Position numbers and translations under genes: made by a program
Notes under the pieces: generated by a model
Databases searched by the model: none
The model's input: the letters and a program-made list of their open reading frames with translations, nothing else
What the model was told of the DNA's origin: nothing
In this document: positions 1 to 64,000 of the stretch, one piece after another
Numbering within the stretch: position 1 is the stretch's first letter
Layout: each line of letters begins with the position of its first letter
Source of the DNA: Planctomycetota bacterium
GTDB lineage: Bacteria > Planctomycetota > Phycisphaerae > Sedimentisphaerales > Anaerobacaceae
NCBI GenBank assembly: GCA_023481165.1
Contig: JAMCWO010000191.1
Location: 1,434 to 65,433 of the forward strand
Length of the DNA stretch: 64,000 nt
Direction: 5' to 3'

Positions 1-201
1 GACCCGGCCGGAGCGCATCCCGCAGGTCTGCGGCACGCCCGTCAGCAGGAGGTGGTAATCGGCCGGGTCTTCCAGGCTACGGACAAAGGGTACGGGGGAG
101 GTGTGCATCCCGGCGGTTTGGCGACTGGTGGCACATCCAGCAGCGATCAGCATGCCGATAACGAGTCCCGGGACCACGAACGCGATTGACACATGTCTCA
201 T
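1..201 (-). CDS. cupin-like lipoprotein, N-terminal 67 codons only (gene continues past the left edge)
   Basis: Reverse-strand ATG at 199-201. It reads MRHVSIAFVVPGLVIGMLIAAGCATS (signal peptide ending in Cys) ... DYHLLLTGVPQTCGMRSGRV. This parallels EYQRLLEGKPQTLGMRSGRV of the cupin at 13492-13872. It is absent from the ORF track because no stop lies inside the window. Confidence 0.45.
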   Translation of the reverse strand, partial: MRHVSIAFVVPGLVIGMLIAAGCATSRQTAGMHTSPVPFVRSLEDPADYHLLLTGVPQTCGMRSGRV

Positions 202-204
202 ATT

Positions 205-864
205 TCATCCTCTCCAACCGTCAAATGAGCCGATCTGGCGTCCGTTCCGCAACCGCATGCGGACGATGACGCCTTCTTTCGTCTGCGGGTCATACCAGGT
301 GCCGCGCGGCACGGGGTACTGCATTTCCTTCATCCGCCGGTCGTCGTAGTTGGGGCCCTGGCTGTAGAGGACCCAACTCACGGGCGATTCCTTCAGGGTG
401 CTGTAGGTTTGCCCTTCCTTCTGTTCGTGGTCGGGGAAACCATTCGGAACCCACAGGTAGGCACTGTCCGCCATGACGGTCGTCCGGTTGTAGATGAGCG
501 TGCCGACCGAGCGGTACTTGTACGTATAGCCGGGATTGAACGGGTCCTCGATACCTGCCGACAGGAACGTGTTCGGCGGGGGCTTCGGCAGGTACCCCTC
601 GTTCGTCAGCTCATACGGAAGCAGGTAGAAGTGCCCACCGAGCATGCAATCGACCCGCACCGGCGGATACCGGCCCTCGTGATCGAGGCCATACGCTTCG
701 AGGGCCAACCCGATGTCCCGCAGTTCGGCCTGGACCGCGAGGATCTTCGTCTGGAGCCGGGCGCGCCCTGCCGCAGGCAGCAGAAGGCCCAAAAGCACCG
801 CGATGATAGCGATGACGACCAACAGTTCTACCAGCGTGAATGCCCGTTTCACGACTCCCTCCAT
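205..864 (-). CDS. prepilin-type N-terminal cleavage/methylation domain protein (pseudopilin-like)
   Basis: Met33 of ORF 205-960 gives MEGVVKRAFTLVELLVVIAIIAVLLGLLLPA, a canonical prepilin leader plus hydrophobic helix. This start avoids overlap with the upstream gene, whose stop is at 875. Confidence 0.7.
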   Translation of the reverse strand: MEGVVKRAFTLVELLVVIAIIAVLLGLLLPAAGRARLQTKILAVQAELRDIGLALEAYGLDHEGRYPPVRVDCMLGGHFYLLPYELTNEGYLPKPPPNTFLSAGIEDPFNPGYTYKYRSVGTLIYNRTTVMADSAYLWVPNGFPDHEQKEGQTYSTLKESPVSWVLYSQGPNYDDRRMKEMQYPVPRGTWYDPQTKEGVIVRMRLRNGRQIGSFDGWRG

Positions 865-874
865 GTCTTGCCCA

Positions 875-1819
875 TCACGGGGATTCCTCCTGCGCGGGCG
901 CCTGTCGCGGCTGATCCGCCATCCGATGCTCGTAGGATGCCAGAACGCGCCCATTGCCATCGTAGTTCATGACGTAGAGCCGGTAGCCGCTGCGTAGGTC
1001 GGTGCTCTCCTGGTCGAGAATTCCAATCACGTCGAACGGCCGGCTCAGGTTGAAGGAGCCGGGGTAGATTCCATTGCCGCGCCCGAGCTTGATGGGAAAT
1101 GTCTTCGTTCCCTTCGTGACGGTCAGAGTACCATTCGGCCCCCAGCCATGGGCGTCGACGACGTTGACCTCCTCGATCTTGATCAGCCGGCCCTGATAGT
1201 ACTCGCCGCCGGTCAGTCGCGCCGGGTCGAACACGAACCGGCCCTGATCGTCCTTGAGCTCATCCAGAGATACGACTTCAGGTTTCGGCAGGCCAACGCC
1301 CCGTTCCAGAATCTCGATCGTGAAATCGTGATCGGGCTGATTCTTGTGCTGCTCGTTGATGTTGTTCTTGCCCTTGTAGGAAAGGAAGTAGCCCGTGACG
1401 CGGATGCGGTCGCCGACGCTGAACTGGGCCGCGTTGAGGCGGGCGAGCTCCGCGAGGAACTGGGCGTTGGAGTAGCCGCCGCCCGGCATGATCCACGGCA
1501 GATTGTCGTAGAGTTGGGCCAGGTAGACCGCCGTCCCGGCGTGATCCTCTCCTTCCCCCTGGAAGAATAGTTGCCACTGCCCACCCAGATTGAACGGTTC
1601 GAGGATCGTATCATCCGGGGTCGGGTCCAGCATATCGGCCGGGTGGTGGAGCACGATCCCCTCCAGAATCACCTTCTGCGCGGCCGTGTACGTCTGTTCG
1701 CCGCTGCCGTTGACCGCCTGGAACCGGCTGTGGGTGACCCGGGCCACGGTGGGGTCGCCCCGGGATAAGCCCCCGAGCACCAGGCCGATCAGCAGGCACG
1801 ATGCCAAGCACCCTCTCAT
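875..1819 (-). CDS. secreted hypothetical protein
   Basis: The Met16 start gives the signal peptide MRGCLASCLLIGLVLGG and is preceded by GGAGGTGTGAGT. No catalytic motif was recognised. It lies 10 nt upstream of the pseudopilin-like gene on the same strand. Confidence 0.5.
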   Translation of the reverse strand: MRGCLASCLLIGLVLGGLSRGDPTVARVTHSRFQAVNGSGEQTYTAAQKVILEGIVLHHPADMLDPTPDDTILEPFNLGGQWQLFFQGEGEDHAGTAVYLAQLYDNLPWIMPGGGYSNAQFLAELARLNAAQFSVGDRIRVTGYFLSYKGKNNINEQHKNQPDHDFTIEILERGVGLPKPEVVSLDELKDDQGRFVFDPARLTGGEYYQGRLIKIEEVNVVDAHGWGPNGTLTVTKGTKTFPIKLGRGNGIYPGSFNLSRPFDVIGILDQESTDLRSGYRLYVMNYDGNGRVLASYEHRMADQPRQAPAQEESP

Positions 1820-1849
1820 ACTCACACCTCCGAACACCCAAACAGTTGC

Positions 1850-1910
1850 GCATAACAATTCCACACTCGTGCTAACGCATAACAGTACAGAATTCGTGCT
1901 ACCGCATCAA
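1850..1910. repeat. two 27-nt tandem direct repeats plus a partial third unit, in the nikR upstream region
   Basis: Unit 1 (1850-1876) is gcataacaattccacactcgtgctaac. Unit 2 (1877-1903) is gcataacagtacagaattcgtgctacc, followed by gcatcaa. About 20 of 27 positions are identical. Each unit ends in GTGCTA(A/C)C. Confidence 0.6.
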
Positions 1911-2014
1911 GCCCCATTCCGGCATTTGCAGGAAAAATTCGCCTGGGGTAAGATGGTCCAGGTTGTGTTCGAGGAAAAAACTGTGCCGTGCGGCGTCTTT
2001 GGCAGAGGATCACG

Positions 2015-2428
2015 ATGAGCCAGGTGGAACGCATAGGGGTGTCGCTGGAAAAGGATCTGCTCGCCACGTTCGATGGGTTGATCGCCCGGCGGGGCTATCC
2101 GAGCCGGTCGGAGGCGATCCGCGATCTGATCCGCCAGCAAATCAGCGAGGAGCGCTTGAGCAATCCGAAAGCGACCGCGGTGGCGGCGGTCTTCCTGGTC
2201 TACAACCATCATGCGACGAAGCTGATGGAAGAGTTGGCCGGCTTGCAGCACTCGCACCTGCTTCAGACGATTTCTTCGATGCACATTCATCTGGATGAGC
2301 ACGACTGCCTGGAGGTGATCGTGCTGCGGGGGCCGGCGGGCGAGATCAAGAAGACCGCCGAGAACCTGATCAGCCTAAAGGGCGTCAAGCTCAGCCGCAT
2401 CAACCTCTTGACCACCGAGGCCACCTGA
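2015..2428 (+). CDS. nikR: nickel-responsive transcriptional regulator NikR
   Basis: MSQVERIGVSLEKDLLATFDGLIARRGYPSRSEAIRDLIR is a ribbon-helix-helix N-domain. The C-domain carries YNHH, LQHSH and MHIHLDEHDCLEV, matching the His/Cys nickel-site pattern of NikR. AGAGGA lies 7 nt before the ATG at 2015. Confidence 0.85.
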   Translation: MSQVERIGVSLEKDLLATFDGLIARRGYPSRSEAIRDLIRQQISEERLSNPKATAVAAVFLVYNHHATKLMEELAGLQHSHLLQTISSMHIHLDEHDCLEVIVLRGPAGEIKKTAENLISLKGVKLSRINLLTTEAT

Positions 2429-5400
2429 TCGCCCGGGGAACCGCCCGTACCGAAGCGTCAGGGCCGGCAGCACGAGGAGATTGAGGATGGTGGACGTCAC
2501 CAAACCGCCGAGGATCACGATCGCCATGGGGCCCTCGATCTCGCGGCCCGCTGTCCCTGTACCGACGACCAGGGGCAGCAGGCCCAGCCCCGTGACCAGA
2601 GCCGTCATCAGGATCGGAGCCAATCGCTCGGAAGCGCCCCGCGTGGCCGCCTCCGGGCCCCAGCTCATGCCCTCCACCACCACCAGGTGCTCATAGTGGG
2701 AAATCAGCATGATGGAATTTCGCAGCGTGATGCCGAACACGGTGATGAAACCCACCATGGCGCCAAGCGAAAGCAGGGTTCCCGACAGCAGCAGAATCAG
2801 CACGCCGCCGACCAGGGCGAAGGGTAGGTTCAGCAGGACCAGCAACACGTTGCGATGGTTTCGCAGCACGATGGACAGCAGGAGAATGATCCCGATGCCG
2901 GCCAGGGCGGAATGGATCTCCAGGTCTTCCGTGGCCCGCGCCTGGGCTTGGGCCGCGCCGGCAAATTGCACATAGGTCCCCGCGGGCAGGACCACGGAAG
3001 AGAGAATGTCCCGGCGGGCCTGGGCGACGAAGGAGTTGACGCTGCGTCCCTGGACATTGCACGTGATAGTCTGGACCCGCCGGCCGGTATTGTGCAGGAT
3101 CGTATAGCGCCCGGGGGCCTCGTAGATATCGGCCAGTTGCTGCAGCGGCAGGTACGTGCCGCCGGGACTACGCAGCGGCAGGGCCTGGATTTCATTGATG
3201 GAGCGGCGGTCTTGCGGGTCGAGGAAGACCGCCACGTTGAACACCTGGTCCCCCTGGTAGATTTGCCCCACCACAGCGCCCTGGTAGGCGGAACGAACCG
3301 CATCCAGAACGGTCACCGGATCGAAGCCCCAGCGCAGCAGGTCGCCTTTGCGGACCACAATCTCGATTTCCGGGCTGGTGGGCAGGGCCGCCATCGTAAC
3401 GTCGGCGGCCCCCGGAATCTGCTGCAGTAGATGCATGACTTCCTGCCCCAGGTCTTGGAGCACCTCGAAGTCCTGGCTGAAGATGTCGATGACAACGGCG
3501 GCGCCATAGCCGGAAAGTGTCTCGCCGATGCGTTCCGTCAAAAAGGAGTTGACCTGGTAGGTGATCCCGGGGAACTGGGCCAGCATCTGCCGCACCTGCC
3601 CGGGGGAATACCCGACCGGCGTTCCGCCGGCCGAGGCGAAGCTGATATCGATCTCGCTGGAGCCGATCCCCCGCGTGGATGAGCCCTCTTCGGCCCGGCC
3701 CGTCTTCTGGGACACGTACCGGGCATCCGGCAGCTTCAACAACTCACGTGAGACGAGGTCTCCCAGGCGCAAGGACTCTTCGAGCGAAGTCCCCGGGATC
3801 GTGTTGACGTGGACGATGGCATTGCCTTCCCGCAGGGAAGGCAGAAACTCCGTGTGCAGAAAGAAGAATACGATTACACCGATGACGATCAGGAGGACCA
3901 CAACGCCGATCGCTGCCCAGGGATGTCTGTCGACATGCCTGAGAATCCTGCCATACCCTCTTTTGAGCCAGCGTACCACAGGCGGCTCCTTTTCCACGTT
4001 CGGAGTACCGCCTTTAGGCGGGTAAGACTCTTCTGATCCGCGTAAACGCGGTACTGGGCTCCCCAACGCGCCGAGCAGCAGGGAAGATAGGGCCGGCGTG
4101 ACGGTAAGGGCGACCACCAGCGACGTGAGGACGGCCGCGATGTACGCAATGCCGAGGGGCGCAAAGAGCCGGCCCGCCACGCCGGACAAGGTCAGCACCG
4201 GGACGAATACCAGCACCACAGCGAATGTGGCGAATACCACGGCACTGCGAACCTCGATGGAAGCATCCAGGATCACCCGCAGCACCGGGCGTGGATTTTG
4301 CCGATGGCGATTCTCGCGCAGACGCCGCAGGATGTTCTCCACGTCGATCACGGCGTCGTCCACCACCTCCCCGATGGCCACGGCCAAGCCGCCCATCGTC
4401 ATCGTGTTGAGACTCTGACCGAAGTACCGCAAAACCGTCACGGCCCCCAGGAGCGATAAGGGAATGGCGATGATGGAGATGACCGCCGTGCGCCAGTTGA
4501 ACAGAAATAGAAACAGCACGATCGCGACCAGAATTGCTCCTATTCCCAGCGCCTGCTCCACGTTGCGCAGGGCCGTGTGAATGTAGGTCGCCGGGCGGAA
4601 GAGTTCCGAGTAGAGAACGATGTTCTCCTTCTGCAGCATCGGGCGCAGGTCCGCCACGGCCTGATCCAATTGCGAGGTGATATCGAGTGTGTTGGCCTGG
4701 TATTGCCCCGTAATCAACAGGACCACCCCAGGCTGTCCATTCACGGAGGCGGCCCCAATCGGCGGCGCCTCCGCCTCGACCACCTGTGCCACAACGCCCA
4801 GGGTCACGTTGGCTCCCTCGTGGTGCACCAGAACTGTCTGGGCCAACCCCTCCGGCGTCAGCGACTGGCCTTGCATCCGGAGCGTAAGACGCTGGTTGGG
4901 GGTTTCGATGAAGCCCGCCCCCCGGATGGCGGTGGCCTTGGCCCCGACGCGCAGCACATCGTCCATCGACAGGTTGTATTTGATGAGTTGCGAGGGCCGG
5001 ACCTGGATTTGTAGCTGTTTGACCTGCCCGCCGTAGACCTGCACTTGAGCCACTCCGGGCGCGGCCAGCAGCCGGGGCTTGATCGTCCAATCCGCAATCG
5101 TCCTAAGGTCCATGAGACTGCGGGTCTTCGAGGTCAGTCCCAACTGCAAGACCGTCCCGGTCGAGGAAGTCAGGGGCGAGAGAAAAGGCGTCACGCCTGT
5201 CGGCAAAGGCTCGGTCATCGAGGCCAGCCGTTCGGCCACCATCTGCCGGGCCCGATAGATATCGATGCCCGTATGAAAAACAATGGTGATGGCAGACAGG
5301 CCGTGCAGGGAAGATGAACGAAAGGACTCGATGCCTGCCACTCCACCGATGGTGTTCTCCACGGGCCGTGTGACCAGCATTTCCACCTGCTCGGAGGAAA

Positions 5401-5587
5401 GCCCCGGCGCTTCCAGCCGGATACTGACTTGCGGCGAGGTGAACTCGGGAAAGACGTCGTACTCGGTCTTCGTGAGAGAGTAGATGGCGTAGGCCGCCCA
5501 CAGAGCCGCCAGCGCGATGATGACGCCGCGAAAGCGTAGAGAGAAGCGAACGATGGCGGCGAGAATGCCTGTAGTCTCCAAGTTCAT
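2375..5587 (-). CDS. heavy-metal-efflux type RND permease (CzcA/CusA family)
   Basis: The true start, MNLETTGILAAIVRFSLRFRGVIIALAAL, is at 5587 and overlaps the upstream stop as ATGA. The product is 1070 aa. DVFPEFTSPQVSIRLEAPGLSSEQVEMLVTRPVE is typical of HME-RND N-termini. The protein is large with 12 predicted TM segments. The first 206 codons of the track ORF overlap the MFP gene and are not coding. Confidence 0.9.
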   Translation of the reverse strand: MNLETTGILAAIVRFSLRFRGVIIALAALWAAYAIYSLTKTEYDVFPEFTSPQVSIRLEAPGLSSEQVEMLVTRPVENTIGGVAGIESFRSSSLHGLSAITIVFHTGIDIYRARQMVAERLASMTEPLPTGVTPFLSPLTSSTGTVLQLGLTSKTRSLMDLRTIADWTIKPRLLAAPGVAQVQVYGGQVKQLQIQVRPSQLIKYNLSMDDVLRVGAKATAIRGAGFIETPNQRLTLRMQGQSLTPEGLAQTVLVHHEGANVTLGVVAQVVEAEAPPIGAASVNGQPGVVLLITGQYQANTLDITSQLDQAVADLRPMLQKENIVLYSELFRPATYIHTALRNVEQALGIGAILVAIVLFLFLFNWRTAVISIIAIPLSLLGAVTVLRYFGQSLNTMTMGGLAVAIGEVVDDAVIDVENILRRLRENRHRQNPRPVLRVILDASIEVRSAVVFATFAVVLVFVPVLTLSGVAGRLFAPLGIAYIAAVLTSLVVALTVTPALSSLLLGALGSPVPRLRGSEESYPPKGGTPNVEKEPPVVRWLKRGYGRILRHVDRHPWAAIGVVVLLIVIGVIVFFFLHTEFLPSLREGNAIVHVNTIPGTSLEESLRLGDLVSRELLKLPDARYVSQKTGRAEEGSSTRGIGSSEIDISFASAGGTPVGYSPGQVRQMLAQFPGITYQVNSFLTERIGETLSGYGAAVVIDIFSQDFEVLQDLGQEVMHLLQQIPGAADVTMAALPTSPEIEIVVRKGDLLRWGFDPVTVLDAVRSAYQGAVVGQIYQGDQVFNVAVFLDPQDRRSINEIQALPLRSPGGTYLPLQQLADIYEAPGRYTILHNTGRRVQTITCNVQGRSVNSFVAQARRDILSSVVLPAGTYVQFAGAAQAQARATEDLEIHSALAGIGIILLLSIVLRNHRNVLLVLLNLPFALVGGVLILLLSGTLLSLGAMVGFITVFGITLRNSIMLISHYEHLVVVEGMSWGPEAATRGASERLAPILMTALVTGLGLLPLVVGTGTAGREIEGPMAIVILGGLVTSTILNLLVLPALTLRYGRFPGRSGGLGGQEVDAAELDAL

Positions 5588-6651
5588 TTCCTGGCCTTCT
5601 TGCCTTTCTGTGCCTGCCGGTGCGCTTCCTGGGACAGAAGAAGCTGTGCCCCTCGGACGACGCACCACTGGCCGGCCGAGAAACCTTCCCGCACGAACCA
5701 GCCGCCGGAGACAGGGGTATTCGTGGGAATTTCCCGACGGACAAAGGTGTCCGGGCTCGTCTGCACGTAGATCCAGGCTCGGCCTTGCAGCCAGACGACG
5801 GCGGACGCGGGAACATCGATCCCGCGTATCTCCTGACCGGTCGGGAGAGATGCCACAATGTTCATGCCGGGCAGAAGACCCGTGGCCTTGGCCGGCGCCC
5901 GATAGAAGAAGCTGAATCCCTGGATGCGCGGGTCCGTCCGGGGAGACGCCGAAACGCAGGTGGCCGTTTCCGTCTTTCCAACGGGTGTCTCGATGGTCGC
6001 GCTTGGAGGGGGAGACAACAACTTCGTCCCTACCGGCACCGTGATCTGGATCAGCACCTCCTCCTGGTCCATCAATCGGACGAGCGGGGCGGAGTTTTCC
6101 TCGATCCATTGGGCGATTACAGGCCCCCACTGCTGCCGGAGGAGCGCCGTCTGAGAATGAAGCGCCACTTCCGCCGCCCGTGCCTGGGCCTGGTCCGACA
6201 GCCAAGTGGCCTGCGCCTTCTGGACAGCCTTTTCGGAGGTGCTACGATTGTCTTTATAGAGCGACTGGGCGCGGGTGTACTCCTCCCGCGCGGCCACCAG
6301 TTCGGCCTGGGCACTTTCCTGCTTCGCCTGGGCATCGGCGAAGCGGCTCCTGGAATCGGACAACTGCTGCGTGTCGGAAACAGTCCCGTAGGCCGTGACC
6401 TTCTCCTGAAAGGACATCAAGTTCAGCGGGGCCACCGCGATTCCCCCTTTCGTCTGCTGGGCCGGGCTCAACGTCACCTCATTGTGGTCCACCGGCTTGG
6501 GCGCCATCTTTCCGGCAGGTTGATTGGGATCCAGCGGCCTTCCGGTGCCCTTCCCGTGTCCCAGAATCCATGTCGCCAACAGGGCGCCGCCTCCCGCGAG
6601 GGTCACGACAGCCGTCCAGAGAAACACTCTATTCCTGATCTGTTCGGACAC
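5584..6651 (-). CDS. efflux RND periplasmic adaptor (MFP) subunit
   Basis: GTG start, an N-terminal TM anchor, a coiled-coil segment (AQAKQESAQAELVAAREEYTRAQSLY) and a beta-barrel C-terminus. It sits between the OMF and RND genes. Confidence 0.8.
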   Translation of the reverse strand: MSEQIRNRVFLWTAVVTLAGGGALLATWILGHGKGTGRPLDPNQPAGKMAPKPVDHNEVTLSPAQQTKGGIAVAPLNLMSFQEKVTAYGTVSDTQQLSDSRSRFADAQAKQESAQAELVAAREEYTRAQSLYKDNRSTSEKAVQKAQATWLSDQAQARAAEVALHSQTALLRQQWGPVIAQWIEENSAPLVRLMDQEEVLIQITVPVGTKLLSPPPSATIETPVGKTETATCVSASPRTDPRIQGFSFFYRAPAKATGLLPGMNIVASLPTGQEIRGIDVPASAVVWLQGRAWIYVQTSPDTFVRREIPTNTPVSGGWFVREGFSAGQWCVVRGAQLLLSQEAHRQAQKGKKARK

Positions 6652-6667
6652 GGCGTTATCATCTCCC

Positions 6668-8062
6668 TTACTCTTTGGGATTGGGGACCGAATCCTCGCA
6701 CACCAGCGGACGCATCACCGCATCCTCCAACGCACCTAACGCCTGCTGTACGCCGACGAACGATTGGAGTCGGGAGAGAGAGGCCGCGTTACGGTCCTGT
6801 TCCACGGTGAGAAGCTCCAGGCGGCTGATATCCCCCACTTCGAATTGTCTCTGGGCGATCTTCTCCTGGTCGGTGCGCTGCGCGAGAATCGACTCGGCCA
6901 CCTTCAGCACATCCAAAGCTTTGCTGTAACCGACCGCGGCCTGCTCCACCTGGCTGATCACGCTGATTTGCAGAGCGTAGAAGCGCTCTGCCGCTTCCCG
7001 GCGTTTCGCCTCGGCTGCCGCGATCGGTCCTTGGTTCTGATTGAAGATCGGCAGGGTTACGGCCAAGCCAATGCCCCACTCATTTTGTCCCTGGTCGAAC
7101 TCGTAGGCCGGTCCCAGGCTGATGTCGGGGTACTGCCTGGCAATCTCCAGTTGCAGGTCCGATTGGGCCGCCTGATAATCCGCCAGGGACGAGAGCACAT
7201 CGGGGCGACTCCAGAGAGCTGCCTTCCGTACCTCCGCGGCGAGCAGGCTGGAGGGGACCTTTTCGAGACACGTGAAAGACAGGTCGATCCTTGTCAGCGC
7301 CGCCTCCGGCAGAGCCAAAGCCGCCGCTAAGGCCGCCCGATCCTGGGCGATCTGCTTGCTCGTCCCAATCAAGGACAAGCGCGCCTGGTCCAGGGCGATG
7401 CGTGCCTGGCTGAGCACGAGCTGCGAGATTTCCCCACGCTGGAGCTGCTTCTCCTGCATCTCTACCGTCTGTTGCTGCAACCGGACTTGTTCCTGCTGAA
7501 GACTCTCGGTGTGGAGGGCCGTGTACAGGTTCAGGAGACTTGTCCGCACCCGGCTGTGCACCTGCCAGGCGAGCGTCGCTGTGTTCAGCCGCGCGGCCGT
7601 GGCGAGGTTCCGGGCACGCGCGATCCGGTAGCCGCGTTTGCCCGCCGTCTCGATCGGAGCCAGAACGGAGAAGTCCACAATCCACGGGGAAATCCCACCG
7701 CCCGTGTTGGTCACATACTGAGGTGTGAACCGTAGAGCCGGATGGGGCCATTGGCCGGCTGTCCGGATCCCGGCTTCGGCCACTTGCCATTGGGCTTGGG
7801 CGACCTTCACCTGGGGTTGGTAATAGCACGCGGCCAGCGCCAGCAGGTCGAGGCTCCATTGTTTGGGGGGCCACGGCGTCATTTCCCGATGAAGATCCGT
7901 CTCCAGGAAAGCCCTCACTTCCGAAGAATCCAGACGCCGGGCTTCGAAAGCCGCGGCTGATGTCTCGGGAGAGATGGGCTCATCCTGGAACGTGGTGCAT
8001 CCGGCGGTCACAGCCGCAAGCAAGACCAAGGCGCTGACGTTCCGGGCCATGGCGTTCCCCAA
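6668..8062 (-). CDS. TolC-like outer membrane efflux protein (lipoprotein)
   Basis: Lipobox LLAAVTAGCTTF. Two repeated long alpha-helical halves typical of outer membrane factors. It lies 16 nt upstream of the MFP gene. Confidence 0.8.
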   Translation of the reverse strand: MGNAMARNVSALVLLAAVTAGCTTFQDEPISPETSAAAFEARRLDSSEVRAFLETDLHREMTPWPPKQWSLDLLALAACYYQPQVKVAQAQWQVAEAGIRTAGQWPHPALRFTPQYVTNTGGGISPWIVDFSVLAPIETAGKRGYRIARARNLATAARLNTATLAWQVHSRVRTSLLNLYTALHTESLQQEQVRLQQQTVEMQEKQLQRGEISQLVLSQARIALDQARLSLIGTSKQIAQDRAALAAALALPEAALTRIDLSFTCLEKVPSSLLAAEVRKAALWSRPDVLSSLADYQAAQSDLQLEIARQYPDISLGPAYEFDQGQNEWGIGLAVTLPIFNQNQGPIAAAEAKRREAAERFYALQISVISQVEQAAVGYSKALDVLKVAESILAQRTDQEKIAQRQFEVGDISRLELLTVEQDRNAASLSRLQSFVGVQQALGALEDAVMRPLVCEDSVPNPKE

Positions 8063-9580
8063 TTATCCCCCGCCCTGCACGAAGACGTAGACCCGCGCCC
8101 CGCTGGGGTCGGTTATGAGCAAACGTACGCCCGACGATGGCTTCACGGAGGAGAGGATCTGATCGGCCTGCTGACTGGAGGTGACGGCTTCATTCTGAAT
8201 CTGCAAGATCACCATGCCCGGAATCAGACCGGCGAACGCGGCCTCCGAGCCCGGCTGTACCGCCGTGATCATGACTCCCTGAAGAGACGATGGATAGCCG
8301 TATTTCTGCGCCAACTCCGGCGTCAGAGTCGTCAGGCTGATCCCGAACCCGCCGGGCGCCGCGGTCTGGGGAGCCGGTGCGGGAGTCGAAGGCTTCTCCG
8401 GCAGCGCCGCGATCTCCACTTCGATGGTCAGTTTCTCACCTTTGCGGTACACGTCAAATGGGACCTTCGTGCCGGGGGACAAGCCCGTCACGATGCGGCG
8501 CAGGGCGGCGCTGCTATCCACCGGCTTGCCGTCGATGGCGGTGATGAAGTCTCCCGTCTTGATCCCTGCCTTGGCACCGGGACCATCCGGCACGACTTCC
8601 GCCACCAGGGCCCCTTTCGTCGTCGGCAGGCCAAAGCTCTTGGCGAGCTTCTCACTCACGTCCTGGACCTCTACCCCCACGTAGCCGCGGACGACTTTGC
8701 CCTTTGCGATCAATTGGGTCATCACGTGCTTCGCCGTGTTGGAGGGGATCGCCAAGCCAATTCCGGCGTTGATCTTCTCCGGCGAGACAATCGCGGTATT
8801 GATCCCGATGACCTGGCCCTTCATGCTCGTCAAGGGCCCGCCGGAATTGCCCGGGTTGATCGCGGCATCCGTCTGAAAGTAGCTCTCCGAATCGTCGCTG
8901 ATGGTGCGCCCTCGCGCAGAGATGATGCCGGCGGTGACTGTCTGGGCCAATCCTTCCGGAGCACCGACCGCCAAGACCCAATCCCCGACGACGACCTTGC
9001 TGCTGTCTCCCAACGGGACCGAAATCAGGTCCGAGGCATCGATCTTGACCACCGCCAGGTCCGTCAGCCGGTCGGTGCGTACCCACTGTGTCTTGAAATG
9101 GCGTCCATCCGCCAGAATGACTTCCACGGTGTCGGCCCCATGCACCACGTGCCAGTTCGTCAGGATGTAGCCGTTGTTCGCATCCACAATGATGCCGCTG
9201 CCCAGTCCATAGATGTACTCGTATGTCGGCGGCAGGGCCTTGCCGCCATTGCCGCCAAAGAGGTGCTGCCAGAAGTCGCGCATGCCGGAGCCGACGGTCT
9301 GCGTTTCCTTGACCCGCTCCGTTACCTGGACCATGACCACGGCGGGCCGGACGATCTCGGCCACGGCGTAAAACAGCGGCGACAACGTGTCGCCTTTTCT
9401 TAGTTCCGGCAGGGCCGTCCGCGCCGTTTTGACCTCCTGGGCCACCCGGTCGAAGCGAATCCGCTGAACTACCATCGGTACGAAAACGAGCGCCCCGACT
9501 CCCACGGCCAGTCCCAATAGCCATATCAGTGTTGATCCACGGATGCGCATACTCTGTTGCCTTTCGCACTTGGTCCTCAT
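8063..9580 (-). CDS. htrA: HtrA/DegP-family serine protease with two PDZ domains
   Basis: GYILTNWHVV (His), GNSGGPL (Ser) and two PDZ-like C-terminal segments. The start ATG overlaps the upstream stop (ATGA at 9577-9580). An alternative ATG lies at 9550. The stop directly abuts the TolC-like start with 0 nt between them. Confidence 0.9.
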   Translation of the reverse strand: MRTKCERQQSMRIRGSTLIWLLGLAVGVGALVFVPMVVQRIRFDRVAQEVKTARTALPELRKGDTLSPLFYAVAEIVRPAVVMVQVTERVKETQTVGSGMRDFWQHLFGGNGGKALPPTYEYIYGLGSGIIVDANNGYILTNWHVVHGADTVEVILADGRHFKTQWVRTDRLTDLAVVKIDASDLISVPLGDSSKVVVGDWVLAVGAPEGLAQTVTAGIISARGRTISDDSESYFQTDAAINPGNSGGPLTSMKGQVIGINTAIVSPEKINAGIGLAIPSNTAKHVMTQLIAKGKVVRGYVGVEVQDVSEKLAKSFGLPTTKGALVAEVVPDGPGAKAGIKTGDFITAIDGKPVDSSAALRRIVTGLSPGTKVPFDVYRKGEKLTIEVEIAALPEKPSTPAPAPQTAAPGGFGISLTTLTPELAQKYGYPSSLQGVMITAVQPGSEAAFAGLIPGMVILQIQNEAVTSSQQADQILSSVKPSSGVRLLITDPSGARVYVFVQGGG

Positions 9581-10707
9581 TTGCCCTCCAAGTCTATCTT
9601 GAGATCCAGGAACTTGAGCAGATCCTTGAGGGTCACGATGCCTGCCAAATGGTCACCATCCACCACCAGGAGCCGGCTGTTGCCGGTGCGGTTCATGATA
9701 GACAGCGCCTGCATGGCGTCGGTATGGGAGCCAATGGCATTCTCGGCCGAGCACGGGGCGAGCACGTCTTGCACCGTGTAGCGGTCCCACTGCTCGCGCG
9801 ACAGATCCCGGACCTGCTTCGTGGTGACACAGCCTACGAGCGTGCCGTCGGACGCGACGGGAAACATCCGGTGATGATATTGATAGAAGTAGTTGTCCAC
9901 CAGCTCGTGCACGGAGATGGAAGGCGGCACGACCACGGGATTGGGCTGCATGAACCTCATGATGGGCTCACCGCCCAAAGCCTGGCGGATCAGCACCTGC
10001 CGGTAAGACATCCGGGCGGCCGACCGGACGAACAGGCCGATCAGGAAATACCAGATCCCGGTGACAAAGCCTCCCAGGAGGAAGGTCGCCAACCCCAGCA
10101 GGATCAGGAGAATGCCAAAGCCGGAGCCAAAGGCGGCCGCTATCCGCGTGGACCACCGCAAACGCCCCGTGGCCGCCCACAGGATCGACCGGAAGACCCG
10201 GCCGCCATCGAGCGGAAAGGCCGGGATCAGGTTGAAGACAGCCAACAGGAAATTCAACCAGCCCAGGTACTGCAAGACGCCCCAGACGGACATCGGCCAG
10301 TGCGCGACGATGCCGGCGTGCGCGATCCCCACCAGAATGCCGCCCAGAACGGCGCTGGACAACGGACCGGCAATCGCCATGAGGAACTCGGTCTTGGCAT
10401 TGGCCGGCTCGTCCCCCATCTCCGCCACGCCGCCGAAAATAAACAGGGTGATGCCCTGCATCGGCAATCCGAAACGCCGGGCGACCAGCGAATGACAGAA
10501 CTCGTGGAAGACAATCGAGAAGAACAGGCCGACGGCCCCCGCCACGCCCATGGCCCAATAGATCCCCGTCGCGTAGCCTTGGTAGTACACGGGGAAGAAA
10601 TAGACGGCCAGCGACCACGCTACCAGGATGGCGAGCAGAAACCATGTGAAGTCGATGCCCACACTAAAGCCAAACAGAGTGAACAGGTGTATCTTCTTCC
10701 CAAACAT
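9577..10707 (-). CDS. M50 site-2 protease family metalloprotease with a C-terminal CBS pair
   Basis: HEFCHSLVARRFG (HExxH) lies in a polytopic membrane core. NLIPAFPLDGGRV is the second metal-ligand motif. The C-terminal CBS-like repeats include LAGIVTLKDLLKF. A GGAGA SD precedes the ATG at 10707. Confidence 0.85.
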   Translation of the reverse strand: MFGKKIHLFTLFGFSVGIDFTWFLLAILVAWSLAVYFFPVYYQGYATGIYWAMGVAGAVGLFFSIVFHEFCHSLVARRFGLPMQGITLFIFGGVAEMGDEPANAKTEFLMAIAGPLSSAVLGGILVGIAHAGIVAHWPMSVWGVLQYLGWLNFLLAVFNLIPAFPLDGGRVFRSILWAATGRLRWSTRIAAAFGSGFGILLILLGLATFLLGGFVTGIWYFLIGLFVRSAARMSYRQVLIRQALGGEPIMRFMQPNPVVVPPSISVHELVDNYFYQYHHRMFPVASDGTLVGCVTTKQVRDLSREQWDRYTVQDVLAPCSAENAIGSHTDAMQALSIMNRTGNSRLLVVDGDHLAGIVTLKDLLKFLDLKIDLEGK

Positions 10708-10931
10708 CGGAGTATCTCCTATGATCCATTACTGTAGCCAAGGCGGCAGCATGGAGACATAGGGAAATCACCCGGTCTGATGAAGATATTCCCTCAAAGA
10801 GGCTGCTTCCGGCGACCGACACCGCCTGAGCCGCGCCGAGACCGGCCTCCGGCTATGCCCCCGGAAATTCGAGGGCCGGGCCGCCGAAGTCCCCCGCGAC
10901 TTTCGTCTTTCGCTTTCGCTCTCCGCGTCCC

Positions 10932-11678
10932 TCAGTGCGGATGCCGGTGGCGCAGGATGTGGGGGCGTTCGAGGCCGTGGGCCAGCATGAGCGCCTCATC
11001 GTTCAGAAGGTCGGCCGTGGGTCCGTCCGCCACGATCTGGCCGTGGTCCAGCACCAACGCGCGCGGACAGCTTTCCACGACGAATTCCAGATCGTGCGTC
11101 GCGATGATCTGCGCGATGGGCAGCCGGGCGAGCAGGGCCATCAATTCCCGTCGGCCGCGCGGGTCCAGCTCGCTGGTCGGCTCGTCCAGCGCGAGCACCC
11201 GCGCGTCACACGCCAGGAGCCCCGCCAGGCAGACGCGGCGCTTCTCGCCGCGACTGAGGTGATGAGGGAGCCGTTCTTCAAAACCGGCCAGCCCGACCTG
11301 CGCCAACGCCTCGGAGACGCGAGCGGCCAACGCGGCCCCGCGCAGGCCCCACTGCTGCGGACCGAAGGCGACATCCTCCCACACGGTGGGGCAGAACAAC
11401 TGATCGTCCGGGTCTTGAAACAGCAGGCCCACCTGGGCGCGGATCGTTTCCAGGTGCGGCGCGGCCACCGGGGTCCCGAAGACCCGCACGGCCGGCTCCG
11501 CCGCGGGGCGTTCCGGCAGCAGACCGTTGAGGTGCAGGAGCAACGTGGACTTGCCCGCGCCGTTCGGGCCGAGCAGGCCCACCCGTTCGCCTTCCGCGAG
11601 AGAAAAACTGACGTCCTGCAAGGCGGCCGTGCCATCCGCGTAGCGATAACTGAGGCCCCGGACTTCCAACGTGTTCAT
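10932..11678 (-). CDS. ECF-type nickel/cobalt transporter ATPase (NikO/CbiO)
   Basis: MNTLEVRGLSYRYADGTAALQDVSFSLAEGERVGLLGPNGAGKSTLL (Walker A), LSRGEKRRV (signature) and VLALDEPT (Walker B). The ATG at 11678 overlaps the upstream stop (ATGA). Confidence 0.9.
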   Translation of the reverse strand: MNTLEVRGLSYRYADGTAALQDVSFSLAEGERVGLLGPNGAGKSTLLLHLNGLLPERPAAEPAVRVFGTPVAAPHLETIRAQVGLLFQDPDDQLFCPTVWEDVAFGPQQWGLRGAALAARVSEALAQVGLAGFEERLPHHLSRGEKRRVCLAGLLACDARVLALDEPTSELDPRGRRELMALLARLPIAQIIATHDLEFVVESCPRALVLDHGQIVADGPTADLLNDEALMLAHGLERPHILRHRHPH

Positions 11679-12289
11679 GTCTTCCATCCTCGTGCGCACA
11701 TGGCGGCGTAGATGCGCTCGGCGTGCTCGAGACTGCGGAGAAACAAATGCGCGATGACGCCGGCGCCGGACCGCCAGACCCAGAGCCGGCCGTCGGTGAA
11801 CGTGCGGCTGCGGCGCGCCCGGCGCATGCGCCCCATCTCGTCGTGGAGCAGAAAGACGTAGCGGTGCATCAGCGCCAGCGTGGTCACCAGCAAGGACGGC
11901 ACGCGGGCCCGTCCCAGCGCCTGGAGGAGGTCGGTGAAGCGGGTCGTGCTGGACAGCAGGACCATGCACAAGAGGCAGAGCGTGCTCCGGGCCAGCATGG
12001 CGGCGAAGACGCGGATGCCGTTGTGTTGCAGGAGCGCCAGCAGCGCGATTCCCAGCGCGAACGGCTCGACCCAGAGGAGCTTGCGGGCCAGCACACGGGC
12101 CGGGAGTCGGGCGAAAGCGGCTATCAGCAACAGCGCCGCAGCTCCCAGCGCGTAGGCGCGCCATGCCGAAAGGGGCAGCAGCACGACGACAAAAACAAAC
12201 ACCAAAGCGCCGATCAATTTGACCGTCGCCGGGAGCCGGTGAATGGGGCTATCCCGATGCTGGTAGAGGCTGAGCAGTTGATGATCCAC
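11675..12289 (-). CDS. ECF transporter transmembrane (T) component (NikQ/CbiQ)
   Basis: IHRLPATVKLIGALVFVFVVVLL followed by a multi-TM region and the ARxR-rich loop typical of CbiQ. It lies between the M and O components. GTG start. Confidence 0.8.
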   Translation of the reverse strand: MDHQLLSLYQHRDSPIHRLPATVKLIGALVFVFVVVLLPLSAWRAYALGAAALLLIAAFARLPARVLARKLLWVEPFALGIALLALLQHNGIRVFAAMLARSTLCLLCMVLLSSTTRFTDLLQALGRARVPSLLVTTLALMHRYVFLLHDEMGRMRRARRSRTFTDGRLWVWRSGAGVIAHLFLRSLEHAERIYAAMCARGWKT

Positions 12290-12310
12290 GGCGGAAATCC
12301 TCTCTCGACC

Positions 12311-13270
12311 TCACGCGGACTTCGCCCGGGCGAAGCCGGTCGGCGTCAGGAAACGCGCCAGCAGATAGGCAAAGACAAACGCCGCCACCGTGCCCACACA
12401 ACCGGCGACAATCGTGGAGAGCACGGCCGACCCGATCCCCGGCACCGCATAGTCGGGAAACGGCGACGGCGCTACCGGGGTCCCGGCGGCCCGGTGGGCA
12501 AAACCCAGGACGGCCGCAACGGTTTCCAAGCCATCCGGCCAACTGCAAGCAAAGGGCGTCAAGAACACGACCAGCCCCAGGGCCAGGAGCAGGCCCTGCG
12601 CCAGCAGGCGCCGGCGGTTCGAGGGAAGGTCCGCGGCGGCGCCTTCCAGGAGCAGCTCCGGACGCACGCGAAGGATCGTCGCGATCACCAGTGTGGTAAG
12701 GAGCGCTTCGCCGAGGCCGATGAGCATGTGAAGGCCGGCCATGGCCGGAAAGCCGACGGCCCAAGCCACGGTCCCCGACCACGCCAACTCACCGGTACAG
12801 GCCAGCGCGGCGGCCACCGGCGAACACCAGGAGGCAAAGGCCACCGCCAAAAGCTGGCCGCGCGGTCCGCCCCCCGCGCTGCGCCGAACGACCGCGTAAA
12901 CCACGTACCCGACCCCGGGGGCCACCAGGGCCATATTGAGCAGGTTCGCGCCCAGGGCCGTCACACCGCCATCGGCGAACATAAAACATTGCAGAATCAC
13001 CACCGCGCTCATGACCACGACCGCCCCGCTCGGGCCGAGGAGAACCGCGGCCAGGACCCCGCCGAGCAAATGGCCGGAGGTCCCGCCGGCCACGGGGAAA
13101 TTCAACATCTGCGCCGTGAAAAGGAAGGCCGCGGTCAAGCCCAACAGGGGGACGCGCCGCGGCGGAAGACAGCGCCGGACCCGCAGCAGAGCGAGCCCCA
13201 GCCCCGCCGCCGCCAGGGCGCCGGTCGTCGTTGCCGTCTTGGCATCGATGAACCCATCGGGGATGTGCAC
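12311..13270 (-). CDS. NikM/CbiM substrate-capture component fused to a PDGLE (NikN/CbiN-like) C-terminal domain
   Basis: The (M)HIPDGF N-terminus is characteristic of CbiM/NikM. The C-terminal extension contains WPDGLE plus a final TM helix. The GTG start is preceded by GAAGGAGGAG. Confidence 0.8.
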   Translation of the reverse strand: MHIPDGFIDAKTATTTGALAAAGLGLALLRVRRCLPPRRVPLLGLTAAFLFTAQMLNFPVAGGTSGHLLGGVLAAVLLGPSGAVVVMSAVVILQCFMFADGGVTALGANLLNMALVAPGVGYVVYAVVRRSAGGGPRGQLLAVAFASWCSPVAAALACTGELAWSGTVAWAVGFPAMAGLHMLIGLGEALLTTLVIATILRVRPELLLEGAAADLPSNRRRLLAQGLLLALGLVVFLTPFACSWPDGLETVAAVLGFAHRAAGTPVAPSPFPDYAVPGIGSAVLSTIVAGCVGTVAAFVFAYLLARFLTPTGFARAKSA

Positions 13271-13346
13271 GTTACTCCTCCTTCACGCCGGCCTTGTTTC
13301 CCGAATTCCCGGCCGACGGAACCGACAGAGAAGCTTCTTTGGCATC

Positions 13347-13374
13347 GTGTTACTCTTTGACCAAAAGGTAGCAC
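13347..13374. promoter_or_regulatory. candidate NikR operator
   Basis: GTGTTAC-N14-GTAGCAC is an imperfect inverted repeat, one mismatch from GTGTTAC-N14-GTAACAC. It lies 77 nt upstream of the nikM start and overlaps the putative -10. Confidence 0.5.
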
Positions 13375-13393
13375 GCCGCCCCAGACCTGTCAA
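13365..13393 (-). promoter_or_regulatory. sigma70-like promoter for nik(MN)QO
   Basis: On the reverse strand: TTGACA (13393-13388), a 17-nt spacer, then TACCTT (13370-13365). Confidence 0.4.
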
Positions 13394-13418
13394 CAAAAAC
13401 TGCGTGGGGTGTGGACAG

Positions 13419-13447
13419 TTGACAGAAAGGCACCGTATCCGTATTAA
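13419..13447 (+). promoter_or_regulatory. sigma70-like promoter for the cupin gene
   Basis: TTGACA (13419-13424), a 17-nt spacer, then TATTAA (13442-13447). It lies 45 nt upstream of the ATG at 13492. Confidence 0.5.
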
Positions 13448-13491
13448 GACGCTGGCAAAGAATTTTGGCAAGCACTTTTTCAGGAGATCCG

Positions 13492-13872
13492 ATGGCGGCG
13501 CAAGGAGCGTTCACGGTCGATCTGAACAGTAAGCCCGAGTATCAGAGGCTCCTGGAGGGCAAGCCCCAGACGCTGGGGATGCGCTCCGGGCGGGTCCATC
13601 TGCTGCCGGGGCAGGCGTGCGGCCAGCACAGCACGAAAAATCACGAGGAGTTGTTGGTGTTTCTCGCCGGCCAGGGCGAGCTCCAGATCGGTGGCCCCGA
13701 CCCGAAAATCGGACGCACCGCGGCCCTCGGAACCGAGGGCGCGCCCGGGGCCCGCCACGCGGTCGGCGTGGGCAAGGTGGCCTATATCCCGCCCGAGACG
13801 CTCCACGATGTCAGCAACACGGGCCGGGAGCCGCTGATCTATATTTATTGCGTGGCGCCCGTCGGCTCATAG
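13492..13872 (+). CDS. cupin domain protein
   Basis: The ATG at 13492 follows AGGAG. GMRSGRVHLLPGQACGQHSTKNHEELLVFLAG ... VAYIPPETLHDVSNTG fits the two cupin motifs. Confidence 0.7.
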   Translation: MAAQGAFTVDLNSKPEYQRLLEGKPQTLGMRSGRVHLLPGQACGQHSTKNHEELLVFLAGQGELQIGGPDPKIGRTAALGTEGAPGARHAVGVGKVAYIPPETLHDVSNTGREPLIYIYCVAPVGS

Positions 13873-14136
13873 GCCCCTGCCGGCAGGCAGGCGAGGACCG
13901 GGAGACATCGGGCGCACCGCGGTTGCGCCGCCCGCTTGTAGATCGACGATCACGCACGAGACGGCCGATAAATCTCTTGCCGGGCGACAGCATCATGGTT
14001 ACAATACAGATGCTGGATATGAGGTATGACGACCATGGGCGCCGGCACCTCATCTACGTCCGCCCGGCCTTCGCCTCAACGGGAGGGAGTTCGTCGTGTA
14101 GGAGTACGCCACAGGTCTGCTTGCAGGAGACAGATC

Positions 14137-14946
14137 ATGCGGAAACACCGAGCCTTCACCCTCATCGAGCTGCTCGTCGTCATCTCCATCATCGCCCTGC
14201 TGATGGCCATTCTGATGCCGGCCCTGGCGCGGGCCCGCAACCAGGCGCGCACCGTGGCCTGCCGGGCCCTGCTCAAGCAGTGGGGCCCGATCTGGTACAT
14301 GTACTGCAACGACAACAACGGCTACTTCAGCAACGGCAACCTCACCGATATCGGCTGGACCCGCGGCGAATGGGTCATCGTTCTTCGCTCCGCCTATGAG
14401 ACGAGATCGGACATCCTCCGCTGCCCGATGGCGGTGAAGCGGCTTCCTGACGGTGCCAGTCATGGTGGACCGTTCCACACCTACGTCATGGGAGGCGGCG
14501 GCACAGGGAACCTCCGGGAGGAAGCCAGCTACGGGCAGAACAACTGGCTCTTCAATCCGCCGCCCGGCGTCGCGAAGATCCAGGGCCGTCCTTCCGAGTG
14601 GCACTGGCGGACGATGAATGTCCGGCAGGCGGCCGAGATCCCGGTGTTTGCCGACACGATGTGGCGGGGGGGCGGGCCCCTCGACAAGGGCGCCAAAGGC
14701 GAGCCGCCGCTGTTCAACGGCCAGTGGGTCGATGCCGGCGCTGAGATGCGGCACTTCTGCATCGACCGGCACAACGGCTTCATCAACCACCTGTTCCTGG
14801 ATTGGTCGGTGCGCCCCGTGGGCCTCAAGGAGCTCTGGACCCTCAAATGGCACAAAACGTTCGACGTCCGCGGCCCCTGGACCACCGGCGGCGGTGTGAC
14901 CGCGGCCGATTGGCCCGAATGGATGCGGAAATTCAAGGACTATTGA
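14137..14946 (+). CDS. prepilin-type N-terminal cleavage/methylation domain protein (DUF1559-like)
   Basis: [34 protein letters not shown]. The C-terminal [14 protein letters not shown] resembles the H-X9-DG motif of planctomycetal DUF1559 proteins. A GGAGA SD precedes the ATG at 14137. Confidence 0.75.
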
Positions 14947-15016
14947 CGGACTCCGCGTACGATGGAGAGTCAGAAAGGGCCGGCGACTCCGTTCTCCGCC
15001 AGCCCTTTTCCGTGCT

Positions 15017-15093
15017 TGTAGGGGCAGGCCCCCGTGCCTGCCCTCTTGGCTTTGTGCCCGTCCCGGGAGGGCGACCACAGGGGGTCGCCCTAC
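15017..15093. repeat. double-hairpin palindromic element (TGTAGGGG...CCCTAC family), copy at the kinase ORF 3' end
   Basis: TGTAGGGGCAGGCCCCCGTGCCTGCCC ... GGGCGACCACAGGGGGTCGCCCTAC. The left arm differs by 1 nt from the copy at 19336. The kinase ORF stop codon (15090-15092) lies inside the right arm. Confidence 0.7.
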
Positions 15094-16928
15094 GGTTTGG
15101 GTACGGCAGCGCTTTGGATGCAGAAGAACCGCACCTCGCTCAGACCAGCGGACGGCGTACTGCCCCAGCCTTTGTCGATGGTCAGCTTAACGTATTTGGC
15201 CGAGACCCCCCCGAAGCTGACGATCGTGTTCGCTGTATAACCGGGCTTGCCGGTCGCTTTGGCGAATTCCGGCACGTTAGCCACGGCTGTCCACGTCGTG
15301 CCATCGGTGGAGTACTCGATCTTGACGGTCTGGGCGCCAAAGCCGATGAAGGACTCTATCGGCTGATTGGAGTTCCACACCCATAGCTCATGCAGGGTGT
15401 AGACCTTGTCGAACTGGTACTGAATCCAGTGCGGCGCGGTGGTGCTGAGCCACATGTCGGTTCCATTCGTCGAATGTCCATCGCTCTTGTCGAGCCCGGA
15501 GCCATCGATCGTCCTCTCCGGCCCCATGTTAACCTGGGACGGGGAAGCTGTGGCCGTGATGCTCTTGATCGGATACGTCAAGGCGGCAGTCGTGAACTTC
15601 AGGATCGGCCCCTTGATAGGAGTAGCGCCCGAGATCACGAAATCCACCCGCCAGTAGTAGGTCTGGCTGACTTTCAGCGGCTCTGCGGGGTCGTAGGTAC
15701 TCGCTGTCTGCCCCTGGCTCACCAACACGCCCTGTGGATTCGTTCGACTGGCCGTGCTGACCACTTCGAGAGAGGTGCCGAAGTAGAGATCGCAGGCTTG
15801 GGCGAACGAAGGTGAGATCCAACTCAGGATGACATCGCAAGGCACATCTGAGGCTTTGGGTCCGGGAGTCACCAGCGATTCCATGAGAACCCCAAGGTCT
15901 TTCTCGTCCACGATACCATCGCCCCAGGCAAAGGGACCGATGTCACACAAGGACGTGTTCTTCCCCCAATTGTCCGCCAGAAGGCTCATGTCTTTCGCAT
16001 CGACCTTGCCGTCGCCGTTGAAGTCCATGACGGGAATGATCGGTGCCTGCCAGAGGTCCCATCCGCCGACGCCGCCGGGACACGGGCCTTCGAAATCATC
16101 GAAATAGCACCACCGCCCGTCAGGCGAAATGCTCGAAATGCAATTGGAGTAGTTGGTGTTGAGAGTTGGCCCAAGGTTCCTTGGTGGACCCCAGACGCTG
16201 GTCTTAGAGGGGCGAGTCGTTATCCACGTGTCCCATGCTCCAAAGCCACCAGGGCGATTCGACGCGATAAGGAGCGTTAGGGCATCAGGCGATATCCACT
16301 GGCACATATCATGAAGGGAACTGTTGACCGTTGCGCCGAGATTCACTGGCGTTCCCCAGGCATCTGAGGTGGTTGCCCGCTTGCTCACCCAGATGTCCCA
16401 GCCACCATATCCGCCGGGACGAATCGATATGAAATAGAACTCTAAGCCGTCCGGCGAAACGATTGGCTGAGCGTCCTTCCCCTGTATGATGATGTTTGGA
16501 GCCAGACTTGCCGCCGGTCCCCAGGGAGCATCTCTGGTGGCACGTGTGGTCGAGCACAAATCGTTGCCCCTTTGGAAATACAAGGTCAGTCCATCTGCCG
16601 ATATGCTCCCGGTTGCGTCCCAACCTGGTGAATTCACCTGCGCTCCCAAATTGGCGGGTGGACCCCATGCGTCTGGTACGCTGGCTCGCTTGGTCACCCA
16701 GATATCGAACCCGCCATATCCTTCGGGGCGATTGGAAGTGAAGTACAACTCCAGACCATCAGGGGAGAGAATGGCATTATAATCACGGGACGCACTGTTA
16801 ACGGTTGGCCCCAGATTCGCAGGCGTGCCGAAGACGAAATCCGCGTGCGCGGGAGGCGCATCAAGACCCGCGAGGAAACAAAGACTCAGTAGTGATAGTC
16901 CGGCCGTGGGAATCTCGAACAGTTTCAT
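15090..16928 (-). CDS. alternative model: independent secreted PD40-repeat / dockerin-like / discoidin protein starting at an internal ATG
   Basis: The internal ATG at 16926-16928 is preceded by GGAAGGTGTGAG. It encodes MKLFEIPTAGLSLLSLCFLAGLDAPPAHA-DF, a complete signal peptide, at codon 1153 of the long ORF. Confidence 0.4.
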   Translation of the reverse strand: MKLFEIPTAGLSLLSLCFLAGLDAPPAHADFVFGTPANLGPTVNSASRDYNAILSPDGLELYFTSNRPEGYGGFDIWVTKRASVPDAWGPPANLGAQVNSPGWDATGSISADGLTLYFQRGNDLCSTTRATRDAPWGPAASLAPNIIIQGKDAQPIVSPDGLEFYFISIRPGGYGGWDIWVSKRATTSDAWGTPVNLGATVNSSLHDMCQWISPDALTLLIASNRPGGFGAWDTWITTRPSKTSVWGPPRNLGPTLNTNYSNCISSISPDGRWCYFDDFEGPCPGGVGGWDLWQAPIIPVMDFNGDGKVDAKDMSLLADNWGKNTSLCDIGPFAWGDGIVDEKDLGVLMESLVTPGPKASDVPCDVILSWISPSFAQACDLYFGTSLEVVSTASRTNPQGVLVSQGQTASTYDPAEPLKVSQTYYWRVDFVISGATPIKGPILKFTTAALTYPIKSITATASPSQVNMGPERTIDGSGLDKSDGHSTNGTDMWLSTTAPHWIQYQFDKVYTLHELWVWNSNQPIESFIGFGAQTVKIEYSTDGTTWTAVANVPEFAKATGKPGYTANTIVSFGGVSAKYVKLTIDKGWGSTPSAGLSEVRFFCIQSAAVPKP

Positions 16929-19900
16929 CTCACACCTTCCCTTCTGCCCGAAGGCAACAGACATTGTTGGAATCGTATTGACAGGTCTTTCTGCAGAGAA
17001 GACGAGTTCACAGTCGAAAGGCAGGTCGATGACGTGCCGCTGGCCGGCCGCTGCGTCGAACCACGAGTCGAACGCCGACCGGCCACTCGTGACGGCGGAC
17101 CACCGCTTCATATCAGCCTCGGCTCTGGCTCGTTCGTGCAGAGCGTCGTAGCACCGCGCCCGCACTAAGTAGGCGTGGGCGTCCCACGGGTCGGTCGCAA
17201 TGCGCTGGGTGTGCCGGGCCACCAGTTCTCGGAGGTGCTCGCCCACCGTTTGGGCGGGCCCCAGCGCCTCGACCGTTGTGACGGCGGGAGCAAGGTCCGC
17301 CGTCCAAATCTCGAAATACGGTGCACCCAGTTCAAAAACGAGTTTCGCCCCCTCCGTGGCCCACGAGCCTACCGTGATCGGACCACCCAGCGTCTGGGCA
17401 GGCTGATTCTGGCCCAGGCGATATACCCACAGTCCCGTCGGGTTTTCCAGACCGCCGCTGCCGCCCAGGCACAGTTCGTTACTGCCCGGAGACCAGGCCA
17501 ATGCGCCCCAGCCATCGGAGGGCGAAGGCAGAGGCCATCTGGCGATCAACGTCTGGGAGGCCAGGTCTATGACCTTCAGGGCTGTGCCCTCTAGGCAGGC
17601 CATGCGTTGATTGTCGGGCGACACCGACGGGTTCCATTGCGGACACGGAATGACCCGTTTCAGCTCGGGGTCTTCCCCTGCGATGGAGACGCAATAGAGC
17701 GTGCTGTCTGAACGCGATTTGTAGTAGACGCTGTTCGAATCCCGACCCCAGGAGGGCCAGACCCCGACAGCCAGACGCCGTGGCGCGGTCCCATCGTCAT
17801 TCATGAGCCAAACCTCTTCATCCGTGCTGCCGATGGGTTCGTTCTTCGCGTCCGCGGTAACGAATTCCGGGACGGGCAGGAACTGTCGATCCCGCACAAA
17901 AGCAATATGCCGCCCATCCGGCGACCACCGGGGGTACTTGCCGGGGACGATCAGCAGATCCGTTTTTCCCGTGCTAGGATCGAAGACGGCAATACCGCTA
18001 CGGCCCTGCACTCCCAGACTAAAGGCCAGCCTCTTGCCATCCGGCGACCACGCGGCACTAAAGCCGTCCGTAGTCAGCCGCCGGCCTTTGGCGGAGAGCA
18101 GGCGATGGGTCTCCTCCGCCTCCACCATCGGCAGAAAGGCCGCCCCTGCCGGCGCGGGACCTGCCGGATGCCAGGACTGTCCGGCCGTCAACGTGTCAAA
18201 GACATACTTGGCGCACCAGTTCCGGAACTTCTGTCGTGCCTCCTGGCCGGGGCTGATGAGCCGACGAAACAAGGCGGCAGCTTCGTCGTAGTCGCCCACC
18301 GCTGTCAGCGCGCCGAACAGGTGATTGTGTAGGACCGACACATCTTCCGCCCCCGGCTGGACCTCCGCGATGATGCGACCGTAATCCTTCATCCGCAGGA
18401 GCGTGTCGCAGCGTTGAACGGACAGTTCCACGTGTTGGGGGCTGTCCTCTGCCGTCAGTTCAATCGCTTTGTCATACTCGCCAATCGCCTCCTGGCAGCG
18501 GTCCAGCTCTCGGAGAGCGGTCGCACGCAGGGAGTGCGCGAGCGGATCAGAATCGCGCAACATCTCCATGGCACGTGCATCCTCGTTCATGCGGTCATAC
18601 TTCCGCGATGCGTACCAGGTATAAGCCCGCAGTCGGAGAGACTCGTAGTGCTTCGAGTTGAGCCGCAGGGCTTCCTCCAGTGCCTCCAGTTGCTCGTGCA
18701 CCGTGATGGCCATCATCGCCCGTAAGTAGAATGCCTCCGCCGTCTTCGGAAGCAGGGCCTCCGCCTTCTGACGGTACTCTTCGATCTGCTTGAACTTATC
18801 GGGGTTGAGTGGACCGCTCTCCCCAAGAATGCGGCCCCAGAGCAAATGGGCTGCCCCCGCAATGTCCGCGCGCTCGTTCACCAGGTCCTTCAGTACGCTC
18901 AGTGCCTCTGCGAAACGGCGGTCGTCCGCGAGAATCCTGGCGTAAAGAAGCTGGGCCTCGGGTCCCGCGTACCTATTCCGAAGGAGCGATTTGATCGTCT
19001 CCAAAGCCGCCTCTCGATCTCCATTGTCATATTGCCCACGAGCTTGGGACAGCGCGGCCTCCGCTAATTTCAAACGGTCTTGATTCCACGCCCAAAGGAT
19101 GATGCTTCCGGCGCCAACCACAACCACCATCATCAGGGCAGCGATGGCCTGCGCGCGGTGTCGCCGGAGGAACTTGGCCAGACGATAGGCTGGGCCGGGG
19201 CCGCGGGCCAGAACCGGCTCGTGCTCCAAATGCCGCCGCACGTCTTCGGCCAAACCGCTGACGGTCTCGTAGCGCCGGACACGGTCCTTCTCCAGGGACT
19301 TCATCACGATCCAGTCCAGATCGCCGCGGACCTCTTGTAGGGGCAGGCCCCCGTGTCTGCCCAACTTCGGGCGGCCACGGGGGGCCGCCCCTACAGGTCG
19401 CCGTTCCCGCGTGGCGGTTCGGATCCGGGTCGAGGGCTTGACCGGCTCCTGCTCTCGGATCACCCGCTGCATCTCGATGTAGCCAGCTTGGCGGAGTTCC
19501 TCTTCACTGAAGGGGGTCGTCCCGGTCAGCAGTTCATAGAGCAACACGCCCAGCGAGTAGATGTCCGAGCGGGTGTCGATGTCCAGATCGCTCAGTTCCG
19601 CCTGCTCCGGACTCATGTAGGCCGGGGTGCCGATGATATGAGCGTAACGAGTGAAGAGCGTCTTTTCGGTCAGCTTCTGGTTCGTGGCCTTAGCTATCCC
19701 GAAGTCGATCACCTTGGGGACGGGCTTACCATCATGGTGCGTAACCATCACATTGGAAGGTTTGAGATCGCGATGGATGATGCCCTTCTGATGGGCGTGC
19801 TGCACGGCGTTGCAGACCTGTAGGAATAATACCAGCCGGTCTTTCGTGCTCAGGCTGTTCTTGTCGCAGTACTCGGTGATCGAAACGCCCTGGACCAGCT

Positions 19901-20384
19901 CCATGACAAAGTAGGGCCGGCCGGTATCGGTCGCTCCGGCGTCGAGGACCTTGGCGATACAGGGATGGTCCATCAGGGCAAGAGCCTGCCGCTCCGCCTC
20001 GAACCGGGCGATGACCTGGCGGGTATCCATGCCCAGCTTGATGATCTTGAGAGCCACCTTGCGGCGGAGGGGCTCGGTCTGCTCGGCCAGGTAGACGACC
20101 GCCATGCCGCCTTCCCCGATCTTCTCCAGGAGTTTGTAGCGGCCGATGATTGTGCCGGGGCCTTCCGTAAGGACGGGCATATCCAGCACCAGGGCCGAGT
20201 CCCACGGGGCAGATTCCAGGAAGTTGTCCCTGACCTCGTGGGCCTTGAGCAGAACCCGGATGCGGGCCAACAGACCGGCATCCTGGCCGCAGGCCGCTTG
20301 GAGGTAGGCCTCCCGCTGAGCCGGGGCCTGGCCCAGAGCTTCGTAGTAGATCGCCTCTTCGTTGGTCTTGTGCTCCGTGGACAC
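15090..20384 (-). CDS. giant Ser/Thr protein kinase ORF: kinase, TM helix, TPR, TolB-like PD40 propeller, then signal-peptide-like segment, PD40 repeats, dockerin-like pair and F5/8 type C domain
   Basis: GTG start after AAAGGAG. Kinase motifs are GEGGMAVVYLA, VALK, HRDLKPSN, DFG and GTPAYMSPE. The TM helix is AIAALMMVVVVGAGSIILWAW. PD40-type repeats include WSPDGKRLAF and WSPDGRHIAF. The dockerin-like pair is DFNGDGKVDAKD and GDGIVDEKD. The discoidin-like C-terminus includes WIQYQFDKVYTLHELWVWN and AKYVKLTI. Confidence 0.85.
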   Translation of the reverse strand: MSTEHKTNEEAIYYEALGQAPAQREAYLQAACGQDAGLLARIRVLLKAHEVRDNFLESAPWDSALVLDMPVLTEGPGTIIGRYKLLEKIGEGGMAVVYLAEQTEPLRRKVALKIIKLGMDTRQVIARFEAERQALALMDHPCIAKVLDAGATDTGRPYFVMELVQGVSITEYCDKNSLSTKDRLVLFLQVCNAVQHAHQKGIIHRDLKPSNVMVTHHDGKPVPKVIDFGIAKATNQKLTEKTLFTRYAHIIGTPAYMSPEQAELSDLDIDTRSDIYSLGVLLYELLTGTTPFSEEELRQAGYIEMQRVIREQEPVKPSTRIRTATRERRPVGAAPRGRPKLGRHGGLPLQEVRGDLDWIVMKSLEKDRVRRYETVSGLAEDVRRHLEHEPVLARGPGPAYRLAKFLRRHRAQAIAALMMVVVVGAGSIILWAWNQDRLKLAEAALSQARGQYDNGDREAALETIKSLLRNRYAGPEAQLLYARILADDRRFAEALSVLKDLVNERADIAGAAHLLWGRILGESGPLNPDKFKQIEEYRQKAEALLPKTAEAFYLRAMMAITVHEQLEALEEALRLNSKHYESLRLRAYTWYASRKYDRMNEDARAMEMLRDSDPLAHSLRATALRELDRCQEAIGEYDKAIELTAEDSPQHVELSVQRCDTLLRMKDYGRIIAEVQPGAEDVSVLHNHLFGALTAVGDYDEAAALFRRLISPGQEARQKFRNWCAKYVFDTLTAGQSWHPAGPAPAGAAFLPMVEAEETHRLLSAKGRRLTTDGFSAAWSPDGKRLAFSLGVQGRSGIAVFDPSTGKTDLLIVPGKYPRWSPDGRHIAFVRDRQFLPVPEFVTADAKNEPIGSTDEEVWLMNDDGTAPRRLAVGVWPSWGRDSNSVYYKSRSDSTLYCVSIAGEDPELKRVIPCPQWNPSVSPDNQRMACLEGTALKVIDLASQTLIARWPLPSPSDGWGALAWSPGSNELCLGGSGGLENPTGLWVYRLGQNQPAQTLGGPITVGSWATEGAKLVFELGAPYFEIWTADLAPAVTTVEALGPAQTVGEHLRELVARHTQRIATDPWDAHAYLVRARCYDALHERARAEADMKRWSAVTSGRSAFDSWFDAAAGQRHVIDLPFDCELVFSAERPVNTIPTMSVAFGQKGRCEMKLFEIPTAGLSLLSLCFLAGLDAPPAHADFVFGTPANLGPTVNSASRDYNAILSPDGLELYFTSNRPEGYGGFDIWVTKRASVPDAWGPPANLGAQVNSPGWDATGSISADGLTLYFQRGNDLCSTTRATRDAPWGPAASLAPNIIIQGKDAQPIVSPDGLEFYFISIRPGGYGGWDIWVSKRATTSDAWGTPVNLGATVNSSLHDMCQWISPDALTLLIASNRPGGFGAWDTWITTRPSKTSVWGPPRNLGPTLNTNYSNCISSISPDGRWCYFDDFEGPCPGGVGGWDLWQAPIIPVMDFNGDGKVDAKDMSLLADNWGKNTSLCDIGPFAWGDGIVDEKDLGVLMESLVTPGPKASDVPCDVILSWISPSFAQACDLYFGTSLEVVSTASRTNPQGVLVSQGQTASTYDPAEPLKVSQTYYWRVDFVISGATPIKGPILKFTTAALTYPIKSITATASPSQVNMGPERTIDGSGLDKSDGHSTNGTDMWLSTTAPHWIQYQFDKVYTLHELWVWNSNQPIESFIGFGAQTVKIEYSTDGTTWTAVANVPEFAKATGKPGYTANTIVSFGGVSAKYVKLTIDKGWGSTPSAGLSEVRFFCIQSAAVPKP
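19336..19395. repeat. 60-nt double-hairpin palindromic element inserted in frame in the kinase ORF
   Basis: TGTAGGGGCAGGCCCCCGTGTCTGCCCAACTTCGGGCGGCCACGGGGGGCCGCCCCTACA. The termini TGTAGGGG/CCCCTACA are inverted repeats. It is translated as about 20 aa (PVGAAPRGRPKLGRHGGLPLQ) just before the conserved RGDLDWIVMKSLEKD segment. Confidence 0.75.
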
Positions 20385-20463
20385 CGCTGCTCCTTTCGCT
20401 CTTCAATGCGTAAAGCCGGGGCCGATCCCCTCACGGAAATGCGAAAAAATCAACCACAGAGGC

Positions 20464-20611
20464 ACAGAGAGCACCGAGAAAACCGAAGGCAGGAGGGTAG
20501 AGAGCCATGAAGTCAGCAGGAAGAAGACGCGACGCACGGCGGCTTTCTGAAGTTTTCATCTTCCCACGGTCTTCCCCTCCGTGTCCTCTGTGCCTCTGTG
20601 GTGAAGAACCT
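20464..20611. mobile_element. MITE-like element with 16-nt terminal inverted repeats
   Basis: CCACAGAGGCACAGAG (20464-20479) and CTCTGTGCCTCTGTGG (20596-20611) are perfect inverted repeats 116 nt apart. The element lies in the gap between the sigma and kinase genes. Confidence 0.5.
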
Positions 20612-20664
20612 CGGCCGCTTGTAGTGGCGTCATCAGACGCTATCTATATGCTCTTACGAGCACA

Positions 20665-21231
20665 CTACAAACCGTCGATCTGCCCCAGTTCCACGCGTAG
20701 CCAGGCGCGGGCGTAGTCCCAACCCCGCTCGGCCGTCGCGTGCGAGATGCCCAAGGCTTGCGCCGCCTGCTCGATGGTCAGGCCCGCGAAATAGCGGAGC
20801 TTCACCAGATCGGCCTTGAGCGGGTCCTGCCGGGCAAGCTTGGCCAGTGCCTCGTCCAACGCCAGTATCTCCTGGGCTTGGGAAGCGTCGTCCGCCGCCG
20901 GAAATTCCTCGAGGTCCACCGGCCGGCGGCCAGCACCGCGCTTCAGGCTCTTCTTGCGGCGGGCATTGTCGATCAGGATACGCCGCATAGCCTCGGCGGC
21001 GGCCTTGAAGAAATGACCCTTGCTGTCCCAGCCATGTCCCTCATGGCCCACCAGGCGGAGGTATGCCTCATGCACCAGGGCGGTCGCTTGGAGGGTCTGG
21101 CCGGGAGGCTCAAGGGAGAGCTTTTGGGCGGCGAGAAGGCGGAGTTCCTCATAGACCAGGGGCAAGAGTTCGTCCGTAGCTTTCGCGTCCCCCCGTTCGA
21201 TGGCATTCAAGATGCGTGTGACATCACTCAT
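20665..21231 (-). CDS. ECF sigma factor of the Ser/Thr-kinase-associated type (TIGR02999-like)
   Basis: [38 protein letters not shown] ... [10 protein letters not shown] is the distinctive N-terminus of this ECF subgroup. The region 4 HTH is [21 protein letters not shown]. The gene lies directly upstream of the kinase. Confidence 0.85.
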
Positions 21232-21250
21232 GCCAACTCCCGACCGTTTG

Positions 21251-21272
21251 GGGGCGAATAATTATTCGCCCC
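21251..21272. repeat. perfect 22-bp palindrome
   Basis: GGGGCGAATAATTATTCGCCCC followed by TACA, the same CGCCCCTACA terminus as the 19336 element. It lies 20 nt upstream of the sigma start codon. Confidence 0.7.
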
Positions 21273-21413
21273 TACATGGGCCTATTCTGTCACAAGAGTC
21301 GGCAGACTTCAAGTCTTCGCATGTACCGGGAACGGGATAGTTGACTTGGCCGTATAGTATTTATAGAATAGGGATGGCTGTAGAGAGGTATTCTGCTCTT
21401 GAGGAGAAGGTCT

Positions 21414-22397
21414 ATGGACTCCGGGAAAGACAGCCAGGTATGGCAATACAAATGGCACATCGCCATCATTGTCGTCGTGGTGGCGGGGGCACTGGCCTTG
21501 TCGATCTTCACGAAGGTCCTGGAGACGTCGGACAGTGTGCGGCAACTCCTGATGCTCATGGGCGGGCTGATTTTTCTGATCGCCCTGCTGACGGTGCTTT
21601 CGCGCGTCTCCCGGATCGTCAGCACGCTCAATGAAAACAGCGCCCGGCTGGAGGAAGCCAGCAAGGCGATGGAGAGCATCCGGGATGGGCTGCTCCAGAT
21701 CAACCACACCTCGCGCATCAGCGAGGCGGCCAAGGCCATCGCCTTTCGCGAGGACGACAAGCGCTCCCTGCGCGAGGCCGTCTTCGAGCGGCTCAAGCAA
21801 AACGATTTCAACGGGGCGTACGAGATTGTCGACGAGATCGAGAACCACTCCTCGTACCGGCTGCTGGCGGAGGAGCTGCGCCGGCAGGTGGACAACTACC
21901 GCAATGCCACGCAGGAAGAGAGGATCGATCAGGCCATCGCCCAGGTGGAGAAGCTGTTCGACGCGTGCCAGTGGGTCAAGGCCAGTCTGCAGATCGAGTC
22001 ACTGATTCGGGCCAATCCGACTTCGGACAAGCTCAAGACCCTGCGTCAGAAGCTGGTCGAGCGCAAAGAGGAGCGCAAGCGCATCCTGCTGGCCGCCTGG
22101 GACGACGCCGTGACGCGGCAGGAAACGGACCGCAGCCTGGAGATCCTCCGCGAGCTGGACATGTACCTGACGCCCAACGAGGCCCTGGCGCTGCAGGAGG
22201 CGGCCAAGGACGTCTTCCGGACGAAACTCCACAACCTGGGCGTGCAGTTTGCCTTGGCCGTCTCGGACAAGCACTGGTCCAACGCCCTGGAGATCGGCCA
22301 GCAGATCGTGCGGGACTTCCCGAACAGCCGCATGTCCGTGGAGATTCGTGAAAAGCTCCACGTGCTCCGGCAGAACGTGGAATTGCAGACCAACTGA
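21414..22397 (+). CDS. membrane-anchored coiled-coil hypothetical protein
   Basis: The ATG at 21414 follows GAGGAGAAGG. Two N-terminal TM helices are followed by a long helical, charged region. No family was recognised. Confidence 0.55.
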   Translation: MDSGKDSQVWQYKWHIAIIVVVVAGALALSIFTKVLETSDSVRQLLMLMGGLIFLIALLTVLSRVSRIVSTLNENSARLEEASKAMESIRDGLLQINHTSRISEAAKAIAFREDDKRSLREAVFERLKQNDFNGAYEIVDEIENHSSYRLLAEELRRQVDNYRNATQEERIDQAIAQVEKLFDACQWVKASLQIESLIRANPTSDKLKTLRQKLVERKEERKRILLAAWDDAVTRQETDRSLEILRELDMYLTPNEALALQEAAKDVFRTKLHNLGVQFALAVSDKHWSNALEIGQQIVRDFPNSRMSVEIREKLHVLRQNVELQTN

Positions 22398-22544
22398 TGA
22401 GAAGTTTGAAGTGTGATGGTTGATTGTTGATCTGAAAATCAAAAATCACACATCCAAAATCATACTTCCCTCCGCCCGTCACCCGGGAGGGCCGAGGGTG
22501 ACGGGTTTCCTACCACCAGGGGAATCGGCCAGGCGGTACGCCGG

Positions 22545-23090
22545 TCACTGGAAATCGAACAGCGACTGCGTCTTGATCATCGTCACCTGGTCGGGATACG
22601 CGGCGAACGTGTAGATATGCAATTCCGTCCGCCGGGCTTCAAAATCGATGTAGCAGAACGGCGGAAGACTGTCCACTTCGAGCTCGGGGAACTTCACGAA
22701 CACGCCGCGATTGCGGGCATGTTTCTCCAGGTCCAGGTAGCTTTGCTGGTAGAGGTTCGCGCTCATCTTGTCGATCTGGAAGTCGGTCATGTAGCTGACG
22801 CCGTGGTTGAGCGTGCATTTGTGGGTCCGCGGCCCGCGGAACTGGAACCGCTCCACCAGGCCGCGATGCGGCAGCAATTGTCCCGGCGTGCTCACCACTT
22901 CGCTCAGGCAGACATCGCCCGCAAACACACTGACGACGTGCGTGCAGCCCGTCACCCAGATCAGCGCCTCGTACTTCTCGGTCTTGAGTTGCCGGCTCGC
23001 GTAGATCTGGAACAGCTCCGGGTGCAGCGGCCTCTGGAAAAGACTGAACGTCAGTTGGTCGATCCCGACATTGGTCTGCGGCGATTCCAT
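22545..23090 (-). CDS. conserved hypothetical protein
   Basis: The ORF has normal amino-acid composition. The ATG at 23090 is preferred over the GTG at 23111. No motif was recognised with confidence. Confidence 0.5.
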   Translation of the reverse strand: MESPQTNVGIDQLTFSLFQRPLHPELFQIYASRQLKTEKYEALIWVTGCTHVVSVFAGDVCLSEVVSTPGQLLPHRGLVERFQFRGPRTHKCTLNHGVSYMTDFQIDKMSANLYQQSYLDLEKHARNRGVFVKFPELEVDSLPPFCYIDFEARRTELHIYTFAAYPDQVTMIKTQSLFDFQ

Positions 23091-23299
23091 AGCGAAAAAA
23101 CCCCGAAACACTCTGCTCTACCTTTTCCGGTATTATACCGGAAATCCCCGCGCGATTCAAGCGCAATATCAGTACTGCCAGGGCCGCTGGTACCCCTTAT
23201 GGGACGATTATGCTCCAAACCCCCGCACGCAAAAGGGTAACAGCAGAGAAGATTTTTTCGCCCGGCGGCGCGGGAAAAAACCGCAGGGTCTCCCGGCCC

Positions 23300-24226
23300 T
23301 CAATAGTCGAAGAAAATCGCGTTTATCAGCGTGGCAAGGATGTCATAGAAAGCGTGGGTACCGGCCGTGATGCCGAAGCCCCGGATGGCAAACAGCAGGG
23401 CAAAGTAGATGCCGGCAATCGTGCGAAAGCCGAACTCCGTCCAATTGAAAGGAGCGCTGCGGGCCAGCCGGCCGTCAATCCAGATGATATGATGGTGCGC
23501 ACTGAACAGGGCCGCCGACATCAGGACCGATAGCGCAATGGCGTTCTGATGGCTCAGTCCGATCACATCCTGAAACAGCACCATCAGGGCACAGATCAGG
23601 ATCAGGCGAAAGACCAACTCTTCGTAGATTCCCGCCCCGACGCCGGTCACGACGTTCGCCAGGAGCGAATGAACCTTCGGGTGGGCCGCCTCTTGCTGCC
23701 CCAGGGCGGCCATGATCTGCTCCGGCGAGACGATCCGGGTGCTGGCGGCCATCTGCACCTGGGCCGGCGGCTGCATACTCTGGGGCCGGTTGAGATGATC
23801 GGGCCGCGTGCTCGGGCTGTTGGACAGCAGGCTCAGGACGATCAACGGCACGGCCAGCAGCACACATTCCAGCAGCATCGGGAGATAGTCGCTGAAGCAG
23901 AAGTACCACTGCTTCTTGGAGGCCACTTGCAGGCCGACCAGGATCACCACGACCACCAGAGGCGGCGCCACCCAGGCAAACCGGCTGCTCGTGCCCAGGT
24001 GCAGCAGCGCATCCTGGATCCAGACGAATGCCACCACGCGAAGCTGATACCGGGTCAGGAGATCCGTGTTGATCAGACTGGTGCCGATCTCGTAAAAAAT
24101 GAGGAACGGCAGCAGAAAGAGGATGGCATACACCGGGCGGCTGGTCCGCTCCAGGTAGGAGTCGCGCGCGAAATTGAGCAACTGACCCGTCGGGTAGTCG
24201 CGTGGCTCCTTCTTTTTCCGGCCCAT
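23300..24226 (-). CDS. CPBP-family intramembrane glutamic endopeptidase (CAAX protease/Abi-like)
   Basis: GIYEELVFRLIL (EExxxR), FSAHHH (FxxxH) and GTHAFYD (HxxxD) lie in a polytopic membrane protein. ATG at 24226. The track ORF starts at an upstream GTG (24259). Confidence 0.75.
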   Translation of the reverse strand: MGRKKKEPRDYPTGQLLNFARDSYLERTSRPVYAILFLLPFLIFYEIGTSLINTDLLTRYQLRVVAFVWIQDALLHLGTSSRFAWVAPPLVVVVILVGLQVASKKQWYFCFSDYLPMLLECVLLAVPLIVLSLLSNSPSTRPDHLNRPQSMQPPAQVQMAASTRIVSPEQIMAALGQQEAAHPKVHSLLANVVTGVGAGIYEELVFRLILICALMVLFQDVIGLSHQNAIALSVLMSAALFSAHHHIIWIDGRLARSAPFNWTEFGFRTIAGIYFALLFAIRGFGITAGTHAFYDILATLINAIFFDY

Positions 24227-24552
24227 CGTCGGCAAAGTAACACCTTCTGCGGCCTGCACTCCAAACCATCCCTGGATCCGTTACCGGTGGAATAGTCGGG
24301 AGTTTACCCCAGCCGCCGGGAAATTACAATAGCTTGTGGCCGTGAGCGAACCAGCGCCGATAAGATGCGCGTAGTACACAGTGGGATGGCGGCCGGGGAA
24401 CGATGTGCTCTGTTGGGTTTTGACATCCAAGTTCAGTAATCGAGGTCCACGGATGGCCGGGTGTCACGCCCAAGCGCAGCTTGAGCGTGTTCTCCGCATG
24501 CGAGGGAGCACGGTCAAACAAGTTTGGCCGTGCCACCCGGGAATTACCGAAG

Positions 24553-24581
24553 TTGCTCGTCGAAACTCGTTAGAATAAGAT
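24553..24581 (+). promoter_or_regulatory. sigma70-like promoter candidate for the endonuclease III-like gene
   Basis: TTGCTC, a 17-nt spacer, then TAAGAT. It lies 17 nt upstream of the ATG at 24598 and sits within a 26-nt motif that recurs at 54222. Confidence 0.35.
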
Positions 24582-24597
24582 TTGCGGTAGGACCCCC

Positions 24598-25269
24598 ATG
24601 AAAACCACACGCGAGTTGTTACTGGAAATCTACCACCTGCTGCTGGACTTTTTCGGGCCGCAGCACTGGTGGCCGGGCGAGACCCCGTTCGAGGTCGCTG
24701 TCGGCGCGATCCTGACCCAGAACACCAGTTGGACCAACGTCGCCAAGGCAATCGCGAACCTCAAAGCCGCCGGGTGCCTCGACCCGATCAAGCTCTACGA
24801 GATGGACAGCGAGCAGCTCGAACTGCTGATCCGCCCCGCCGGCTACTTCCGCGTCAAGGCCAAGCGGCTGAAGAACTTCATCAACTGGCTCTGCGACCGC
24901 TACGGCGGCGACTTGAAGAACCTCGAATCCATCAACACCTCGCGTCTGCGCCAGGAGCTTCTCGCCATCTCCGGCATTGGTCCCGAGACCGCCGACTCGA
25001 TCCTGCTGTACGCTCTGAACCGTCCGGTCTTCGTGGTGGACACGTACACCGCCCGGGTGATGGTCCGCCACGGCCTGATCGGTCCCGACCTCGACTACCA
25101 GCAGTTGCAGGACCTGTTCATGTCCAACCTGGAGCCGGATGCAGCCCTGTTCAACGAGTTCCACGCCCTGCTGGTGATGACCGGCAAAGACTACTGCAAG
25201 CCCCACCCCAAATGCTCCCCCTGCCCCCTCGCCTCCCTGCCCCACCGGACCGACATTGAGTACGAATGA
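24598..25269 (+). CDS. endonuclease III domain (HhH-GPD) protein
   Basis: FGPQHWWPGETPFEVAVGAILTQNTSWTNV, the helix-hairpin-helix LLAISGIGPETAD, and the C-terminal Cys cluster CKPHPKCSPCPL. Confidence 0.8.
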   Translation: MKTTRELLLEIYHLLLDFFGPQHWWPGETPFEVAVGAILTQNTSWTNVAKAIANLKAAGCLDPIKLYEMDSEQLELLIRPAGYFRVKAKRLKNFINWLCDRYGGDLKNLESINTSRLRQELLAISGIGPETADSILLYALNRPVFVVDTYTARVMVRHGLIGPDLDYQQLQDLFMSNLEPDAALFNEFHALLVMTGKDYCKPHPKCSPCPLASLPHRTDIEYE

Positions 25270-25369
25270 ACCGTGAGCACACGCGGGTAAGGCCAATCCT
25301 TGACGACAGGCCATGCAAGGCTGACAATGGCGGCGTTGTCTGAATGTCAGCTTTTGAGAGGGTCAGAAG

Positions 25370-27670
25370 ATGTGTGCACGAGTGATTTGCCTGATAGCCT
25401 TCGCGTGCGGATTTGTCTCTTGTGGCTGGGCCCAGGATTACCTGGCGGTAGCTACTTATGGCGAGCGGCTGCCGGGATCGACCGAACAGGTCGGTTTGTG
25501 GTGGGCCTCATCCGGGTGGAAGGTCGGGCAGGACCGGGCGCTGCCGCAGACGAAAGGGGACGCGATTCTCATTCGGGCGGCGCAAAATGAGGCCGAAGCG
25601 GCCCAATTGGTGGTGCGGCCGGCAGCGGCCCTGAAGGGACTTGTCCTGGAGGCGGGGGTCTTGACCGGACCAGCCGGTGCGACAATACCCGGGCAGAACA
25701 TCGGTGTTCTGGAAGTGCGGTACGTCCACGTCACGCGGGCGACGGATAAGAGCACTACGCCGGGATATTGGCCCGATCCCCTGCCGCCGTTGAAGAAGGC
25801 TATTGATCTGGCGGCGGGCAAGAATCAACCCTTCTGGGTTCGGGTGAAGGTGCCGCGCGGGACACAGGCCGGCGTATACCAGGGGACGATCAGACTGAGG
25901 GCAGAAGGTTTCAAGGCGGCGGTGCCGCTGAAGGTCGAGGTCTATGACTTCGAGTTGCCGGACCGCATGACGTGCACGACGGCGTTCGGCTTCAGTCCGG
26001 ACAACGTCTGGCGCTACCAGGGGATCTCCGATCCACGCCGCCGGCATGAGGTCCTGGAGAAGTACTGGGCCAACTACAGCGCCCATCATATCTCGCCGTA
26101 CGATCCCGCGCCGCTCGAGCGAATCGAGGTGACGTGGCCCGACATCAAGCCGCCCAAGCCCAAATGGCAAGGCGGCCGGCCGGTGACCAATGAAGTGCAT
26201 GGCGGCGCGCGCAGCCTCCTGCTGTTCGACGACCGCAAGGATGCGAATGTGGAGGCGGTGTACGAGCCGCTCGTGCCGATCCCGGAGGGCGACCTGCGTC
26301 TGCGGTTCTGGTACCGCACCGCCGTGCCGGGCCAGACCTTTCTGGTCACGCTGAACCACTATGATGGTTCGGGCCGGTGGATCTCCGGCGCCAACAACGA
26401 CATCGGTCTCGAAGGCAGCGGGCACTGGCAGGAATTCGACCGCGTGCTCCGGAAGTTCCCCGCCGGGGCCAAGTCTGTGCAGCTTCACCTGCGGGCGGCG
26501 AACTGGAGCGAAAGCGGCGAGGCTACCGGATTGGTTTGGTTCGATGATATTTCACTGACGAACGCCGCGACCGGGCAGGAGTTGATTGAAGGCGGCACGT
26601 TCGAGCCGCCCGAGCTGCCGCCGGTCGAGCGGGACAAGCTCCAGGTGAAGCTCGATTTCACCGCCTGGGACAAGGCGATGGAACAAGGCATCGACTACTA
26701 TCATTTCAACTCCTTCCGCCTGGGAATTCTGGGCATGGGCGGCGGGACCTTCCATGCCCGCCAAGACCCGCAGTTGCTCGGCTTCGGAGAGGACACACCC
26801 TGCTACAAAGTGCTCTTCAACAGCTACTGCTCGCAACTGCAGGAGCACCTGCGGCAGAAGGGCTGGCTCGATGAGGCTTTCGTCTACTGGTTCGACGAGC
26901 CGGACCCGAAGGATTATCCCTTCGTCAGCAACGGCTTCGCCAAGCTCAAGGCGGCGGCGCCCGACATCCACCGCATGTTGACGGAGCAGGTCGAGCCGGG
27001 ACTGATCGGCGGCCCGAACATCTGGTGCCCCGTCTCCAATCAGTACCAGCCCGGGGCCGCCGAGGAGCGGCGCCAACAGGGCGAGAAGTTCTGGTGGTAC
27101 GTCTGCACGGGACCCAAGGCCCCCTACTGCACGCTGTTCATCGACCATCCGGGGACCGAGCTGCGCGTCTGGCTCTGGCAGACCTGGCAACGGAAGATCG
27201 CCGGCATCCTGGTCTGGGAGACGAACTACTGGACCAGCGGGGCGGCGTATCCCGACCGCGACCACCCGCAGAATCCCTACGAAGATCCGATGGGCTGGAC
27301 ATCGGGCTACAGCACGCCCGAGGGCCAGAAGCGGCCCTGGGGCAACGGCGATGGCCGGTTCGTCTATCCGCCGGTCGAGGCGGCCGATGGACGTCCAACT
27401 CAGCCGATTGTCGAAGGACCGGTGGACAGCATCCGCTGGGAGATGCTCCGGGATGGGATCGAAGATTACGAGTACTTCGTAATCCTGAAGAACCTGATTT
27501 CCGCCAAAGGCGACCGGCTCAGCGCCATCCATAAGGCCGAGTACACCGCCCTGCTCGACGTACCGGCGGAGGTCACGAAGGATATGACGACCTTCACCAA
27601 GGACCCGGCGGCGATCGAGCAGCATCGTGACCGCGTGGCCCGCGCGATCAGTGCGCTCCGCCAGCAGTAG
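25370..27670 (+). CDS. DUF4091 domain protein (putative glycoside-hydrolase-like), secreted/lipoprotein
   Basis: N-terminal signal with Cys. The C-terminal WWYVCTGP ... IRWEMLRDGIEDYEYF block is typical of DUF4091 proteins (assigned from memory). Confidence 0.7.
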   Translation: MCARVICLIAFACGFVSCGWAQDYLAVATYGERLPGSTEQVGLWWASSGWKVGQDRALPQTKGDAILIRAAQNEAEAAQLVVRPAAALKGLVLEAGVLTGPAGATIPGQNIGVLEVRYVHVTRATDKSTTPGYWPDPLPPLKKAIDLAAGKNQPFWVRVKVPRGTQAGVYQGTIRLRAEGFKAAVPLKVEVYDFELPDRMTCTTAFGFSPDNVWRYQGISDPRRRHEVLEKYWANYSAHHISPYDPAPLERIEVTWPDIKPPKPKWQGGRPVTNEVHGGARSLLLFDDRKDANVEAVYEPLVPIPEGDLRLRFWYRTAVPGQTFLVTLNHYDGSGRWISGANNDIGLEGSGHWQEFDRVLRKFPAGAKSVQLHLRAANWSESGEATGLVWFDDISLTNAATGQELIEGGTFEPPELPPVERDKLQVKLDFTAWDKAMEQGIDYYHFNSFRLGILGMGGGTFHARQDPQLLGFGEDTPCYKVLFNSYCSQLQEHLRQKGWLDEAFVYWFDEPDPKDYPFVSNGFAKLKAAAPDIHRMLTEQVEPGLIGGPNIWCPVSNQYQPGAAEERRQQGEKFWWYVCTGPKAPYCTLFIDHPGTELRVWLWQTWQRKIAGILVWETNYWTSGAAYPDRDHPQNPYEDPMGWTSGYSTPEGQKRPWGNGDGRFVYPPVEAADGRPTQPIVEGPVDSIRWEMLRDGIEDYEYFVILKNLISAKGDRLSAIHKAEYTALLDVPAEVTKDMTTFTKDPAAIEQHRDRVARAISALRQQ

Positions 27671-27726
27671 CATGGGCGTCCCGCCCATGCTACGAGTGAA
27701 CACCTGACGGCGTCACTACGAACACG

Positions 27727-29085
27727 TCACTTCGACGGAGGCGTCCAGTCCTGGGTGCGCGTGCCGTTGTAGGTGGTCAGCGTGTACTGGAACTTGCGCT
27801 CGGAGCGCGGTTGTAGGAGCAGGGTAAACTTGACCGTGTCCTGATCCACCCTCTCGAATTCCTCGATCTCGCCGGAGCGTCGGAGCGTCCAGTAGGTCGT
27901 CGGGAAGTTGCGCAGGATCTCCACCTTGACCGGAATATCGCGGGTGTTCTTGACCGTGATCTCGAAGGTCCGGATCTCGTCCCAGCCGGCGATGTTGCGA
28001 TTACGGTCGAAACGATAGTTGTCCGTCCGCACCTCCATCAACATCGGCTCGACCACAATGTCCGAGACTGCACCCAAGTTCAGCTCCACGTCCTCGTCCA
28101 CGGGAATGTACTTGAACGCCGACTGGCCGGCGTAGGACAGGTGCGCCTCAGCATCCGCGGCGCGGTAGACCTTGAGCACACCGCCCGGGATCGGGGTCCG
28201 GCCGAGCTTGTGCTCCTTGTCATTTTTGAAGCTCAGGAACCGCATGACGTTGGAGCGATAGCGCTCTTGTTCGTACTTGTACAGATTGGCCACCGGAATC
28301 TCGTCGATGTCGAAGCTCACGAGCCGTTTCGACCAGCCGTTGGGGATCGTCTCGGTCCCCTCGATCGTGTACAGGAAGTACTCGCTGAGACCCTCCTTCA
28401 CGATCTGCTTTGGTGCGGCGGGCGCCGCCACGGTAGGTGCGTCCTCCCTGGGCCAATTCCACCGCTCCATCTCCCTTTTGCCGGCTATGCCAGCCTTCCG
28501 CGAGGAGAGAGGCACCGCTTGACCCGGCCGACCGTAGGGATACTCGCGTCGGGCCAAGTCCGCGATCTGATCAAGAATGTGGACCTTACCGACGATCAGG
28601 CGGACCTGGGCGTTCTCGTAGTCCTCGCCGCTGTTGTTCGTCACGCGGACGTATGCCTGCAAGCGCATCATCTTCTCATCCGGCGCGAGCGTCCCCATGT
28701 AGAACGCCCGCCAGGTGAGACCGCTGGTGAGGTACGAGATCTCGACGGGGGTCTTGCCGCTGGCGGCGCTGCGAACGTTCCACAGACCCAGGTTCTTCAC
28801 CCGCGGCGGATAGACCAACTCGGCGATGTCAATCGTACCGGCGGCGCCCTTGGGCACCATTTCCAGACTGGTCGGGTCGATCAGCGTGTTTTCCCAGGAG
28901 AATTGCAGGGCGTTCTCGCCTTGCTTGACGGTCAACGCCCGGCTCTCCCGCACGAGGGTCATGTCGGCGGAGTTGTAGATCGTAAGCTGCACCGTGTCCC
29001 GCGGCGGCAAAGTGACCAGATCGACCTTGGCCTTGGCCCCCGGAGCGAGGAACGCGACCATAGACAAAAGGCAGAACCGTTTCAT
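27727..29085 (-). CDS. secreted DUF4139-like protein, paralogue 4
   Basis: The ATG at 29085 follows GGGAG. Signal peptide MKRFCLLSMVAFLAPGAKA. Long identical blocks are shared with 29253-30602 and with the C-domain of 32035-34095. Confidence 0.8.
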   Translation of the reverse strand: MKRFCLLSMVAFLAPGAKAKVDLVTLPPRDTVQLTIYNSADMTLVRESRALTVKQGENALQFSWENTLIDPTSLEMVPKGAAGTIDIAELVYPPRVKNLGLWNVRSAASGKTPVEISYLTSGLTWRAFYMGTLAPDEKMMRLQAYVRVTNNSGEDYENAQVRLIVGKVHILDQIADLARREYPYGRPGQAVPLSSRKAGIAGKREMERWNWPREDAPTVAAPAAPKQIVKEGLSEYFLYTIEGTETIPNGWSKRLVSFDIDEIPVANLYKYEQERYRSNVMRFLSFKNDKEHKLGRTPIPGGVLKVYRAADAEAHLSYAGQSAFKYIPVDEDVELNLGAVSDIVVEPMLMEVRTDNYRFDRNRNIAGWDEIRTFEITVKNTRDIPVKVEILRNFPTTYWTLRRSGEIEEFERVDQDTVKFTLLLQPRSERKFQYTLTTYNGTRTQDWTPPSK

Positions 29086-29119
29086 GTGCACTCCCATAAA
29101 AGAGACCTCCGTCGCCCCC

Positions 29120-29220
29120 TGTCATCCTGAACGGAGCGAAGCGCAGTGAAGGATCTGGGCCGCGGACCTGTGACACCTTCCATTCGCCGGCCAGATCCTT
29201 CGCTGCCGCTCAGGATGACA
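29120..29220. mobile_element. MITE-like palindromic element, family TGTCATCCTGA...TCAGGATGACA (copy A)
   Basis: 101 nt with terminal inverted repeats TGTCATCCTGAACG / CGCTCAGGATGACA and inner repeats GAAGGATCTGGGC / GCCAGATCCTTC. It lies between two paralogous genes. Confidence 0.65.
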
Positions 29221-29252
29221 AGACTGTGCACGGGGGTTTCTCCAAATCAACG

Positions 29253-30602
29253 TCATCGGGACTTCTTGCTCGGTTCCTGGGCCCGCACCCCGTGGTAGGT
29301 CGTCAGGGTATAGCCGAACACCTGCTTCGAGTGCGGCGACAATTCGACGGTGAACTTGACCGTGTCCAGATCGACCTTCTCGAAGCTGCCGACCTCATCG
29401 CTTCTCTTGAGGTCCCAGTTCGGGCCGGCGAAGTTGCGGGTGATCTCGACCTTGGCCGGCACCTCCCGCGTGTTGCGCACCTGGACGCTGAACACCTGAA
29501 TCTCATCCCAGCCGGAGATATTGCGGTTGTTGTCGAACCGGTAGTTGTCCGTCCGGGTCTCGATCAGGTTCGGCTCGACCACGACGTCGGCCACCGCCCC
29601 GAGATCAAGCTCCACAGCCTCATTGACCGGGATGTATTTGAACGAGGACCGGCCTTCATAAGAGAGATGCTTCTGTTCATCGGCGGACCGGTAGACGGTG
29701 AGGATGCCGTCGGGAATCGGCGTCTGGCCGAGCTTGTGGGCCTCGTCGTTCTTGAGGCTCAGGAAGCGCGTGACGCTCGAACCGTACCGCTCTTCTTCGA
29801 ACTTGTAGAGGTTGATCACCGGTACGCCGTCGATATCGAAGCTCAGCAGCCGCTTTGACCAGCCGTTGGGAATGGTCTCCGTGCCTTCGATCGTGTAGAG
29901 GAAGTATTCGCTCAGACCCTCCTTGACGATCTCCTTGGGCTTGGCGATGGCACTCTCAGCGAGGGCGCGAACCCTGCCAAGGGCCTTCTGCCGCTCCTCG
30001 ACCATGGGCGCCGGCAGCGCGAGCGGCCTGACCTCGCCCGGTCGGCCATAGGGATACTGCCGTTGGGCCAACTCCGCGATCTGGTCGAGAATATGGACCT
30101 TGCCGACGATGAGCCGAACCTGGGCGTTCTCGTAGTCCTCGCCGCTGTTGTTCGTCACGCGGACGTAGGCTTGGAGCCGCATCGTCTTCTCATCCTGCGT
30201 CAGGGTCCCCATGTAGAAGGCCCGCCAGGTGAGGCCGCTGGTCAGGTACGTGATCTCGACGGGGACCTTGCCGCTGACCTTGCTTTGGACGTTCCAAAGG
30301 CCAAGGTTCTTCACTCGCGGCGGATACACCAACTCGGAGATGTCGATCTGATCGGCGTTGGCCTTCGGCAGCATTTCCAAGCTCGTCGGGTCGATCAGGG
30401 TATTCTCCCAGGAGAACTGGAGGGCATTGGCCCCGGTCTTGAGCGTCAGGGCCCGGCTCTCGCGGGCGAGGGTCATATCGGCGGAATTGTAGATCGTAAG
30501 CTGAACCGTGTCGCGCGACGGCAAGGTGGTCAGGTCCACCTTCGCCTGCGCGACACCGGCAACTACCGTAAGCACTCCCAAGGATGAGATCAAACGCTTC
30601 AT
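29253..30602 (-). CDS. secreted DUF4139-like protein, paralogue 3
   Basis: The ATG at 30602 follows GGGAG. Signal peptide MKRLISSLGVLTVVAGVAQA. It is very similar to paralogue 4 except for a central segment. Confidence 0.8.
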   Translation of the reverse strand: MKRLISSLGVLTVVAGVAQAKVDLTTLPSRDTVQLTIYNSADMTLARESRALTLKTGANALQFSWENTLIDPTSLEMLPKANADQIDISELVYPPRVKNLGLWNVQSKVSGKVPVEITYLTSGLTWRAFYMGTLTQDEKTMRLQAYVRVTNNSGEDYENAQVRLIVGKVHILDQIAELAQRQYPYGRPGEVRPLALPAPMVEERQKALGRVRALAESAIAKPKEIVKEGLSEYFLYTIEGTETIPNGWSKRLLSFDIDGVPVINLYKFEEERYGSSVTRFLSLKNDEAHKLGQTPIPDGILTVYRSADEQKHLSYEGRSSFKYIPVNEAVELDLGAVADVVVEPNLIETRTDNYRFDNNRNISGWDEIQVFSVQVRNTREVPAKVEITRNFAGPNWDLKRSDEVGSFEKVDLDTVKFTVELSPHSKQVFGYTLTTYHGVRAQEPSKKSR

Positions 30603-30640
30603 TGGATAGCTCCCGTATTCGTTGATGACTCCGAAGGTCT

Positions 30641-30707
30641 TGTCACCCCCGCGAAGGCGGGGGTCCATCCGATAGATCTGGGGATTCCCGCCTTCGCGGG
30701 AATGACA
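30641..30707. repeat. double-hairpin element TGTCACCCCCGC...GCGGGAATGACA (copy 1)
   Basis: It contains CCCCCGCgaagGCGGGGG and TCCCGCcttcGCGGGA hairpins flanked by TGTCA/TGACA. It is related to the copy at 55138-55233. Confidence 0.65.
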
Positions 30708-30749
30708 CGGGGGCGGTGTTCAACCACCCCTTCATCGGCTCAGGGCCCC

Positions 30750-31895
30750 TTACGGCCGGACGTTGCGGCGGTGGTAGTGCATCGTCAATTCCTTCACCGC
30801 CGGGCCCTTTTCGGTCCGGGCAGGAAGCTCGATCTCGAATTTGAGCGTGCCGGCGTCCTTCTTCGTGTACTTCATGTTGCACTCTTCCATGTCCCACTGG
30901 CCGGGGATGTGCTGAATCATCGTCAACACGGCGGGGCTGTCCTTGAAGTTCTCGATCTTGGCCGTGATGACCTCGTCCGTGTCGTAGAGCACAACCTGCT
31001 CGGAATTGTTCCGGCGGATGCTGATCTGGGCCTCGCGCATCTTGCGTTGCGTGACCACGATGTCGCGGCTATCGCCGATGTACAGCTCCATCTTCTCGCC
31101 GACAGGCACCAGGGCCGCGTTGTCCTCGCCCAGGAAGATCGTGCCACCGTGGCCGTCCTGCTGGAAGATACGGGCCTTGCCGCCCCAGAGGGCGAAGCCG
31201 CCCAGGCCGCCGGCCTTGTTGTTGGTGATCTCGTAGCTGACGGGGATGCCGACATTCTGGTTTTCGAGCTTCGTCGGGTCCCAGGGCAACGTCGCGGCGT
31301 CGAACTTCCAGACCTTACGAATCGGGGCGTTCGGGTCGTTCAGGAACAGCATCTGCTTGGTCTCCTCGTGGCTGATGCCCTGCTCGAAGGCTTCGCCGTA
31401 ATCGAGGAGGATACGGGCCTTCGCAAAGTCCTCGCCGGAGAAGTTGCGCAGGACCAGGTAGCTCTTGAGGTCCACCAGCGTCTCGGGCTTATTGGCGACG
31501 GCCTTGTAGGTGATCAACCGGTCGATGTTGCTCAGGAGGTAACTGATGCGAACCGTCTCGGCGAAGTCGCCGCCGCTGCTGATCTCCCAGACCAGCGCTG
31601 ACTCGCCCGGCGGGTAGCTGACGCTCAACAGCGTTACATCCGCCGGATGTTCGAGCATCTGCAGGCGAATGGAATCCTCGTCGATCTGCACGCCCTTCCA
31701 CGAGAAGTCCACCTTGTTGAGACCCTTCTGCAGCGTCAGGACGCGCTCCTCCTCGATCAAAGTCGCGCTGGGATTATCCAGCCGGATCACCGTCGCCGCC
31801 CGCTCCGGCAGCGCCACGAGCTTGATGCGGGCCTGCGTCGTCGTGGCACACAGCAGAGTCAAGAAAGCAACCACCATAGCACGTTTTGCGTTCAT
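30750..31895 (-). CDS. secreted DUF4139-like protein, divergent paralogue 2
   Basis: The ATG at 31895 follows GGGAGA. Signal peptide MNAKRAMVVAFLTLLCATTTQA. It is collinear with the other paralogues but weakly similar (RIKLVALPERAATVIRLDNPSATLIEEERVLTLQKGLNKVDFSW; LRNFSGEDFAKARI). Confidence 0.7.
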   Translation of the reverse strand: MNAKRAMVVAFLTLLCATTTQARIKLVALPERAATVIRLDNPSATLIEEERVLTLQKGLNKVDFSWKGVQIDEDSIRLQMLEHPADVTLLSVSYPPGESALVWEISSGGDFAETVRISYLLSNIDRLITYKAVANKPETLVDLKSYLVLRNFSGEDFAKARILLDYGEAFEQGISHEETKQMLFLNDPNAPIRKVWKFDAATLPWDPTKLENQNVGIPVSYEITNNKAGGLGGFALWGGKARIFQQDGHGGTIFLGEDNAALVPVGEKMELYIGDSRDIVVTQRKMREAQISIRRNNSEQVVLYDTDEVITAKIENFKDSPAVLTMIQHIPGQWDMEECNMKYTKKDAGTLKFEIELPARTEKGPAVKELTMHYHRRNVRP

Positions 31896-31945
31896 ACGTA
31901 CATCTCCCAAAAACCAGTTCCCTGCCCTCAAATCGATCTATCGGC

Positions 31946-32023
31946 GGGTGCCATGCTTACGCTTGCGTAAGCATGTCTTCCCTATCGGATGAGCATGTCT
32001 ACGCAAGCGTAGACATGGCACCC
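31946..32023. repeat. 78-nt composite palindrome with two internal hairpins
   Basis: The hairpins are CATGCTTACGCttGCGTAAGCATG (31952-31975) and CATGTCTACGCaaGCGTAGACATG (31994-32017). They are nested in the outer inverted repeat GGGTGCCATG / CATGGCACCC. Confidence 0.7.
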
Positions 32024-32034
32024 AGTTCCAATGT

Positions 32035-34095
32035 TCATCTGCCAGGCGCCGCTTGCCGGCGAGCGCCGTGGTACATCGCCACCGTATACTCGAAGACCCG
32101 CTTGCTCTGCGGCTCAATCGTCAGTTTGAACCGAGCGTGGGTCGCGTCATACTTCTCGTAAGACACTTCCTTATCCGTCGACTTGAGCGTCCAATAGGGC
32201 GTCTCGAAGCCGCGGGTCACTTCTATGTCCACCGGCAGCGGACGAGTATTGGCGATTTCGATTTTCCAGGTCCGCACCTCGTCCCAGCCGGAGACATTGC
32301 CGTTGTTGTCGAACGTATGATTCTCCACCTGGTAGTCGATCAGGATGGGCTTGACTTCGACCAGCCGTGCCGGCCCGAGGTTCAGCTCGACCTCCTCGTT
32401 GACGGGAATGTACTTCACATTCATCGCCCCGACGTACAACAGATGGCCTTGCTCACCGGCTCGACCGTAGATGCGGACGGCGCCGTCCGGAATCGGCGTC
32501 TGGCCAAGCTTGTGCTTTTCGTCATTCGCGAAGGACAGGAACCGGATCGTCGCCGTGGCCCAGCGCTCTTCGTCGTATTTGTACAAGCTCGCCACCGGGA
32601 CGTCGTCAGCCTCGAAGGAAAGAAGCCTTTTGCCCCACTTATCGGGGATCGTCTCCGTCCCTTCAATCGTGTACAGGAAGTACTCACTGAGTCCCTCTTT
32701 GTGGATCACCCTAGGGGCCGCCTCGTAGACTCCGGCCCTTACACCATTCCTGATCGGCGAGCTACTATCCTTATCACGATCCACTCCCTCGAAACCCGTC
32801 GCGATGCTCTTGCCGATTGGCGACGGACTGTCGTAAGGATACTGACGCCTGGCCAGATCGGAGATCTGATCGAGGAGATGCACGCGACCAACTATAAGGC
32901 GGGTCTGCGCATCTTCGTAGTCCTCGCCGCTGCTGTTGCTGACTCGCACGTAGCCTGCCAAGTGCATGGTCCTCTCATCCGGCGAGAGCGTGCCCATGTA
33001 GAAGGCCCGCCAGGCCAAGCCACTGGTGAAGTAAGTCAATTCGAAAGGCACTTGGCCGTCGACCTCCGAACGAATGAGCCAACGGCCAAGTTCCCGTAGC
33101 CTCGGCGGAAAGACCAATTGCTGGACTTGCACGCCGTCTTCGTGTTCCAATGGCTCCAAAGCCAGCGAGGTCGGATCGATCAGCGTATTGGCCCACATGA
33201 ACTGGAGCCAGTTCCAGCCCCGCTTCAAGGTCAAGTTGCGCCGTTCGCGGACCAGCGTCAGATCGGCCCCGTTGTAGATCGTCAGTTGGACGTTCTCCCG
33301 GCGCGGCAGCACAACCAACTCGATGGCGCTGGCCGGAGCAAAGGGCGGCTGCTCGGCAACCTGTGCCGTCCGGGTGGCGTCCGGCACGTTTGTAGTGACG
33401 CCGTCGGGCGTTTGCGGATATGCCCTTACGGGCACACTACGAACCGGGCCTTCGGCCTTGATACTGGCGCCCGGCGCGGACGTGGGTTCCGGTGGGGCAA
33501 GCCGGGACCCCCAACGCGATTCATCGCGTTGGGGAGCCCGATCCACCCTACCGGCTGCCCCGGGTGTCGTGCCAGGCTGGGCGTCGGCCAGCGACGTCCT
33601 GAGCGACGAAGGTTTCGATGGCACCGTGGCCTCGGCTTGCCCTGCCTCCTGTGCCACGAGCGGCGCGGGCTGGTCTTTCCTGAAGGCGAACTCCTGATCC
33701 GCAGAGGCAGCAGGAGCGGCGTTCTGGGCCGATGGGCCAGGCGCTATTGTCGGCGCGATTCGATTGTCCTGGGGAAAATTGGAGACCAGCAACAGAGCTA
33801 CACCCACTATGACCGCCGCCGCAACTGCCCCCGCCGCAGGCAACCGGTACAGCCAGATTACCCTGGCGGGACGGGCTTGGGCGGCGTTCTCGACGGTCTT
33901 GGATAGAAGGTCTTTAGAGACTTCGATCTCCCCACGCAGCAAATCCAGCGTAGCGAACTTCCGCGCCAGCGTTTGCAGCTTCCGCCGACATTCCTCACAT
34001 TCATCCAGGTGGGCCTGGGCCGCGTTCCTAGCGGCCGCGTCGGCCAGCTTGAACTGGGAGTCGATCAACTGTTGTTCTGTCAGATGCTGGTTCAT
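32035..34095 (-). CDS. anti-sigma factor (zf-HC2) joined through a TM helix and a Pro/Ala linker to a DUF4139-like extracytoplasmic domain (paralogue 1)
   Basis: AHLDECEECRRKL (H-x3-C-x2-C) at aa 29-36. The TM helix is at aa 80-104 and a low-complexity linker runs to about aa 255. The following 430 aa domain is collinear with paralogues 2-4. The start overlaps the sigma stop (ATGA). Confidence 0.8.
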   Translation of the reverse strand: MNQHLTEQQLIDSQFKLADAAARNAAQAHLDECEECRRKLQTLARKFATLDLLRGEIEVSKDLLSKTVENAAQARPARVIWLYRLPAAGAVAAAVIVGVALLLVSNFPQDNRIAPTIAPGPSAQNAAPAASADQEFAFRKDQPAPLVAQEAGQAEATVPSKPSSLRTSLADAQPGTTPGAAGRVDRAPQRDESRWGSRLAPPEPTSAPGASIKAEGPVRSVPVRAYPQTPDGVTTNVPDATRTAQVAEQPPFAPASAIELVVLPRRENVQLTIYNGADLTLVRERRNLTLKRGWNWLQFMWANTLIDPTSLALEPLEHEDGVQVQQLVFPPRLRELGRWLIRSEVDGQVPFELTYFTSGLAWRAFYMGTLSPDERTMHLAGYVRVSNSSGEDYEDAQTRLIVGRVHLLDQISDLARRQYPYDSPSPIGKSIATGFEGVDRDKDSSSPIRNGVRAGVYEAAPRVIHKEGLSEYFLYTIEGTETIPDKWGKRLLSFEADDVPVASLYKYDEERWATATIRFLSFANDEKHKLGQTPIPDGAVRIYGRAGEQGHLLYVGAMNVKYIPVNEEVELNLGPARLVEVKPILIDYQVENHTFDNNGNVSGWDEVRTWKIEIANTRPLPVDIEVTRGFETPYWTLKSTDKEVSYEKYDATHARFKLTIEPQSKRVFEYTVAMYHGARRQAAPGR
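33509..33534. repeat. CCCCAACGC...GCGTTGGGG hairpin element (copy 1), inside the anti-sigma linker coding region
   Basis: CCCCAACGCGATtcATCGCGTTGGGG with GGGA/AGCCC flanks. It is translated as ..PQRDESRWGS.. Confidence 0.7.
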
Positions 34096-34676
34096 GGCGT
34101 CACGTCAACGGAATCCGGCAGTTTCCGGGCCAGTTTCGCCAAGGCCCGGGACATCTGGGTCTTCACAGAACCAACGGAGCAGCCCAGAGCCTCGGCGACT
34201 TCCGGGTAACTCAGTTGCTGGTAATAGGCGAGGACCAGAGCGGCCCGTTGCCCAAGCGGGAGTGATTCAATCGCCCGCCGGACCTGCTCCTTCTGCTCCT
34301 CTTTGACCGCCTCCTCCACCGGGTCCGGGGCATCTTGTGCGACGGCTGTCTCCAACAACGGAGGATCGTCCTCGCAGTCGGTGTCACGGTTCAGGGAGAG
34401 AAACGCAAGGCGTTTGCGCCGGCGGACGGTGTCGATAGTTACGCGCGTGGCGATGGTGAACAGCCAGCTTTTGAAGCTGCCGCCCCGGTAGCTGCGGGCC
34501 TTCTCGTGGACCCGTTGGAAGGTCTCCTGGAAAAGGTCTTCGGCCTGGTCTCGACTGCCCGTCATGCGGCACAAATACCCCAGCACGCCGTCCCCGTACC
34601 GGCGGACCAGCTCGCGAAACGCCGCCGGATCACCCCGCAGGTGAGCGGCGACTAAGCTCTCATCCAGACCTTCCAT
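34092..34676 (-). CDS. ECF (RpoE-like) sigma-70 family sigma factor
   Basis: Region 2 is AEDLFQETFQRVHEKARSYRGGSFKSWLFTIATRVTIDTVRRRKR. The region 4 HTH is LSYPEVAEALGCSVGSVKTQMSRAL. Confidence 0.9.
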   Translation of the reverse strand: MEGLDESLVAAHLRGDPAAFRELVRRYGDGVLGYLCRMTGSRDQAEDLFQETFQRVHEKARSYRGGSFKSWLFTIATRVTIDTVRRRKRLAFLSLNRDTDCEDDPPLLETAVAQDAPDPVEEAVKEEQKEQVRRAIESLPLGQRAALVLAYYQQLSYPEVAEALGCSVGSVKTQMSRALAKLARKLPDSVDVTP

Positions 34677-34699
34677 CGAGGCTACGACTCCAAAGGGCC

Positions 34700-34725
34700 C
34701 CCCAACGCATACTTCCGCGTTGGGG
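34700..34725. repeat. CCCCAACGC...GCGTTGGGG hairpin element (copy 2)
   Basis: CCCCAACGCatacttccGCGTTGGGG, 24 nt upstream of the sigma start codon. Confidence 0.7.
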
Positions 34726-34743
34726 ACCCCGGCTACTCCTTTA

Positions 34744-34770
34744 GACGAGCATCGTAGCGCTGGGGTTGAC
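34744..34770 (-). promoter_or_regulatory. candidate ECF-type autoregulated promoter
   Basis: The reverse strand reads GTCAAC-N17-CGTC, an AAC / CGT spacing like ECF promoters. It lies about 68 nt upstream of the sigma ATG. Confidence 0.25.
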
Positions 34771-34837
34771 AGCGATCAGGGCACAATCCGCAAGAACGGA
34801 ACTCGCGCTGCGAGAATCTCGCGGAACGAGCATAGGT

Positions 34838-34929
34838 CCCCTGCCTTCGCAGGGGCAGGCTCTATCAGTCCTATCCGTCCTATTCGTCTTATAGGACCCA
34901 TAGGACACATCGGACCGATAGGACCTATA
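34838..34929. repeat. stack of short palindromic repeats
   Basis: CCCCTGCcttcGCAGGGG hairpin (34838-34855), then two GTCCTAT units followed by three inverted ATAGGAC units (34868-34929). Confidence 0.6.
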
Positions 34930-34941
34930 TCGGCTTACGCC

Positions 34942-36519
34942 TCACTTCTTGTCCATTGCCCAGAATAGCGTGTTGATGAGCATTTTGCGAAATTGGGGGT
35001 TCGCGAAGTCGTCGGGATAGCCGAGCGAGGTGTAGAAGACCCGCGAGTTCCGGTAGCGGTTCGTCCAAGCGACAGGCTCGGGATCCTTGTCCGGGATCGT
35101 CCCGACCAGCAGCAGCGTGGCACTGGCCGCGAGGGGGCTCGCCCGATAAAGCGACTCCTTGCTCAGCAGGGGCAGCTCGACTCCCTTGAGAATCGGATGG
35201 CTGGTGGCCCCGGCAGCCGGCGTGACCGTCAGCGTCGGGCCGGCGGGGTAGTGGTTGTGATAGTTGCCGCCCAGCACTTCGGGGTCGAACTTGCGCCACT
35301 CCTCGTGCCCTTCCTTCGGGCCGGTGCCCTTGGCATCGAAGGCATGACTGGCGGTCCGCAGGCCGATCAGCGGGCCGCCGCGGTCCAGATAGTCATGAAG
35401 ATACTTCATCTGATCGATGGGTAGCGCGCGGCGGCGGGCAAAGACCACGACGAGGTCGGCCTGGGTCAGGATCTCCATGCCGCTGATGTAGTGCAGATCT
35501 TTGCTTTTTGCATCCGTGGCGCCTTGGACGATCTCGCAGCGCAGGCCGTGACGAAGCTGGAGTTCATGCGCGAAGGCGGGCAAGGTATCCGCCGCATCGT
35601 ACTCATTCTCCGCCGAGAGGAAAACGACAAAGGGGCGTTTGTCCTCCTTGAACCTGAACGGCGGCTTGCCGGTGAAGACGGTGGATACGATGCTCGGGCA
35701 GACGTACTTCTCCGTGTGCTCGACGATCAGGTCGGTGCCCGTGAAGTGATTCACCCGCGGCGGCTGGCGGGAATTGTACATCGTGTCGGTCAGGTCGCGC
35801 ATCAGGACCACATTCTTGCCCGCCTTCGCCAGGTTGCGAAGGCCGAAGGGCCGGCCAAGCACGCACATGTTCGCGTGAACGCCCATCAGGATCACGTTCT
35901 TGATGCCCCGCGCTTCCAGCAGATTCCAGACCTCGGCTCCCGAATCGCTGATCGCGTCCTGGTCCCTGATCTCGATGCTCGCGATCTGGCTGGTCCAGGG
36001 CGAGCCCTGCTGGCACTGGGGCTGGCAATCGCAGCCGCCGTCGGAATGGTCAATGGGATAGCCGACCTTCTCCTCCGTCGCGTCCTTCCACTTGCACCAC
36101 GAATTGATCCCCTCGGGCAGGTTGGCCGCCTTGGGCGCGTTCATCGCCGCCTGGCGAGCGGGATGGTCCTTGTAATGGTTGATGGTGCCACTGGGCGAGT
36201 GAACGATCAGCACGCCCTTGTCCCGGGCCAGGGAAACGACCTGGTTCATCACCGGCGCCAGCTCCGCCACGCGGTCCGTCGCCCCTTTGCACCAATGCCG
36301 GTTCCACATGTCACAGATGACGATAGCCGTTTCCGAGGGGTTCCACTGCTGCTTCGCGCAGACAATATGGAACTTGTCCGGCGCAGCGGCAGCCGCGACC
36401 CGCTTGCGGAGGTCCACCTTCAGCGTGTCCCCGGCCCCGGCATTGGCGGCCGCCACGCCACAGATCAGTGCGGCGACCAGAAGCTGCATACTTCGGATTG
36501 AATCAGGCGCGGACTTCAT
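34942..36519 (-). CDS. secreted fusion protein: isochorismatase-like (cysteine hydrolase) domain plus ThuA-like domain
   Basis: The ATG at 36519 follows GGAGAA, and the product has a signal peptide. The N-half has AIVICDMWNRHWC ... ILMGVHANMCVLGRPFG, an isochorismatase-family pattern. The C-half has VVFLSAENEYDA ... PVAWTNRYRNSRVFYTSLGY ... LINTLFWA, ThuA-like. Confidence 0.65.
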   Translation of the reverse strand: MKSAPDSIRSMQLLVAALICGVAAANAGAGDTLKVDLRKRVAAAAAPDKFHIVCAKQQWNPSETAIVICDMWNRHWCKGATDRVAELAPVMNQVVSLARDKGVLIVHSPSGTINHYKDHPARQAAMNAPKAANLPEGINSWCKWKDATEEKVGYPIDHSDGGCDCQPQCQQGSPWTSQIASIEIRDQDAISDSGAEVWNLLEARGIKNVILMGVHANMCVLGRPFGLRNLAKAGKNVVLMRDLTDTMYNSRQPPRVNHFTGTDLIVEHTEKYVCPSIVSTVFTGKPPFRFKEDKRPFVVFLSAENEYDAADTLPAFAHELQLRHGLRCEIVQGATDAKSKDLHYISGMEILTQADLVVVFARRRALPIDQMKYLHDYLDRGGPLIGLRTASHAFDAKGTGPKEGHEEWRKFDPEVLGGNYHNHYPAGPTLTVTPAAGATSHPILKGVELPLLSKESLYRASPLAASATLLLVGTIPDKDPEPVAWTNRYRNSRVFYTSLGYPDDFANPQFRKMLINTLFWAMDKK

Positions 36520-36557
36520 AGTAGTTCTCCGATTGTCACCCAGCATCCACCGTGCTG

Positions 36558-37331
36558 CTAAACGAGGGCGGTCCAGCCGCCATCGACGTAAAAGATCTGT
36601 CCCGTGATAAAGTCACCGGCCCGGGAGGCGAGCAGAATCGCCGTTCCCACCAGGTCCTCGGGGCGGCCCCAGCGGTTCAAAGGCGTCTTGGAGAGCACCC
36701 ATTGACTGAACTGGGCATCCGCCTGCAAGGGGGCGGTCAGGTCGGTCGCGATATATCCGGGCCCGATGGCATTGACATGGATCCCGTACTTGGCCCATTC
36801 GACCGCCAGGGTCCGGGTCAGGGCCAGCACGCCCATCTTGCTGCACGCATAGGCGGCAATGGTCGGCCGGGCCGCATGACACGCGAGGGAGCCGATATTG
36901 ATAATCCGGCCGGGCCGGCCCGCCTGCTTGCGCTGCCGGCAGAACGCCTGGCACAGCAGCAGGACCTCCGTCAGGTTGACATCCATCACCCGCTGGAAGC
37001 TTTCCAGGGACGCGTCCTCCGAAGGCTCCCGGACCGTCGTCCCGGCGCAGTTCACCAGAATGTCGACGCCGCCGGTCGCTCGGACGACTTCCTCGAAGAG
37101 CCGCCCAACGTGCTTCACCTCGGCGAGATCGGCGGGGAAGACCCACACCGTACGGCCCGTCTCGGTCTCGATCTGTTCCTTCGCCGCCTGGAGCTGGCCC
37201 TGAGTCCGGGCCACGAGGGCCACATCCGCCCCCTGCCGTGCCAAAGCCCGCGCGACAGCCAGACCGATCCCCCGCCCTGCCCCTGTCACCAAGGCCCTCT
37301 TGCCGTCCAGATCGAAAAGCCCATTCTCCAT
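36558..37331 (-). CDS. SDR-family oxidoreductase
   Basis: GKRALVTGAGRGIGLAVARAL (TGxxxGxG), NCAG and YACSKMGV (YxxxK). Confidence 0.85.
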   Translation of the reverse strand: MENGLFDLDGKRALVTGAGRGIGLAVARALARQGADVALVARTQGQLQAAKEQIETETGRTVWVFPADLAEVKHVGRLFEEVVRATGGVDILVNCAGTTVREPSEDASLESFQRVMDVNLTEVLLLCQAFCRQRKQAGRPGRIINIGSLACHAARPTIAAYACSKMGVLALTRTLAVEWAKYGIHVNAIGPGYIATDLTAPLQADAQFSQWVLSKTPLNRWGRPEDLVGTAILLASRAGDFITGQIFYVDGGWTALV

Positions 37332-37538
37332 GCGGCACAGTTAAGCAGAAAGGACCGGCGGTGACAAGCTCCAAGCGTACAATGTGGACCTTCAGGAGGC
37401 CTCCGCCCGAACATGGTTTTGTCCTTTACAGTAATGATTGGGGTTGGTAGCATAAGGCCGAGGCCAAGGGAGGGGGTTGTCCGTTGCGCTGGGTCGTCCG
37501 GGTACTTTGATAATGTCAGGAACACCAAGGACGTGAAC

Positions 37539-37817
37539 ATGGCAGGCAAAATCGTCATCGACATGGAGCGGTGCAAGGGCTGCGGCCTGTGCATCACGGT
37601 TTGCCCCAGGAAGAATATCGCGGTTTCAAGCGAATCGAATAAGAGCGGCTACTTCCCGGCCCAGGCGAAGAACGTCGGATGCACGGCATGCACCCAATGC
37701 GCCATCGTCTGCCCGGAGGGGAGCATCGAGGTTATTTTGGAAGAGCCGCAGAGGATGCGCATCGTCGCCACGGTGGCCAAAAAGGACACGCCGCACCTTG
37801 TCGAGGAAAAACGGTGA
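37539..37817 (+). CDS. 4Fe-4S dicluster ferredoxin (delta subunit of 2-oxoacid:ferredoxin oxidoreductase)
   Basis: CKGCGLCITVCP and CTACTQCAIVCP cluster motifs. ATG at 37539. It is the first gene of the OFOR operon. Confidence 0.8.
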   Translation: MAGKIVIDMERCKGCGLCITVCPRKNIAVSSESNKSGYFPAQAKNVGCTACTQCAIVCPEGSIEVILEEPQRMRIVATVAKKDTPHLVEEKR

Positions 37818-37821
37818 GCGG

Positions 37822-38142
37822 ATGGACCCGAAAGTCAAACGCCTGGTGGAGCAAGTAAAAGCATTCCTGCACGAGAGATACGGCGCAGGCATCAAACGGG
37901 TCATCCTCTACGGCTCGCACGCCCGCGGCGAAGCCACAGAAGACTCGGATGTGGATGTGCGGGTGCTGACCGATCCGTCCTTGAAGCCCTCCGAGGTCCG
38001 CAAGAGCCTGAGCGATCTCCTGTTCGATATGCTCATGAACGAAGGTGAGCTCGTTTCCGTCATCGTGATTCCCGAAGATTTTTTTGAGGACCATAACCTG
38101 CCGTTCATGCTGAATGTCAGGCAAGAGGGCGTAGCCGTTTGA
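37822..38142 (+). CDS. minimal nucleotidyltransferase (MNT) domain protein
   Basis: RVILYGSHARGEATEDSDVDVRVL matches the GSxxRGxxxxxSDxD NTase motif. The gene starts 5 nt after the ferredoxin stop. Confidence 0.75.
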   Translation: MDPKVKRLVEQVKAFLHERYGAGIKRVILYGSHARGEATEDSDVDVRVLTDPSLKPSEVRKSLSDLLFDMLMNEGELVSVIVIPEDFFEDHNLPFMLNVRQEGVAV

Positions 38143-38321
38143 ATGACACAGAGGGCCATATGGGAAGAGCGATCAATTATGCTTATGACACACGGCTTGT
38201 GGGGGACTATGGAGTGAGCCGTTCCGTTGCGCAGGAGGAGGCAGAGGACTTGCTGAACACCGCCCAGGATTTCGTCGGTAAAGTGAAAGATTATCTCGAT
38301 AAGTGGGCAGAGCAGAAGTGA
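38139..38321 (+). pseudogene. truncated HEPN-domain gene (C-terminal half only)
   Basis: The 60-aa ORF overlaps the MNT stop (ATGA). DTRLVGDYGVSRSVAQEEAEDLLNTAQDFVGKVKDYL resembles the last two helices of HEPN proteins. The N-terminal half is missing. Confidence 0.5.
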
Positions 38322-39388
38322 AAAACGCGACCGAACGGATTCTGATGTGTGGGAATGAGGCGATGGCGGAGGCAGCCATCCTGGCCGGCTGCGACGCCTA
38401 TTTCGGGTACCCGATCACGCCGCAGAACGAGATCAGCGCCTACATGGCCCAGCGAATGCCCGAGGAGGGCCGGGTCTTTATCCAGAGCGAGAGCGAGCTG
38501 GCGGCCATCAACATGGTCTTCGGGGCTTCCGCCACCGGGAAACGGGCGATGACCAGTTCCTCCAGTCCCGGCATCAGTCTGATGCAGGAGGGCATGAGCT
38601 ATCTGGCCGGGGCGGAACTGCCGGCAGTCGTGGTCAACGTCATGCGCGGCGGCCCGGGACTGGGAAATATCTCTCCCGCCCAGGGGGATTACTTCCAAGC
38701 CACGCGCGGCGGTGGGCACGGGGACTACAAGACGATCGTTCTGGGCCCCTCCAGCGTGCAGGAGATGGCGGATTGCATGGCTTTGGCCTTCGATCTGGCC
38801 GACCAGTATCGCATCACCGTGGAAATCCTGGCGGACGGCCTCCTCGGGCAGATGATGGAGCCGTTGACGTTGGAGCCCAAGCCGCGTCGCAAGCTGCCCT
38901 CGAAGGACTGGGCCCTGACCGGCCACAAGAGCGGTCAGCAGAACATCGTTCGCTCTCTGTGGCTTGGAGAAGGCGCCTTGGAGAGACACAACGAAAAACT
39001 ACAAGCCAAGTACCGGGAAATCCAGGAGAAAGAGGTCCTCTGCGAGGAGTACCGGCTTGATGGAGCCGAAATTGTTGTCGTCGCCTACGGGATCGTTGCA
39101 CGCATCGCCCGGGCGGCGGTCGACCAGGGCCGGGATGAGGGCATTCCTGTCGGCCTGATCCGGCCCATCACCTTATGGCCCTTCCCCTCCCAACAGATCA
39201 GCCGGGCCGCCGAGGAATTTCGTCTGTTTCTGACCGTGGAAATGAGCGCCGGTCAGATGCTGGAGGACGTCAGGCTGGCGGTGGCTGGCCAGGCGCCGGT
39301 ATTGTTCTATGGGCGGATGGGTGGCGGCATTCCGAGTGCGGATGAACTTCTGGACAAAATCCGGGAATTGACTTTAAGCAAGAGATGA
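38303..39388 (+). CDS. 2-oxoacid:ferredoxin oxidoreductase alpha subunit (VorB/KorA/PorA-like)
   Basis: GNEAMAEAAILAGCDAYFGYPITPQNEI ... QSESELAAINMVFGASATGKRAMTSSSSPG. The start is GTG at 38303 or GTG at 38318. The latter overlaps the HEPN stop. Confidence 0.85.
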   Translation: MGRAEVKNATERILMCGNEAMAEAAILAGCDAYFGYPITPQNEISAYMAQRMPEEGRVFIQSESELAAINMVFGASATGKRAMTSSSSPGISLMQEGMSYLAGAELPAVVVNVMRGGPGLGNISPAQGDYFQATRGGGHGDYKTIVLGPSSVQEMADCMALAFDLADQYRITVEILADGLLGQMMEPLTLEPKPRRKLPSKDWALTGHKSGQQNIVRSLWLGEGALERHNEKLQAKYREIQEKEVLCEEYRLDGAEIVVVAYGIVARIARAAVDQGRDEGIPVGLIRPITLWPFPSQQISRAAEEFRLFLTVEMSAGQMLEDVRLAVAGQAPVLFYGRMGGGIPSADELLDKIRELTLSKR

Positions 39389-40140
39389 GCATGAAGACGA
39401 TGTTCAGGCGAACGCCGGTCTTGAAGGATTGCCCGACGCATTACTGTCCGGGCTGCGGCCATGGGATTGCCCACCGGCTGCTGGCGGAAGTGATCGAGGA
39501 GCTGGGCATCCAGGACCGCACGATCGGCATCGCCCCGGTCGGCTGCGCTGTGCTGGCGTACAACTACATCGACGTCGATATGATCGAAGTGGCCCACGGG
39601 CGCGCGCCGGCGGTCGCCACCGGGATGAAACGCTGCAACCCCAACAAGATCATTTTCTCCTATCAAGGCGATGGGGACTTGGCGGCGATTGGCACGGCCG
39701 AGATCATTCACGCCGCCCACCGGGCGGAGCAGCTCACGGTGATCTTCATCAACAACGCCGTCTTCGGCATGACGGGCGGCCAGATGGCCCCCACCACGGT
39801 CCTCGGGCAGGTCACCGCGACCACACCCCGGGGCCGCCAATCGAACGGCCAGGGCTATCCCCTCCAGGTTTCCGAATTGCTGGCGATCTTGCCCGGGGCG
39901 GTGTACGTTGAACGATGTGCTCTGAGCAGCGTGCCGCGGATTCGGCAAACCAAGGCCGCCCTGAAGCACGCCTTCGAGCTGCAACTGCAGGGCGCTCCCG
40001 GGCTTTCGCTGGTCGAAATCCTCTCGCCCTGCCCGACCTACTGGCGGATGCCGCCCAGCGAGGCCATGCAATGGATCGAGGACCACATGAGCAAGGCCTT
40101 CCCCATCGGCTGCCTGAAAGATACAGGAAAGGACGATTGA
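39385..40140 (+). CDS. 2-oxoacid:ferredoxin oxidoreductase beta (TPP-binding) subunit
   Basis: HYCPGCGHGIAHRLL ... GDGDLAAIGTAE ... INNAVFGMTGGQ. The start overlaps the alpha stop (ATGA). Confidence 0.9.
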   Translation: MSMKTMFRRTPVLKDCPTHYCPGCGHGIAHRLLAEVIEELGIQDRTIGIAPVGCAVLAYNYIDVDMIEVAHGRAPAVATGMKRCNPNKIIFSYQGDGDLAAIGTAEIIHAAHRAEQLTVIFINNAVFGMTGGQMAPTTVLGQVTATTPRGRQSNGQGYPLQVSELLAILPGAVYVERCALSSVPRIRQTKAALKHAFELQLQGAPGLSLVEILSPCPTYWRMPPSEAMQWIEDHMSKAFPIGCLKDTGKDD

Positions 40141-40694
40141 TGTCGCTTTACGAGGAACTCGTGATCGCCGGCTTCGGCGGCCAGGGGATCGTCCTGGCGG
40201 GCAAGCTCCTGGCCCAGACGGCCATGCGGGCCGGCCTGGAAGTGACTTATATGCCGTCCTACGGCGCCGAGGTTCGCGGCGGGACCGCCAATTGCATGGT
40301 GATCGTGTCGAGCCAGCCGATTGCCTGCCCGGTCGTCAGCGCGCCGAATTCACTGGTGATCTGCAACAAAGCGTCCCTGAGCAAGTTCGCCCCGCGTCTC
40401 AAGTGCGGGGGCCTGCTGATCTTCAACAGATCTCTCATTCAAGGCGTGGATTGTGCCCCGGACGGCGTGGAGGTCATCGGGGTGCCGGCGGAAGAAATCG
40501 CCATCGAATCCGGCAGTCCGAAATGCGCCAACATGGTCATGCTCGGCGCTTACCTGGGCAAACGAGGCCACCTCAGTCCCCAGCAAGCGACCGAGGCTCT
40601 GCCCGACGTCCTGGCCGAGCGCCACCACAAGACCATCCCGATCAACGCCGAGGCCCTCCGCCGGGGCGCGGAGTGCGCCCTGTGCCACGCCTGA
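40140..40694 (+). CDS. 2-oxoacid:ferredoxin oxidoreductase gamma subunit
   Basis: MSLYEELVIAGFGGQGIVLAGKLLAQTAMRAGLEVTYMPSYGAEVRGGTANC. The ATG shares 1 nt with the beta stop. Confidence 0.85.
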   Translation: MSLYEELVIAGFGGQGIVLAGKLLAQTAMRAGLEVTYMPSYGAEVRGGTANCMVIVSSQPIACPVVSAPNSLVICNKASLSKFAPRLKCGGLLIFNRSLIQGVDCAPDGVEVIGVPAEEIAIESGSPKCANMVMLGAYLGKRGHLSPQQATEALPDVLAERHHKTIPINAEALRRGAECALCHA

Positions 40695-40706
40695 CAGCAC
40701 CGGAGC

Positions 40707-41951
40707 TTACGGCAAGAGCTGTGCCCCCGCGTCGCTCTGATTCGGGTCGGCCGGTAACGGCGCGGGTTCGAGACCGCCGAAGATGCCATAGTCGGAGCCG
40801 TCCTGGCCGTCGCTTTCCCAGGCCGCCAGGAAGAAGCCCGCGCCGGCCATCGCGACATCCGGATACCGCTGCGCCTCGGGTGTGTAGGTGTTCAGTTGAA
40901 ACTGCTCACTGATCGGCATGCCATCCCGGCCGAAATACCGAGCAGCGATCTCCGTGGCGGCGTTCGGGTCGCCCGTATCGTGCTCCCAGACAACGATGAA
41001 TTCGTTGGCATCATTGATGGCCGCCTGCGGCAATTGCTGAACGCCGGCACGGATCGTATTGACGATGAAGGGCTCGCCCCGGGGCACACCGTTCGGATCG
41101 TAGCGACGGGCGTACACATCGTCCTCGCCGGCCCGCGCCGGGTGCCCGTCCCAGGCGACGACGAAATACCCGCGCGCGTTCATCGCGATCGACGGCCGCG
41201 TGACGGAAGAAATACCGGTCGTGTTCACTTCCCGCGGATCCATGAGAGGCACGCCGGCGGCATCGAACAGGCGCGCGACGATGGGATGACTGGTGCGGTC
41301 CCGCATCCACGTTACGGCGAAGCGCCCGGTCCCGTCCATGGCGACCTCTGGGTAGCGGCAATCGTACACCTCCGTGTCCACGGGGACCGGGCCGCCCAGA
41401 CGGGAACCGTTCGGATCGAAACGCTGCACCAGGACCACGACTCTCTGGCCTTGGGCTGTCGTCTCCCGGCTCTCCCAAGCCACGGCCAGCGTGCCGGTGC
41501 CGGCCGCCGCGACGCTCGGATAGAGCTGCCGGCCGGCCGTATCCAGATTGACCGGCAACTCCTGCGTGGCAGCGCTGCCGTTCGGCCAGAACAACCGCAG
41601 AAAGATGTCCTCCTGCTCGACGCCGGGCCCCTGCCAGACAACCGCGAAGCGGCCCAGGGAGTCCATCGCCACCGCCGGTTCCGTCTGGTTGCCCTGGGTC
41701 GTCACGTTCACCAGGAATTCGCCGCCGGCAAAGCCGCCTGCGGCATCCAGCCGACGGGCGAAGATGTCATTGGACCGCCCGGAGGAGGTGTAGTAACTGC
41801 TCCAGACGATCACCGAGCTTCCGTTCGTGCTGGAGGCCGCGGCTGCATTGGCCTGCGCCTCGCTGGTCCGGTCATTGACCTGCACCTCCGCCGTCCCGGG
41901 GAATGCCTGGGCCGTGACAGCCATCAGGGCCATGAGATATACGCTGGGCAT
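40707..41951 (-). CDS. secreted protein built of seven ~55-aa repeats (putative 7-bladed beta-propeller)
   Basis: Signal peptide MPSVYLMALMAVTAQA. There are seven units of the pattern (F/P)xVN..T.G.Q..P.VAM...G.F.V.W.....D...DI(F/Y)ARR(F/Y)D..G. Confidence 0.65.
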   Translation of the reverse strand: MPSVYLMALMAVTAQAFPGTAEVQVNDRTSEAQANAAAASSTNGSSVIVWSSYYTSSGRSNDIFARRLDAAGGFAGGEFLVNVTTQGNQTEPAVAMDSLGRFAVVWQGPGVEQEDIFLRLFWPNGSAATQELPVNLDTAGRQLYPSVAAAGTGTLAVAWESRETTAQGQRVVVLVQRFDPNGSRLGGPVPVDTEVYDCRYPEVAMDGTGRFAVTWMRDRTSHPIVARLFDAAGVPLMDPREVNTTGISSVTRPSIAMNARGYFVVAWDGHPARAGEDDVYARRYDPNGVPRGEPFIVNTIRAGVQQLPQAAINDANEFIVVWEHDTGDPNAATEIAARYFGRDGMPISEQFQLNTYTPEAQRYPDVAMAGAGFFLAAWESDGQDGSDYGIFGGLEPAPLPADPNQSDAGAQLLP

Positions 41952-42175
41952 GGGTGTCCCCTCCTTTCCTCATCTATTCGCGCCGATCCAATCCAACCTG
42001 AACACTTCGTCCGCCGTGTTCGTCTCATTGTCGCAGCAAAGCAGACGCTGCCGACGGGGTCATCCCGCCTGATCGACATGTCATTATAGGTCGGAGCCGT
42101 CTCCCGTCCAGAACAAACCGGGCAAAATTGCGGAAGGGCAGCCGCGGAAGAAAAGGCCGCGAGAGTCCCGCTGAC

Positions 42176-43510
42176 TCAGCCGCAGTTGTCGGCGGGAGCG
42201 TCACGCCCGGCGGCGCTGACCAGCGCCTCCGACAGCCTCTTGCGGCGAAACTTGCGGGGGACGACCCGCAGGCCCCCCCGCTCGATCGCGGCCCCGCCCT
42301 GGAGACCGTCCGGCGCATTCTGTCGCGCCCAGTCCGCCAGGGTGGGCACGCGTCCGCCGCCGAATTTGCCGGACCAATCGAGACCGACGGTGGAAGCCGC
42401 CGTGGTCATCGGCACCCCCCCGCCCATGATCCAGGCCGCGCCGCAGGGATGAATATGCACCGGCAGACGGTCGAACTCATCTTCGATCTCGCCCACCAGC
42501 TCTTCGATCACGTCCTCCAGTGTCACCAGGCCCAGGACTGTCCCCTCCGGGGAGACGACCAGGACGATGTGCGTCTTTTGCTGGATCATCATCTCCAGCA
42601 GGTTCGACAGCGCCATATCCTCCCGGACCTTCTTGATCGGCCGGGAGATCCCCTTGAGGCTCGGGTCCTTGGGATTGACTCGCATCGCCGCGACGATGTC
42701 CTTGAAGTTGACGTAGGTCTCCACGCTTTGCGGATCGTTCGGGACCGCACAGACGGGAAAGCGCGTGTGCATGTCCATGTGCGCCTGGACCAGCGCCTCC
42801 ATCAGGCTGCTGCCCGCGTAGATCATCGACATATCCTGCGCCGGGATCACGATGTCGCGCACCGGCCGAACCGACATTTGCGCCGCCGCCAGCACGATCT
42901 TCTCTTCCCGCTCGCCCAGGAGCTTGGACGTGCGGGCCAGCGACACCGCGGCGCGCAGCTCATGCAGCCACTGGCTCCGGGCCCCGGTTTGCGCCCGCGG
43001 GTGGTGCGGCAGCAGGCTGACCACCGCTTTGACCGCGCCTTCGATCAGCCAGACCACCGGATAGGCCGCCCGGGCCAGAACCCGCATGGGCGGCGACAGA
43101 CGCAGCACCACCCACTCGTTGTTGTGCAGCGCGATCATCTTCGGGACCAGCTCGGCGAAGACGATCGTCACAAACGTCAGGGGCACGACCAACACCGCCA
43201 GCGCCACGATATCGGCCAGGGTTCGGGACAGGCCCAATTGTTGCAGGTAAGGCGCGAACTTGGCCTGCATGCCGGCCCCGCCCGTCGCCGCGGCGACGGC
43301 CCCGACCACGGTGATCCCCACCTGTACCACGGCCAGACTCGCCTCCATCCGGTCCTTCATGAAGACGGCGTCCGCCGCCCCCTTCCTGCGCTCGTGCAGC
43401 AGGATGGCCAGTCGGGCCCGCGAGATCGACGCCAGTCCCATCTCGTACGCCGCAAAGACGGCGTTGAAGACCAGCATCGCACCGATGACAGCCAACTCGT
43501 ACAAAAACAT
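42176..43510 (-). CDS. CNNM/DUF21 - CBS - CorC_HlyC family transporter
   Basis: The N-terminal four-TM DUF21 begins MFLYELAVIGAMLVFNAVFAAYEMGLASISRARL. It is followed by a CBS pair and a C-terminal CorC/HlyC-like domain. Confidence 0.8.
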   Translation of the reverse strand: MFLYELAVIGAMLVFNAVFAAYEMGLASISRARLAILLHERRKGAADAVFMKDRMEASLAVVQVGITVVGAVAAATGGAGMQAKFAPYLQQLGLSRTLADIVALAVLVVPLTFVTIVFAELVPKMIALHNNEWVVLRLSPPMRVLARAAYPVVWLIEGAVKAVVSLLPHHPRAQTGARSQWLHELRAAVSLARTSKLLGEREEKIVLAAAQMSVRPVRDIVIPAQDMSMIYAGSSLMEALVQAHMDMHTRFPVCAVPNDPQSVETYVNFKDIVAAMRVNPKDPSLKGISRPIKKVREDMALSNLLEMMIQQKTHIVLVVSPEGTVLGLVTLEDVIEELVGEIEDEFDRLPVHIHPCGAAWIMGGGVPMTTAASTVGLDWSGKFGGGRVPTLADWARQNAPDGLQGGAAIERGGLRVVPRKFRRKRLSEALVSAAGRDAPADNCG

Positions 43511-43540
43511 CGGACACCCTTCATGGATGATGGTTCATCA

Positions 43541-44518
43541 TCAATAATCCATCTGTAGTGCCTGCCGCGCTGCGTCGCAATCCTTGGCAATTTGCGCGAC
43601 CAGTTCTTCCGGCGTGTTGAATTTGTGCTGGCTCCGCAGGTGCTGCACGAAATCCATCGCCATCCACTGCCCCATCAGGTCGCCCACGTTCCCAATCAGC
43701 AGATGGGCCTCGATCAGCAGCGGATGCTGGTCCCCGAACGTGCGGGCCTGTCCGAGGCTGAACACGGCCGGAATATGCTCCTGCTTTTGCAGAAGCTCCT
43801 CCCGCGTCGGGGCCGTCTCGACCAGACCGGCGTAGACACCCTCCGCCGGCAGGATCTGCTCGGGCCTGCTCAGGTTGAGCGTCGGAAAGCCCAGCTTTCG
43901 GCCGCGCCCCCAGCCGGAGACGATCGGGCCCAGGAGGCGGTACGGCCGCGATAACGCCCGGGCGGCCTCCGCCACGTGGCCGCCCTCGATCATGTAACGA
44001 ATGATCGTGCTCGAAACCCGCAGGGTCTGCCCGGTCGTCAATTCGATCTGCCGGGACGGAACCACGACGACCTCGAAGCCCTTTTCCCGCCCGAATTGGG
44101 CCAAAGTCCGGACATCCCCGGCCCGGCCCGCGCCAAAGTGGAAGTCCTCCCCCTCCACGATGGCCGCCGGCCGGATCGCCGCCATCAGGAACTCGTCCAC
44201 GAACTGCGCCGGCGACAGCTTCAAAAGGTCGCGGTTGTCCTCCAGAACGATGATGCAGTTGTCGGCATACTCCTGCAACAGGTGCAGTTTCAGCGGCAGC
44301 GGCGTGAGCACCCCCGGCGCTTGCTCCGGATGGAGGATGGCGACCGGGTGCGGCTCGAAGGTCATCACGACCATCTCGACGCCGCGCTGGGCCGCAATCC
44401 GGCGGGCCGTCCGCAGGATCTCCTGGTGCCCCACGTGCACGCCATCGAAGTTGCCGATGGTCAGGATACACCCCGCCTGGACCTGCCCGAATTCTGCGAA
44501 TCGCTCCAGAATCTTCAT
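43541..44518 (-). CDS. ribF: bifunctional riboflavin kinase / FMN adenylyltransferase
   Basis: LTIGNFDGVHVGHQEIL (FAD synthetase motif). The C-terminal riboflavin kinase segment includes GFPTLNL ... EAHLL. Confidence 0.9.
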   Translation of the reverse strand: MKILERFAEFGQVQAGCILTIGNFDGVHVGHQEILRTARRIAAQRGVEMVVMTFEPHPVAILHPEQAPGVLTPLPLKLHLLQEYADNCIIVLEDNRDLLKLSPAQFVDEFLMAAIRPAAIVEGEDFHFGAGRAGDVRTLAQFGREKGFEVVVVPSRQIELTTGQTLRVSSTIIRYMIEGGHVAEAARALSRPYRLLGPIVSGWGRGRKLGFPTLNLSRPEQILPAEGVYAGLVETAPTREELLQKQEHIPAVFSLGQARTFGDQHPLLIEAHLLIGNVGDLMGQWMAMDFVQHLRSQHKFNTPEELVAQIAKDCDAARQALQMDY

Positions 44519-44692
44519 GATCCAACCATCTCACAGAGTCGTCGTCCGCGCCCTGTACATCCTATGCTCCCTGGGGGCCGCTTGTGCGACGACCGCCATA
44601 GTATACCGTGGACCCGCCGAAGCGGACAGAACCTGGGGGCAATTTGCTTCCGCGGCGTGCGACTACATTTTGTGGGGCCGGACCATCACGCT

Positions 44693-44788
44693 TGTCATCC
44701 TGAGCGTCAGCGAAGGATCTGGGCCGCGCACGAGAGGGGGCGCAGGTTCCGTTCGCTGGCCAGGTGCTTCGCTTCGCTCAGCATGACA
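44693..44788. mobile_element. MITE-like element, TGTCATCCTGA family (copy B, degenerate right arm)
   Basis: TGTCATCCTGAGCGTCAGCGAAGGATCTGGGCCGCG ... GCTTCGCTCAGCATGACA. Confidence 0.6.
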
Positions 44789-44874
44789 AACGCAGGCTGG
44801 GCCCCACGAAGATCAGTCGCACACTTTCCGGGCCGGCCGGGCAGGGTGAGAAGAGGGGAGACGTGCGGCACAGA

Positions 44875-45501
44875 TCAGTGCGGGAGGCTGTTCGGCGCGG
44901 CGGGCGGCAGAGGGTCTGCGGCATGGCCGTAACCCGGATAGAGAACCCGCATTTCCTTGAGATTCAATTCGGTTTTGTCCGAGTCGCCGACCTTCTGATA
45001 GCACAGGACCAGCATGTCCAGGGCGTCGCGATGATAGGAGCTTCGTCCCAGGACACCGTCCTTGGCGCGAGCCGCACCGAGCCGGCGCACCTGCTCCAGG
45101 TAGGGAATCGCCATTTGGTGCTTGCCATCCTCCACGTACATCGTCGCCAGCTCGTAATGGGCCACTTGATTGGTGGCGTCGGCGTGCACGGCCTTCTCGT
45201 ACGCGGCGTGGGCCATCGCGCGATCGCCCTCGCTCTTGTAGAGGCGCGCCAATTGGCACCAGGCATCACTGTTGTCGTCATCAATCAGCAGGGCCTTCTC
45301 GCACTGCCGCTGGCACTCTTCGGCCATCCCGGCCGCGGAGTAAGCCTCGGCCCGGCTGAGGATCTGGTCCACCATCACCGGCCGCAGCACGACCAGCGCG
45401 ACGATCACAATGATGATGCTGTAGCAGCTCTTGGCGGCCACTTCCTTGCGCTGCTGCCAGCGTTCCCGGCGTTGATGAGAGAGGATCAGGCGGTCTTCCA
45501 C
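44875..45501 (-). CDS. TPR-repeat protein with an N-terminal membrane anchor
   Basis: GTG start and TM helix SIIIVIVALVVLRPV. TPR-like repeats include AWCQLARLYKSEGDRAMAHAAYEKAV and AHYELATMYVEDGKHQMAIPYLEQV. Confidence 0.7.
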   Translation of the reverse strand: MEDRLILSHQRRERWQQRKEVAAKSCYSIIIVIVALVVLRPVMVDQILSRAEAYSAAGMAEECQRQCEKALLIDDDNSDAWCQLARLYKSEGDRAMAHAAYEKAVHADATNQVAHYELATMYVEDGKHQMAIPYLEQVRRLGAARAKDGVLGRSSYHRDALDMLVLCYQKVGDSDKTELNLKEMRVLYPGYGHAADPLPPAAPNSLPH

Positions 45502-45510
45502 GGGGCACCT

Positions 45511-46212
45511 TCAACCAACAATGATGAAGTAAATACCGAGCACCACCAGCATATTCCCGGCCAGCAACTGGAGCCGCTGCTCGAGGGAGCACATCTGCGT
45601 CCGGAGCCACAAGACCAGGCTCGGTTTCAACAGAGCGACCAGCAGGCCGAGTCCAAGGGCTATGAGGCTTTGCCCTGCGGCGAAACCGACCAACAGAAGG
45701 AATCCGCCTTGGAGCGGCGCCGCCTCCACGACCGCCAGAAGCTGCCCGCGGCACACCGGGCACGCCGGTGTCTGCAGCAAGCCGAGCACAAGGCCCAAAA
45801 GCAGCGCCCCCGGCACCGTGGTCGGCGCCAACTGCCGGCCGATACGGCGCCATTTCTCCGGCACCAGCGGCAGATTGATCAGACCGGAGACCAGCACCCC
45901 GATGGCGGCCAGGCATGAGCCCAAGATCCAGAACGAGTGCTTGTCCACTTGCAGGACCTTGTGCACGCCGTCGGCCGCCGGTGCCGCGGTCTGCCCGAGG
46001 AGCCACACGCCGCCGGCCAGCCCCAGGGCCAGAAGCACGGCCAGCAGCGCGGCATGCTTCCGGGAGGTTCCTGCACCCGCCACATACGCGGCGACAAGGG
46101 GCAGCCGCACGGCGGCGCATACGTTGAACGCGGCCAGCACGCCCATCCAGAAGACGACCGTCAGCGTCATCTCACCAGGCTGCATCGAAAGGGAATCCGG
46201 AGTCGGAACCAT
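45511..46212 (-). CDS. DsbD_2/CcdA-like polytopic membrane protein
   Basis: About six TM helices, with Cys in TM1 (FNVCAAV) and a CPVC motif (LLQTPACPVCRG). The family assignment is tentative. The start may be a downstream Met. Confidence 0.5.
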   Translation of the reverse strand: MVPTPDSLSMQPGEMTLTVVFWMGVLAAFNVCAAVRLPLVAAYVAGAGTSRKHAALLAVLLALGLAGGVWLLGQTAAPAADGVHKVLQVDKHSFWILGSCLAAIGVLVSGLINLPLVPEKWRRIGRQLAPTTVPGALLLGLVLGLLQTPACPVCRGQLLAVVEAAPLQGGFLLLVGFAAGQSLIALGLGLLVALLKPSLVLWLRTQMCSLEQRLQLLAGNMLVVLGIYFIIVG

Positions 46213-46292
46213 ACTGCCACTCTTTCAAAGAATGTAGGAGCAGTCGCGCGCCCATAAATAAAGTCTACGAAATATCGGTCCGACAAAAAATC

Positions 46293-46307
46293 TGCAACTC
46301 AGTTGCA
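46293..46307. promoter_or_regulatory. perfect 7-1-7 palindrome, candidate operator of the Fur-family regulator
   Basis: TGCAACTcAGTTGCA overlaps the -35 hexamer of the promoter below. It lies 67 nt upstream of the ATG at 46374. Confidence 0.45.
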
Positions 46308-46330
46308 AATTCTGGCCCAGGGTCTATAAT
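46303..46330 (+). promoter_or_regulatory. sigma70-like promoter
   Basis: TTGCAA (46303-46308), a 16-nt spacer, then TATAAT (46325-46330). Confidence 0.55.
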
Positions 46331-46373
46331 ATAGGAGTGGCCACCGCAGCGCAGGCGGCCGGGAGCATGTGGG

Positions 46374-47096
46374 ATGAACAGAAAGCTTTCTACCGTACTC
46401 GAGGAACTGAGGGCTCACATACCCTTCACGCTGTTCGGCTCGCTGACCGGCATCGCGATGATGCTGCTCTTCCGGAACCTGCCCGAGACGACCACGTACC
46501 GGCTCTTCTACGTATTCCATCCCCTGCATGTCGCCCTCTCGGCGATTGTGGCCGGGTCCATCTTCCGGCTGCACGAGAGGACCCGGAGTTTCCTCGTCGT
46601 CCTGCTGGTCGGCTACGTCAGCTCGGTGGGCACGGCAACCGTGAGCAACTCGGTCATACCGTTTTTCGGAGAGAGTCTTCTTGGCGTGGCCATTCCCACC
46701 GAGTCCGAAGTCCACGGCAGCCACGCGCAGGAGGGATCGGACACCGGCGAATCGACCCCGCCCCACGGACCGAGGATCCATCTCGGTTTCATCGAAGAAT
46801 GGTACATTGTCAATCCCGCGGCGGTCCTGGGCATCCTGATCGGTTTCTTCCTGCCGCGGACCAAACTGCCGCACGCGGGCCATATCCTTGTCAGTACCTG
46901 GGCGGCCGCCTCGCATATCCTGATGAACACCCATAGTGACATAACGATTCTGACCATGGTCGGTATGGCCCTGGTGCTCTTCCTCGCGGTCTGGGTGCCC
47001 TGCTGCTCCAGCGACATCATCATGCCGCTGTTGTTTGTACGGTCCACCCATCCGCATCTGGGGCATCACCACGCCGAAGAGGAGGTGCACGCATGA
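46374..47096 (+). CDS. His-rich polytopic membrane protein, putative metal transporter (family not recognised)
   Basis: About six TM helices, with His in the membrane (FHPLHVALS, HAGHILVSTWAAASHILMN). An acidic/His loop reads ESEVHGSHAQEGSDTGESTPPHGPRIH. The tail reads THPHLGHHHAEEEVHA. The stop overlaps the Fur-family start (ATGA). Confidence 0.6.
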   Translation: MNRKLSTVLEELRAHIPFTLFGSLTGIAMMLLFRNLPETTTYRLFYVFHPLHVALSAIVAGSIFRLHERTRSFLVVLLVGYVSSVGTATVSNSVIPFFGESLLGVAIPTESEVHGSHAQEGSDTGESTPPHGPRIHLGFIEEWYIVNPAAVLGILIGFFLPRTKLPHAGHILVSTWAAASHILMNTHSDITILTMVGMALVLFLAVWVPCCSSDIIMPLLFVRSTHPHLGHHHAEEEVHA

Positions 47097-47515
47097 CCAG
47101 TCCGTTGCGGGACAGAGCCAGACAGATGCTGAAGGACGCCGGGCTCTACTGCACCGAGCCCCGGCTCGCCATCCTGCAAGTCCTGATGCAGGCGGCCCGC
47201 CCCCTTCGCCAGGACCAGATCGGCGAAAAATTGACCCTGCGGGCGCTGAACAAGGTCACCGTCTATCGGACGCTCGAATCGCTGATCGAAGTTGGGCTGG
47301 TCCACCGGGCGTTCACGTACCGGCGCGCGGGGTACTTCGAGCTGGCCGACCACTGCACGGAACATCAGTGCCATCCGCACTTTACGTGCACCCAATGCGG
47401 CGTGACACACTGCCTCACGGATATCCTGCTGCCCCTGGCCAAGATCGCGCAAAAGGGCTTCGTTATCAACCGCCAGCAGGTGCGGCTGGAGGGCCTGTGC
47501 CCGGCCTGTGCCTGA
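47093..47515 (+). CDS. Fur-family metalloregulator
   Basis: The winged-helix region is EPRLAILQVLMQAARPLRQDQIGEKL ... VTVYRTLESLIEVGLV. The metal/structural sites are HCTEHQCHPHFTCTQCG and CPAC. GAGGAGGTG is the SD. Confidence 0.85.
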   Translation: MTSPLRDRARQMLKDAGLYCTEPRLAILQVLMQAARPLRQDQIGEKLTLRALNKVTVYRTLESLIEVGLVHRAFTYRRAGYFELADHCTEHQCHPHFTCTQCGVTHCLTDILLPLAKIAQKGFVINRQQVRLEGLCPACA

Positions 47516-47594
47516 CCTTCCCCGGGCCGAACTCTCAAAATTCCGCCAAGAAGTCTAAACCCTTAGCCACCCAATTTCCGATAATAGTCGCTAT

Positions 47595-48587
47595 ATGAGC
47601 ACAAGAACGAATTTATCGGCCGTGCCACTGGATGTCGTGGCCGGGACGTCGAAGCGGCGGCCCGCCATGGTGCGTCCTCTATCCTCCGTGATTGCCTTGG
47701 GATTGCTGGCCCTGGGGATCGCCGGCTGCCAGCAGCCGCAGCAGCAGACGCCCAAGGTCATCGTCGGCGAGCACGCCACGACCATTGAGGATCTGGCCAC
47801 GCGCCTGGGCCTGCGGATCGAAGAGCGGGACAAGACGTTCATCGTTCTCAAGAACGCGGCGAACACGGTGATCCTCTTCACTCATGCCGAGGGGCGATTC
47901 TTCGTCAACGGCAAGCCCATGGGCAACGTCGGGGAGATCAAATGGCAAGGGGACACCCTGCTCGTATCCGATTTCCTGATCCCCCAGATCCGGCAGTATC
48001 TGCGTGCGGCCGTCCCGCCGTCACCGGTGGTCCCCCCCAGTCCTGTCAAATCAAAGGCCCTGGTGGTCGTCGACGCCGGCCATGGCGGCCAGGATCCCGG
48101 CGCCCGGAGTGTCGGCGGCTTTCATGAAAAGGACATCAATCTGGCCGTGGCCCTCAAGGTCGCCGATCTCCTCGAACAAAGGGGAATCGGGGTCCTCATG
48201 ACGCGCCAGCAGGATCGGTTCATCGAGCTGGAGGAGCGGGCGAATATCGCCAATCGGCGCAACGCCGACTTGTTCGTCAGTATCCATTCCGACTCCAACC
48301 CCGACCGAAGCCGCCAGGGCTTCACCGTCTTCGTCGCGCGCGCCGCCTCGGCCGAGGCTTACCGCGCCGCCAACTGTATCGGCCAGGCCATGGCCGCCAC
48401 CGGCGCCGACAGTCACGGCGTCCGCGAAGCGGACTACAAGGTCCTGGTCAACACGAGCGGTCCGGCTGTCCTGGTGGAGATCGGCTACCTCTCCAACATC
48501 CAGGACACCGCCCGCCTGCGCGACCCCGCCTGGCAAAACCGCCTCGCCCAAGCCGTCGCCGCCGGCATTCTGACTTACATGCGATAG
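47595..48587 (+). CDS. N-acetylmuramoyl-L-alanine amidase (Amidase_3), lipoprotein
   Basis: Lipobox LALGIAGC. VVVDAGHGGQDPGA ... NLAVALKVADLL ... ADLFVSIHSDS. Confidence 0.85.
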   Translation: MSTRTNLSAVPLDVVAGTSKRRPAMVRPLSSVIALGLLALGIAGCQQPQQQTPKVIVGEHATTIEDLATRLGLRIEERDKTFIVLKNAANTVILFTHAEGRFFVNGKPMGNVGEIKWQGDTLLVSDFLIPQIRQYLRAAVPPSPVVPPSPVKSKALVVVDAGHGGQDPGARSVGGFHEKDINLAVALKVADLLEQRGIGVLMTRQQDRFIELEERANIANRRNADLFVSIHSDSNPDRSRQGFTVFVARAASAEAYRAANCIGQAMAATGADSHGVREADYKVLVNTSGPAVLVEIGYLSNIQDTARLRDPAWQNRLAQAVAAGILTYMR

Positions 48588-48623
48588 GTTCGGGCTTATC
48601 GGTCGGTGCCCTCATCGACGACG

Positions 48624-48770
48624 CTATCGACGACGGTCGACCACTTTGAACGGGTGCTCCTTCTCCCATCGGCGTAGATCTTCCACAATCTTCTTCAGAT
48701 CGTGCTGATGCTCTGCCACATACGCATCGCGGTTCCGCCACACCTCGGCAATGATCTCATCCTTGTACAT
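48624..48770 (-). CDS. small (48 aa) hypothetical protein, below the ORF-track threshold
   Basis: My own translation is MYKDEIIAEVWRNRDAYVAEHQHDLKKIVEDLRRWEKEHPFKVVDRRR. The composition is helical and charged, like small antitoxin-type proteins. Confidence 0.4.
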   Translation of the reverse strand: MYKDEIIAEVWRNRDAYVAEHQHDLKKIVEDLRRWEKEHPFKVVDRRR

Positions 48771-48863
48771 CGGAGAGATCCTCTGAAAGCAACGCTACCA
48801 GCATGCAGATCTTCAGAGGGAATAGCCCCTTGCACGCACGAAACAGATAGTTGAGCAGGTGGA

Positions 48864-49082
48864 TCAGACACGCACAGATGGACCGACGCCCTCGAGCACC
48901 ACTTGACGCAAGGTGTCTTGCCCGCCGAAGCGCCGGACGGCGTCCAAGATCTCCAAGCCGACCAAGCGATTCTCGCTATCGTACTCGGCGGCGATACCTT
49001 CGGCCAGATGTTTGGTCGTCACGGTCGTATCGCGGAAGGTGATGCTCAATGCATCAACTTCGGGATCATAGGTTATCTTCAT
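48864..49082 (-). CDS. DUF2283 domain protein (antitoxin-like)
   Basis: MKITYDPEVDALSITFRD ... LVGLEILDA is the characteristic DUF2283 pattern. Confidence 0.75.
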   Translation of the reverse strand: MKITYDPEVDALSITFRDTTVTTKHLAEGIAAEYDSENRLVGLEILDAVRRFGGQDTLRQVVLEGVGPSVRV

Positions 49083-49095
49083 AGGGCACCTTGCC

Positions 49096-49350
49096 TCAAT
49101 AATAATAGACGTAGATGGTAATCACAATAATTTCGTCCGCCCCTTCTATGAAGATCGGACGCACCTGCTTGGTGGCGTACCAACGTCCGTTCCCGTCGTC
49201 ATTGAAAGGGAACTCCTTACGGCTACCCAGTCGGCCCAGTTCTGCCTGTTCCCGGCGGCCGGCGCGAATCGCCTCCTCCACTTCGGCAACCGTGAACCCA
49301 CGCCTCGCGAGATAGCTCGCGGCGTGGGCGGACAGACGGATTGGTTTCAT
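49096..49350 (-). CDS. DUF4258-like small protein (toxin-like partner of DUF2283)
   Basis: Only the last 84 codons of ORF 49096-50124 are credible. They begin at MKPIRLSAHAASYLARRGFTVAEVEEAI and end in IIVITIYVYYY. The rest of that ORF is antisense to the isomerase gene. Confidence 0.55.
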   Translation of the reverse strand: MKPIRLSAHAASYLARRGFTVAEVEEAIRAGRREQAELGRLGSRKEFPFNDDGNGRWYATKQVRPIFIEGADEIIVITIYVYYY

Positions 49351-49458
49351 TGCGAGCCTCCCGCGATAATCCGATTCTCCTCGGCCGTCCCGAGTTCGCC
49401 AAATCATACACAACCGCAGGTATATCGACAAGCGACAGGCTCTGGTAGAATGGGCGGC

Positions 49459-50406
49459 ATGGACGTCTATCCTTTGAAATCGGTGCCGGTGTTCAAGCCG
49501 CGGATCTGGGGCGGGCGGAGACTGGCGGAGGTCTTTGGCAAGGAGCTTCCGCCGGACCAGAAGATCGGCGAGAGCTGGGAGATTGCTGACCTGCCCGAGG
49601 GGCAGTCGCGTATTGCCAATGGACCGCTCGCGGGACAGACCCTGGGCGAAGTTGTCCGCCGACATGCGGAGGATATTACCGGGGTACGGGACTTCCCGCC
49701 GCAATTTCCCCTGCTCATCAAGTTGCTCGATGCCCAGGAGGTGCTGAGCGTGCAGGTGCACCCGGACCCCGAGACCTGCCGGCGGATGGGCAAGGGCGAC
49801 CCCAAGACGGAGTGCTGGTACATCATCCAGGCCGAGCCGGGGGCGGTCATCTACAAGGGGTTCAAGAAGGGAGTCACCCGGGAGCGCTTTGCCCGGGCGA
49901 TTGAGGATGGGACCGCGGCCGATTTGCTCGCCGCCGTGGCGGTCCGGCCCGGCGAGTGTCACTTCATCCCCGCCGGCACCGTCCACAGCCTCGGGGCGGG
50001 CCTGCTGATCGCCGAGGTCCAGACGCCCTCCGATACCACCTACCGCGTCTTCGACTGGAATCGGGTGGATGATTCGGGCCGGCCTCGGCCGTTGCACATC
50101 GCCGAGGCCCTGGAGAGCATCCATTTCGACGTCACGCCCGACAAGCTGCCGGTGACGACGGTCGGCCGCCTGGTCGACTGCGAGTACTTCAAGGTGGACA
50201 AGGGCCCTCAGACCCGCCGGGGCGAATTGCTCCTCGGCCGGGGGTGTTTGCGTGTGCTGATCTTCCTCACCGGCGGCGGCACGACCCTATCGCGCAAAGC
50301 CGAGCCGGTTCCGTTCCAGGCCGGGGACTGCCTGCTGATTCCCGCGACATTCGCAGGGGCGGCCCAATTCACGCAAGATACCGAGTACCTGACGGTGACC
50401 ATCTGA
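49459..50406 (+). CDS. manA: class I mannose-6-phosphate isomerase
   Basis: MDVYPLKSVPVFKPRIWGG ... GESWEIADLPEG ... LIKLLDAQEVLSVQVHPD ... HFIPAGTVHSLG. An alternative ATG lies at 49450. Confidence 0.85.
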   Translation: MDVYPLKSVPVFKPRIWGGRRLAEVFGKELPPDQKIGESWEIADLPEGQSRIANGPLAGQTLGEVVRRHAEDITGVRDFPPQFPLLIKLLDAQEVLSVQVHPDPETCRRMGKGDPKTECWYIIQAEPGAVIYKGFKKGVTRERFARAIEDGTAADLLAAVAVRPGECHFIPAGTVHSLGAGLLIAEVQTPSDTTYRVFDWNRVDDSGRPRPLHIAEALESIHFDVTPDKLPVTTVGRLVDCEYFKVDKGPQTRRGELLLGRGCLRVLIFLTGGGTTLSRKAEPVPFQAGDCLLIPATFAGAAQFTQDTEYLTVTI

Positions 50407-50487
50407 AATGGCAGCGTGCCATCGCAGAGGATCTCTTGGAACGTGTATGAGAAATGCCACGGGCGTTCTGCCCGCGCAGCTTGGTGG

Positions 50488-50528
50488 CATCGGCATCCTG
50501 CCGATGATTCATGGGCTGGAAGCCCATG
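50488..50528. repeat. double hairpin between convergent genes
   Basis: CATCGGCAtccTGCCGATG (50488-50506) and CATGGGCtggaaGCCCATG (50510-50528). Confidence 0.65.
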
Positions 50529-50541
50529 CCACGGTTCTGCA

Positions 50542-50718
50542 CTACGACGCGTCTTTCGGGCCCGAGAGCCGGCGGAGCATGCCGCGAATGTCGCCCACGC
50601 CTTTGATCGCGATGTAGATCGTAATCGTGGAATACCAGGTGAGGCAGGCGAGGGTGATCGCGCCCCAGAACCAGTGGTTCGTGAGCATTGCTTTGATGCC
50701 GTCGATGATGGGTGTCAT
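50542..50718 (-). CDS. small (58 aa) membrane protein translationally coupled to the symporter
   Basis: MTPIIDGIKAMLTNHWFWGAITLACLTWYSTITIYIAIKGV. The ATG at 50718 overlaps the symporter stop (ATGA). Confidence 0.55.
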   Translation of the reverse strand: MTPIIDGIKAMLTNHWFWGAITLACLTWYSTITIYIAIKGVGDIRGMLRRLSGPKDAS

Positions 50719-52385
50719 GCTGAAACTCCTTCGGCGGCAGCCTGCGGCTGCGGCTTGAGAAGCGACCCGAGCACCATAGCCAGCGCCACGATCACATAGG
50801 CGGCGATGCCACAGGTGGTGTCGTGATCCTTGATCCATTGTGTCCACGGGCCGTACTTCTGTAGAACGAGCGTGCTCATCGGCACGGCGGCCCCGCAGAT
50901 AATGGCCGCCGTGGCGCCCCAATTGTTAGCGCGCTTCCAGTAGCAACAGGCGATCAGCAAAACGGACATGCTGGAAAGGTAAATCGTACCCGTGATGCCG
51001 AGATACGTCCAGAGATCGCCCTCCAGCTTGTACCAGAGGCCGTAGATCAGGAGAAACACGCCGATCAGGGCCACGATCGCGCGGTTCCAGAGGAGACCTT
51101 TCTTCTCTGACCATTTCTTCCTGCGGAACGGGGCCATGATGTCGTTGTAAATCACGCCGCCCCAGGTGAGCATATAGGAGGAGTCCGTGCTCATGTCCGC
51201 GGCCAGCATCGCGGCGATCAGCAGCCCCATCAGGCCGGCGGGGACGAACATGCCCAGAAACAACGGCATGTGGTGCAGGGATGCTTCCTTGAGGCGGGCC
51301 ACCGTCTCTTTGGGCAGCTGGGCGGTCTCGGCGGGCGACAGGGTGCGCGCCTGGTCATTGGGGGACAATTGGGCGTAATCCTCCGGCGTGGCGGCGAAGA
51401 CCTTGCCCATCTGGCTGGCCTCGATTTTCTGCTGGAGCGCCGGCGGAATGGTCTGGAGCTGCTCGGCACTGAGGGTCTTGAGCGGGACCCAGCCGATGGT
51501 CGCCAGGGCCGCAATCCCCCAGATGCCCGGGATGAGGAAGCGGGCCACGAAGAAGAACGAGGTGCCGGTATAGACCTTGCGCCCGGTCCGCGAATCTTTG
51601 GCCGACAGAACGCGGGCGATCTGCGTCTGCCAGGTCAGCACGGCGGCGGTATTGAGCAACGCGTTGAAGATCACGTAGGACCAGCCGATGCTCGGGTTCT
51701 TGAAGGGGTTGAAGCCCCCTTCCCCGTGGTACGTCTGCACGGTAGATACCAGGCCGCTCCAGCCGATGTGGTGGAGAATGAGGAAGGTGATGACGATCAG
51801 GCCCGCGCTCATCACGATGAACTGAAGGAAATCGGTCACCAGCACGGAGAGCATGCCGCCAAGAATGGTGTAGACAGCCACGCCGATCAGCAGCGCGGTC
51901 ATCATGATCTCCAGCCGGCCCGGGTCCATGCCGCAGGTGTGGATGAGGAACTCGCCGCCGACGCGCAGGAACACGCCCATGTTCAGCAGGCCGCCGAGCA
52001 CAATGACCACGCCCGCCGCCCACCGCACGCGGGGCCCGAATTTCTTCTCGAAAAGCTCCGGAATGGTCATGACGCCGGAATCGCGGAGCGGCTTGATGCA
52101 AAAGCCCGTCCAGCCGACGAGGAACATCGCCACGAAGGTCAGGATACCGGGAATGGCCCCCGCGAATCCCTTCTCAAAGCCGTTCTGGGCCGTGTACATG
52201 CACGTCACGATGCCAAACTCGGTGGCCGCCAGCGACGCGATGCCGAGATACAAGTCCATCTGGCGCCGAGCGACGAGGAAGTCCTCAACCCGGCCTACGT
52301 ACTTACGGATCGCGATGCCGATGACCATCGTCGCGAGGAGGTAGACGCCGACGATGCCGCCGTCCAGTGGGGTAAAGCCGTTCAT
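50715..52385 (-). CDS. sodium:solute symporter (SSS) family transporter
   Basis: The start at 52385 gives MNGFTPLDGGIVGVYLLATMVIGIAIRKY. The product has about 13 TM helices with SSS-like organisation. The upstream 68 codons of the track ORF are Arg-rich and unlikely to be coding. Confidence 0.8.
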   Translation of the reverse strand: MNGFTPLDGGIVGVYLLATMVIGIAIRKYVGRVEDFLVARRQMDLYLGIASLAATEFGIVTCMYTAQNGFEKGFAGAIPGILTFVAMFLVGWTGFCIKPLRDSGVMTIPELFEKKFGPRVRWAAGVVIVLGGLLNMGVFLRVGGEFLIHTCGMDPGRLEIMMTALLIGVAVYTILGGMLSVLVTDFLQFIVMSAGLIVITFLILHHIGWSGLVSTVQTYHGEGGFNPFKNPSIGWSYVIFNALLNTAAVLTWQTQIARVLSAKDSRTGRKVYTGTSFFFVARFLIPGIWGIAALATIGWVPLKTLSAEQLQTIPPALQQKIEASQMGKVFAATPEDYAQLSPNDQARTLSPAETAQLPKETVARLKEASLHHMPLFLGMFVPAGLMGLLIAAMLAADMSTDSSYMLTWGGVIYNDIMAPFRRKKWSEKKGLLWNRAIVALIGVFLLIYGLWYKLEGDLWTYLGITGTIYLSSMSVLLIACCYWKRANNWGATAAIICGAAVPMSTLVLQKYGPWTQWIKDHDTTCGIAAYVIVALAMVLGSLLKPQPQAAAEGVSA

Positions 52386-52630
52386 GATCGCTGGGTCCTC
52401 TTCATTGCACCAGGTCCTTCGGGCAGCCCAAACGCGAATCCTCGCATTTGGGAGCCCGCGCCGGGGTCTCGCGCACCAAGCAACCCGTCGGCCGCTCTGC
52501 CAAAGTCCCTCGGCCACGACGGCGACACTGTACCAAGACGACCTGCGCTTGTAAACGGGAAAACAAACCGGGCGCAGGACAGAAGACACGCCGCCTCACC
52601 GCGCCGCAAGGAGGAGGTTCGCAGCCTCCG

Positions 52631-52670
52631 CACAAGCCCGGCCCGCGAGGGGAAGCAGGCCGGGCCTGTG
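52631..52670. repeat. hairpin element CACAAGCCCGGCC...GGCCGGGCCTGTG (copy 1)
   Basis: An inverted repeat with a 14-nt loop. It is followed by the shared downstream blocks GCGCTAC and CCTGTGGAG. Confidence 0.6.
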
Positions 52671-52841
52671 CAAGGAGAAGCGCTACTGACCTGTGGAGAG
52701 GGAAATCACTTTTGAGATACTTCTCATCATGTCGCCGGGGGCCGACGGCAGGCTTGGCGAATCCAGCATAGAAGCCCAAGCCACGCGGCGCTCGCCCATC
52801 ATCCCTGATCCTCGTCCGGCGGCGTCGTCCCAGACCCCTTT

Positions 52842-52881
52842 GCACAAGCCCGACCCGCGAGGGGGCAGGCCGGGCTTGTGC
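52842..52881. repeat. hairpin element GCACAAGCCCG...CGGGCTTGTGC (copy 2)
   Basis: Same family as the 52631 copy and in the same orientation, 211 nt away. Confidence 0.6.
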
Positions 52882-53428
52882 CCGGTGCGGGGCTTACGAT
52901 CGGCCTGTGGAGGGCCGCGCTACTTTCAGCACGACACCGGTGGTCCCAGAGGGACCCAGGGCGGAGTCGGTCAGGACGTAGACCTCCTCCTTGGTGTCCC
53001 GGCCTTTTCCTTCACAGACGGCTTCAGAAAGACCAGGTAACAAACCATCGAAATACTTGACTCCACGAGTTTCCATGGCAGCCCCCCAATCCTGTTCTCG
53101 TGGCGAAATCCTGGTGTCACGGCCTTGCGACCATGCCTCGGCGACATTCACGCCCTCGACACCATCTCACATCAATCGTCACTCCTGTCGGGCTCGCTAA
53201 TATCTACGGAAGGGACGGGACGTGGTTCATAAATTCCGGGTGATCCGCTGGGAAATCGTTCTGTGGAATTGTCCCTCTGCACCCCGCCGAAGATGCTGAT
53301 GAGTGAAGCGGGTCATCAGAAGTCGTGGGGGACTGCACATGGAGTGGACCGGGACACAGAGTACACCTCTGGTCCCGGCCCACTCCCTTGACACACAACT
53401 CCAAGCTCTCCGGGCGGCTGCGGCGCGA

Positions 53429-54088
53429 TCAGTCCTCAACTCCTCTCGTCCGCAGATCCGCGGCGTAGAGCCGGTCCGACTGGCGCTCGATCAAAGCCGC
53501 AAGCCCCGAGGTCGCTCGCGCCGAAGCCATCATGATGGGCGCGTGCGCGATCCGCTCCGTGAGCGGCGGCATCCACGTCACGGCGAAATCGCCGCGCATC
53601 GTGGCTGCCTGGGCCCGGCTGCGGTAGCCGGGGGTCAGGCCCCCTTCCGACATCGCGCCGAAGAGGCGCGCCGTGAGCGTGAACCGGACCGTGCCGCGCC
53701 CATCATCCTGCCAGTTGACCTCGGGGTCCGCCGCGAAGGCGCCCGCGTCCGACCCCATGGACAACAGCACCGTGTCCCGCGCGTCCGAGGCCCCCTTGGC
53801 GATCAGCTCGAGCGGATACTCCGTGTAGTGGACCACGCGGACCTGATACCGCTTGCCCACTTCCAGCAGCAGCGTCGGGTTGTCGAGGCGGAATGTGCCG
53901 AGTTGGACGCAGTACGGCTGCGGGGCCTCCAACCGATACGCTCCGTACCCGTTGTCGCCGAACGTCCAGCTCCCATTGCGCAACGGCGCGCAACTCTCGC
54001 TGCAGAACTGGGCCTGCGCAGCCGCCAAGCCCGGAAACAGAAGAACAAGGAGGAACCTGCCGAAATGGCTGACTCTTGCCGTCCTCAT
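53429..54088 (-). CDS. secreted hypothetical protein
   Basis: The Met11 start gives the signal peptide MRTARVSHFGRFLLVLLFPGLAAAQA. Composition is normal, whereas the antisense ORF 53303-54175 is Arg-rich. Confidence 0.5.
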   Translation of the reverse strand: MRTARVSHFGRFLLVLLFPGLAAAQAQFCSESCAPLRNGSWTFGDNGYGAYRLEAPQPYCVQLGTFRLDNPTLLLEVGKRYQVRVVHYTEYPLELIAKGASDARDTVLLSMGSDAGAFAADPEVNWQDDGRGTVRFTLTARLFGAMSEGGLTPGYRSRAQAATMRGDFAVTWMPPLTERIAHAPIMMASARATSGLAALIERQSDRLYAADLRTRGVED

Positions 54089-54264
54089 TTTGGCCCCTTT
54101 CCCACATATGTTGCTCAATGGGCGATACCAAGGACCACCCGTATCGGACTGCTAGTTCCTACTCGGGGAGAATAACGCGGTTCGCAAATTCCGGAAGAAA
54201 TCCGCCACGTGGTAGATTCCCAAGTTGCTCGTCAAAACTCATCAGAACCAGATGGCGACACTTG

Positions 54265-55038
54265 TTACGCCGCGTTCGCGGGGGCGACGCCGAAGAGAAA
54301 GTGAAGCAGGGCGCCTACGCCGTAGGCGAGGAGCGCCGCGATGCTCCCGATCAGAAACGTTTGCAGTCCCGATCGCAGCGGTGGGCGGTGCAGCATCGCG
54401 CCTTTCCACACGCCCAGAATGGCAAAGGCCACCGCGGAAAGAACGCCGCTGATCAGGAAGAGGTGCTGTCCCGCCGGAACCGGAAAGACGAACGGAATCA
54501 GGGGGATAAAACCGAAAACGATAAAGGCAATGAACGTGACGATGGCGGCACGCCGGGGGCTCGCGGCGACCTTTTGCAGGTTCAGCTCTTCCTCGAGCAT
54601 GGTGTCGATCCACACCTCCTTATCGCGGGTGATCACATCGACGATATGGTCGAGGGTGGGGCCACGAAAGCCCTTGCGGGCGAAGATCTCCCGTACCTCC
54701 CGGTGCTCGCCCAGCGGATAGCGGTCGATCTGCCAGGACTCATCCTCCTTGGCCTCCTCGACCTCTTCCTGCCGGCTCCGTGTGCCGAGGTAATTGCTGA
54801 TAGACATGCTGAACCCATCGGCGATCAGATTGGCAAACCCGAGAACGATGACGACATTGGTCGAGAGCTGCCCGCCCGCACTGCCCGCCACTACGGCGAA
54901 GGTCGTAACAATGCCATCGACCGCCCCCAGAACCGCATCCCCCAGCCAGCTTTGGCCGCCCGGGGCCGAGATCCGCTCCCGAATCCTGTCCGGCCGATGC
55001 TCCTCTTTCAGATCTCGATGTCTGGTCTGCGGCCACAT
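54265..55038 (-). CDS. VIT1/CCC1-family iron/manganese transporter
   Basis: WLGDAVLGAVDGIVTTFAVVAGSAGG ... LGFANLIADGFSMSISNYLG, followed by C-terminal TM helices. ATG at 55038. The upstream part of the track ORF is a translated palindromic element. Confidence 0.8.
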   Translation of the reverse strand: MWPQTRHRDLKEEHRPDRIRERISAPGGQSWLGDAVLGAVDGIVTTFAVVAGSAGGQLSTNVVIVLGFANLIADGFSMSISNYLGTRSRQEEVEEAKEDESWQIDRYPLGEHREVREIFARKGFRGPTLDHIVDVITRDKEVWIDTMLEEELNLQKVAASPRRAAIVTFIAFIVFGFIPLIPFVFPVPAGQHLFLISGVLSAVAFAILGVWKGAMLHRPPLRSGLQTFLIGSIAALLAYGVGALLHFLFGVAPANAA

Positions 55039-55137
55039 ATGCAGATTACGCCGCGGGCACAGATTCGCCGGGAAGGAATTTGCGGAATCCAGCATTCTCC
55101 TTAGAGCCTCTAACAGTGTGAGCGTCCTGCCCCCCTT

Positions 55138-55233
55138 TGTCGCCCCCGCGCAGAGCCTGCTCCCGACCCGATCAGGAGCGGGGGTCCAGGAAAGCCCCTG
55201 CGTCAGTGGATTCCCGCCTGCGCGGGAATGACA
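55138..55233. repeat. double-hairpin element TGTCGCCCCCGC...GCGGGAATGACA (copy 2)
   Basis: It shares CCCCCGC..GCGGGGGTCCA and GGATTCCCGCCtgCGCGGGAATGACA with the copy at 30641. Confidence 0.6.
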
Positions 55234-55390
55234 AGAAACAAGAACCTGCCTGTGGATTGTCATTGTGTTGGAGGCTCTTGGCAGGGTGCCCTTGCAGCCA
55301 TCCGGAAATCCGCGGTCAAACGAAGCAGGTCGGTCGAGTCCGAGACTTCCGGATGTTTACACACTCCCTCATTCCTGATAAAGTGGAGTC

Positions 55391-55603
55391 ATGGACGAAG
55401 TTGATTCCGTAAAGATCGACCGGAAGGCCCTCTCCGTCGGATCCGTTCGGGAGCCGTCGGACGAGAAGGCCTATTGGCTTTCCAAAACCCCGCAGGAGCG
55501 TCTGCAGGCGGCGGAACTGATGCGCCAGATTGTCTATGGCTACGACCCATCTACCACGCGACTTCAGAGAATTCTTGAAATTGCTCAACGCTCACCGCGT
55601 TGA
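55391..55603 (+). CDS. small hypothetical protein (antitoxin-like)
   Basis: The ATG follows GTGGAG. DEKAYWLSKTPQERLQAAELMRQIVYG ... RLQRILEIA is a pattern seen in small proteins that pair with nucleotidyltransferase-fold proteins (from memory). Confidence 0.5.
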   Translation: MDEVDSVKIDRKALSVGSVREPSDEKAYWLSKTPQERLQAAELMRQIVYGYDPSTTRLQRILEIAQRSPR

Positions 55604-55985
55604 GTACCTGCTCATCGGCGGGTACGCGGTCAATTACCACGGGTATCCGCGCGCGACCGCAGATATGGACATTTGGATCGCGGTACACCCAGCCAACGCC
55701 AATCGGGTTGTCGCCGCCCTGAAAGAGTTCGGCTTCGACCTTCCCGACCTGTCACCAGAGTTGTTCCTGCGCGAATGGCAGATCGTTCGGCTGGGCATGC
55801 CGCCCGTCCGCATCGAGATCTCCACAACCATTTCCGGCGTCGAGTTTGCCGAGTGCTACACGCAACGCATCGAAGATACTCTGGACGGCGTCCCCGTCAG
55901 CCTGATCGGTCTCGAACATCTGAAGCAGAACAAGAAAGCTTCCGGCCGGCACCAGGACCTCGCGGATCTGGAACACCTGCCTTAG
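55536..55985 (+). CDS. nucleotidyltransferase-fold hypothetical protein
   Basis: RDFREFLKLLNAHRVEYLLIGGYAVNYHGYPRATADMDIWI is a GG..A...G..R.T.D.D NTase-like motif. The ATG at 55536 overlaps the upstream ORF by 68 nt in another frame. Confidence 0.6.
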   Translation: MATTHLPRDFREFLKLLNAHRVEYLLIGGYAVNYHGYPRATADMDIWIAVHPANANRVVAALKEFGFDLPDLSPELFLREWQIVRLGMPPVRIEISTTISGVEFAECYTQRIEDTLDGVPVSLIGLEHLKQNKKASGRHQDLADLEHLP

Positions 55986-56022
55986 CACCGAACGTCCTCA
56001 TGGGCAGTTCAAGAGACCATCC

Positions 56023-57306
56023 TCACTCTGTCTTTGCGTGGATGAAGTATGCGAGATCATCTGTCTTCTTTGAGGTACGCTCGGACAACAACGCATCCGC
56101 CGCCCGCTCCCCCAGAAACCAGGAGTCCCTCAGGTCCTTTCCCACGGAGTACACCGCCGCGTCTGCGCGCGAATAACGGAATGGCTTACCGTCAAATGGG
56201 TCACGCGGCACCGTGCCGAGCAATTCCGGAACGAGGGCATCGAGAGTCTCCGGCAATCGGCCGTGACGCATTTCATAGAGCCGACAAGCAACCACAAGCC
56301 GGAGACCATCGAGATGGCTCTGGGTACGGCAACGTCCGGCCAGGAAACCGTTCAGATAATCAGGTCTGGGCATGCCCAATTTGACCATACCGTTGGGTCG
56401 AAGCAGCAGCAGGAGTTTTTGCGGTCCTTCGGAGGGATTGGGTTCGGGTGCCGGCAGGTCCATCTCGGAATAAGGCCGGGAGAAGTTCTTGATCATCGTG
56501 CGACAAAAGCAGGCAAAATCCGCCTTCGTTCGATTTGGCTGAAAGATATAGCCGCTAATGACCCTGTGCTTTGCCCCGGTGCTTTCGGCGGCCTTATCGA
56601 TTCCCCCGCTTATGAGTCCATACTCCATCTTGATGGCTTTGACCCACCCTTGTTCAAGAGGTGCCGTCTGACTCAGCCGATCCGACAACGAGACGAGTTC
56701 GGCCTCATCAAGCGCCAACTCACACAGCAGTCCCCCCACGGCCTTGAGCCCCCGCCCAATAACGACCATACCCACCACACAATCAATGAGGCTGGTGGGG
56801 TTTGCCTCGACAAGAGACCCGAACCGCAGAAGGCCGTAGCAGTCTTCCCGGGCAACTCCGGCGTGGCCTGTCCGTACGTCGTGTGCAGCCTTCAGAGCCA
56901 TGAGCTTGGACATGTCGTTCCTCTGCCAGAGCGGCCTGGGGTCGCTCGATTCCGGCTCATCATGAGGCTCGTAAGCCGGGCAGGCAAGGCCCTGCTTCAG
57001 CAGAGCAAGAGTTTCGGCGTTGCGGGAGATCAAGTCGTCCACATACGCCTCATCCCATTTCTTACCAGGGAGCATTGCCTCTACCTTACGGTCATCTTTG
57101 GGCCACTGGAAGAGCTTGAATGCCTCCAGGAAGAGAGTATATGCGTTCTCGTCGCCGGATGCCTCGATCGGAGCGGACACGAGATCGGACGTATCCGGAG
57201 GGTCGATGTCCCGGCTGTTGATCACAATCCAACCCACCGCGCACAGGGACAACACCGTCATCGTGCGTCCGACCACACGCAGCAGTATTCTCACACGTTT
57301 GCTCAT
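56023..57306 (-). CDS. membrane-anchored hypothetical protein
   Basis: The ATG at 57306 gives MSKRVRILLRVVGRTMTVLSLCAVGWIVI, an N-terminal anchor. The C-terminus LPETLDALVPELLGTVPRDPFDGKPFRY is common in PVC hypothetical proteins. Confidence 0.55.
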   Translation of the reverse strand: MSKRVRILLRVVGRTMTVLSLCAVGWIVINSRDIDPPDTSDLVSAPIEASGDENAYTLFLEAFKLFQWPKDDRKVEAMLPGKKWDEAYVDDLISRNAETLALLKQGLACPAYEPHDEPESSDPRPLWQRNDMSKLMALKAAHDVRTGHAGVAREDCYGLLRFGSLVEANPTSLIDCVVGMVVIGRGLKAVGGLLCELALDEAELVSLSDRLSQTAPLEQGWVKAIKMEYGLISGGIDKAAESTGAKHRVISGYIFQPNRTKADFACFCRTMIKNFSRPYSEMDLPAPEPNPSEGPQKLLLLLRPNGMVKLGMPRPDYLNGFLAGRCRTQSHLDGLRLVVACRLYEMRHGRLPETLDALVPELLGTVPRDPFDGKPFRYSRADAAVYSVGKDLRDSWFLGERAADALLSERTSKKTDDLAYFIHAKTE

Positions 57307-57619
57307 GGCCCACACGATATCAAGTATCGAATGCCTCCTCAAGCCAGAAGGTCGCTCGCCAGGATTGAATGATGAACACCGCGCATGAGAAGAAGCCACA
57401 ATAAGACGGTGGGACGTATGTGACAAGCAAGAACGCAGGAAGTCCAGGACCGTTCTGTTTCTCCATGCTCATAGTTACGGCGATTCCCATCCAGCGAATG
57501 TTGATGGGGAGATCGGTAGCCAGTAAGGGATCTATCCACCGCCTTCTGTCGTCGGGCTTCCCAACCTCTGCGCCCCAGTGTCTCTGTGCGAAATCAGATC
57601 GGCCCTTTGGTGGGGAGTT

Positions 57620-57800
57620 CACAGTTGCCAGTTCTCAATTCCCGGCAAGAGAGGGGCAACTTTACCCTACCGCCTCCAGCTTGCCATGAATATTTCTGCG
57701 GAATTCTGCCTTTTTGCGGCAACAGGCGGGCGCCGAGAAGCGTCTTAGTATGGTGAAACTATATAGTCACAGTTGTCGGTTGGCAGTTCTCAGTTCCCGG
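57620..57800. repeat. two copies of CACAGTTG..AGTTCTCA(A/G)TTCCCGG
   Basis: 57620-57645 and 57768-57800, in direct orientation. Confidence 0.6.
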
Positions 57801-57924
57801 GCCAAACGGGGGCTCAGAGTCAGGGGGCGGCCCCTGGTCTCGCGGGGGGCCGAGATACCCCAGCATCCTACTATTCTATCATTCGACCATTCTCGGCGGG
57901 GCCGGGTGGGGCGCGCGACGAAAT

Positions 57925-58409
57925 GTGCAAAACGAACCCAATCTCCCGATTGCGGATCTCGGATTGCGGATTGCGGATTGGGACGGAGTTGCGGCGGGAC
58001 GCTTGCTCTGCGGCTGCCGCGTCCGACCCACGCCGGGTCTGCTGCACAAACAAACCCAATTTCAGAAGGGGCAATCGTGCGAAACGAACCCAATTCGGTG
58101 GGTGTCAAATGTGCGAAACGAACCCAATTTGGCCCCGTCCGGGCACGGCCTCGATGGACAAAAGATGCAAAACAAACCCAATTCGCCGGCCGGCGCGCTG
58201 GGGCGGGCCGGACCGATCGTGCCAAACAAACCCAATTTCCGGATGAGGCATAATGAAGTTAACCGCTGTTGCGCCAAATGGTTACAGGAGTTTGGAGGGG
58301 CTTGCCGGTCCTGCAAAACAAAGCCAATTGGGGATAAGTGCGAAACAAACCCAATTTCAGGGACGCGGCTTGGGGACGGGGGTAATTGCGCGCAAAACGA
58401 ACCCAATTT
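57925..58409 (+). repeat. array of nine direct copies of a 20-nt motif, consensus GTGCRAAACRAACCCAATTT
   Basis: Copies lie at 57925, 58043, 58077, 58111, 58165, 58219, 58311, 58338 and 58390, all in the same orientation. The gaps are 98, 14, 14, 34, 34, 72, 7 and 32 nt. Confidence 0.8.
57948..57982. repeat. heptanucleotide microsatellite (GATTGCG)n
   Basis: Five units: gattgcg gatctcg gattgcg gattgcg gattggg. Confidence 0.8.
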
Positions 58410-58523
58410 CCGGCGGTCGCCATACTCCGCTATCTCAGTAGGGTATCGGCGAGCGAGACTTGTCGTCACCACACGGCCAAGGGTCGTTGTGGATGCGGTG
58501 GGATTCTGCTAAGATGACAGGAC

Positions 58524-59858
58524 ATGTGTGACAACCTGGAGCAAAGCATCGTAACAGTGAGGAGTCATGTCGTGAGTTCACGCAACAAGCTCAGTAGCAA
58601 TGCCATCAGCCGGCGGGAGTTTCTGCGGTCGTCCGCCCTGGCGGGTGCGGCGGTCGCCGTGCCGACCATTGTTCCATCCTCCGTATTCGGGGCGAACGCC
58701 CCATCTGAGCGGGTCACCATTGGCTGCATCGGGGTTGGGAATATGGGCAGCAGCGACTTGAAGGCGTTCAAGGGTAATACGAATGCCCAGGTGGTGGCCG
58801 TGTGCGAGGTGGATGCGCAGCGGCTCCAGGAGGCCCGCAAGCTGGCGGGGATCGACCAGGGGTCCTGCTATGGGGACTTTCGCGAGCTTCTGGCGCGGCG
58901 GGACATCGACGCGGTGACCGTGGTCACGCCGGACCATTGGCATGTGCCGATCTGCCTGGCCGCGGTCCGGGCGGGCAAGGATGTGTACTGCGAAAAGCCG
59001 CTGACGCTGACGATCCGGGAGGGCCGGGTGCTGGCCAATGAGGTGAAACGCTATGGGCGCGTCTTGCAGACGGGGTCGCAGCAGCGGTCGAGCGCGGAGT
59101 TCCGCCAGGCCTGTGAGCTGGTCCGCAATGGCTATATCGGCGACGTAAAGACCGTCACGGCGGGCCTGCCCGGCAACAACCGCAAGTGCGAGCCAACGTG
59201 GACACCGGAGCCGGTGCCGGAGGGTTTCGATTACGATATGTGGCTGGGCCCGGCCGAGTGGGCCCCCTACCACAGCCAGCGTTGCCACTACCAATTTCGT
59301 TTCCTCCTCGACTATTCGGGCGGGCAGGTGACCAACTGGGGCGCGCATCACCTCGACATCGCCCAGTGGGGCCTCGGCACGGACGATACCGGGCCGGTCC
59401 AGATCCTCGGCCAGGGCGAGTTCCCCGCCTCCGGCCTGTTCACCACCGCGACGAAAGTCTACTTCGAGATGACCTATGCCAACGGCGTCAAGCTCATCTG
59501 CAAGACCGGCGGCTCCGGCACGCGGTTCGAAGGGACCAAGGGCTGGGTGGATGTGAAACGCGGCAAGCTGGTGACCGAGCCGGCGTCACTGCAAACACAG
59601 ACCATCGGCGCCAACGAGATTCACCTGTACGAGAGCAGGAACCATCACCAGAACTTCCTCGACTGCATCAAGAGCCGCCAGCAACCAATTGCCAACGTCG
59701 AGGTCGGCCATCGTTCCGCGACGCTGTGTCACCTGGGCAATATCGCCATGCTGCTCAAGCGCCCGCTGAAGTGGGATCCGGTCAAAGAGGAGTTCGTCGG
59801 CGACGCTGTCGCCAATCGCATGCGCTGGCGGCCGCGGCGGGCCCCGTGGAATGCGTGA
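58524..59858 (+). CDS. Gfo/Idh/MocA-family oxidoreductase with a Tat signal
   Basis: SRREFLRSSALAGAAVAVP is Tat-like and IGCIGVGNMGSSD is the Rossmann motif. A likelier start is the GTG at 58572, after GAGGAG. Confidence 0.8.
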   Translation: MCDNLEQSIVTVRSHVVSSRNKLSSNAISRREFLRSSALAGAAVAVPTIVPSSVFGANAPSERVTIGCIGVGNMGSSDLKAFKGNTNAQVVAVCEVDAQRLQEARKLAGIDQGSCYGDFRELLARRDIDAVTVVTPDHWHVPICLAAVRAGKDVYCEKPLTLTIREGRVLANEVKRYGRVLQTGSQQRSSAEFRQACELVRNGYIGDVKTVTAGLPGNNRKCEPTWTPEPVPEGFDYDMWLGPAEWAPYHSQRCHYQFRFLLDYSGGQVTNWGAHHLDIAQWGLGTDDTGPVQILGQGEFPASGLFTTATKVYFEMTYANGVKLICKTGGSGTRFEGTKGWVDVKRGKLVTEPASLQTQTIGANEIHLYESRNHHQNFLDCIKSRQQPIANVEVGHRSATLCHLGNIAMLLKRPLKWDPVKEEFVGDAVANRMRWRPRRAPWNA

Positions 59859-59890
59859 CGCGGGCTGAGGTTTACTCGCTGCGCCGTGTC

Positions 59891-59990
59891 TGTCATCCTG
59901 AACGAAGTGAAGGATCTGGGCTGCGAGGGAGAGCAACCCCTCATGTGATGGCTGGATCCTTCACTCCGCTGCGCTGCGTTCAGGATGACA
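59891..59990. mobile_element. MITE-like element, TGTCATCCTGA family (copy C)
   Basis: TGTCATCCTGAACGAAGTGAAGGATCTGGGC ... GGATCCTTCACTCCGCTGCGCTGCGTTCAGGATGACA. It lies between convergent genes. Confidence 0.65.
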
Positions 59991-60040
59991 AACGTTGCGC
60001 ATAGGCTGATCACGGTCGGTCCGATACGGTCTGCGCCGTC

Positions 60041-64000: not shown

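Follow-up and report, generated by a model that had tools for sequence, protein, structure and literature searches.

An ECF sigma factor locus whose anti-sigma factor carries a DUF4139 ectodomain paralogous to the predicted secreted proteins encoded beside it

Background

We start from the described systems that come closest to the locus of interest, a five-gene cluster in a stretch of planctomycete DNA of 64 kb (hereafter, the window). In P. aeruginosa, the ECF sigma factor SbrI (PA2896), which is paired with the anti-sigma factor SbrR (PA2895), has as its main known target muiA, a gene of the DUF4139/TIGR02231 family, and this system is induced by envelope stress, namely osmotic shock, D-cycloserine and overproduction of CtpA (PMC10418997). 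As in the window, an ECF sigma factor and its cognate anti-sigma factor are linked to a DUF4139 protein. The window differs, however, in that the sensor itself appears to be a DUF4139 paralogue, two subfamilies are encoded together, and the proteins fall well below the TIGR02231 cut-off (24-42 against 112.6 bits). Judging by the locus tags, the muiA gene is presumably unlinked to sbrIR, and SbrR is not known to carry a DUF4139 domain.

A second comparison is with SigW/RsiW, where, as here, the anti-sigma gene is translationally coupled to the ECF sigma gene and its product has an N-terminal H-x3-C-x2-C domain, one transmembrane helix and an extracytoplasmic C-terminal part. RsiW is of class I (ZAS motif) and is controlled by regulated intramembrane proteolysis; for the anti-sigma factor in the window such proteolysis is an assumption, and no protease gene is linked to the cluster. 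RsiW (5wuq_C) is the best PDB profile match of the anti-sigma domain, but the match is weak (E 0.029), and the extracytoplasmic part here is a DUF4139 domain of about 430 residues on a disordered tether of about 145.

In the SigI/RsgI systems of C. thermocellum, the extracellular sensor module of the anti-sigma factor is paralogous to modules of sigma-regulated proteins, so that sensor and output have one binding specificity in common, and the modules themselves are recognised as carbohydrate-binding or GH modules. The window would follow the same principle, with an anti-sigma sensor paralogous to the products that we propose it regulates. Those systems differ in having sigma factors of the non-ECF SigI family, another anti-sigma domain and a Gram-positive envelope, whereas the module in the window is one without known activity whose paralogues are whole proteins of the same putative operon. 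In RseA/RseB and MucA/MucB, a soluble periplasmic protein from the sigma operon binds the periplasmic domain of the anti-sigma factor and controls its proteolysis, a feedback similar to the one we propose for the free proteins P3 or P4. RseB and MucB, however, are not paralogues of the anti-sigma periplasmic domain, and those anti-sigma domains are not DUF4139.

The first-pass annotation of the window was not aware of any description of its arrangement. This still applies to an anti-sigma factor with a DUF4139 sensor, for which no description was found in the searchable literature, but the link between an ECF sigma factor and DUF4139 has a precedent in SbrI/SbrR-muiA.

Results

Five co-directional open reading frames, all on the minus strand, lie where they had first been placed. 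They encode, in order, an ECF sigma factor, a ZAS-type single-pass anti-sigma factor whose C-terminal part is a DUF4139 ectodomain, and three predicted secreted paralogues, P3, P4 and P5. [quoted passage not shown]

The sigma factor (194 aa; 34092..34676, minus strand) consists of sigma2 and sigma4 only (Pfam Sigma70_r2, E 4e-18; Sigma70_r4_2, E 2e-18) and scores 108 bits against the TIGR02937 sigma70-ECF model, for which the cut-off is 42.9. SigW models are among its top NCBIfam matches; it stays below the cut-off of every named NCBIfam equivalog. Its stop codon and the anti-sigma start share 4 nt (ATGA), an overlap kept in 54 of 73 loci.

The sigma ATG is preceded, at a distance of about 94 nt, by the ECF-type motif GTCAACC-N16-CGTC (-35 and -10; 34744..34770, minus strand). 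The same motif, with the 16-nt spacer, precedes the sigma start by about 55 nt in 66 of 74 related loci; the distance is greater here because a hairpin (34695..34730, inverted repeat I8) is inserted in the sigma 5' leader. The motif has no other exact match within the 64-kb window, is absent from the coding strand before P3, P4 and P5, and has degenerate copies in the window at chance level only. Its conservation and its ECF-typical AAC/CGT signature suggest that it acts as a promoter. The separate Shine-Dalgarno motifs read earlier for the free-protein genes are present (GGGAG/GGAG), but nothing points to sigma-dependent promoters of their own.

In most relatives the gap from the anti-sigma gene to P3 is below 70 nt, and for the gap from P3 to the next gene (P4) the median is about 40 nt. 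Given these short gaps and the single ECF promoter before the sigma gene, the cluster is probably one autoregulated operon. Every spacer of the window, on the other hand, carries a strong palindromic insertion: a long one with 30-nt arms between the anti-sigma gene and P3 (31946..32023, inverted repeat I1), one between P3 and P4 (30641..30707, I4) and one between P4 and P5 (29143..29206, I5). These could terminate or process the transcript, which counts against co-transcription. The sole Rfam match of the palindrome at 31946..32023 is sub-threshold and spurious. A hairpin with a perfect 12-bp stem and no T-tract (27667..27693, I6), between the convergent P5 and GH123 genes, is the likely end of the transcription unit.

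The anti-sigma factor (686 aa; 32035..34095, minus strand) begins with a cytoplasmic domain (aa 1-75; 33871..34095) that is helical in the AF2 model (pLDDT 78-88). Its ZAS motif, H29-x3-C33-x2-C36, is nearly invariant, each of these residues occurring in at least 90% of sequences, and one fusion representative (P0263) has lost the Cys motif and kept the architecture. The zf-HC2 assignment made earlier holds for the family, in which 35 of 46 members match (best E 4e-5), but not for this single sequence, which remains below threshold (E 0.061). A single transmembrane helix (aa 82-104; 33784..33852) is predicted from the hydrophobic stretch LPAAGAVAAAVIVGVALLLV, and 29 of 30 fusion representatives have a corresponding hydrophobic segment near aa 78-95. 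The Pro/Ala-rich periplasmic linker that follows (aa 105-247; 33355..33783) is predicted to be disordered, the model having pLDDT below 50 across residues 74-249, and is hypervariable in length and sequence among orthologues (total protein length 596-822 aa).

Beside this hypervariable linker stands the junction motif EQPPFAPASA (aa 248-257; 33325..33354), which precedes IELVVLP and hardly varies, if at all, across the 44 aligned fusion proteins. In the alignment the junction coincides with the AxA site at which signal peptidase would cut P4 and P5, and we consider it a candidate cleavage site or docking element. In SigV/RsiV, signal peptidase makes the site-1 cut at an AxA-type site that becomes accessible once ligand is bound. 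The APASA/IELV junction resembles such a site, but the site of RsiV is near the membrane, whereas the junction is about 150 residues from the transmembrane helix, so that access of signal peptidase is doubtful; cleavage there, by analogy with RsiV, is only a lead.

The ectodomain (aa 258-686 plus stop codon; 32035..33324) passes the gathering score of PF13598 (E 5e-10) and is of the same type as P4 and P5, to which it is 54% and 52% identical by BLASTP. It is all-beta in the AF2 modelling, where the two monomer models are of no more than moderate quality (mean pLDDT 56 and 69). The sequence blocks quoted earlier as common to the domain copies are present.

As claimed at the outset, the ectodomain is homologous to all three downstream proteins, by BLASTP and, for P3, also by hhalign. 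P4 (449 aa; 29253..30602, minus strand; PF13598 E 1.3e-13) and P5 (452 aa; 27727..29085, minus strand; PF13598 E 3.2e-14) are indeed very similar, with 70% identity, and are copies of the sensor type. P3 (381 aa; 30750..31895, minus strand), in contrast, is not a third such copy but belongs to a distinct, ancient subfamily without the central insert. It passes no Pfam threshold, its only match there being DUF4140 (E 0.034), but its homology spans the whole length of the protein (BLASTP E about 1e-17; hhalign against the fusion family, probability 99%, E 7.6e-18, 337 columns). Each free protein has an n-h-c signal peptide, read from the sequence and ending AQA/K (AQA/KVDL in P4), AKA/K or TQA/R, which suggests that all three are secreted.

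Conservation among relatives had been named beforehand as a test of the arrangement, and it proves to be strong, on independent contigs and across dozens of related genomes of the Phycisphaerae/Sedimentisphaerales. Similarity to the fusion protein was used to collect the loci, and the counts are conditional on the fusion being present. Among these loci the sigma gene adjoins the anti-sigma gene in 68 of 70, and a P3-type gene with at least one free P4-type gene is found, in the same order, in all 45 with enough flank, at sigma identities down to about 44%. The layouts A-3-F-F (20 loci) and A-3-F (13 loci) dominate; the free P4-type copies number 1 to 4, and in some loci additional copies, or secreted genes of unrelated type, separate the anti-sigma gene from P3. 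P3 is the most conserved protein of the cluster in 53 of 53 loci (orthologues 81-96% identical). Of 6 distant contexts sampled, 5 have a P3-type gene directly beside a P4-type gene, in many cases with a 4-nt overlap, and none of them contains a sigma/anti-sigma pair. The two types are two ancient subfamilies.

Fusions make up about 30 of the best 150 representatives at 50% identity, all with the same N-terminus. In a neighbour-joining tree without support values, the anti-sigma ectodomains group in a single clade whose sister group is the free P4-type proteins; one fusion, L066, is placed with the free copies instead. On these grounds the ectodomain is a P4-type duplicate that was fused once; P4 and P5, placed within the window's own subclade, are by the same tree a lineage-specific duplication.

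Discussion

How might such a locus work? Our preferred reading, to which we give a probability of roughly one half, is an autoregulated ECF sigma operon in which the tethered P4-type domain reports on the periplasmic P3/P4 system that it regulates. The sigma factor would be held at the membrane by the ZAS-type class-I anti-sigma factor through its one transmembrane helix, with the P4-type domain on its long disordered periplasmic tether as the sensor. The same transcript would also encode the ancient secreted pair, a P3-type protein together with between one and four of the P4 type, which in the window are P4 and P5. As a surrogate subunit, the tethered domain would share its binding partner with free P4; this would most plausibly be P3, or else an envelope structure or ligand bound by the P3/P4 pair. 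If the partner becomes depleted, occupied or altered, the anti-sigma factor would be destabilised, probably by regulated proteolysis, for which the invariant PPFAPASA/IELV junction is a candidate cleavage or docking element. The freed sigma factor would then transcribe its own operon, replenish P3 and P4, and close the feedback loop. The oligomerisation, decoy or partner exchange between ectodomain and paralogues proposed in the first-pass annotation remains plausible. The variable number of free P4-type copies and the extra or unrelated inserted genes argue against a strictly stoichiometric complex.

The tethered and free DUF4139 domains may instead bind the same envelope or extracellular molecule, such as a glycan, with no contact between paralogues: the tethered copy would signal the presence of the ligand and induce the free copies that act on it or sequester it, a scheme known from the clostridial sigmaI/RsgI systems. 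The architecture would be identical, the disordered tether would extend the reach of the domain far from the inner membrane, and a variable free-copy number suits effector dosage. In Foldseek, the C-terminal beta-sandwich locally matches sandwich domains of carbohydrate-binding or chitinase type (6qfs_B, probability 0.99, TMt 0.53; 8oye_A, probability 1.0, 107 columns), but the fold matches are weak and generic (for the fusion model all E > 1e-3; TM 0.1-0.5). Glycoside hydrolases (GH123, GH2) are abundant nearby, yet GH123 seems a neighbour and not a partner, because it is convergent and present in only 21 loci. Finally, the extreme conservation of P3 and its ancient, translationally coupled pairing with P4 are more in keeping with a protein complex than with substrate-binding proteins, whose sequences tend to change quickly, and we regard this explanation as rather unlikely.

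The conserved ZAS motif raises another question, whether the true input could be cytoplasmic. Thiol oxidation or zinc loss at H-x3-C-x2-C would be the signal, as in RsrA-type anti-sigma factors, and the ectodomain a non-sensing, membrane-anchored structural subunit of a periplasmic P3/P4 assembly. The near-invariance of H29, C33 and C36 and the zf-HC2 matches across the family fit such a switch. Many membrane ZAS-motif anti-sigma factors such as RsiW, however, are under proteolytic control and are not redox sensors, the architecture of P0263 outlasts its Cys motif, and the invariant junction and the conserved ectodomain clade point to selection on the periplasmic part, all of which makes a cytoplasmic input improbable. 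That the sigma/anti-sigma pair regulates genes elsewhere, the DUF4139 genes being independently expressed leftovers of tandem duplication, would suit the palindromes in the window's spacers and the unrelated genes before P3 in some loci, but is very improbable given an order kept in 45 of 45 loci down to about 44% sigma identity, gaps in most relatives (-4 to 40 nt) that often leave no room for separate promoters, and no second promoter copy in the 64-kb window or upstream of the downstream genes.

By sequence comparison, the putative outward-facing sensor of the inhibitor is a copy of the DUF4139 protein type that the same probable operon also makes in free form. The operon is a testable handle on DUF4139, a widespread and uncharacterised protein family.

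Sigma factor and anti-sigma protein

ECF sigma/anti-sigma pairs are a major mode of bacterial signalling, in which the sensor domain sets what each pair senses. We begin with the five minus-strand open reading frames that the first-pass annotation had described, all of which are found in their places in the window. The first of them (34092-34676, minus strand) encodes a sigma factor of 194 aa that matches PF04542 (Sigma70_r2, E 3.8e-18) and PF08281 (Sigma70_r4_2, E 1.9e-18). It has the sigma2 and sigma4 regions only and the size (~200 aa) of the ECF (group 4) members of the sigma-70 family, and it scores 108 bits with the NCBIfam model TIGR02937 (cut-off 42.9). None of the named ECF equivalogs of NCBIfam is reached, the best being PRK12513 (130 bits) and SigW (110 bits) against cut-offs of about 206-209.

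The sigma stop codon overlaps the start codon of the following gene (ATGA), as had been claimed, and this overlap is kept in 54 of 73 loci. The following gene (32035-34095, minus strand) encodes a fusion protein of 686 aa with an H29-x3-C33-x2-C36 anti-sigma (ZAS) motif, a hydrophobic helix at about residues 82-104 and a C-terminal DUF4139 part, the ectodomain. In the AF2 model the N-terminal anti-sigma domain is helical (pLDDT 78-88) and residues 74-249 are disordered (pLDDT <50). The proposed zf-HC2 identity is supported by the motif and by the family: H29, C33 and C36 are kept in at least 90% of the family sequences, and PF13490 is matched at E <= 0.1 in 35 of the 46 fusion-family members (best E 4.1e-5). 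The single window sequence, however, stays below the curated threshold (13.9 bits, cut-off 22.2, E 0.061). When the PDB is searched with the family profile, RsiW is the best match (E 0.029), RslA (3hug_B) follows at E 0.93, and nothing beyond the RsiW-like N-terminus is matched. Because of the zf-HC2 matches in the family, the RsiW match, the helical N-terminus and the ATGA coupling, we accept the protein as a predicted class-I, ZAS-motif, single-pass anti-sigma factor; its binding and inhibition of the sigma factor are predicted from genetic linkage. One fusion-family representative (P0263, 640 aa) has lost H-x3-C-x2-C and retains the N-terminal domain, the TM helix and the DUF4139 ectodomain.

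The DUF4139 domain and its free paralogues

The Pfam model PF13598 (gathering score 31.8 bits) is matched by the anti-sigma protein (39.9 bits), by two of the free paralogues, P4 (29253-30602, minus strand, 51.5 bits) and P5 (27727-29085, minus strand, 53.6 bits), and by 46 of 46 fusion-family members. Identity is 70% between P4 and P5 and 52-54% between either of them and the ectodomain. The remaining free paralogue, P3 (30750-31895, minus strand), has no PF13598 match, and its only Pfam similarity is to DUF4140 (15 bits, cut-off 27). P3 is nevertheless homologous to the others by BLASTP (E ~1e-17) and, over its whole length, by profile-profile alignment (hhalign against the family, probability 99%, E 7.6e-18, 337 columns). 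Failing the Pfam models and yet homologous by hhalign, P3 is therefore a divergent member of the superfamily outside the current Pfam model. The earlier statement that the same domain recurs in three free genes is thus right by PF13598 for P4 and P5, and for P3 as homology but not as a Pfam match. All three have typical Sec signal peptides, with an AxA site directly before the first conserved strand as read from the sequence.

The label "DUF4139/MuiA-like" has to be divided in the same way. DUF4139 stands for the anti-sigma protein, P4 and P5, but membership of the MuiA family does not, as TIGR02231 (cut-off 112.6 bits) gives 24.7, 32.4 and 42.2 bits respectively and no match to P3. Judging from these scores, the DUF4139 proteins of the window are relatives of the MuiA family and not members of its model. 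One product of the window is identical to a protein from a Planctomycetes MAG (locus tag M1376_13080); in public annotation, proteins of this kind appear as "hypothetical" or "DUF4139 domain-containing".

We turn to structure comparison. The two AF2 models, of the fusion and of P3, are of moderate quality (mean pLDDT 56 and 69); the ectodomain is all-beta and multi-sandwich, with a poorly predicted central insert. A PDB sequence search with P5 gives no match to the domain. Foldseek against the PDB places 8agb_E, which by its chain lengths we take to be the OST subunit Ost1/ribophorin I, on top for both models (P3, E 6.6e-5, probability 0.97; fusion, E 3.5e-3), and the superposition of this chain with the two models is weak (TM 0.11-0.18, rmsd >22 A). 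Local Foldseek matches are to mu-homology and CBM-like sandwiches. We reject a function read from the fold, since the Ost1/ribophorin-like, mu-homology, CBM-like and M1-aminopeptidase N-domain matches are all weak, generic beta-sandwich matches with TM <0.3.

Conservation of the locus

The gene order, whose conservation among related genomes the first-pass annotation had left to a survey, is kept. Clustered at 90% identity, more than 120 groups match the fusion protein along 99-100% of its length, and three long contigs with 57-77% identical fusions have the same five genes in the same order with the same flanks. A scan of species-representative genomes gives at least 577 matching stretches and 79 loci, nearly all with the label Phycisphaerae, Sedimentisphaerales or Planctomycetota; one MAG series is given as "Pirellulales", which looks like a default set by its submitter. 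The module is also carried by a cultured isolate, Anaerohalosphaeraceae bacterium U12dextr (L077). By ORF and BLAST survey the sigma gene adjoins the fusion gene in 68 of the 70 loci with enough upstream sequence, and a P3-type gene with at least one free P4-type gene is present in every locus (45/45) that has at least 6 kb downstream. Writing A for the anti-sigma fusion, 3 for the P3-type gene and F for a free P4-type gene, the commonest layouts among these 45 are A-3-F-F (20) and A-3-F (13), and the free P4-type copies number one (16 loci), two (21), three (6) or four (2).

Several neighbours were considered and set aside. Of the flanking genes, the ThuA-like one is syntenic in only 34 loci and the GH123 one in only 21, and the promoter separates ThuA from sigma; both are treated as neighbours and not as functional partners. 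In some loci a secreted gene stands between anti-sigma and P3, encoding three CarboxypepD_reg domains (L037:9895-11496), a weak thioredoxin-like C-terminus (L058:9987-11423) or DUF2330 (L015:9176-10126); variable among loci and absent from the window, these genes are rejected as core members. An intramembrane protease gene of the CPBP/Rce1-like kind (23300-24259, minus strand) lies 3.5 kb downstream of the cluster and is probably unrelated to anti-sigma processing, because it is syntenic in only two other loci. The window also encodes a protein of 1764 aa (15090-20384, minus strand) with a Ser/Thr kinase domain, PD40 beta-propeller repeats and an F5/8 type C domain.

Promoter and probable operon structure

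AAC in the -35 and CGT in the -10 element are the usual signature of ECF promoters. The sequence GTCAACC-N16-CGTC upstream of the sigma gene (34744-34770, minus strand) is the sole exact match in the 64 kb. Aligned upstream regions show the footprint T-GTCAACC-N16-CGTCT about 55 nt before the sigma ATG in 66 of 74 loci, with a spacer of 16 nt in 63 of the 66. It has the features of an ECF autoregulated promoter, and its conservation predicts its use by the window sigma factor. On the coding strand before P3, P4 or P5 the motif is never found in any locus. Copies with two mismatches are at chance level in the window (32 against 24.8 expected), none of them intergenic within the cluster, and scans for generic sigma-70 promoters and terminators are likewise at chance level. 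Separate sigma-dependent promoters for P3, P4 and P5 are therefore rejected: no exact or conserved copy was found in any locus, and the degenerate copies in the window are at the level expected by chance. In the relatives the gap from anti-sigma to P3 is mostly <70 nt and sometimes -4, and that from P3 to the next gene has a median of ~40 nt. Because of the single conserved promoter, the lack of other copies and these short gaps, co-transcription with autoregulation is likely, and the cluster would form one operon under its own sigma factor.

The spacers of the window are larger (139-167 nt), and each intergenic spacer is filled by a long GC-rich palindrome (31946-32023, 30641-30707 and 29143-29206) that most relatives do not have. 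A further GC-rich inverted repeat (34695-34730) sits in the sigma leader, which explains the 94-nt distance from promoter to ATG in the window. An Rfam search of the spacer palindromes returns no family, only a spurious sub-threshold mir-214 match, and the relatives are without such spacers, so that structured RNAs are rejected; for the latter reason we regard the palindromes as genome-specific insertions that look REP/MITE-like. They might modulate transcript processing.

Three further observations concern the upstream region. The promoter spacer is itself conserved at 34751-34759 (consensus GGGCTACGAT) and holds a TAnnAT element, a perfect TATAAT in a few loci, which might serve as a housekeeping -10 element within the ECF promoter or as a site for a second regulator. 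The stop codon of the ThuA-like gene is separated from the sigma promoter by a 9-nt periodic array (34862-34929), GTCCTAT(N2) about four times and then inverted ATAGGAC(N2) about three times, unique in the window by TRF. Comparable arrays are present at this place in ~10 of 73 related loci, with a density of 3.7 per kb here and 0.10 per kb in the rest of those loci; the array could be a terminator or a regulator-binding array. In one relative a second GTCAACC-N16-CGTC copy (L065:1553-1579) stands ~235 nt upstream of an inserted gene for a secreted protein of 658 aa (L065:1788-3764), between the ThuA-like gene and sigma; that lineage may have one more gene in the regulon.

Two subfamilies and the origin of the fusion

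P3 is the most constrained part of the module. P3 orthologues are 81-96% identical where the fusion proteins of the same contigs are 55-79% identical, and in 53 of 53 loci P3 is better conserved than sigma, the ectodomain and the free copy (median identities: sigma 62%, ectodomain 67%, P3 77%, free copy 70%). A search among 1.8 billion representatives gives 3216 relatives (clusters at 50% identity). About 30 of the best 150 are fusions, all with the common N-terminus; the others of these 150 are free proteins of ~440 aa with a signal peptide. For six distant free forms (30-37% identity) the genomic context was checked: a P3-type gene (375-401 aa) adjoins the P4-type gene in five, often with a 4-nt overlap, and a sigma or anti-sigma gene is nearby in none of the six. 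In one distant lineage (L083:1-5984) the P3/P4 pair lies directly downstream of the lipid A synthesis genes lpxD, lpxC/fabZ and lpxA and upstream of a gene for an 887-aa HEAT-repeat protein; this single case hints at an outer-membrane connection. Another distant pair (L092) is followed by a weak Thioredoxin_4 protein; among the neighbours of the distant pairs sampled, thioredoxin-like genes occur twice and the lpx genes once.

The two subfamilies differ by an insert of ~80 residues (...LDQI..LA...KEGLSEYFLYTIEGT) that is common to the P4-type proteins and the anti-sigma ectodomain and that P3-type proteins are without; the N-x-S-G-E-D/N motif is retained in both subfamilies in an alignment that includes distant sequences. 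In a neighbour-joining tree, made without support values, the outgroup P3-types fall with the P3 clade, the ectodomains group in essentially a single clade whose sister is the free P4-type copies of Phycisphaerae (the exceptions are one fusion, L066, and three freed copies), and P4/P5 is a duplication inside the subclade of the window. From the distant pairs without sigma, the subfamily alignment and the tree, we infer that an old P3/P4 pair gained a sigma/anti-sigma pair, the anti-sigma factor having been built by fusing a P4-type duplicate.

The fusion point is well defined. In all 44 aligned fusion proteins E[QK]PPFAPASA stands directly before IELV(V/T)LPRR, beside the hypervariable linker, and its ASA| falls, in the alignment, where P4 and P5 have their signal-peptidase sites (AQA| and AKA|). 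As the mature free proteins are without this segment, its strict conservation suggests a function specific to the fusion, and we put forward as a hypothesis that the PPFAPASA junction may be, for example, a cleavage site, a hinge or a docking element.

A model for the circuit

Read most economically, the tethered P4-type domain would sense the very system that it controls. It would engage the partner of free P4, for which the most plausible candidates are P3, itself under strong constraint, and a structure bound by the P3/P4 pair; the stability of the anti-sigma factor would respond to this engagement, and released sigma would feed back on the whole operon. In a more specific form, to which we give about one chance in five, the tethered ectodomain would stand in for free P4 in an ancient periplasmic P3/P4 complex, giving the cell a direct measure of how far that complex is assembled or of its stoichiometry. 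If P3, or a structure that P3 decorates, were unavailable, the unpartnered tethered domain would expose the PPFAPASA|IELV junction, a signal-peptidase-like site retained from the secreted ancestor; cleavage there would remove the anti-sigma factor and induce the operon.

Three other explanations remain beside this one. In shared-ligand sensing the ectodomain would follow the logic of RsgI, an anti-sigma factor whose sensor is likewise paralogous to the regulated output. The pair could also be a purely cytoplasmic switch acting through the ZAS motif. In the third, sigma/anti-sigma and the DUF4139 genes would not be coupled at all.

A known system bears on the physiological role. In Pseudomonas, muiA is driven by the ECF sigma factor SbrI, whose anti-sigma factor is SbrR; the inducers of this system are osmotic shock, D-cycloserine and CtpA (PMC10418997). 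The two cases are alike in the link between an ECF sigma factor and a DUF4139 protein, whereas the window proteins fall outside the MuiA family model. With this precedent it is credible, by analogy, that DUF4139 proteins under ECF control act in envelope stress.

The searchable literature holds no description of a DUF4139 anti-sigma factor, in keeping with the first-pass annotation, which was aware of none; "DUF4139" is found there only in four unrelated papers. In the text of the ECF classification paper, neither DUF4139 nor the GTCAACC-N16-CGTC motif is mentioned. An ECF sigma factor, a ZAS anti-sigma factor and a sensor paralogous to the output (RsgI) are of already known kinds; their combination and the P3/P4 logic are new. 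The sensor here is a domain of unknown function, with 3216 representative clusters from one subfamily search, and the genetic layout is clear: one copy is tethered, the partner subfamily P3 is conserved, free copies number one to four, and the single promoter has a sharply defined motif. Viewed beside the SbrI-MuiA link, this suggests that DUF4139 proteins are recurrent envelope-stress effectors under ECF control, and the locus could reveal both their role and the workings of a "paralogue-as-sensor" circuit. If the tethered domain does stand in for free P4, the circuit would be self-monitoring, one subunit of the complex under regulation having been fused to the anti-sigma factor, and it would offer a first functional foothold in the DUF4139/MuiA superfamily, which reaches eukaryotes.

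Follow-up and report, generated by a model that had tools for sequence, protein, structure and literature searches.

A nine-copy 20-nt repeat array in planctomycete intergenic DNA is a gene-less module of a widespread repeat-plus-protein unit

Why does one long intergenic region of a planctomycete contig carry nine same-strand copies of a 20-nt motif, and does this array belong to any known class of bacterial repeat?

The array and its genomic setting

The array lies within the window, by which we mean the whole 64-kb stretch of DNA that was analysed. The initial annotation had counted nine plus-strand copies of GTGCRAAACRAACCCAATTT at 57925-58409, and this count was borne out, against a chance expectation of 0.01. 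A pattern search that allowed up to three mismatches found eight copies, with starts at 57925, 58077, 58111, 58165, 58219, 58311, 58338 and 58390, all on the plus strand; none of 100 shuffled sequences reached eight. The ninth, copy 2 (CTGCACAAACAAACCCAATTT, 58042-58062, plus strand), has a 1-nt insertion and was recovered by a direct-repeat search. The start-to-start spacings noted at the outset (118, 34, 34, 54, 54, 92, 27 and 52 nt) were reproduced by the repeat search. Elsewhere in the 64-kb window neither strand had a further copy, even when the search was relaxed to a 13-nt core.

Copy 1 (GTGCAAAACGAACCCAATCT, 57925-57944) holds the first in-frame start codon of a 195-aa ORF (57925-58512), and is followed directly by a plus-strand heptamer tandem repeat, (GATTGCG)x4.7. 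Tandem Repeats Finder (TRF) placed this microsatellite at 57948-57980, with a period of 7 and 4.7 copies, and so confirmed it. Copies 3 (58077-58096), 4 (58111-58130, an exact match to the consensus) and 5 (58165-58184) were found by both the pattern and the repeat search. Copy 6 together with its 72-nt spacer (58219-58310) makes up the sole full-length unit of about 90 nt in the window array, in which a GGAGTTTGG block appears, by eye, to be the counterpart of a GGAGTTAYG block in 90-nt units elsewhere. Copies 7 (58311-58330, the most diverged, with three mismatches), 8 (58338-58357, again exact) and 9 (58390-58409) came from the pattern search. Spacers between the copies range from 7 to 98 nt. 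Upstream of the array, the reported CACAGTTG..AGTTCTCARTTCCCGG pair is also real (57616-57645 and 57771-57800, 83% identical).

The array does sit in a long intergenic region, as first described, but the end of that region, originally given as 58523, had to be moved. The downstream Gfo/Idh/MocA gene most likely starts at GTG 58572, which is supported by a GAGGAG Shine-Dalgarno sequence, a twin-arginine signal and an exact 428-aa product on record. The region therefore spans 57307-58571, which leaves 162 nt between the end of the array and the start codon rather than the 115-160 nt proposed earlier.

Comparison with four orthologous loci (84-90% amino-acid identity), none of which contains the motif, showed that the array lies in a lineage-specific block of about 1.08 kb (57427-58509). 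Two of the four loci include their intergenic region in full (236 and 281 nt). Repeat search and orthologue alignment further showed that a 25-nt imperfect direct repeat (76%) borders the block on both sides, with its left copy at 57402-57426 and its right copy at 58510-58534, both on the plus strand. The right copy is part of a conserved sigma-70-like Gfo/Idh/MocA promoter (58487-58534, plus strand), with a -35 element TTGTGG (58487-58492), a 17-nt spacer and a -10 box TAAGAT (58510-58515); all five orthologues align at the -10 box, and the -35 element and the spacing were taken by eye from the same alignment. The left copy duplicates the -10/+1 part of this promoter in decayed form, and on the minus strand it contains a promoter-like site, TTGTCA-17-TATTGT, pointing to the upstream gene. 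The array thus has the decayed duplicate on one side and the functional promoter core on the other, and lies 5' of the only promoter identified at the locus. Being in lineage-specific DNA upstream of the conserved promoter, it is not the leader of the Gfo gene.

Could the array instead act in cis on the Gfo/Idh/MocA gene or on the divergent upstream gene, as an activating or operator array, a set of promoters or a 5' leader? It is on the Gfo strand, 100-590 nt 5' of the promoter, and by inspection other arrays also precede genes with twin-arginine signals (loci L054 and L118, and less clearly L077). However, the orthologous loci retain the promoter without the motif, and arrays at other loci are unbiased in orientation to their neighbours, with the downstream gene on the same strand in 25 cases and on the opposite strand in 26, and a 5'-leader role for arrays was rejected on this ground. 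The earlier suggestion of a multi-promoter array found no support either: no plus-strand promoter-like sites were found inside the array and no conserved sequence stands at a fixed distance 3' of the motif copies. We consider a cis-regulatory role very unlikely.

A two-part unit of motif array and helical protein

The search of related genomes called for by the initial annotation found an 18-mer core of the motif at 118 genome loci at least, mostly in Planctomycetota and nearly always in intergenic, same-orientation arrays. The idea of a lineage-specific expansion was not upheld: arrays of the same 18-mer occur in many Planctomycetota, Bryobacterales, Methylophilaceae and Verrucomicrobiia. They are chromosomal, with several per genome, and the window array fits their description, which is at least two same-strand copies of the consensus (T)TGCRAAACRAASCCAATT(T) in non-genic DNA. 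Inverted partner copies of the motif were seen at a minority of the other loci. Spacing peaks at 21, 32, 42 and 53 nt were also apparent, from a few non-independent arrays.

The sequence common to the window array and the other loci is the 20-mer alone, with AAAC..CCAAT as its invariant positions. Within the window, motif copies are 84.5% identical pairwise (range 75-100%), while the spacers are 34.6% identical, which is the level of shuffled sequence; the spacers of the 34/34-nt pair are likewise at shuffled level. As the copies are alike and the spacers no more alike than shuffled sequence, this pattern indicates that the 20-mer is under constraint. The apparent constraint could stem from a mechanism that adds modules of motif plus new spacer, rather than from purifying selection.

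All-against-all BLAST of the ORFs that flank the arrays produced only one cross-phylum family, an all-helical protein of about 190 aa with a basic N-terminus. It is very large (29,973 clusters at 50% identity), and has no family-wide match in Pfam, NCBIfam, PHROG or PADLOC. A weak PHROG match of one alphaproteobacterial member to a small terminase subunit (E = 0.004) was not reproduced in other members and was set aside. The AlphaFold model is a helical hairpin (pLDDT 85.5), and three Foldseek searches with two such models returned generic coiled-coil matches (E > 0.4) and no structural homologues. Neither the family nor the fold searches revealed a recognisable nucleic-acid-binding fold, and the protein shows no transposase, recombinase or HUH signature. 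Its invariant residues cluster in the N-terminal 40, the conserved basic N-terminus reads M.T.AQI.ANRRNAQKSTGPRT.EGKA.VSQNAVKHGL, and the signature of the family gene is ANRRNAQKSTGP...KHGL...LLMYERRIE.

The link between gene and array was also seen from the protein side. We fetched 80 metagenome loci by protein alone, 67 of which have at least 300 nt of downstream DNA, and in 61 of these 67 a same-strand motif follows within 400 nt of the family gene's stop codon. No motif was found upstream of the gene in these loci, and opposite-strand matches anywhere numbered only two. At L223, for example, from a 62% G+C assembly, nine copies of (c/t)gTGCGAAACAAAGCCAAT come directly after the family gene, on the same strand and irregularly spaced. 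The complete unit consists, in order, of a promoter, a 5' leader with heptamer repeats, the gene for the protein of about 190 aa and a same-strand array in which the A/C-rich 20-mer alternates with spacers that vary; no other gene was found to co-occur with it. Heptamer tandem repeats also adjoin arrays or the family gene elsewhere (L215, L135, L054 and L076), as one adjoins the window array.

Most arrays stand apart from the gene. Among 48 arrays that were fetched by motif and have at least 900 nt of upstream DNA, the gene is present in five, leaving 43 (about 90%) solo. In the 64-kb window neither tblastn nor a profile HMM (--max) found any trace of the family gene, and the window array therefore belongs with the solo arrays, the commoner state. 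It is a gene-less repeat module of a widespread two-part unit for which we found no description.

Several other identities for the motif or its surroundings were tried and rejected. An origin in phage was not supported, as the motif gave only 11 single matches among 2.9 million viral contigs. A CTCTACA 'leader' was unsupported as a promoter in a consensus scan, and units that possess gene and leader together contradict the idea that it is what is left of the family gene's 3' end. ECF, sigma-54 and sigma-32 promoters, and likewise dif, parS, IHF and CsrA sites and a resemblance to the tRNA T-arm, were compared by eye with consensus sequences and mismatched in spacing or sequence. In the literature the motif string was found only in unrelated primers, and nothing relevant turned up on planctomycete repeats or promoters.

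Translation and known repeat classes

Is the array translated? The window region had been called non-coding, and the tests available for G+C-rich arrays agree. The alternative, which we judge unlikely, is that the ORF opening at the GTG of copy 1 encodes a low-complexity repeat protein or an orphaned C-terminal extension of the family protein. In A+T-rich relatives, one frame is open in 29 of 30 ninety-nt units, compared to 2.7 +/- 1.6 when variable columns are shuffled. This frame begins at an ATG inside the first copy (MQNKPNF). ORFs read from that ATG have a median length of 184 nt, and the other two frames give 34 and 48 nt. In the G+C-rich L223/L224 subfamily, an ORF reads through the array to a common conserved tail, RARPRVAYHYHN, where the two sequences differ, as judged by eye, mainly at third codon positions. 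Simulations gave an ORF as long as that in the window in 1.5% of cases by mononucleotide shuffle and in 3.4% under a first-order Markov model. Against translation, five of the eight window spacings are not multiples of three, so that copies of the motif fall in all three reading frames; 57925 has no Shine-Dalgarno sequence ahead of it, and the ORF's stop codon doubles as the -10 box of the following gene. Stop trinucleotides in G+C-rich arrays are not significantly depleted: 38 were counted where 48 are expected, and the opposite strand has 25. The motif is conserved at the nucleotide level, keeping A/T-ending codons in 60% G+C genomes, and in the A+T-rich units the third codon position does not vary more than the other two (entropy by codon position 1.09, 1.27 and 1.23). 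Given the open frame in A+T-rich arrays and the read-through in one G+C-rich subfamily, part of the constraint on the motif may be translational.

The initial annotation could assign the array to no catalogued class, and none was found to fit. Short direct repeats in a single orientation with variable spacers would suit a structured non-coding RNA array, a CRISPR-like array or replication/partition iterons, yet these have next to no chance of being the explanation. Folding of the window array was no better than that of shuffles on either strand (z-scores +0.24 and +1.22), and no covarying secondary structure was seen: RNAalifold found no pairs on 33 related ninety-nt units, including those of a compensatory hairpin suggested by eye for the 90-nt unit. 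Rfam gave no match at E <= 1 in window positions 56000-60000 and none on the arrays of 26 other loci. With no terminators and no consensus structure either, the proposed sRNA array found no support. CRISPR arrays have repeats of about 23-50 nt and near-constant spacers; here the repeat is 20 nt and the spacers measure 7-98 nt. The ORFs tested within about 5 kb included no recognised cas or rep gene. Pfam detected no cas domain in eight neighbouring ORFs (a VIT transporter, methyltransferases, an LPG synthase and unannotated proteins), and no cas-like family is enriched near arrays at the 118 loci. Plasmid iterons, also suggested at first, recur at a regular spacing of about 22 bp with a rep gene at an origin, whereas the window array is irregular, has no rep domain in the neighbouring ORFs tested and no rep gene in the window, and is one of many chromosomal arrays per genome. 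Type III toxin-antitoxin (ToxI-like) repeats, of about 34-36 nt in tandem, lie upstream of an endoribonuclease toxin gene; the arrays described here lie downstream of their partner gene, are irregularly spaced and have no PADLOC match.

Some known systems are nevertheless similar in part. Plasmid iterons and centromere repeats (parC with ParR, and omega-protein heptad arrays) are direct repeats beside the gene of a small cooperative binder. The array beside a small-protein gene resembles these, and they are what the window array would work like; in contrast, its spacing is irregular, no partner ATPase or Rep gene accompanies it, each genome has many arrays on the chromosome, and solo ones lie far from any copy of the gene. 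RAYTs are HUH Y1 transposases. Like REP/BIME elements with their RAYT (the REPtron), the motif is a short sequence clustered between genes, with a single cognate gene flanked by the repeat and far outnumbered by repeat clusters. Unlike them, it is non-palindromic, without an internal inverted repeat, its copies are strictly direct with unrelated spacers, and its cognate protein matches nothing in Pfam or NCBIfam and folds as an all-alpha hairpin in the model. In PMC3733652, REPs are described as palindromes that carry a GTAG or CGTC tag. As with MITEs and their autonomous insertion sequences, gene-less copies are numerous and have a cis sequence in common with the rarer copies that carry the gene, the elements are multi-copy, and presence or absence at orthologous sites is insertion-like. 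However, there is no recognisable transposase and there are no terminal inverted repeats, the window having no minus-strand copy; the common sequence is reiterated internally rather than being terminal, and the flanking repeat, at 25 nt and imperfect, would be unusual for a target duplication. TAACTGA heptamer direct repeats of Beggiatoaceae, Cyanobacteria and Bacteroidetes (MacGregor 2015, PMC4679880) are similar in kind to the heptamers in the family gene's 5' leader, although they are 7-nt contiguous tandems with no cognate gene identified, as opposed to a 20-nt motif with variable spacers. Rhodopirellula-1 (Planctomycetes/Proteobacteria) and Solibacter-1 (Solibacter) are multi-copy intergenic motifs suspected to be repetitive elements, with no Rfam accession in the paper's table (Weinberg 2010, PMC2864571). 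The former is a bulged hairpin (AACAAACGGAUGAAC...GUUAUCC..UGACGUU) and the latter a three-stem junction (PMC2864571); their alignments differ from the present motif in sequence and structure, and neither identity was accepted.

A possible recognition platform

What, then, might a solo array do? Of the roles proposed initially, binding sites for a DNA-binding protein come closest, and candidate protein recognition sites are still the best reading. Most economically, the 20-mers would be sites lined up for recognition by a trans-acting factor. We tentatively propose that the solo array is a multi-site recognition platform for such a factor, with the family protein as the best candidate, supplied in trans by a complete unit elsewhere in the genome. 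The basic N-terminal segment of the protein might contact the motif, and its long helical hairpin could drive oligomerisation along the array. Strict same-strand polarity, together with the evidence for translation of A+T-rich arrays, would favour RNA as the bound form, whereas the random orientation of solo arrays to their neighbours would favour DNA.

The main rival, which we think somewhat less likely, is that the window array does nothing: the gene-array unit would be selfish or mobile and spread by some route, and solo arrays would be its inert, non-autonomous or truncated remnants, akin to MITEs or solo ends. The motif-free orthologous loci and the repeat-flanked block would be consistent with this, as would the high proportion of gene-less arrays and the occurrence of the gene-array unit in many unrelated contexts with sharp boundaries. 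Most family genes are on contigs of 0.7-2 kb and many arrays are at contig ends, as expected of repeats that break assemblies. An apparent IS transposase ORF, judged from sequence, lies between two arrays at L107, a group II intron abuts the array at L054, and the family gene is found on viral contigs and in prophage recombination modules. However, simple decay would erode motif and spacers alike, and here the motif has been conserved between randomised spacers. The protein's lack of a transposase, recombinase or HUH signature and the absence of terminal inverted repeats in the window also argue against it, and no empty-site polymorphism was seen among the fetched loci, where orthologous units are retained at 83-100% flank identity.

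Beyond the recognition platform proposed for the window, the 20-mer arrays and the helical protein of about 190 aa may, again tentatively, constitute a new class of protein-plus-repeat system, present in some phages as well as in several bacterial phyla. Its protein would recognise a motif reiterated in the protein's own 3' region and at many detached chromosomal sites, in a system that might be RNA- or DNA-organising, regulatory or self-propagating, and that we would provisionally regard as unrelated to CRISPR, REP/RAYT, iterons and known transposons.

The nine-copy array points to a large repeat-plus-protein system, represented by thousands of sequences in Planctomycetota and other bacteria, for which no description was found. 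Beyond what the window sequence alone reveals, it points to the array being the detached partner of a specific, very large and unannotated protein family. If the link holds, this family, with its roughly 30,000 clusters at 50% identity, gets its first functional handle in the form of a 20-nt partner sequence. A common and unexplained trait of planctomycete intergenic DNA, seen as long spacers full of repeats, as contig breaks and as spurious 'NKPN / KQTQF / TNPI' ORFs in annotated sequences, would also become directly testable. Gene callers now extend or invent ORFs over these arrays, and recognition of the motif would remove such errors.

The array in the window and its local history

The intergenic region upstream of the Gfo/Idh/MocA gene holds nine + strand copies of GTGCRAAACRAACCCAATTT at 57925-58409, as the initial annotation had described. 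Eight were found by a pattern search of the window at ≤3 mismatches (chance expectation 0.01; none of 100 dinucleotide-preserving shuffles attained eight copies). The ninth (58042-58062), with a 1-nt insertion, was recovered by a repeat finder, which also reproduced the spacings first reported (118, 34, 34, 54, 54, 92, 27 and 52 nt). The motif is indeed confined to the array, with no further copy on either strand of the 64-kb window, even with a relaxed 13-nt core. Conservation is specific to the motif: pairwise identity of the nine copies is 84.5% (minimum 75%), compared with 34.6% for the spacers, and the two 34-nt spacers are alike only at shuffle level (0.59 vs 0.56 ± 0.055). This reflects either purifying selection on the 20-mer in an array that has no gene, or array growth by the addition of modules of motif plus new spacer.

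The Gfo/Idh/MocA gene most likely starts at GTG 58572, which has a GAGGAG Shine-Dalgarno sequence, a twin-arginine signal and an exact 428-aa product on record. The motif was absent from all four orthologous loci that we compared, in which Gfo/Idh/MocA has 84-90% amino-acid identity to the window's protein. Two of them span the whole intergenic region, which measures 236 nt in L133, where the divergent upstream gene is kept, and 281 nt in L134, compared with 1,265 nt in the window. An alignment of the five promoter-proximal regions showed an aligned and conserved -10 box; judged by eye, each region also has a -35-like hexamer 17 nt before that box. As this conserved + strand promoter occupies 58487-58515 in the window (-35 TTGTGG, 58487-58492; -10 TAAGAT, 58510-58515), the array lies upstream of it, outside the mRNA leader.

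About 1.08 kb including the array is without counterpart in the four relatives, and is flanked by a 25-nt imperfect direct repeat (76%; 57402-57426 and 58510-58534). The left copy, an imperfect copy of the Gfo -10/+1 segment, has a minus-strand promoter-like TTGTCA-17-TATTGT facing the upstream gene, and the right copy has the plus-strand TAAGAT box. The repeat is the duplicated core of overlapping divergent promoters, so that the block sits between two copies of a bidirectional promoter core. We read the block as a lineage-specific insertion or expansion. Two other repeats noted at the outset proved real: the GATTGCG microsatellite, (GATTGCG)x4.7 at 57948-57980, and, inside the inserted block, a duplicated 30-mer (AGTTCACAGTTGCCAGTTCTCAATTCCCGG; 57616-57645 and 57771-57800, 155 nt apart), which has a counterpart in none of the 118 motif loci listed.

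Distribution of the motif

An exact scan for TGCRAAACRAACCCAATT, with one genome per species, returned at least 118 loci. By our own arithmetic ~70 exact matches are expected by chance in 596 Gb, and isolated matches inside genes of unrelated phyla therefore carry little weight. Among the matches listed, Planctomycetota (Pirellulales, Phycisphaerae, Sedimentisphaerales, Planctomycetales and Isosphaeraceae) have the motif in clusters of 2-12 copies, nearly always in a single orientation and many of them at contig ends. Bryobacterales, Methylophilaceae and Verrucomicrobiia likewise have clusters of several copies, which argues against the earlier suggestion of a lineage-specific repeat, and Ignavibacteria have two dispersed copies with conserved flanks.

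The window's array is a member of this wider family, the 20-mer being the only sequence common to its intergenic region and the other motif loci. Arrays of its type occur in the G+C-rich genomes L054, L067, L076, L101 and L107, where unrelated G-rich spacers come after (c)gTGCRAAACRAASCCAATT. A stereotyped element of ~375 nt is found in A+T-rich genomes; its parts are a leader, TTATGCAAAACAAACCCAATTT, units that measure exactly 90 nt, and runs of a 10-11-nt CAAACCCAAT(T) repeat.

Several loci have additional features. At the end of some arrays (L014, L053, L060, L073, L074, L099, L006 and L079) a direct copy meets an inverted copy, giving a 17-18-bp perfect hairpin, AAAACGAACCCAATTTT-loop-AAAATTGGGTTCGTTTT, that is bordered by runs of A and T and resembles a bidirectional terminator. 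In alphaproteobacterial MAGs (L019, L038, L047, L106, L113 and L086) single motif copies lie within a longer conserved multi-copy intergenic element, ..GCCACTAAATAGCTGATTTAT..TGCGAAACGAACCCAATTTCGCGTAAG..CGCTCTATTTGGCCTTGATGGTTGAGTT, that has no Rfam match. A group II intron (RF02005, 124 bits) lies ~1.1 kb upstream of the 12-copy array of L054 (5231-5427 and 6545-7300), and L107 has, judged from sequence only, a putative IS4/IS5-type transposase ORF between two arrays. Arrays may be favoured landing sites for other mobile elements.

A partner gene and the complete unit

All-against-all BLAST of the ORFs from the 118 motif loci listed yielded one genuine cross-phylum family; the sole larger cluster consisted of repeat translations. 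The family protein has ~190 aa, an N-terminus of the form M.T.AQI.ANRRNAQKSTGPRT.EGKA.VSQNAVKHGL and a C-terminal part with RLLMYERRIEHSLYKTILELQRL. It matched no Pfam, NCBIfam or PADLOC family, had no significant PHROG match and no sequence match in the PDB. A word-indexed search gave 4,012 clusters (90% identity), none with a name beyond 'hypothetical' and most of them from contigs of 0.7-2 kb, and an exhaustive profile search gave 29,973 clusters at 50% identity with E ≤ 0.001 (12,514 with E ≤ 1e-10). AlphaFold, from a 130-sequence alignment, modelled the protein with confidence (pLDDT 85.5) as all-alpha; its dominant feature is a long antiparallel hairpin of helices 69-100 and 149-180, and the invariant residues cluster in the N-terminal 40 residues. 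Foldseek searches of the models against the PDB, and of a first, lower-confidence model also against BFVD, gave generic coiled-coil matches only. Public calls of the gene (P0246, P0247, P0249, P0364, P0386 and many others) are often 250-450 aa long, since the called ORF runs on through the repeat region, where stops are scarce, and carry artefactual or low-complexity tails (NEPN, KQTQF, TNPI, TYEIR).

The link between gene and array is strong and directional. We fetched 80 metagenome loci through the protein alone, and this sample is therefore independent of the motif. A same-strand motif core was present ≤400 nt past the stop codon in 61 of the 67 loci having ≥300 nt of downstream DNA; the first copy lay 20-335 nt downstream, usually with more copies at +90 and +21 nt. 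No protein-fetched locus had the motif upstream of the gene, and there were only two opposite-strand matches anywhere. The shared unit begins ~50 nt ahead of the start codon and ends with the array; its flanks are unrelated and no other genes travel with it.

Several loci (e.g. L180, L185, L200 and L216) have a near-consensus sigma-70 promoter upstream of the gene (TTGACA, 17 nt, TATAAT). Its 5' leader consists of tandem heptamers just before the Shine-Dalgarno sequence, for example AATTACC x12 in L215 (2893-2981), and further heptamers follow the stop codon. Heptamers are also present in L135 (2900-3000 and 3580-3640), L054, L076, L083 and L107. They accompany arrays consistently, with a conserved 7-nt period and variable sequence (GATTGCG, AATTACC, GGTAGTC, ACGAGAT and others). 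These tandem heptamers resemble cyanobacterial STRR repeats. They also recall the TAACTGA repeats of Beggiatoa described in MacGregor 2015 (PMC4679880).

On its sequence, L223 (62% G+C; 3001-5825, GCA_040961015.1) is the window's array type in its complete context: the family gene is followed directly by nine same-strand copies of (c/t)gTGCGAAACAAAGCCAAT, spaced by 128, 57, 67, 104, 57, 70, 104 and 57 nt. This array comprises three superunits of ~231 nt, and the complete unit lies ~200 nt upstream of a DnaA-family gene. In an alphaproteobacterial MAG (L081, twice; 5796-7774) and the viral contig L122 (4734-7066), the family gene follows an ERF-DUF968 (HNH-like) fusion gene; in L122 a YqaJ exonuclease gene also precedes it and a large terminase gene is present. 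This setting is that of a prophage-like recombination module, with a motif variant 18-20 nt before the family gene ATG, and together with L010 (2-400) suggests that part of the family may be of phage origin or phage-spread.

Only 5 of the 48 motif-fetched arrays with ≥900 nt of upstream DNA have the family gene, among the matches listed. The window's array is likewise solo, tblastn and an unfiltered profile HMM having found no trace of the gene in the 64 kb. Solo arrays are the rule, and that of the window is therefore a detached copy of the repeat module.

Coding, structure and mode of action

Of 30 ninety-nt units in the A+T-rich relatives, 29 keep one frame free of stops, compared with a mean of 2.7 ± 1.6 (maximum 10) in variable-column shuffles. 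That frame starts at an ATG within the first copy (TT ATG CAA AAC AAA CCC AAT TT, encoding MQNKPNF) and spans ≥90% of the array in 74 of 109 cases. Third codon positions of these units are no more variable than the others (entropies 1.09, 1.27 and 1.23). In one G+C-rich subfamily the gene ORF continues through the array to a shared tail, RARPRVAYHYHN, where L223 and L224 differ, by eye in these two sequences, mainly at third codon positions. G+C-rich arrays have spacings that are not multiples of three (five of eight in the window's array), and stop trinucleotides in them show no significant deficit (observed 38, expected 48, opposite strand 25). An ORF of 195 aa (57925-58512), in a frame open from 57757, starts at the GTG of copy 1, covers the entire array of the window and has its stop inside the following gene's -10 box; equally long ORFs arose in 1.5-3.4% of one-frame simulations. 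Its C-terminus, ..TTRPRVVVD, bears a faint likeness to the RARPRVAYHYHN tail of the read-through proteins. We conclude that the motif acts at the nucleotide level and that arrays lie at least sometimes within translated mRNA; coding of the window's array is not established.

The structure analysis proposed initially gave no sign of a fold: the array folds at shuffle level on both strands (z-scores +0.24 and +1.22), and RNAalifold found no consensus pairs for 33 ninety-nt units. The array has no + strand promoter-like site and no terminator-like site. Nor are arrays biased in orientation relative to flanking genes (low-G+C loci among the matches listed: downstream gene on the same strand 25, opposite 26; upstream gene 15 vs 16).

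We infer that a trans-acting factor recognises the 20-mers. The family protein would be the most economical candidate; it might use its conserved basic N-terminus for binding and its helical hairpin to oligomerise. Same-strand polarity and the translation of A+T-rich arrays favour RNA as the bound form, whereas DNA is favoured by the random way in which solo arrays are oriented, by the location of the window's array upstream of a promoter and by the occasional 17-18-bp palindromes of inverted pairs. In the main rival reading, solo arrays are what remains, inert, of a selfish unit. Support for it comes from their presence at some orthologous sites and absence at others, from gene-less copies being in 10:1 excess and from their assembly-breaking behaviour; the motif-specific conservation and the lack of recognisable transposition machinery count against it.

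Judged by their defining criteria, the array belongs neither to CRISPR, plasmid iterons, REP/BIME-RAYT, MITEs or type III antitoxin arrays nor to any Rfam family. Rhodopirellula-1 and Solibacter-1, which have no Rfam accession in the table of Weinberg 2010 (PMC2864571), differ from the array motif in sequence and structure. Closest in logic is REP/RAYT, with dispersed repeats and a cognate gene flanked by repeats; closest in presumed action are the arrays of centromeres or iterons to which small oligomerising proteins bind. Rfam matched neither the array's region in the window nor any array in 26 other loci. Motif and protein family were both without a match in Pfam, NCBIfam, PHROGs, PADLOC, Rfam and the searchable literature; on these negative searches and the mechanism we propose, the gene-array system would be new in kind.
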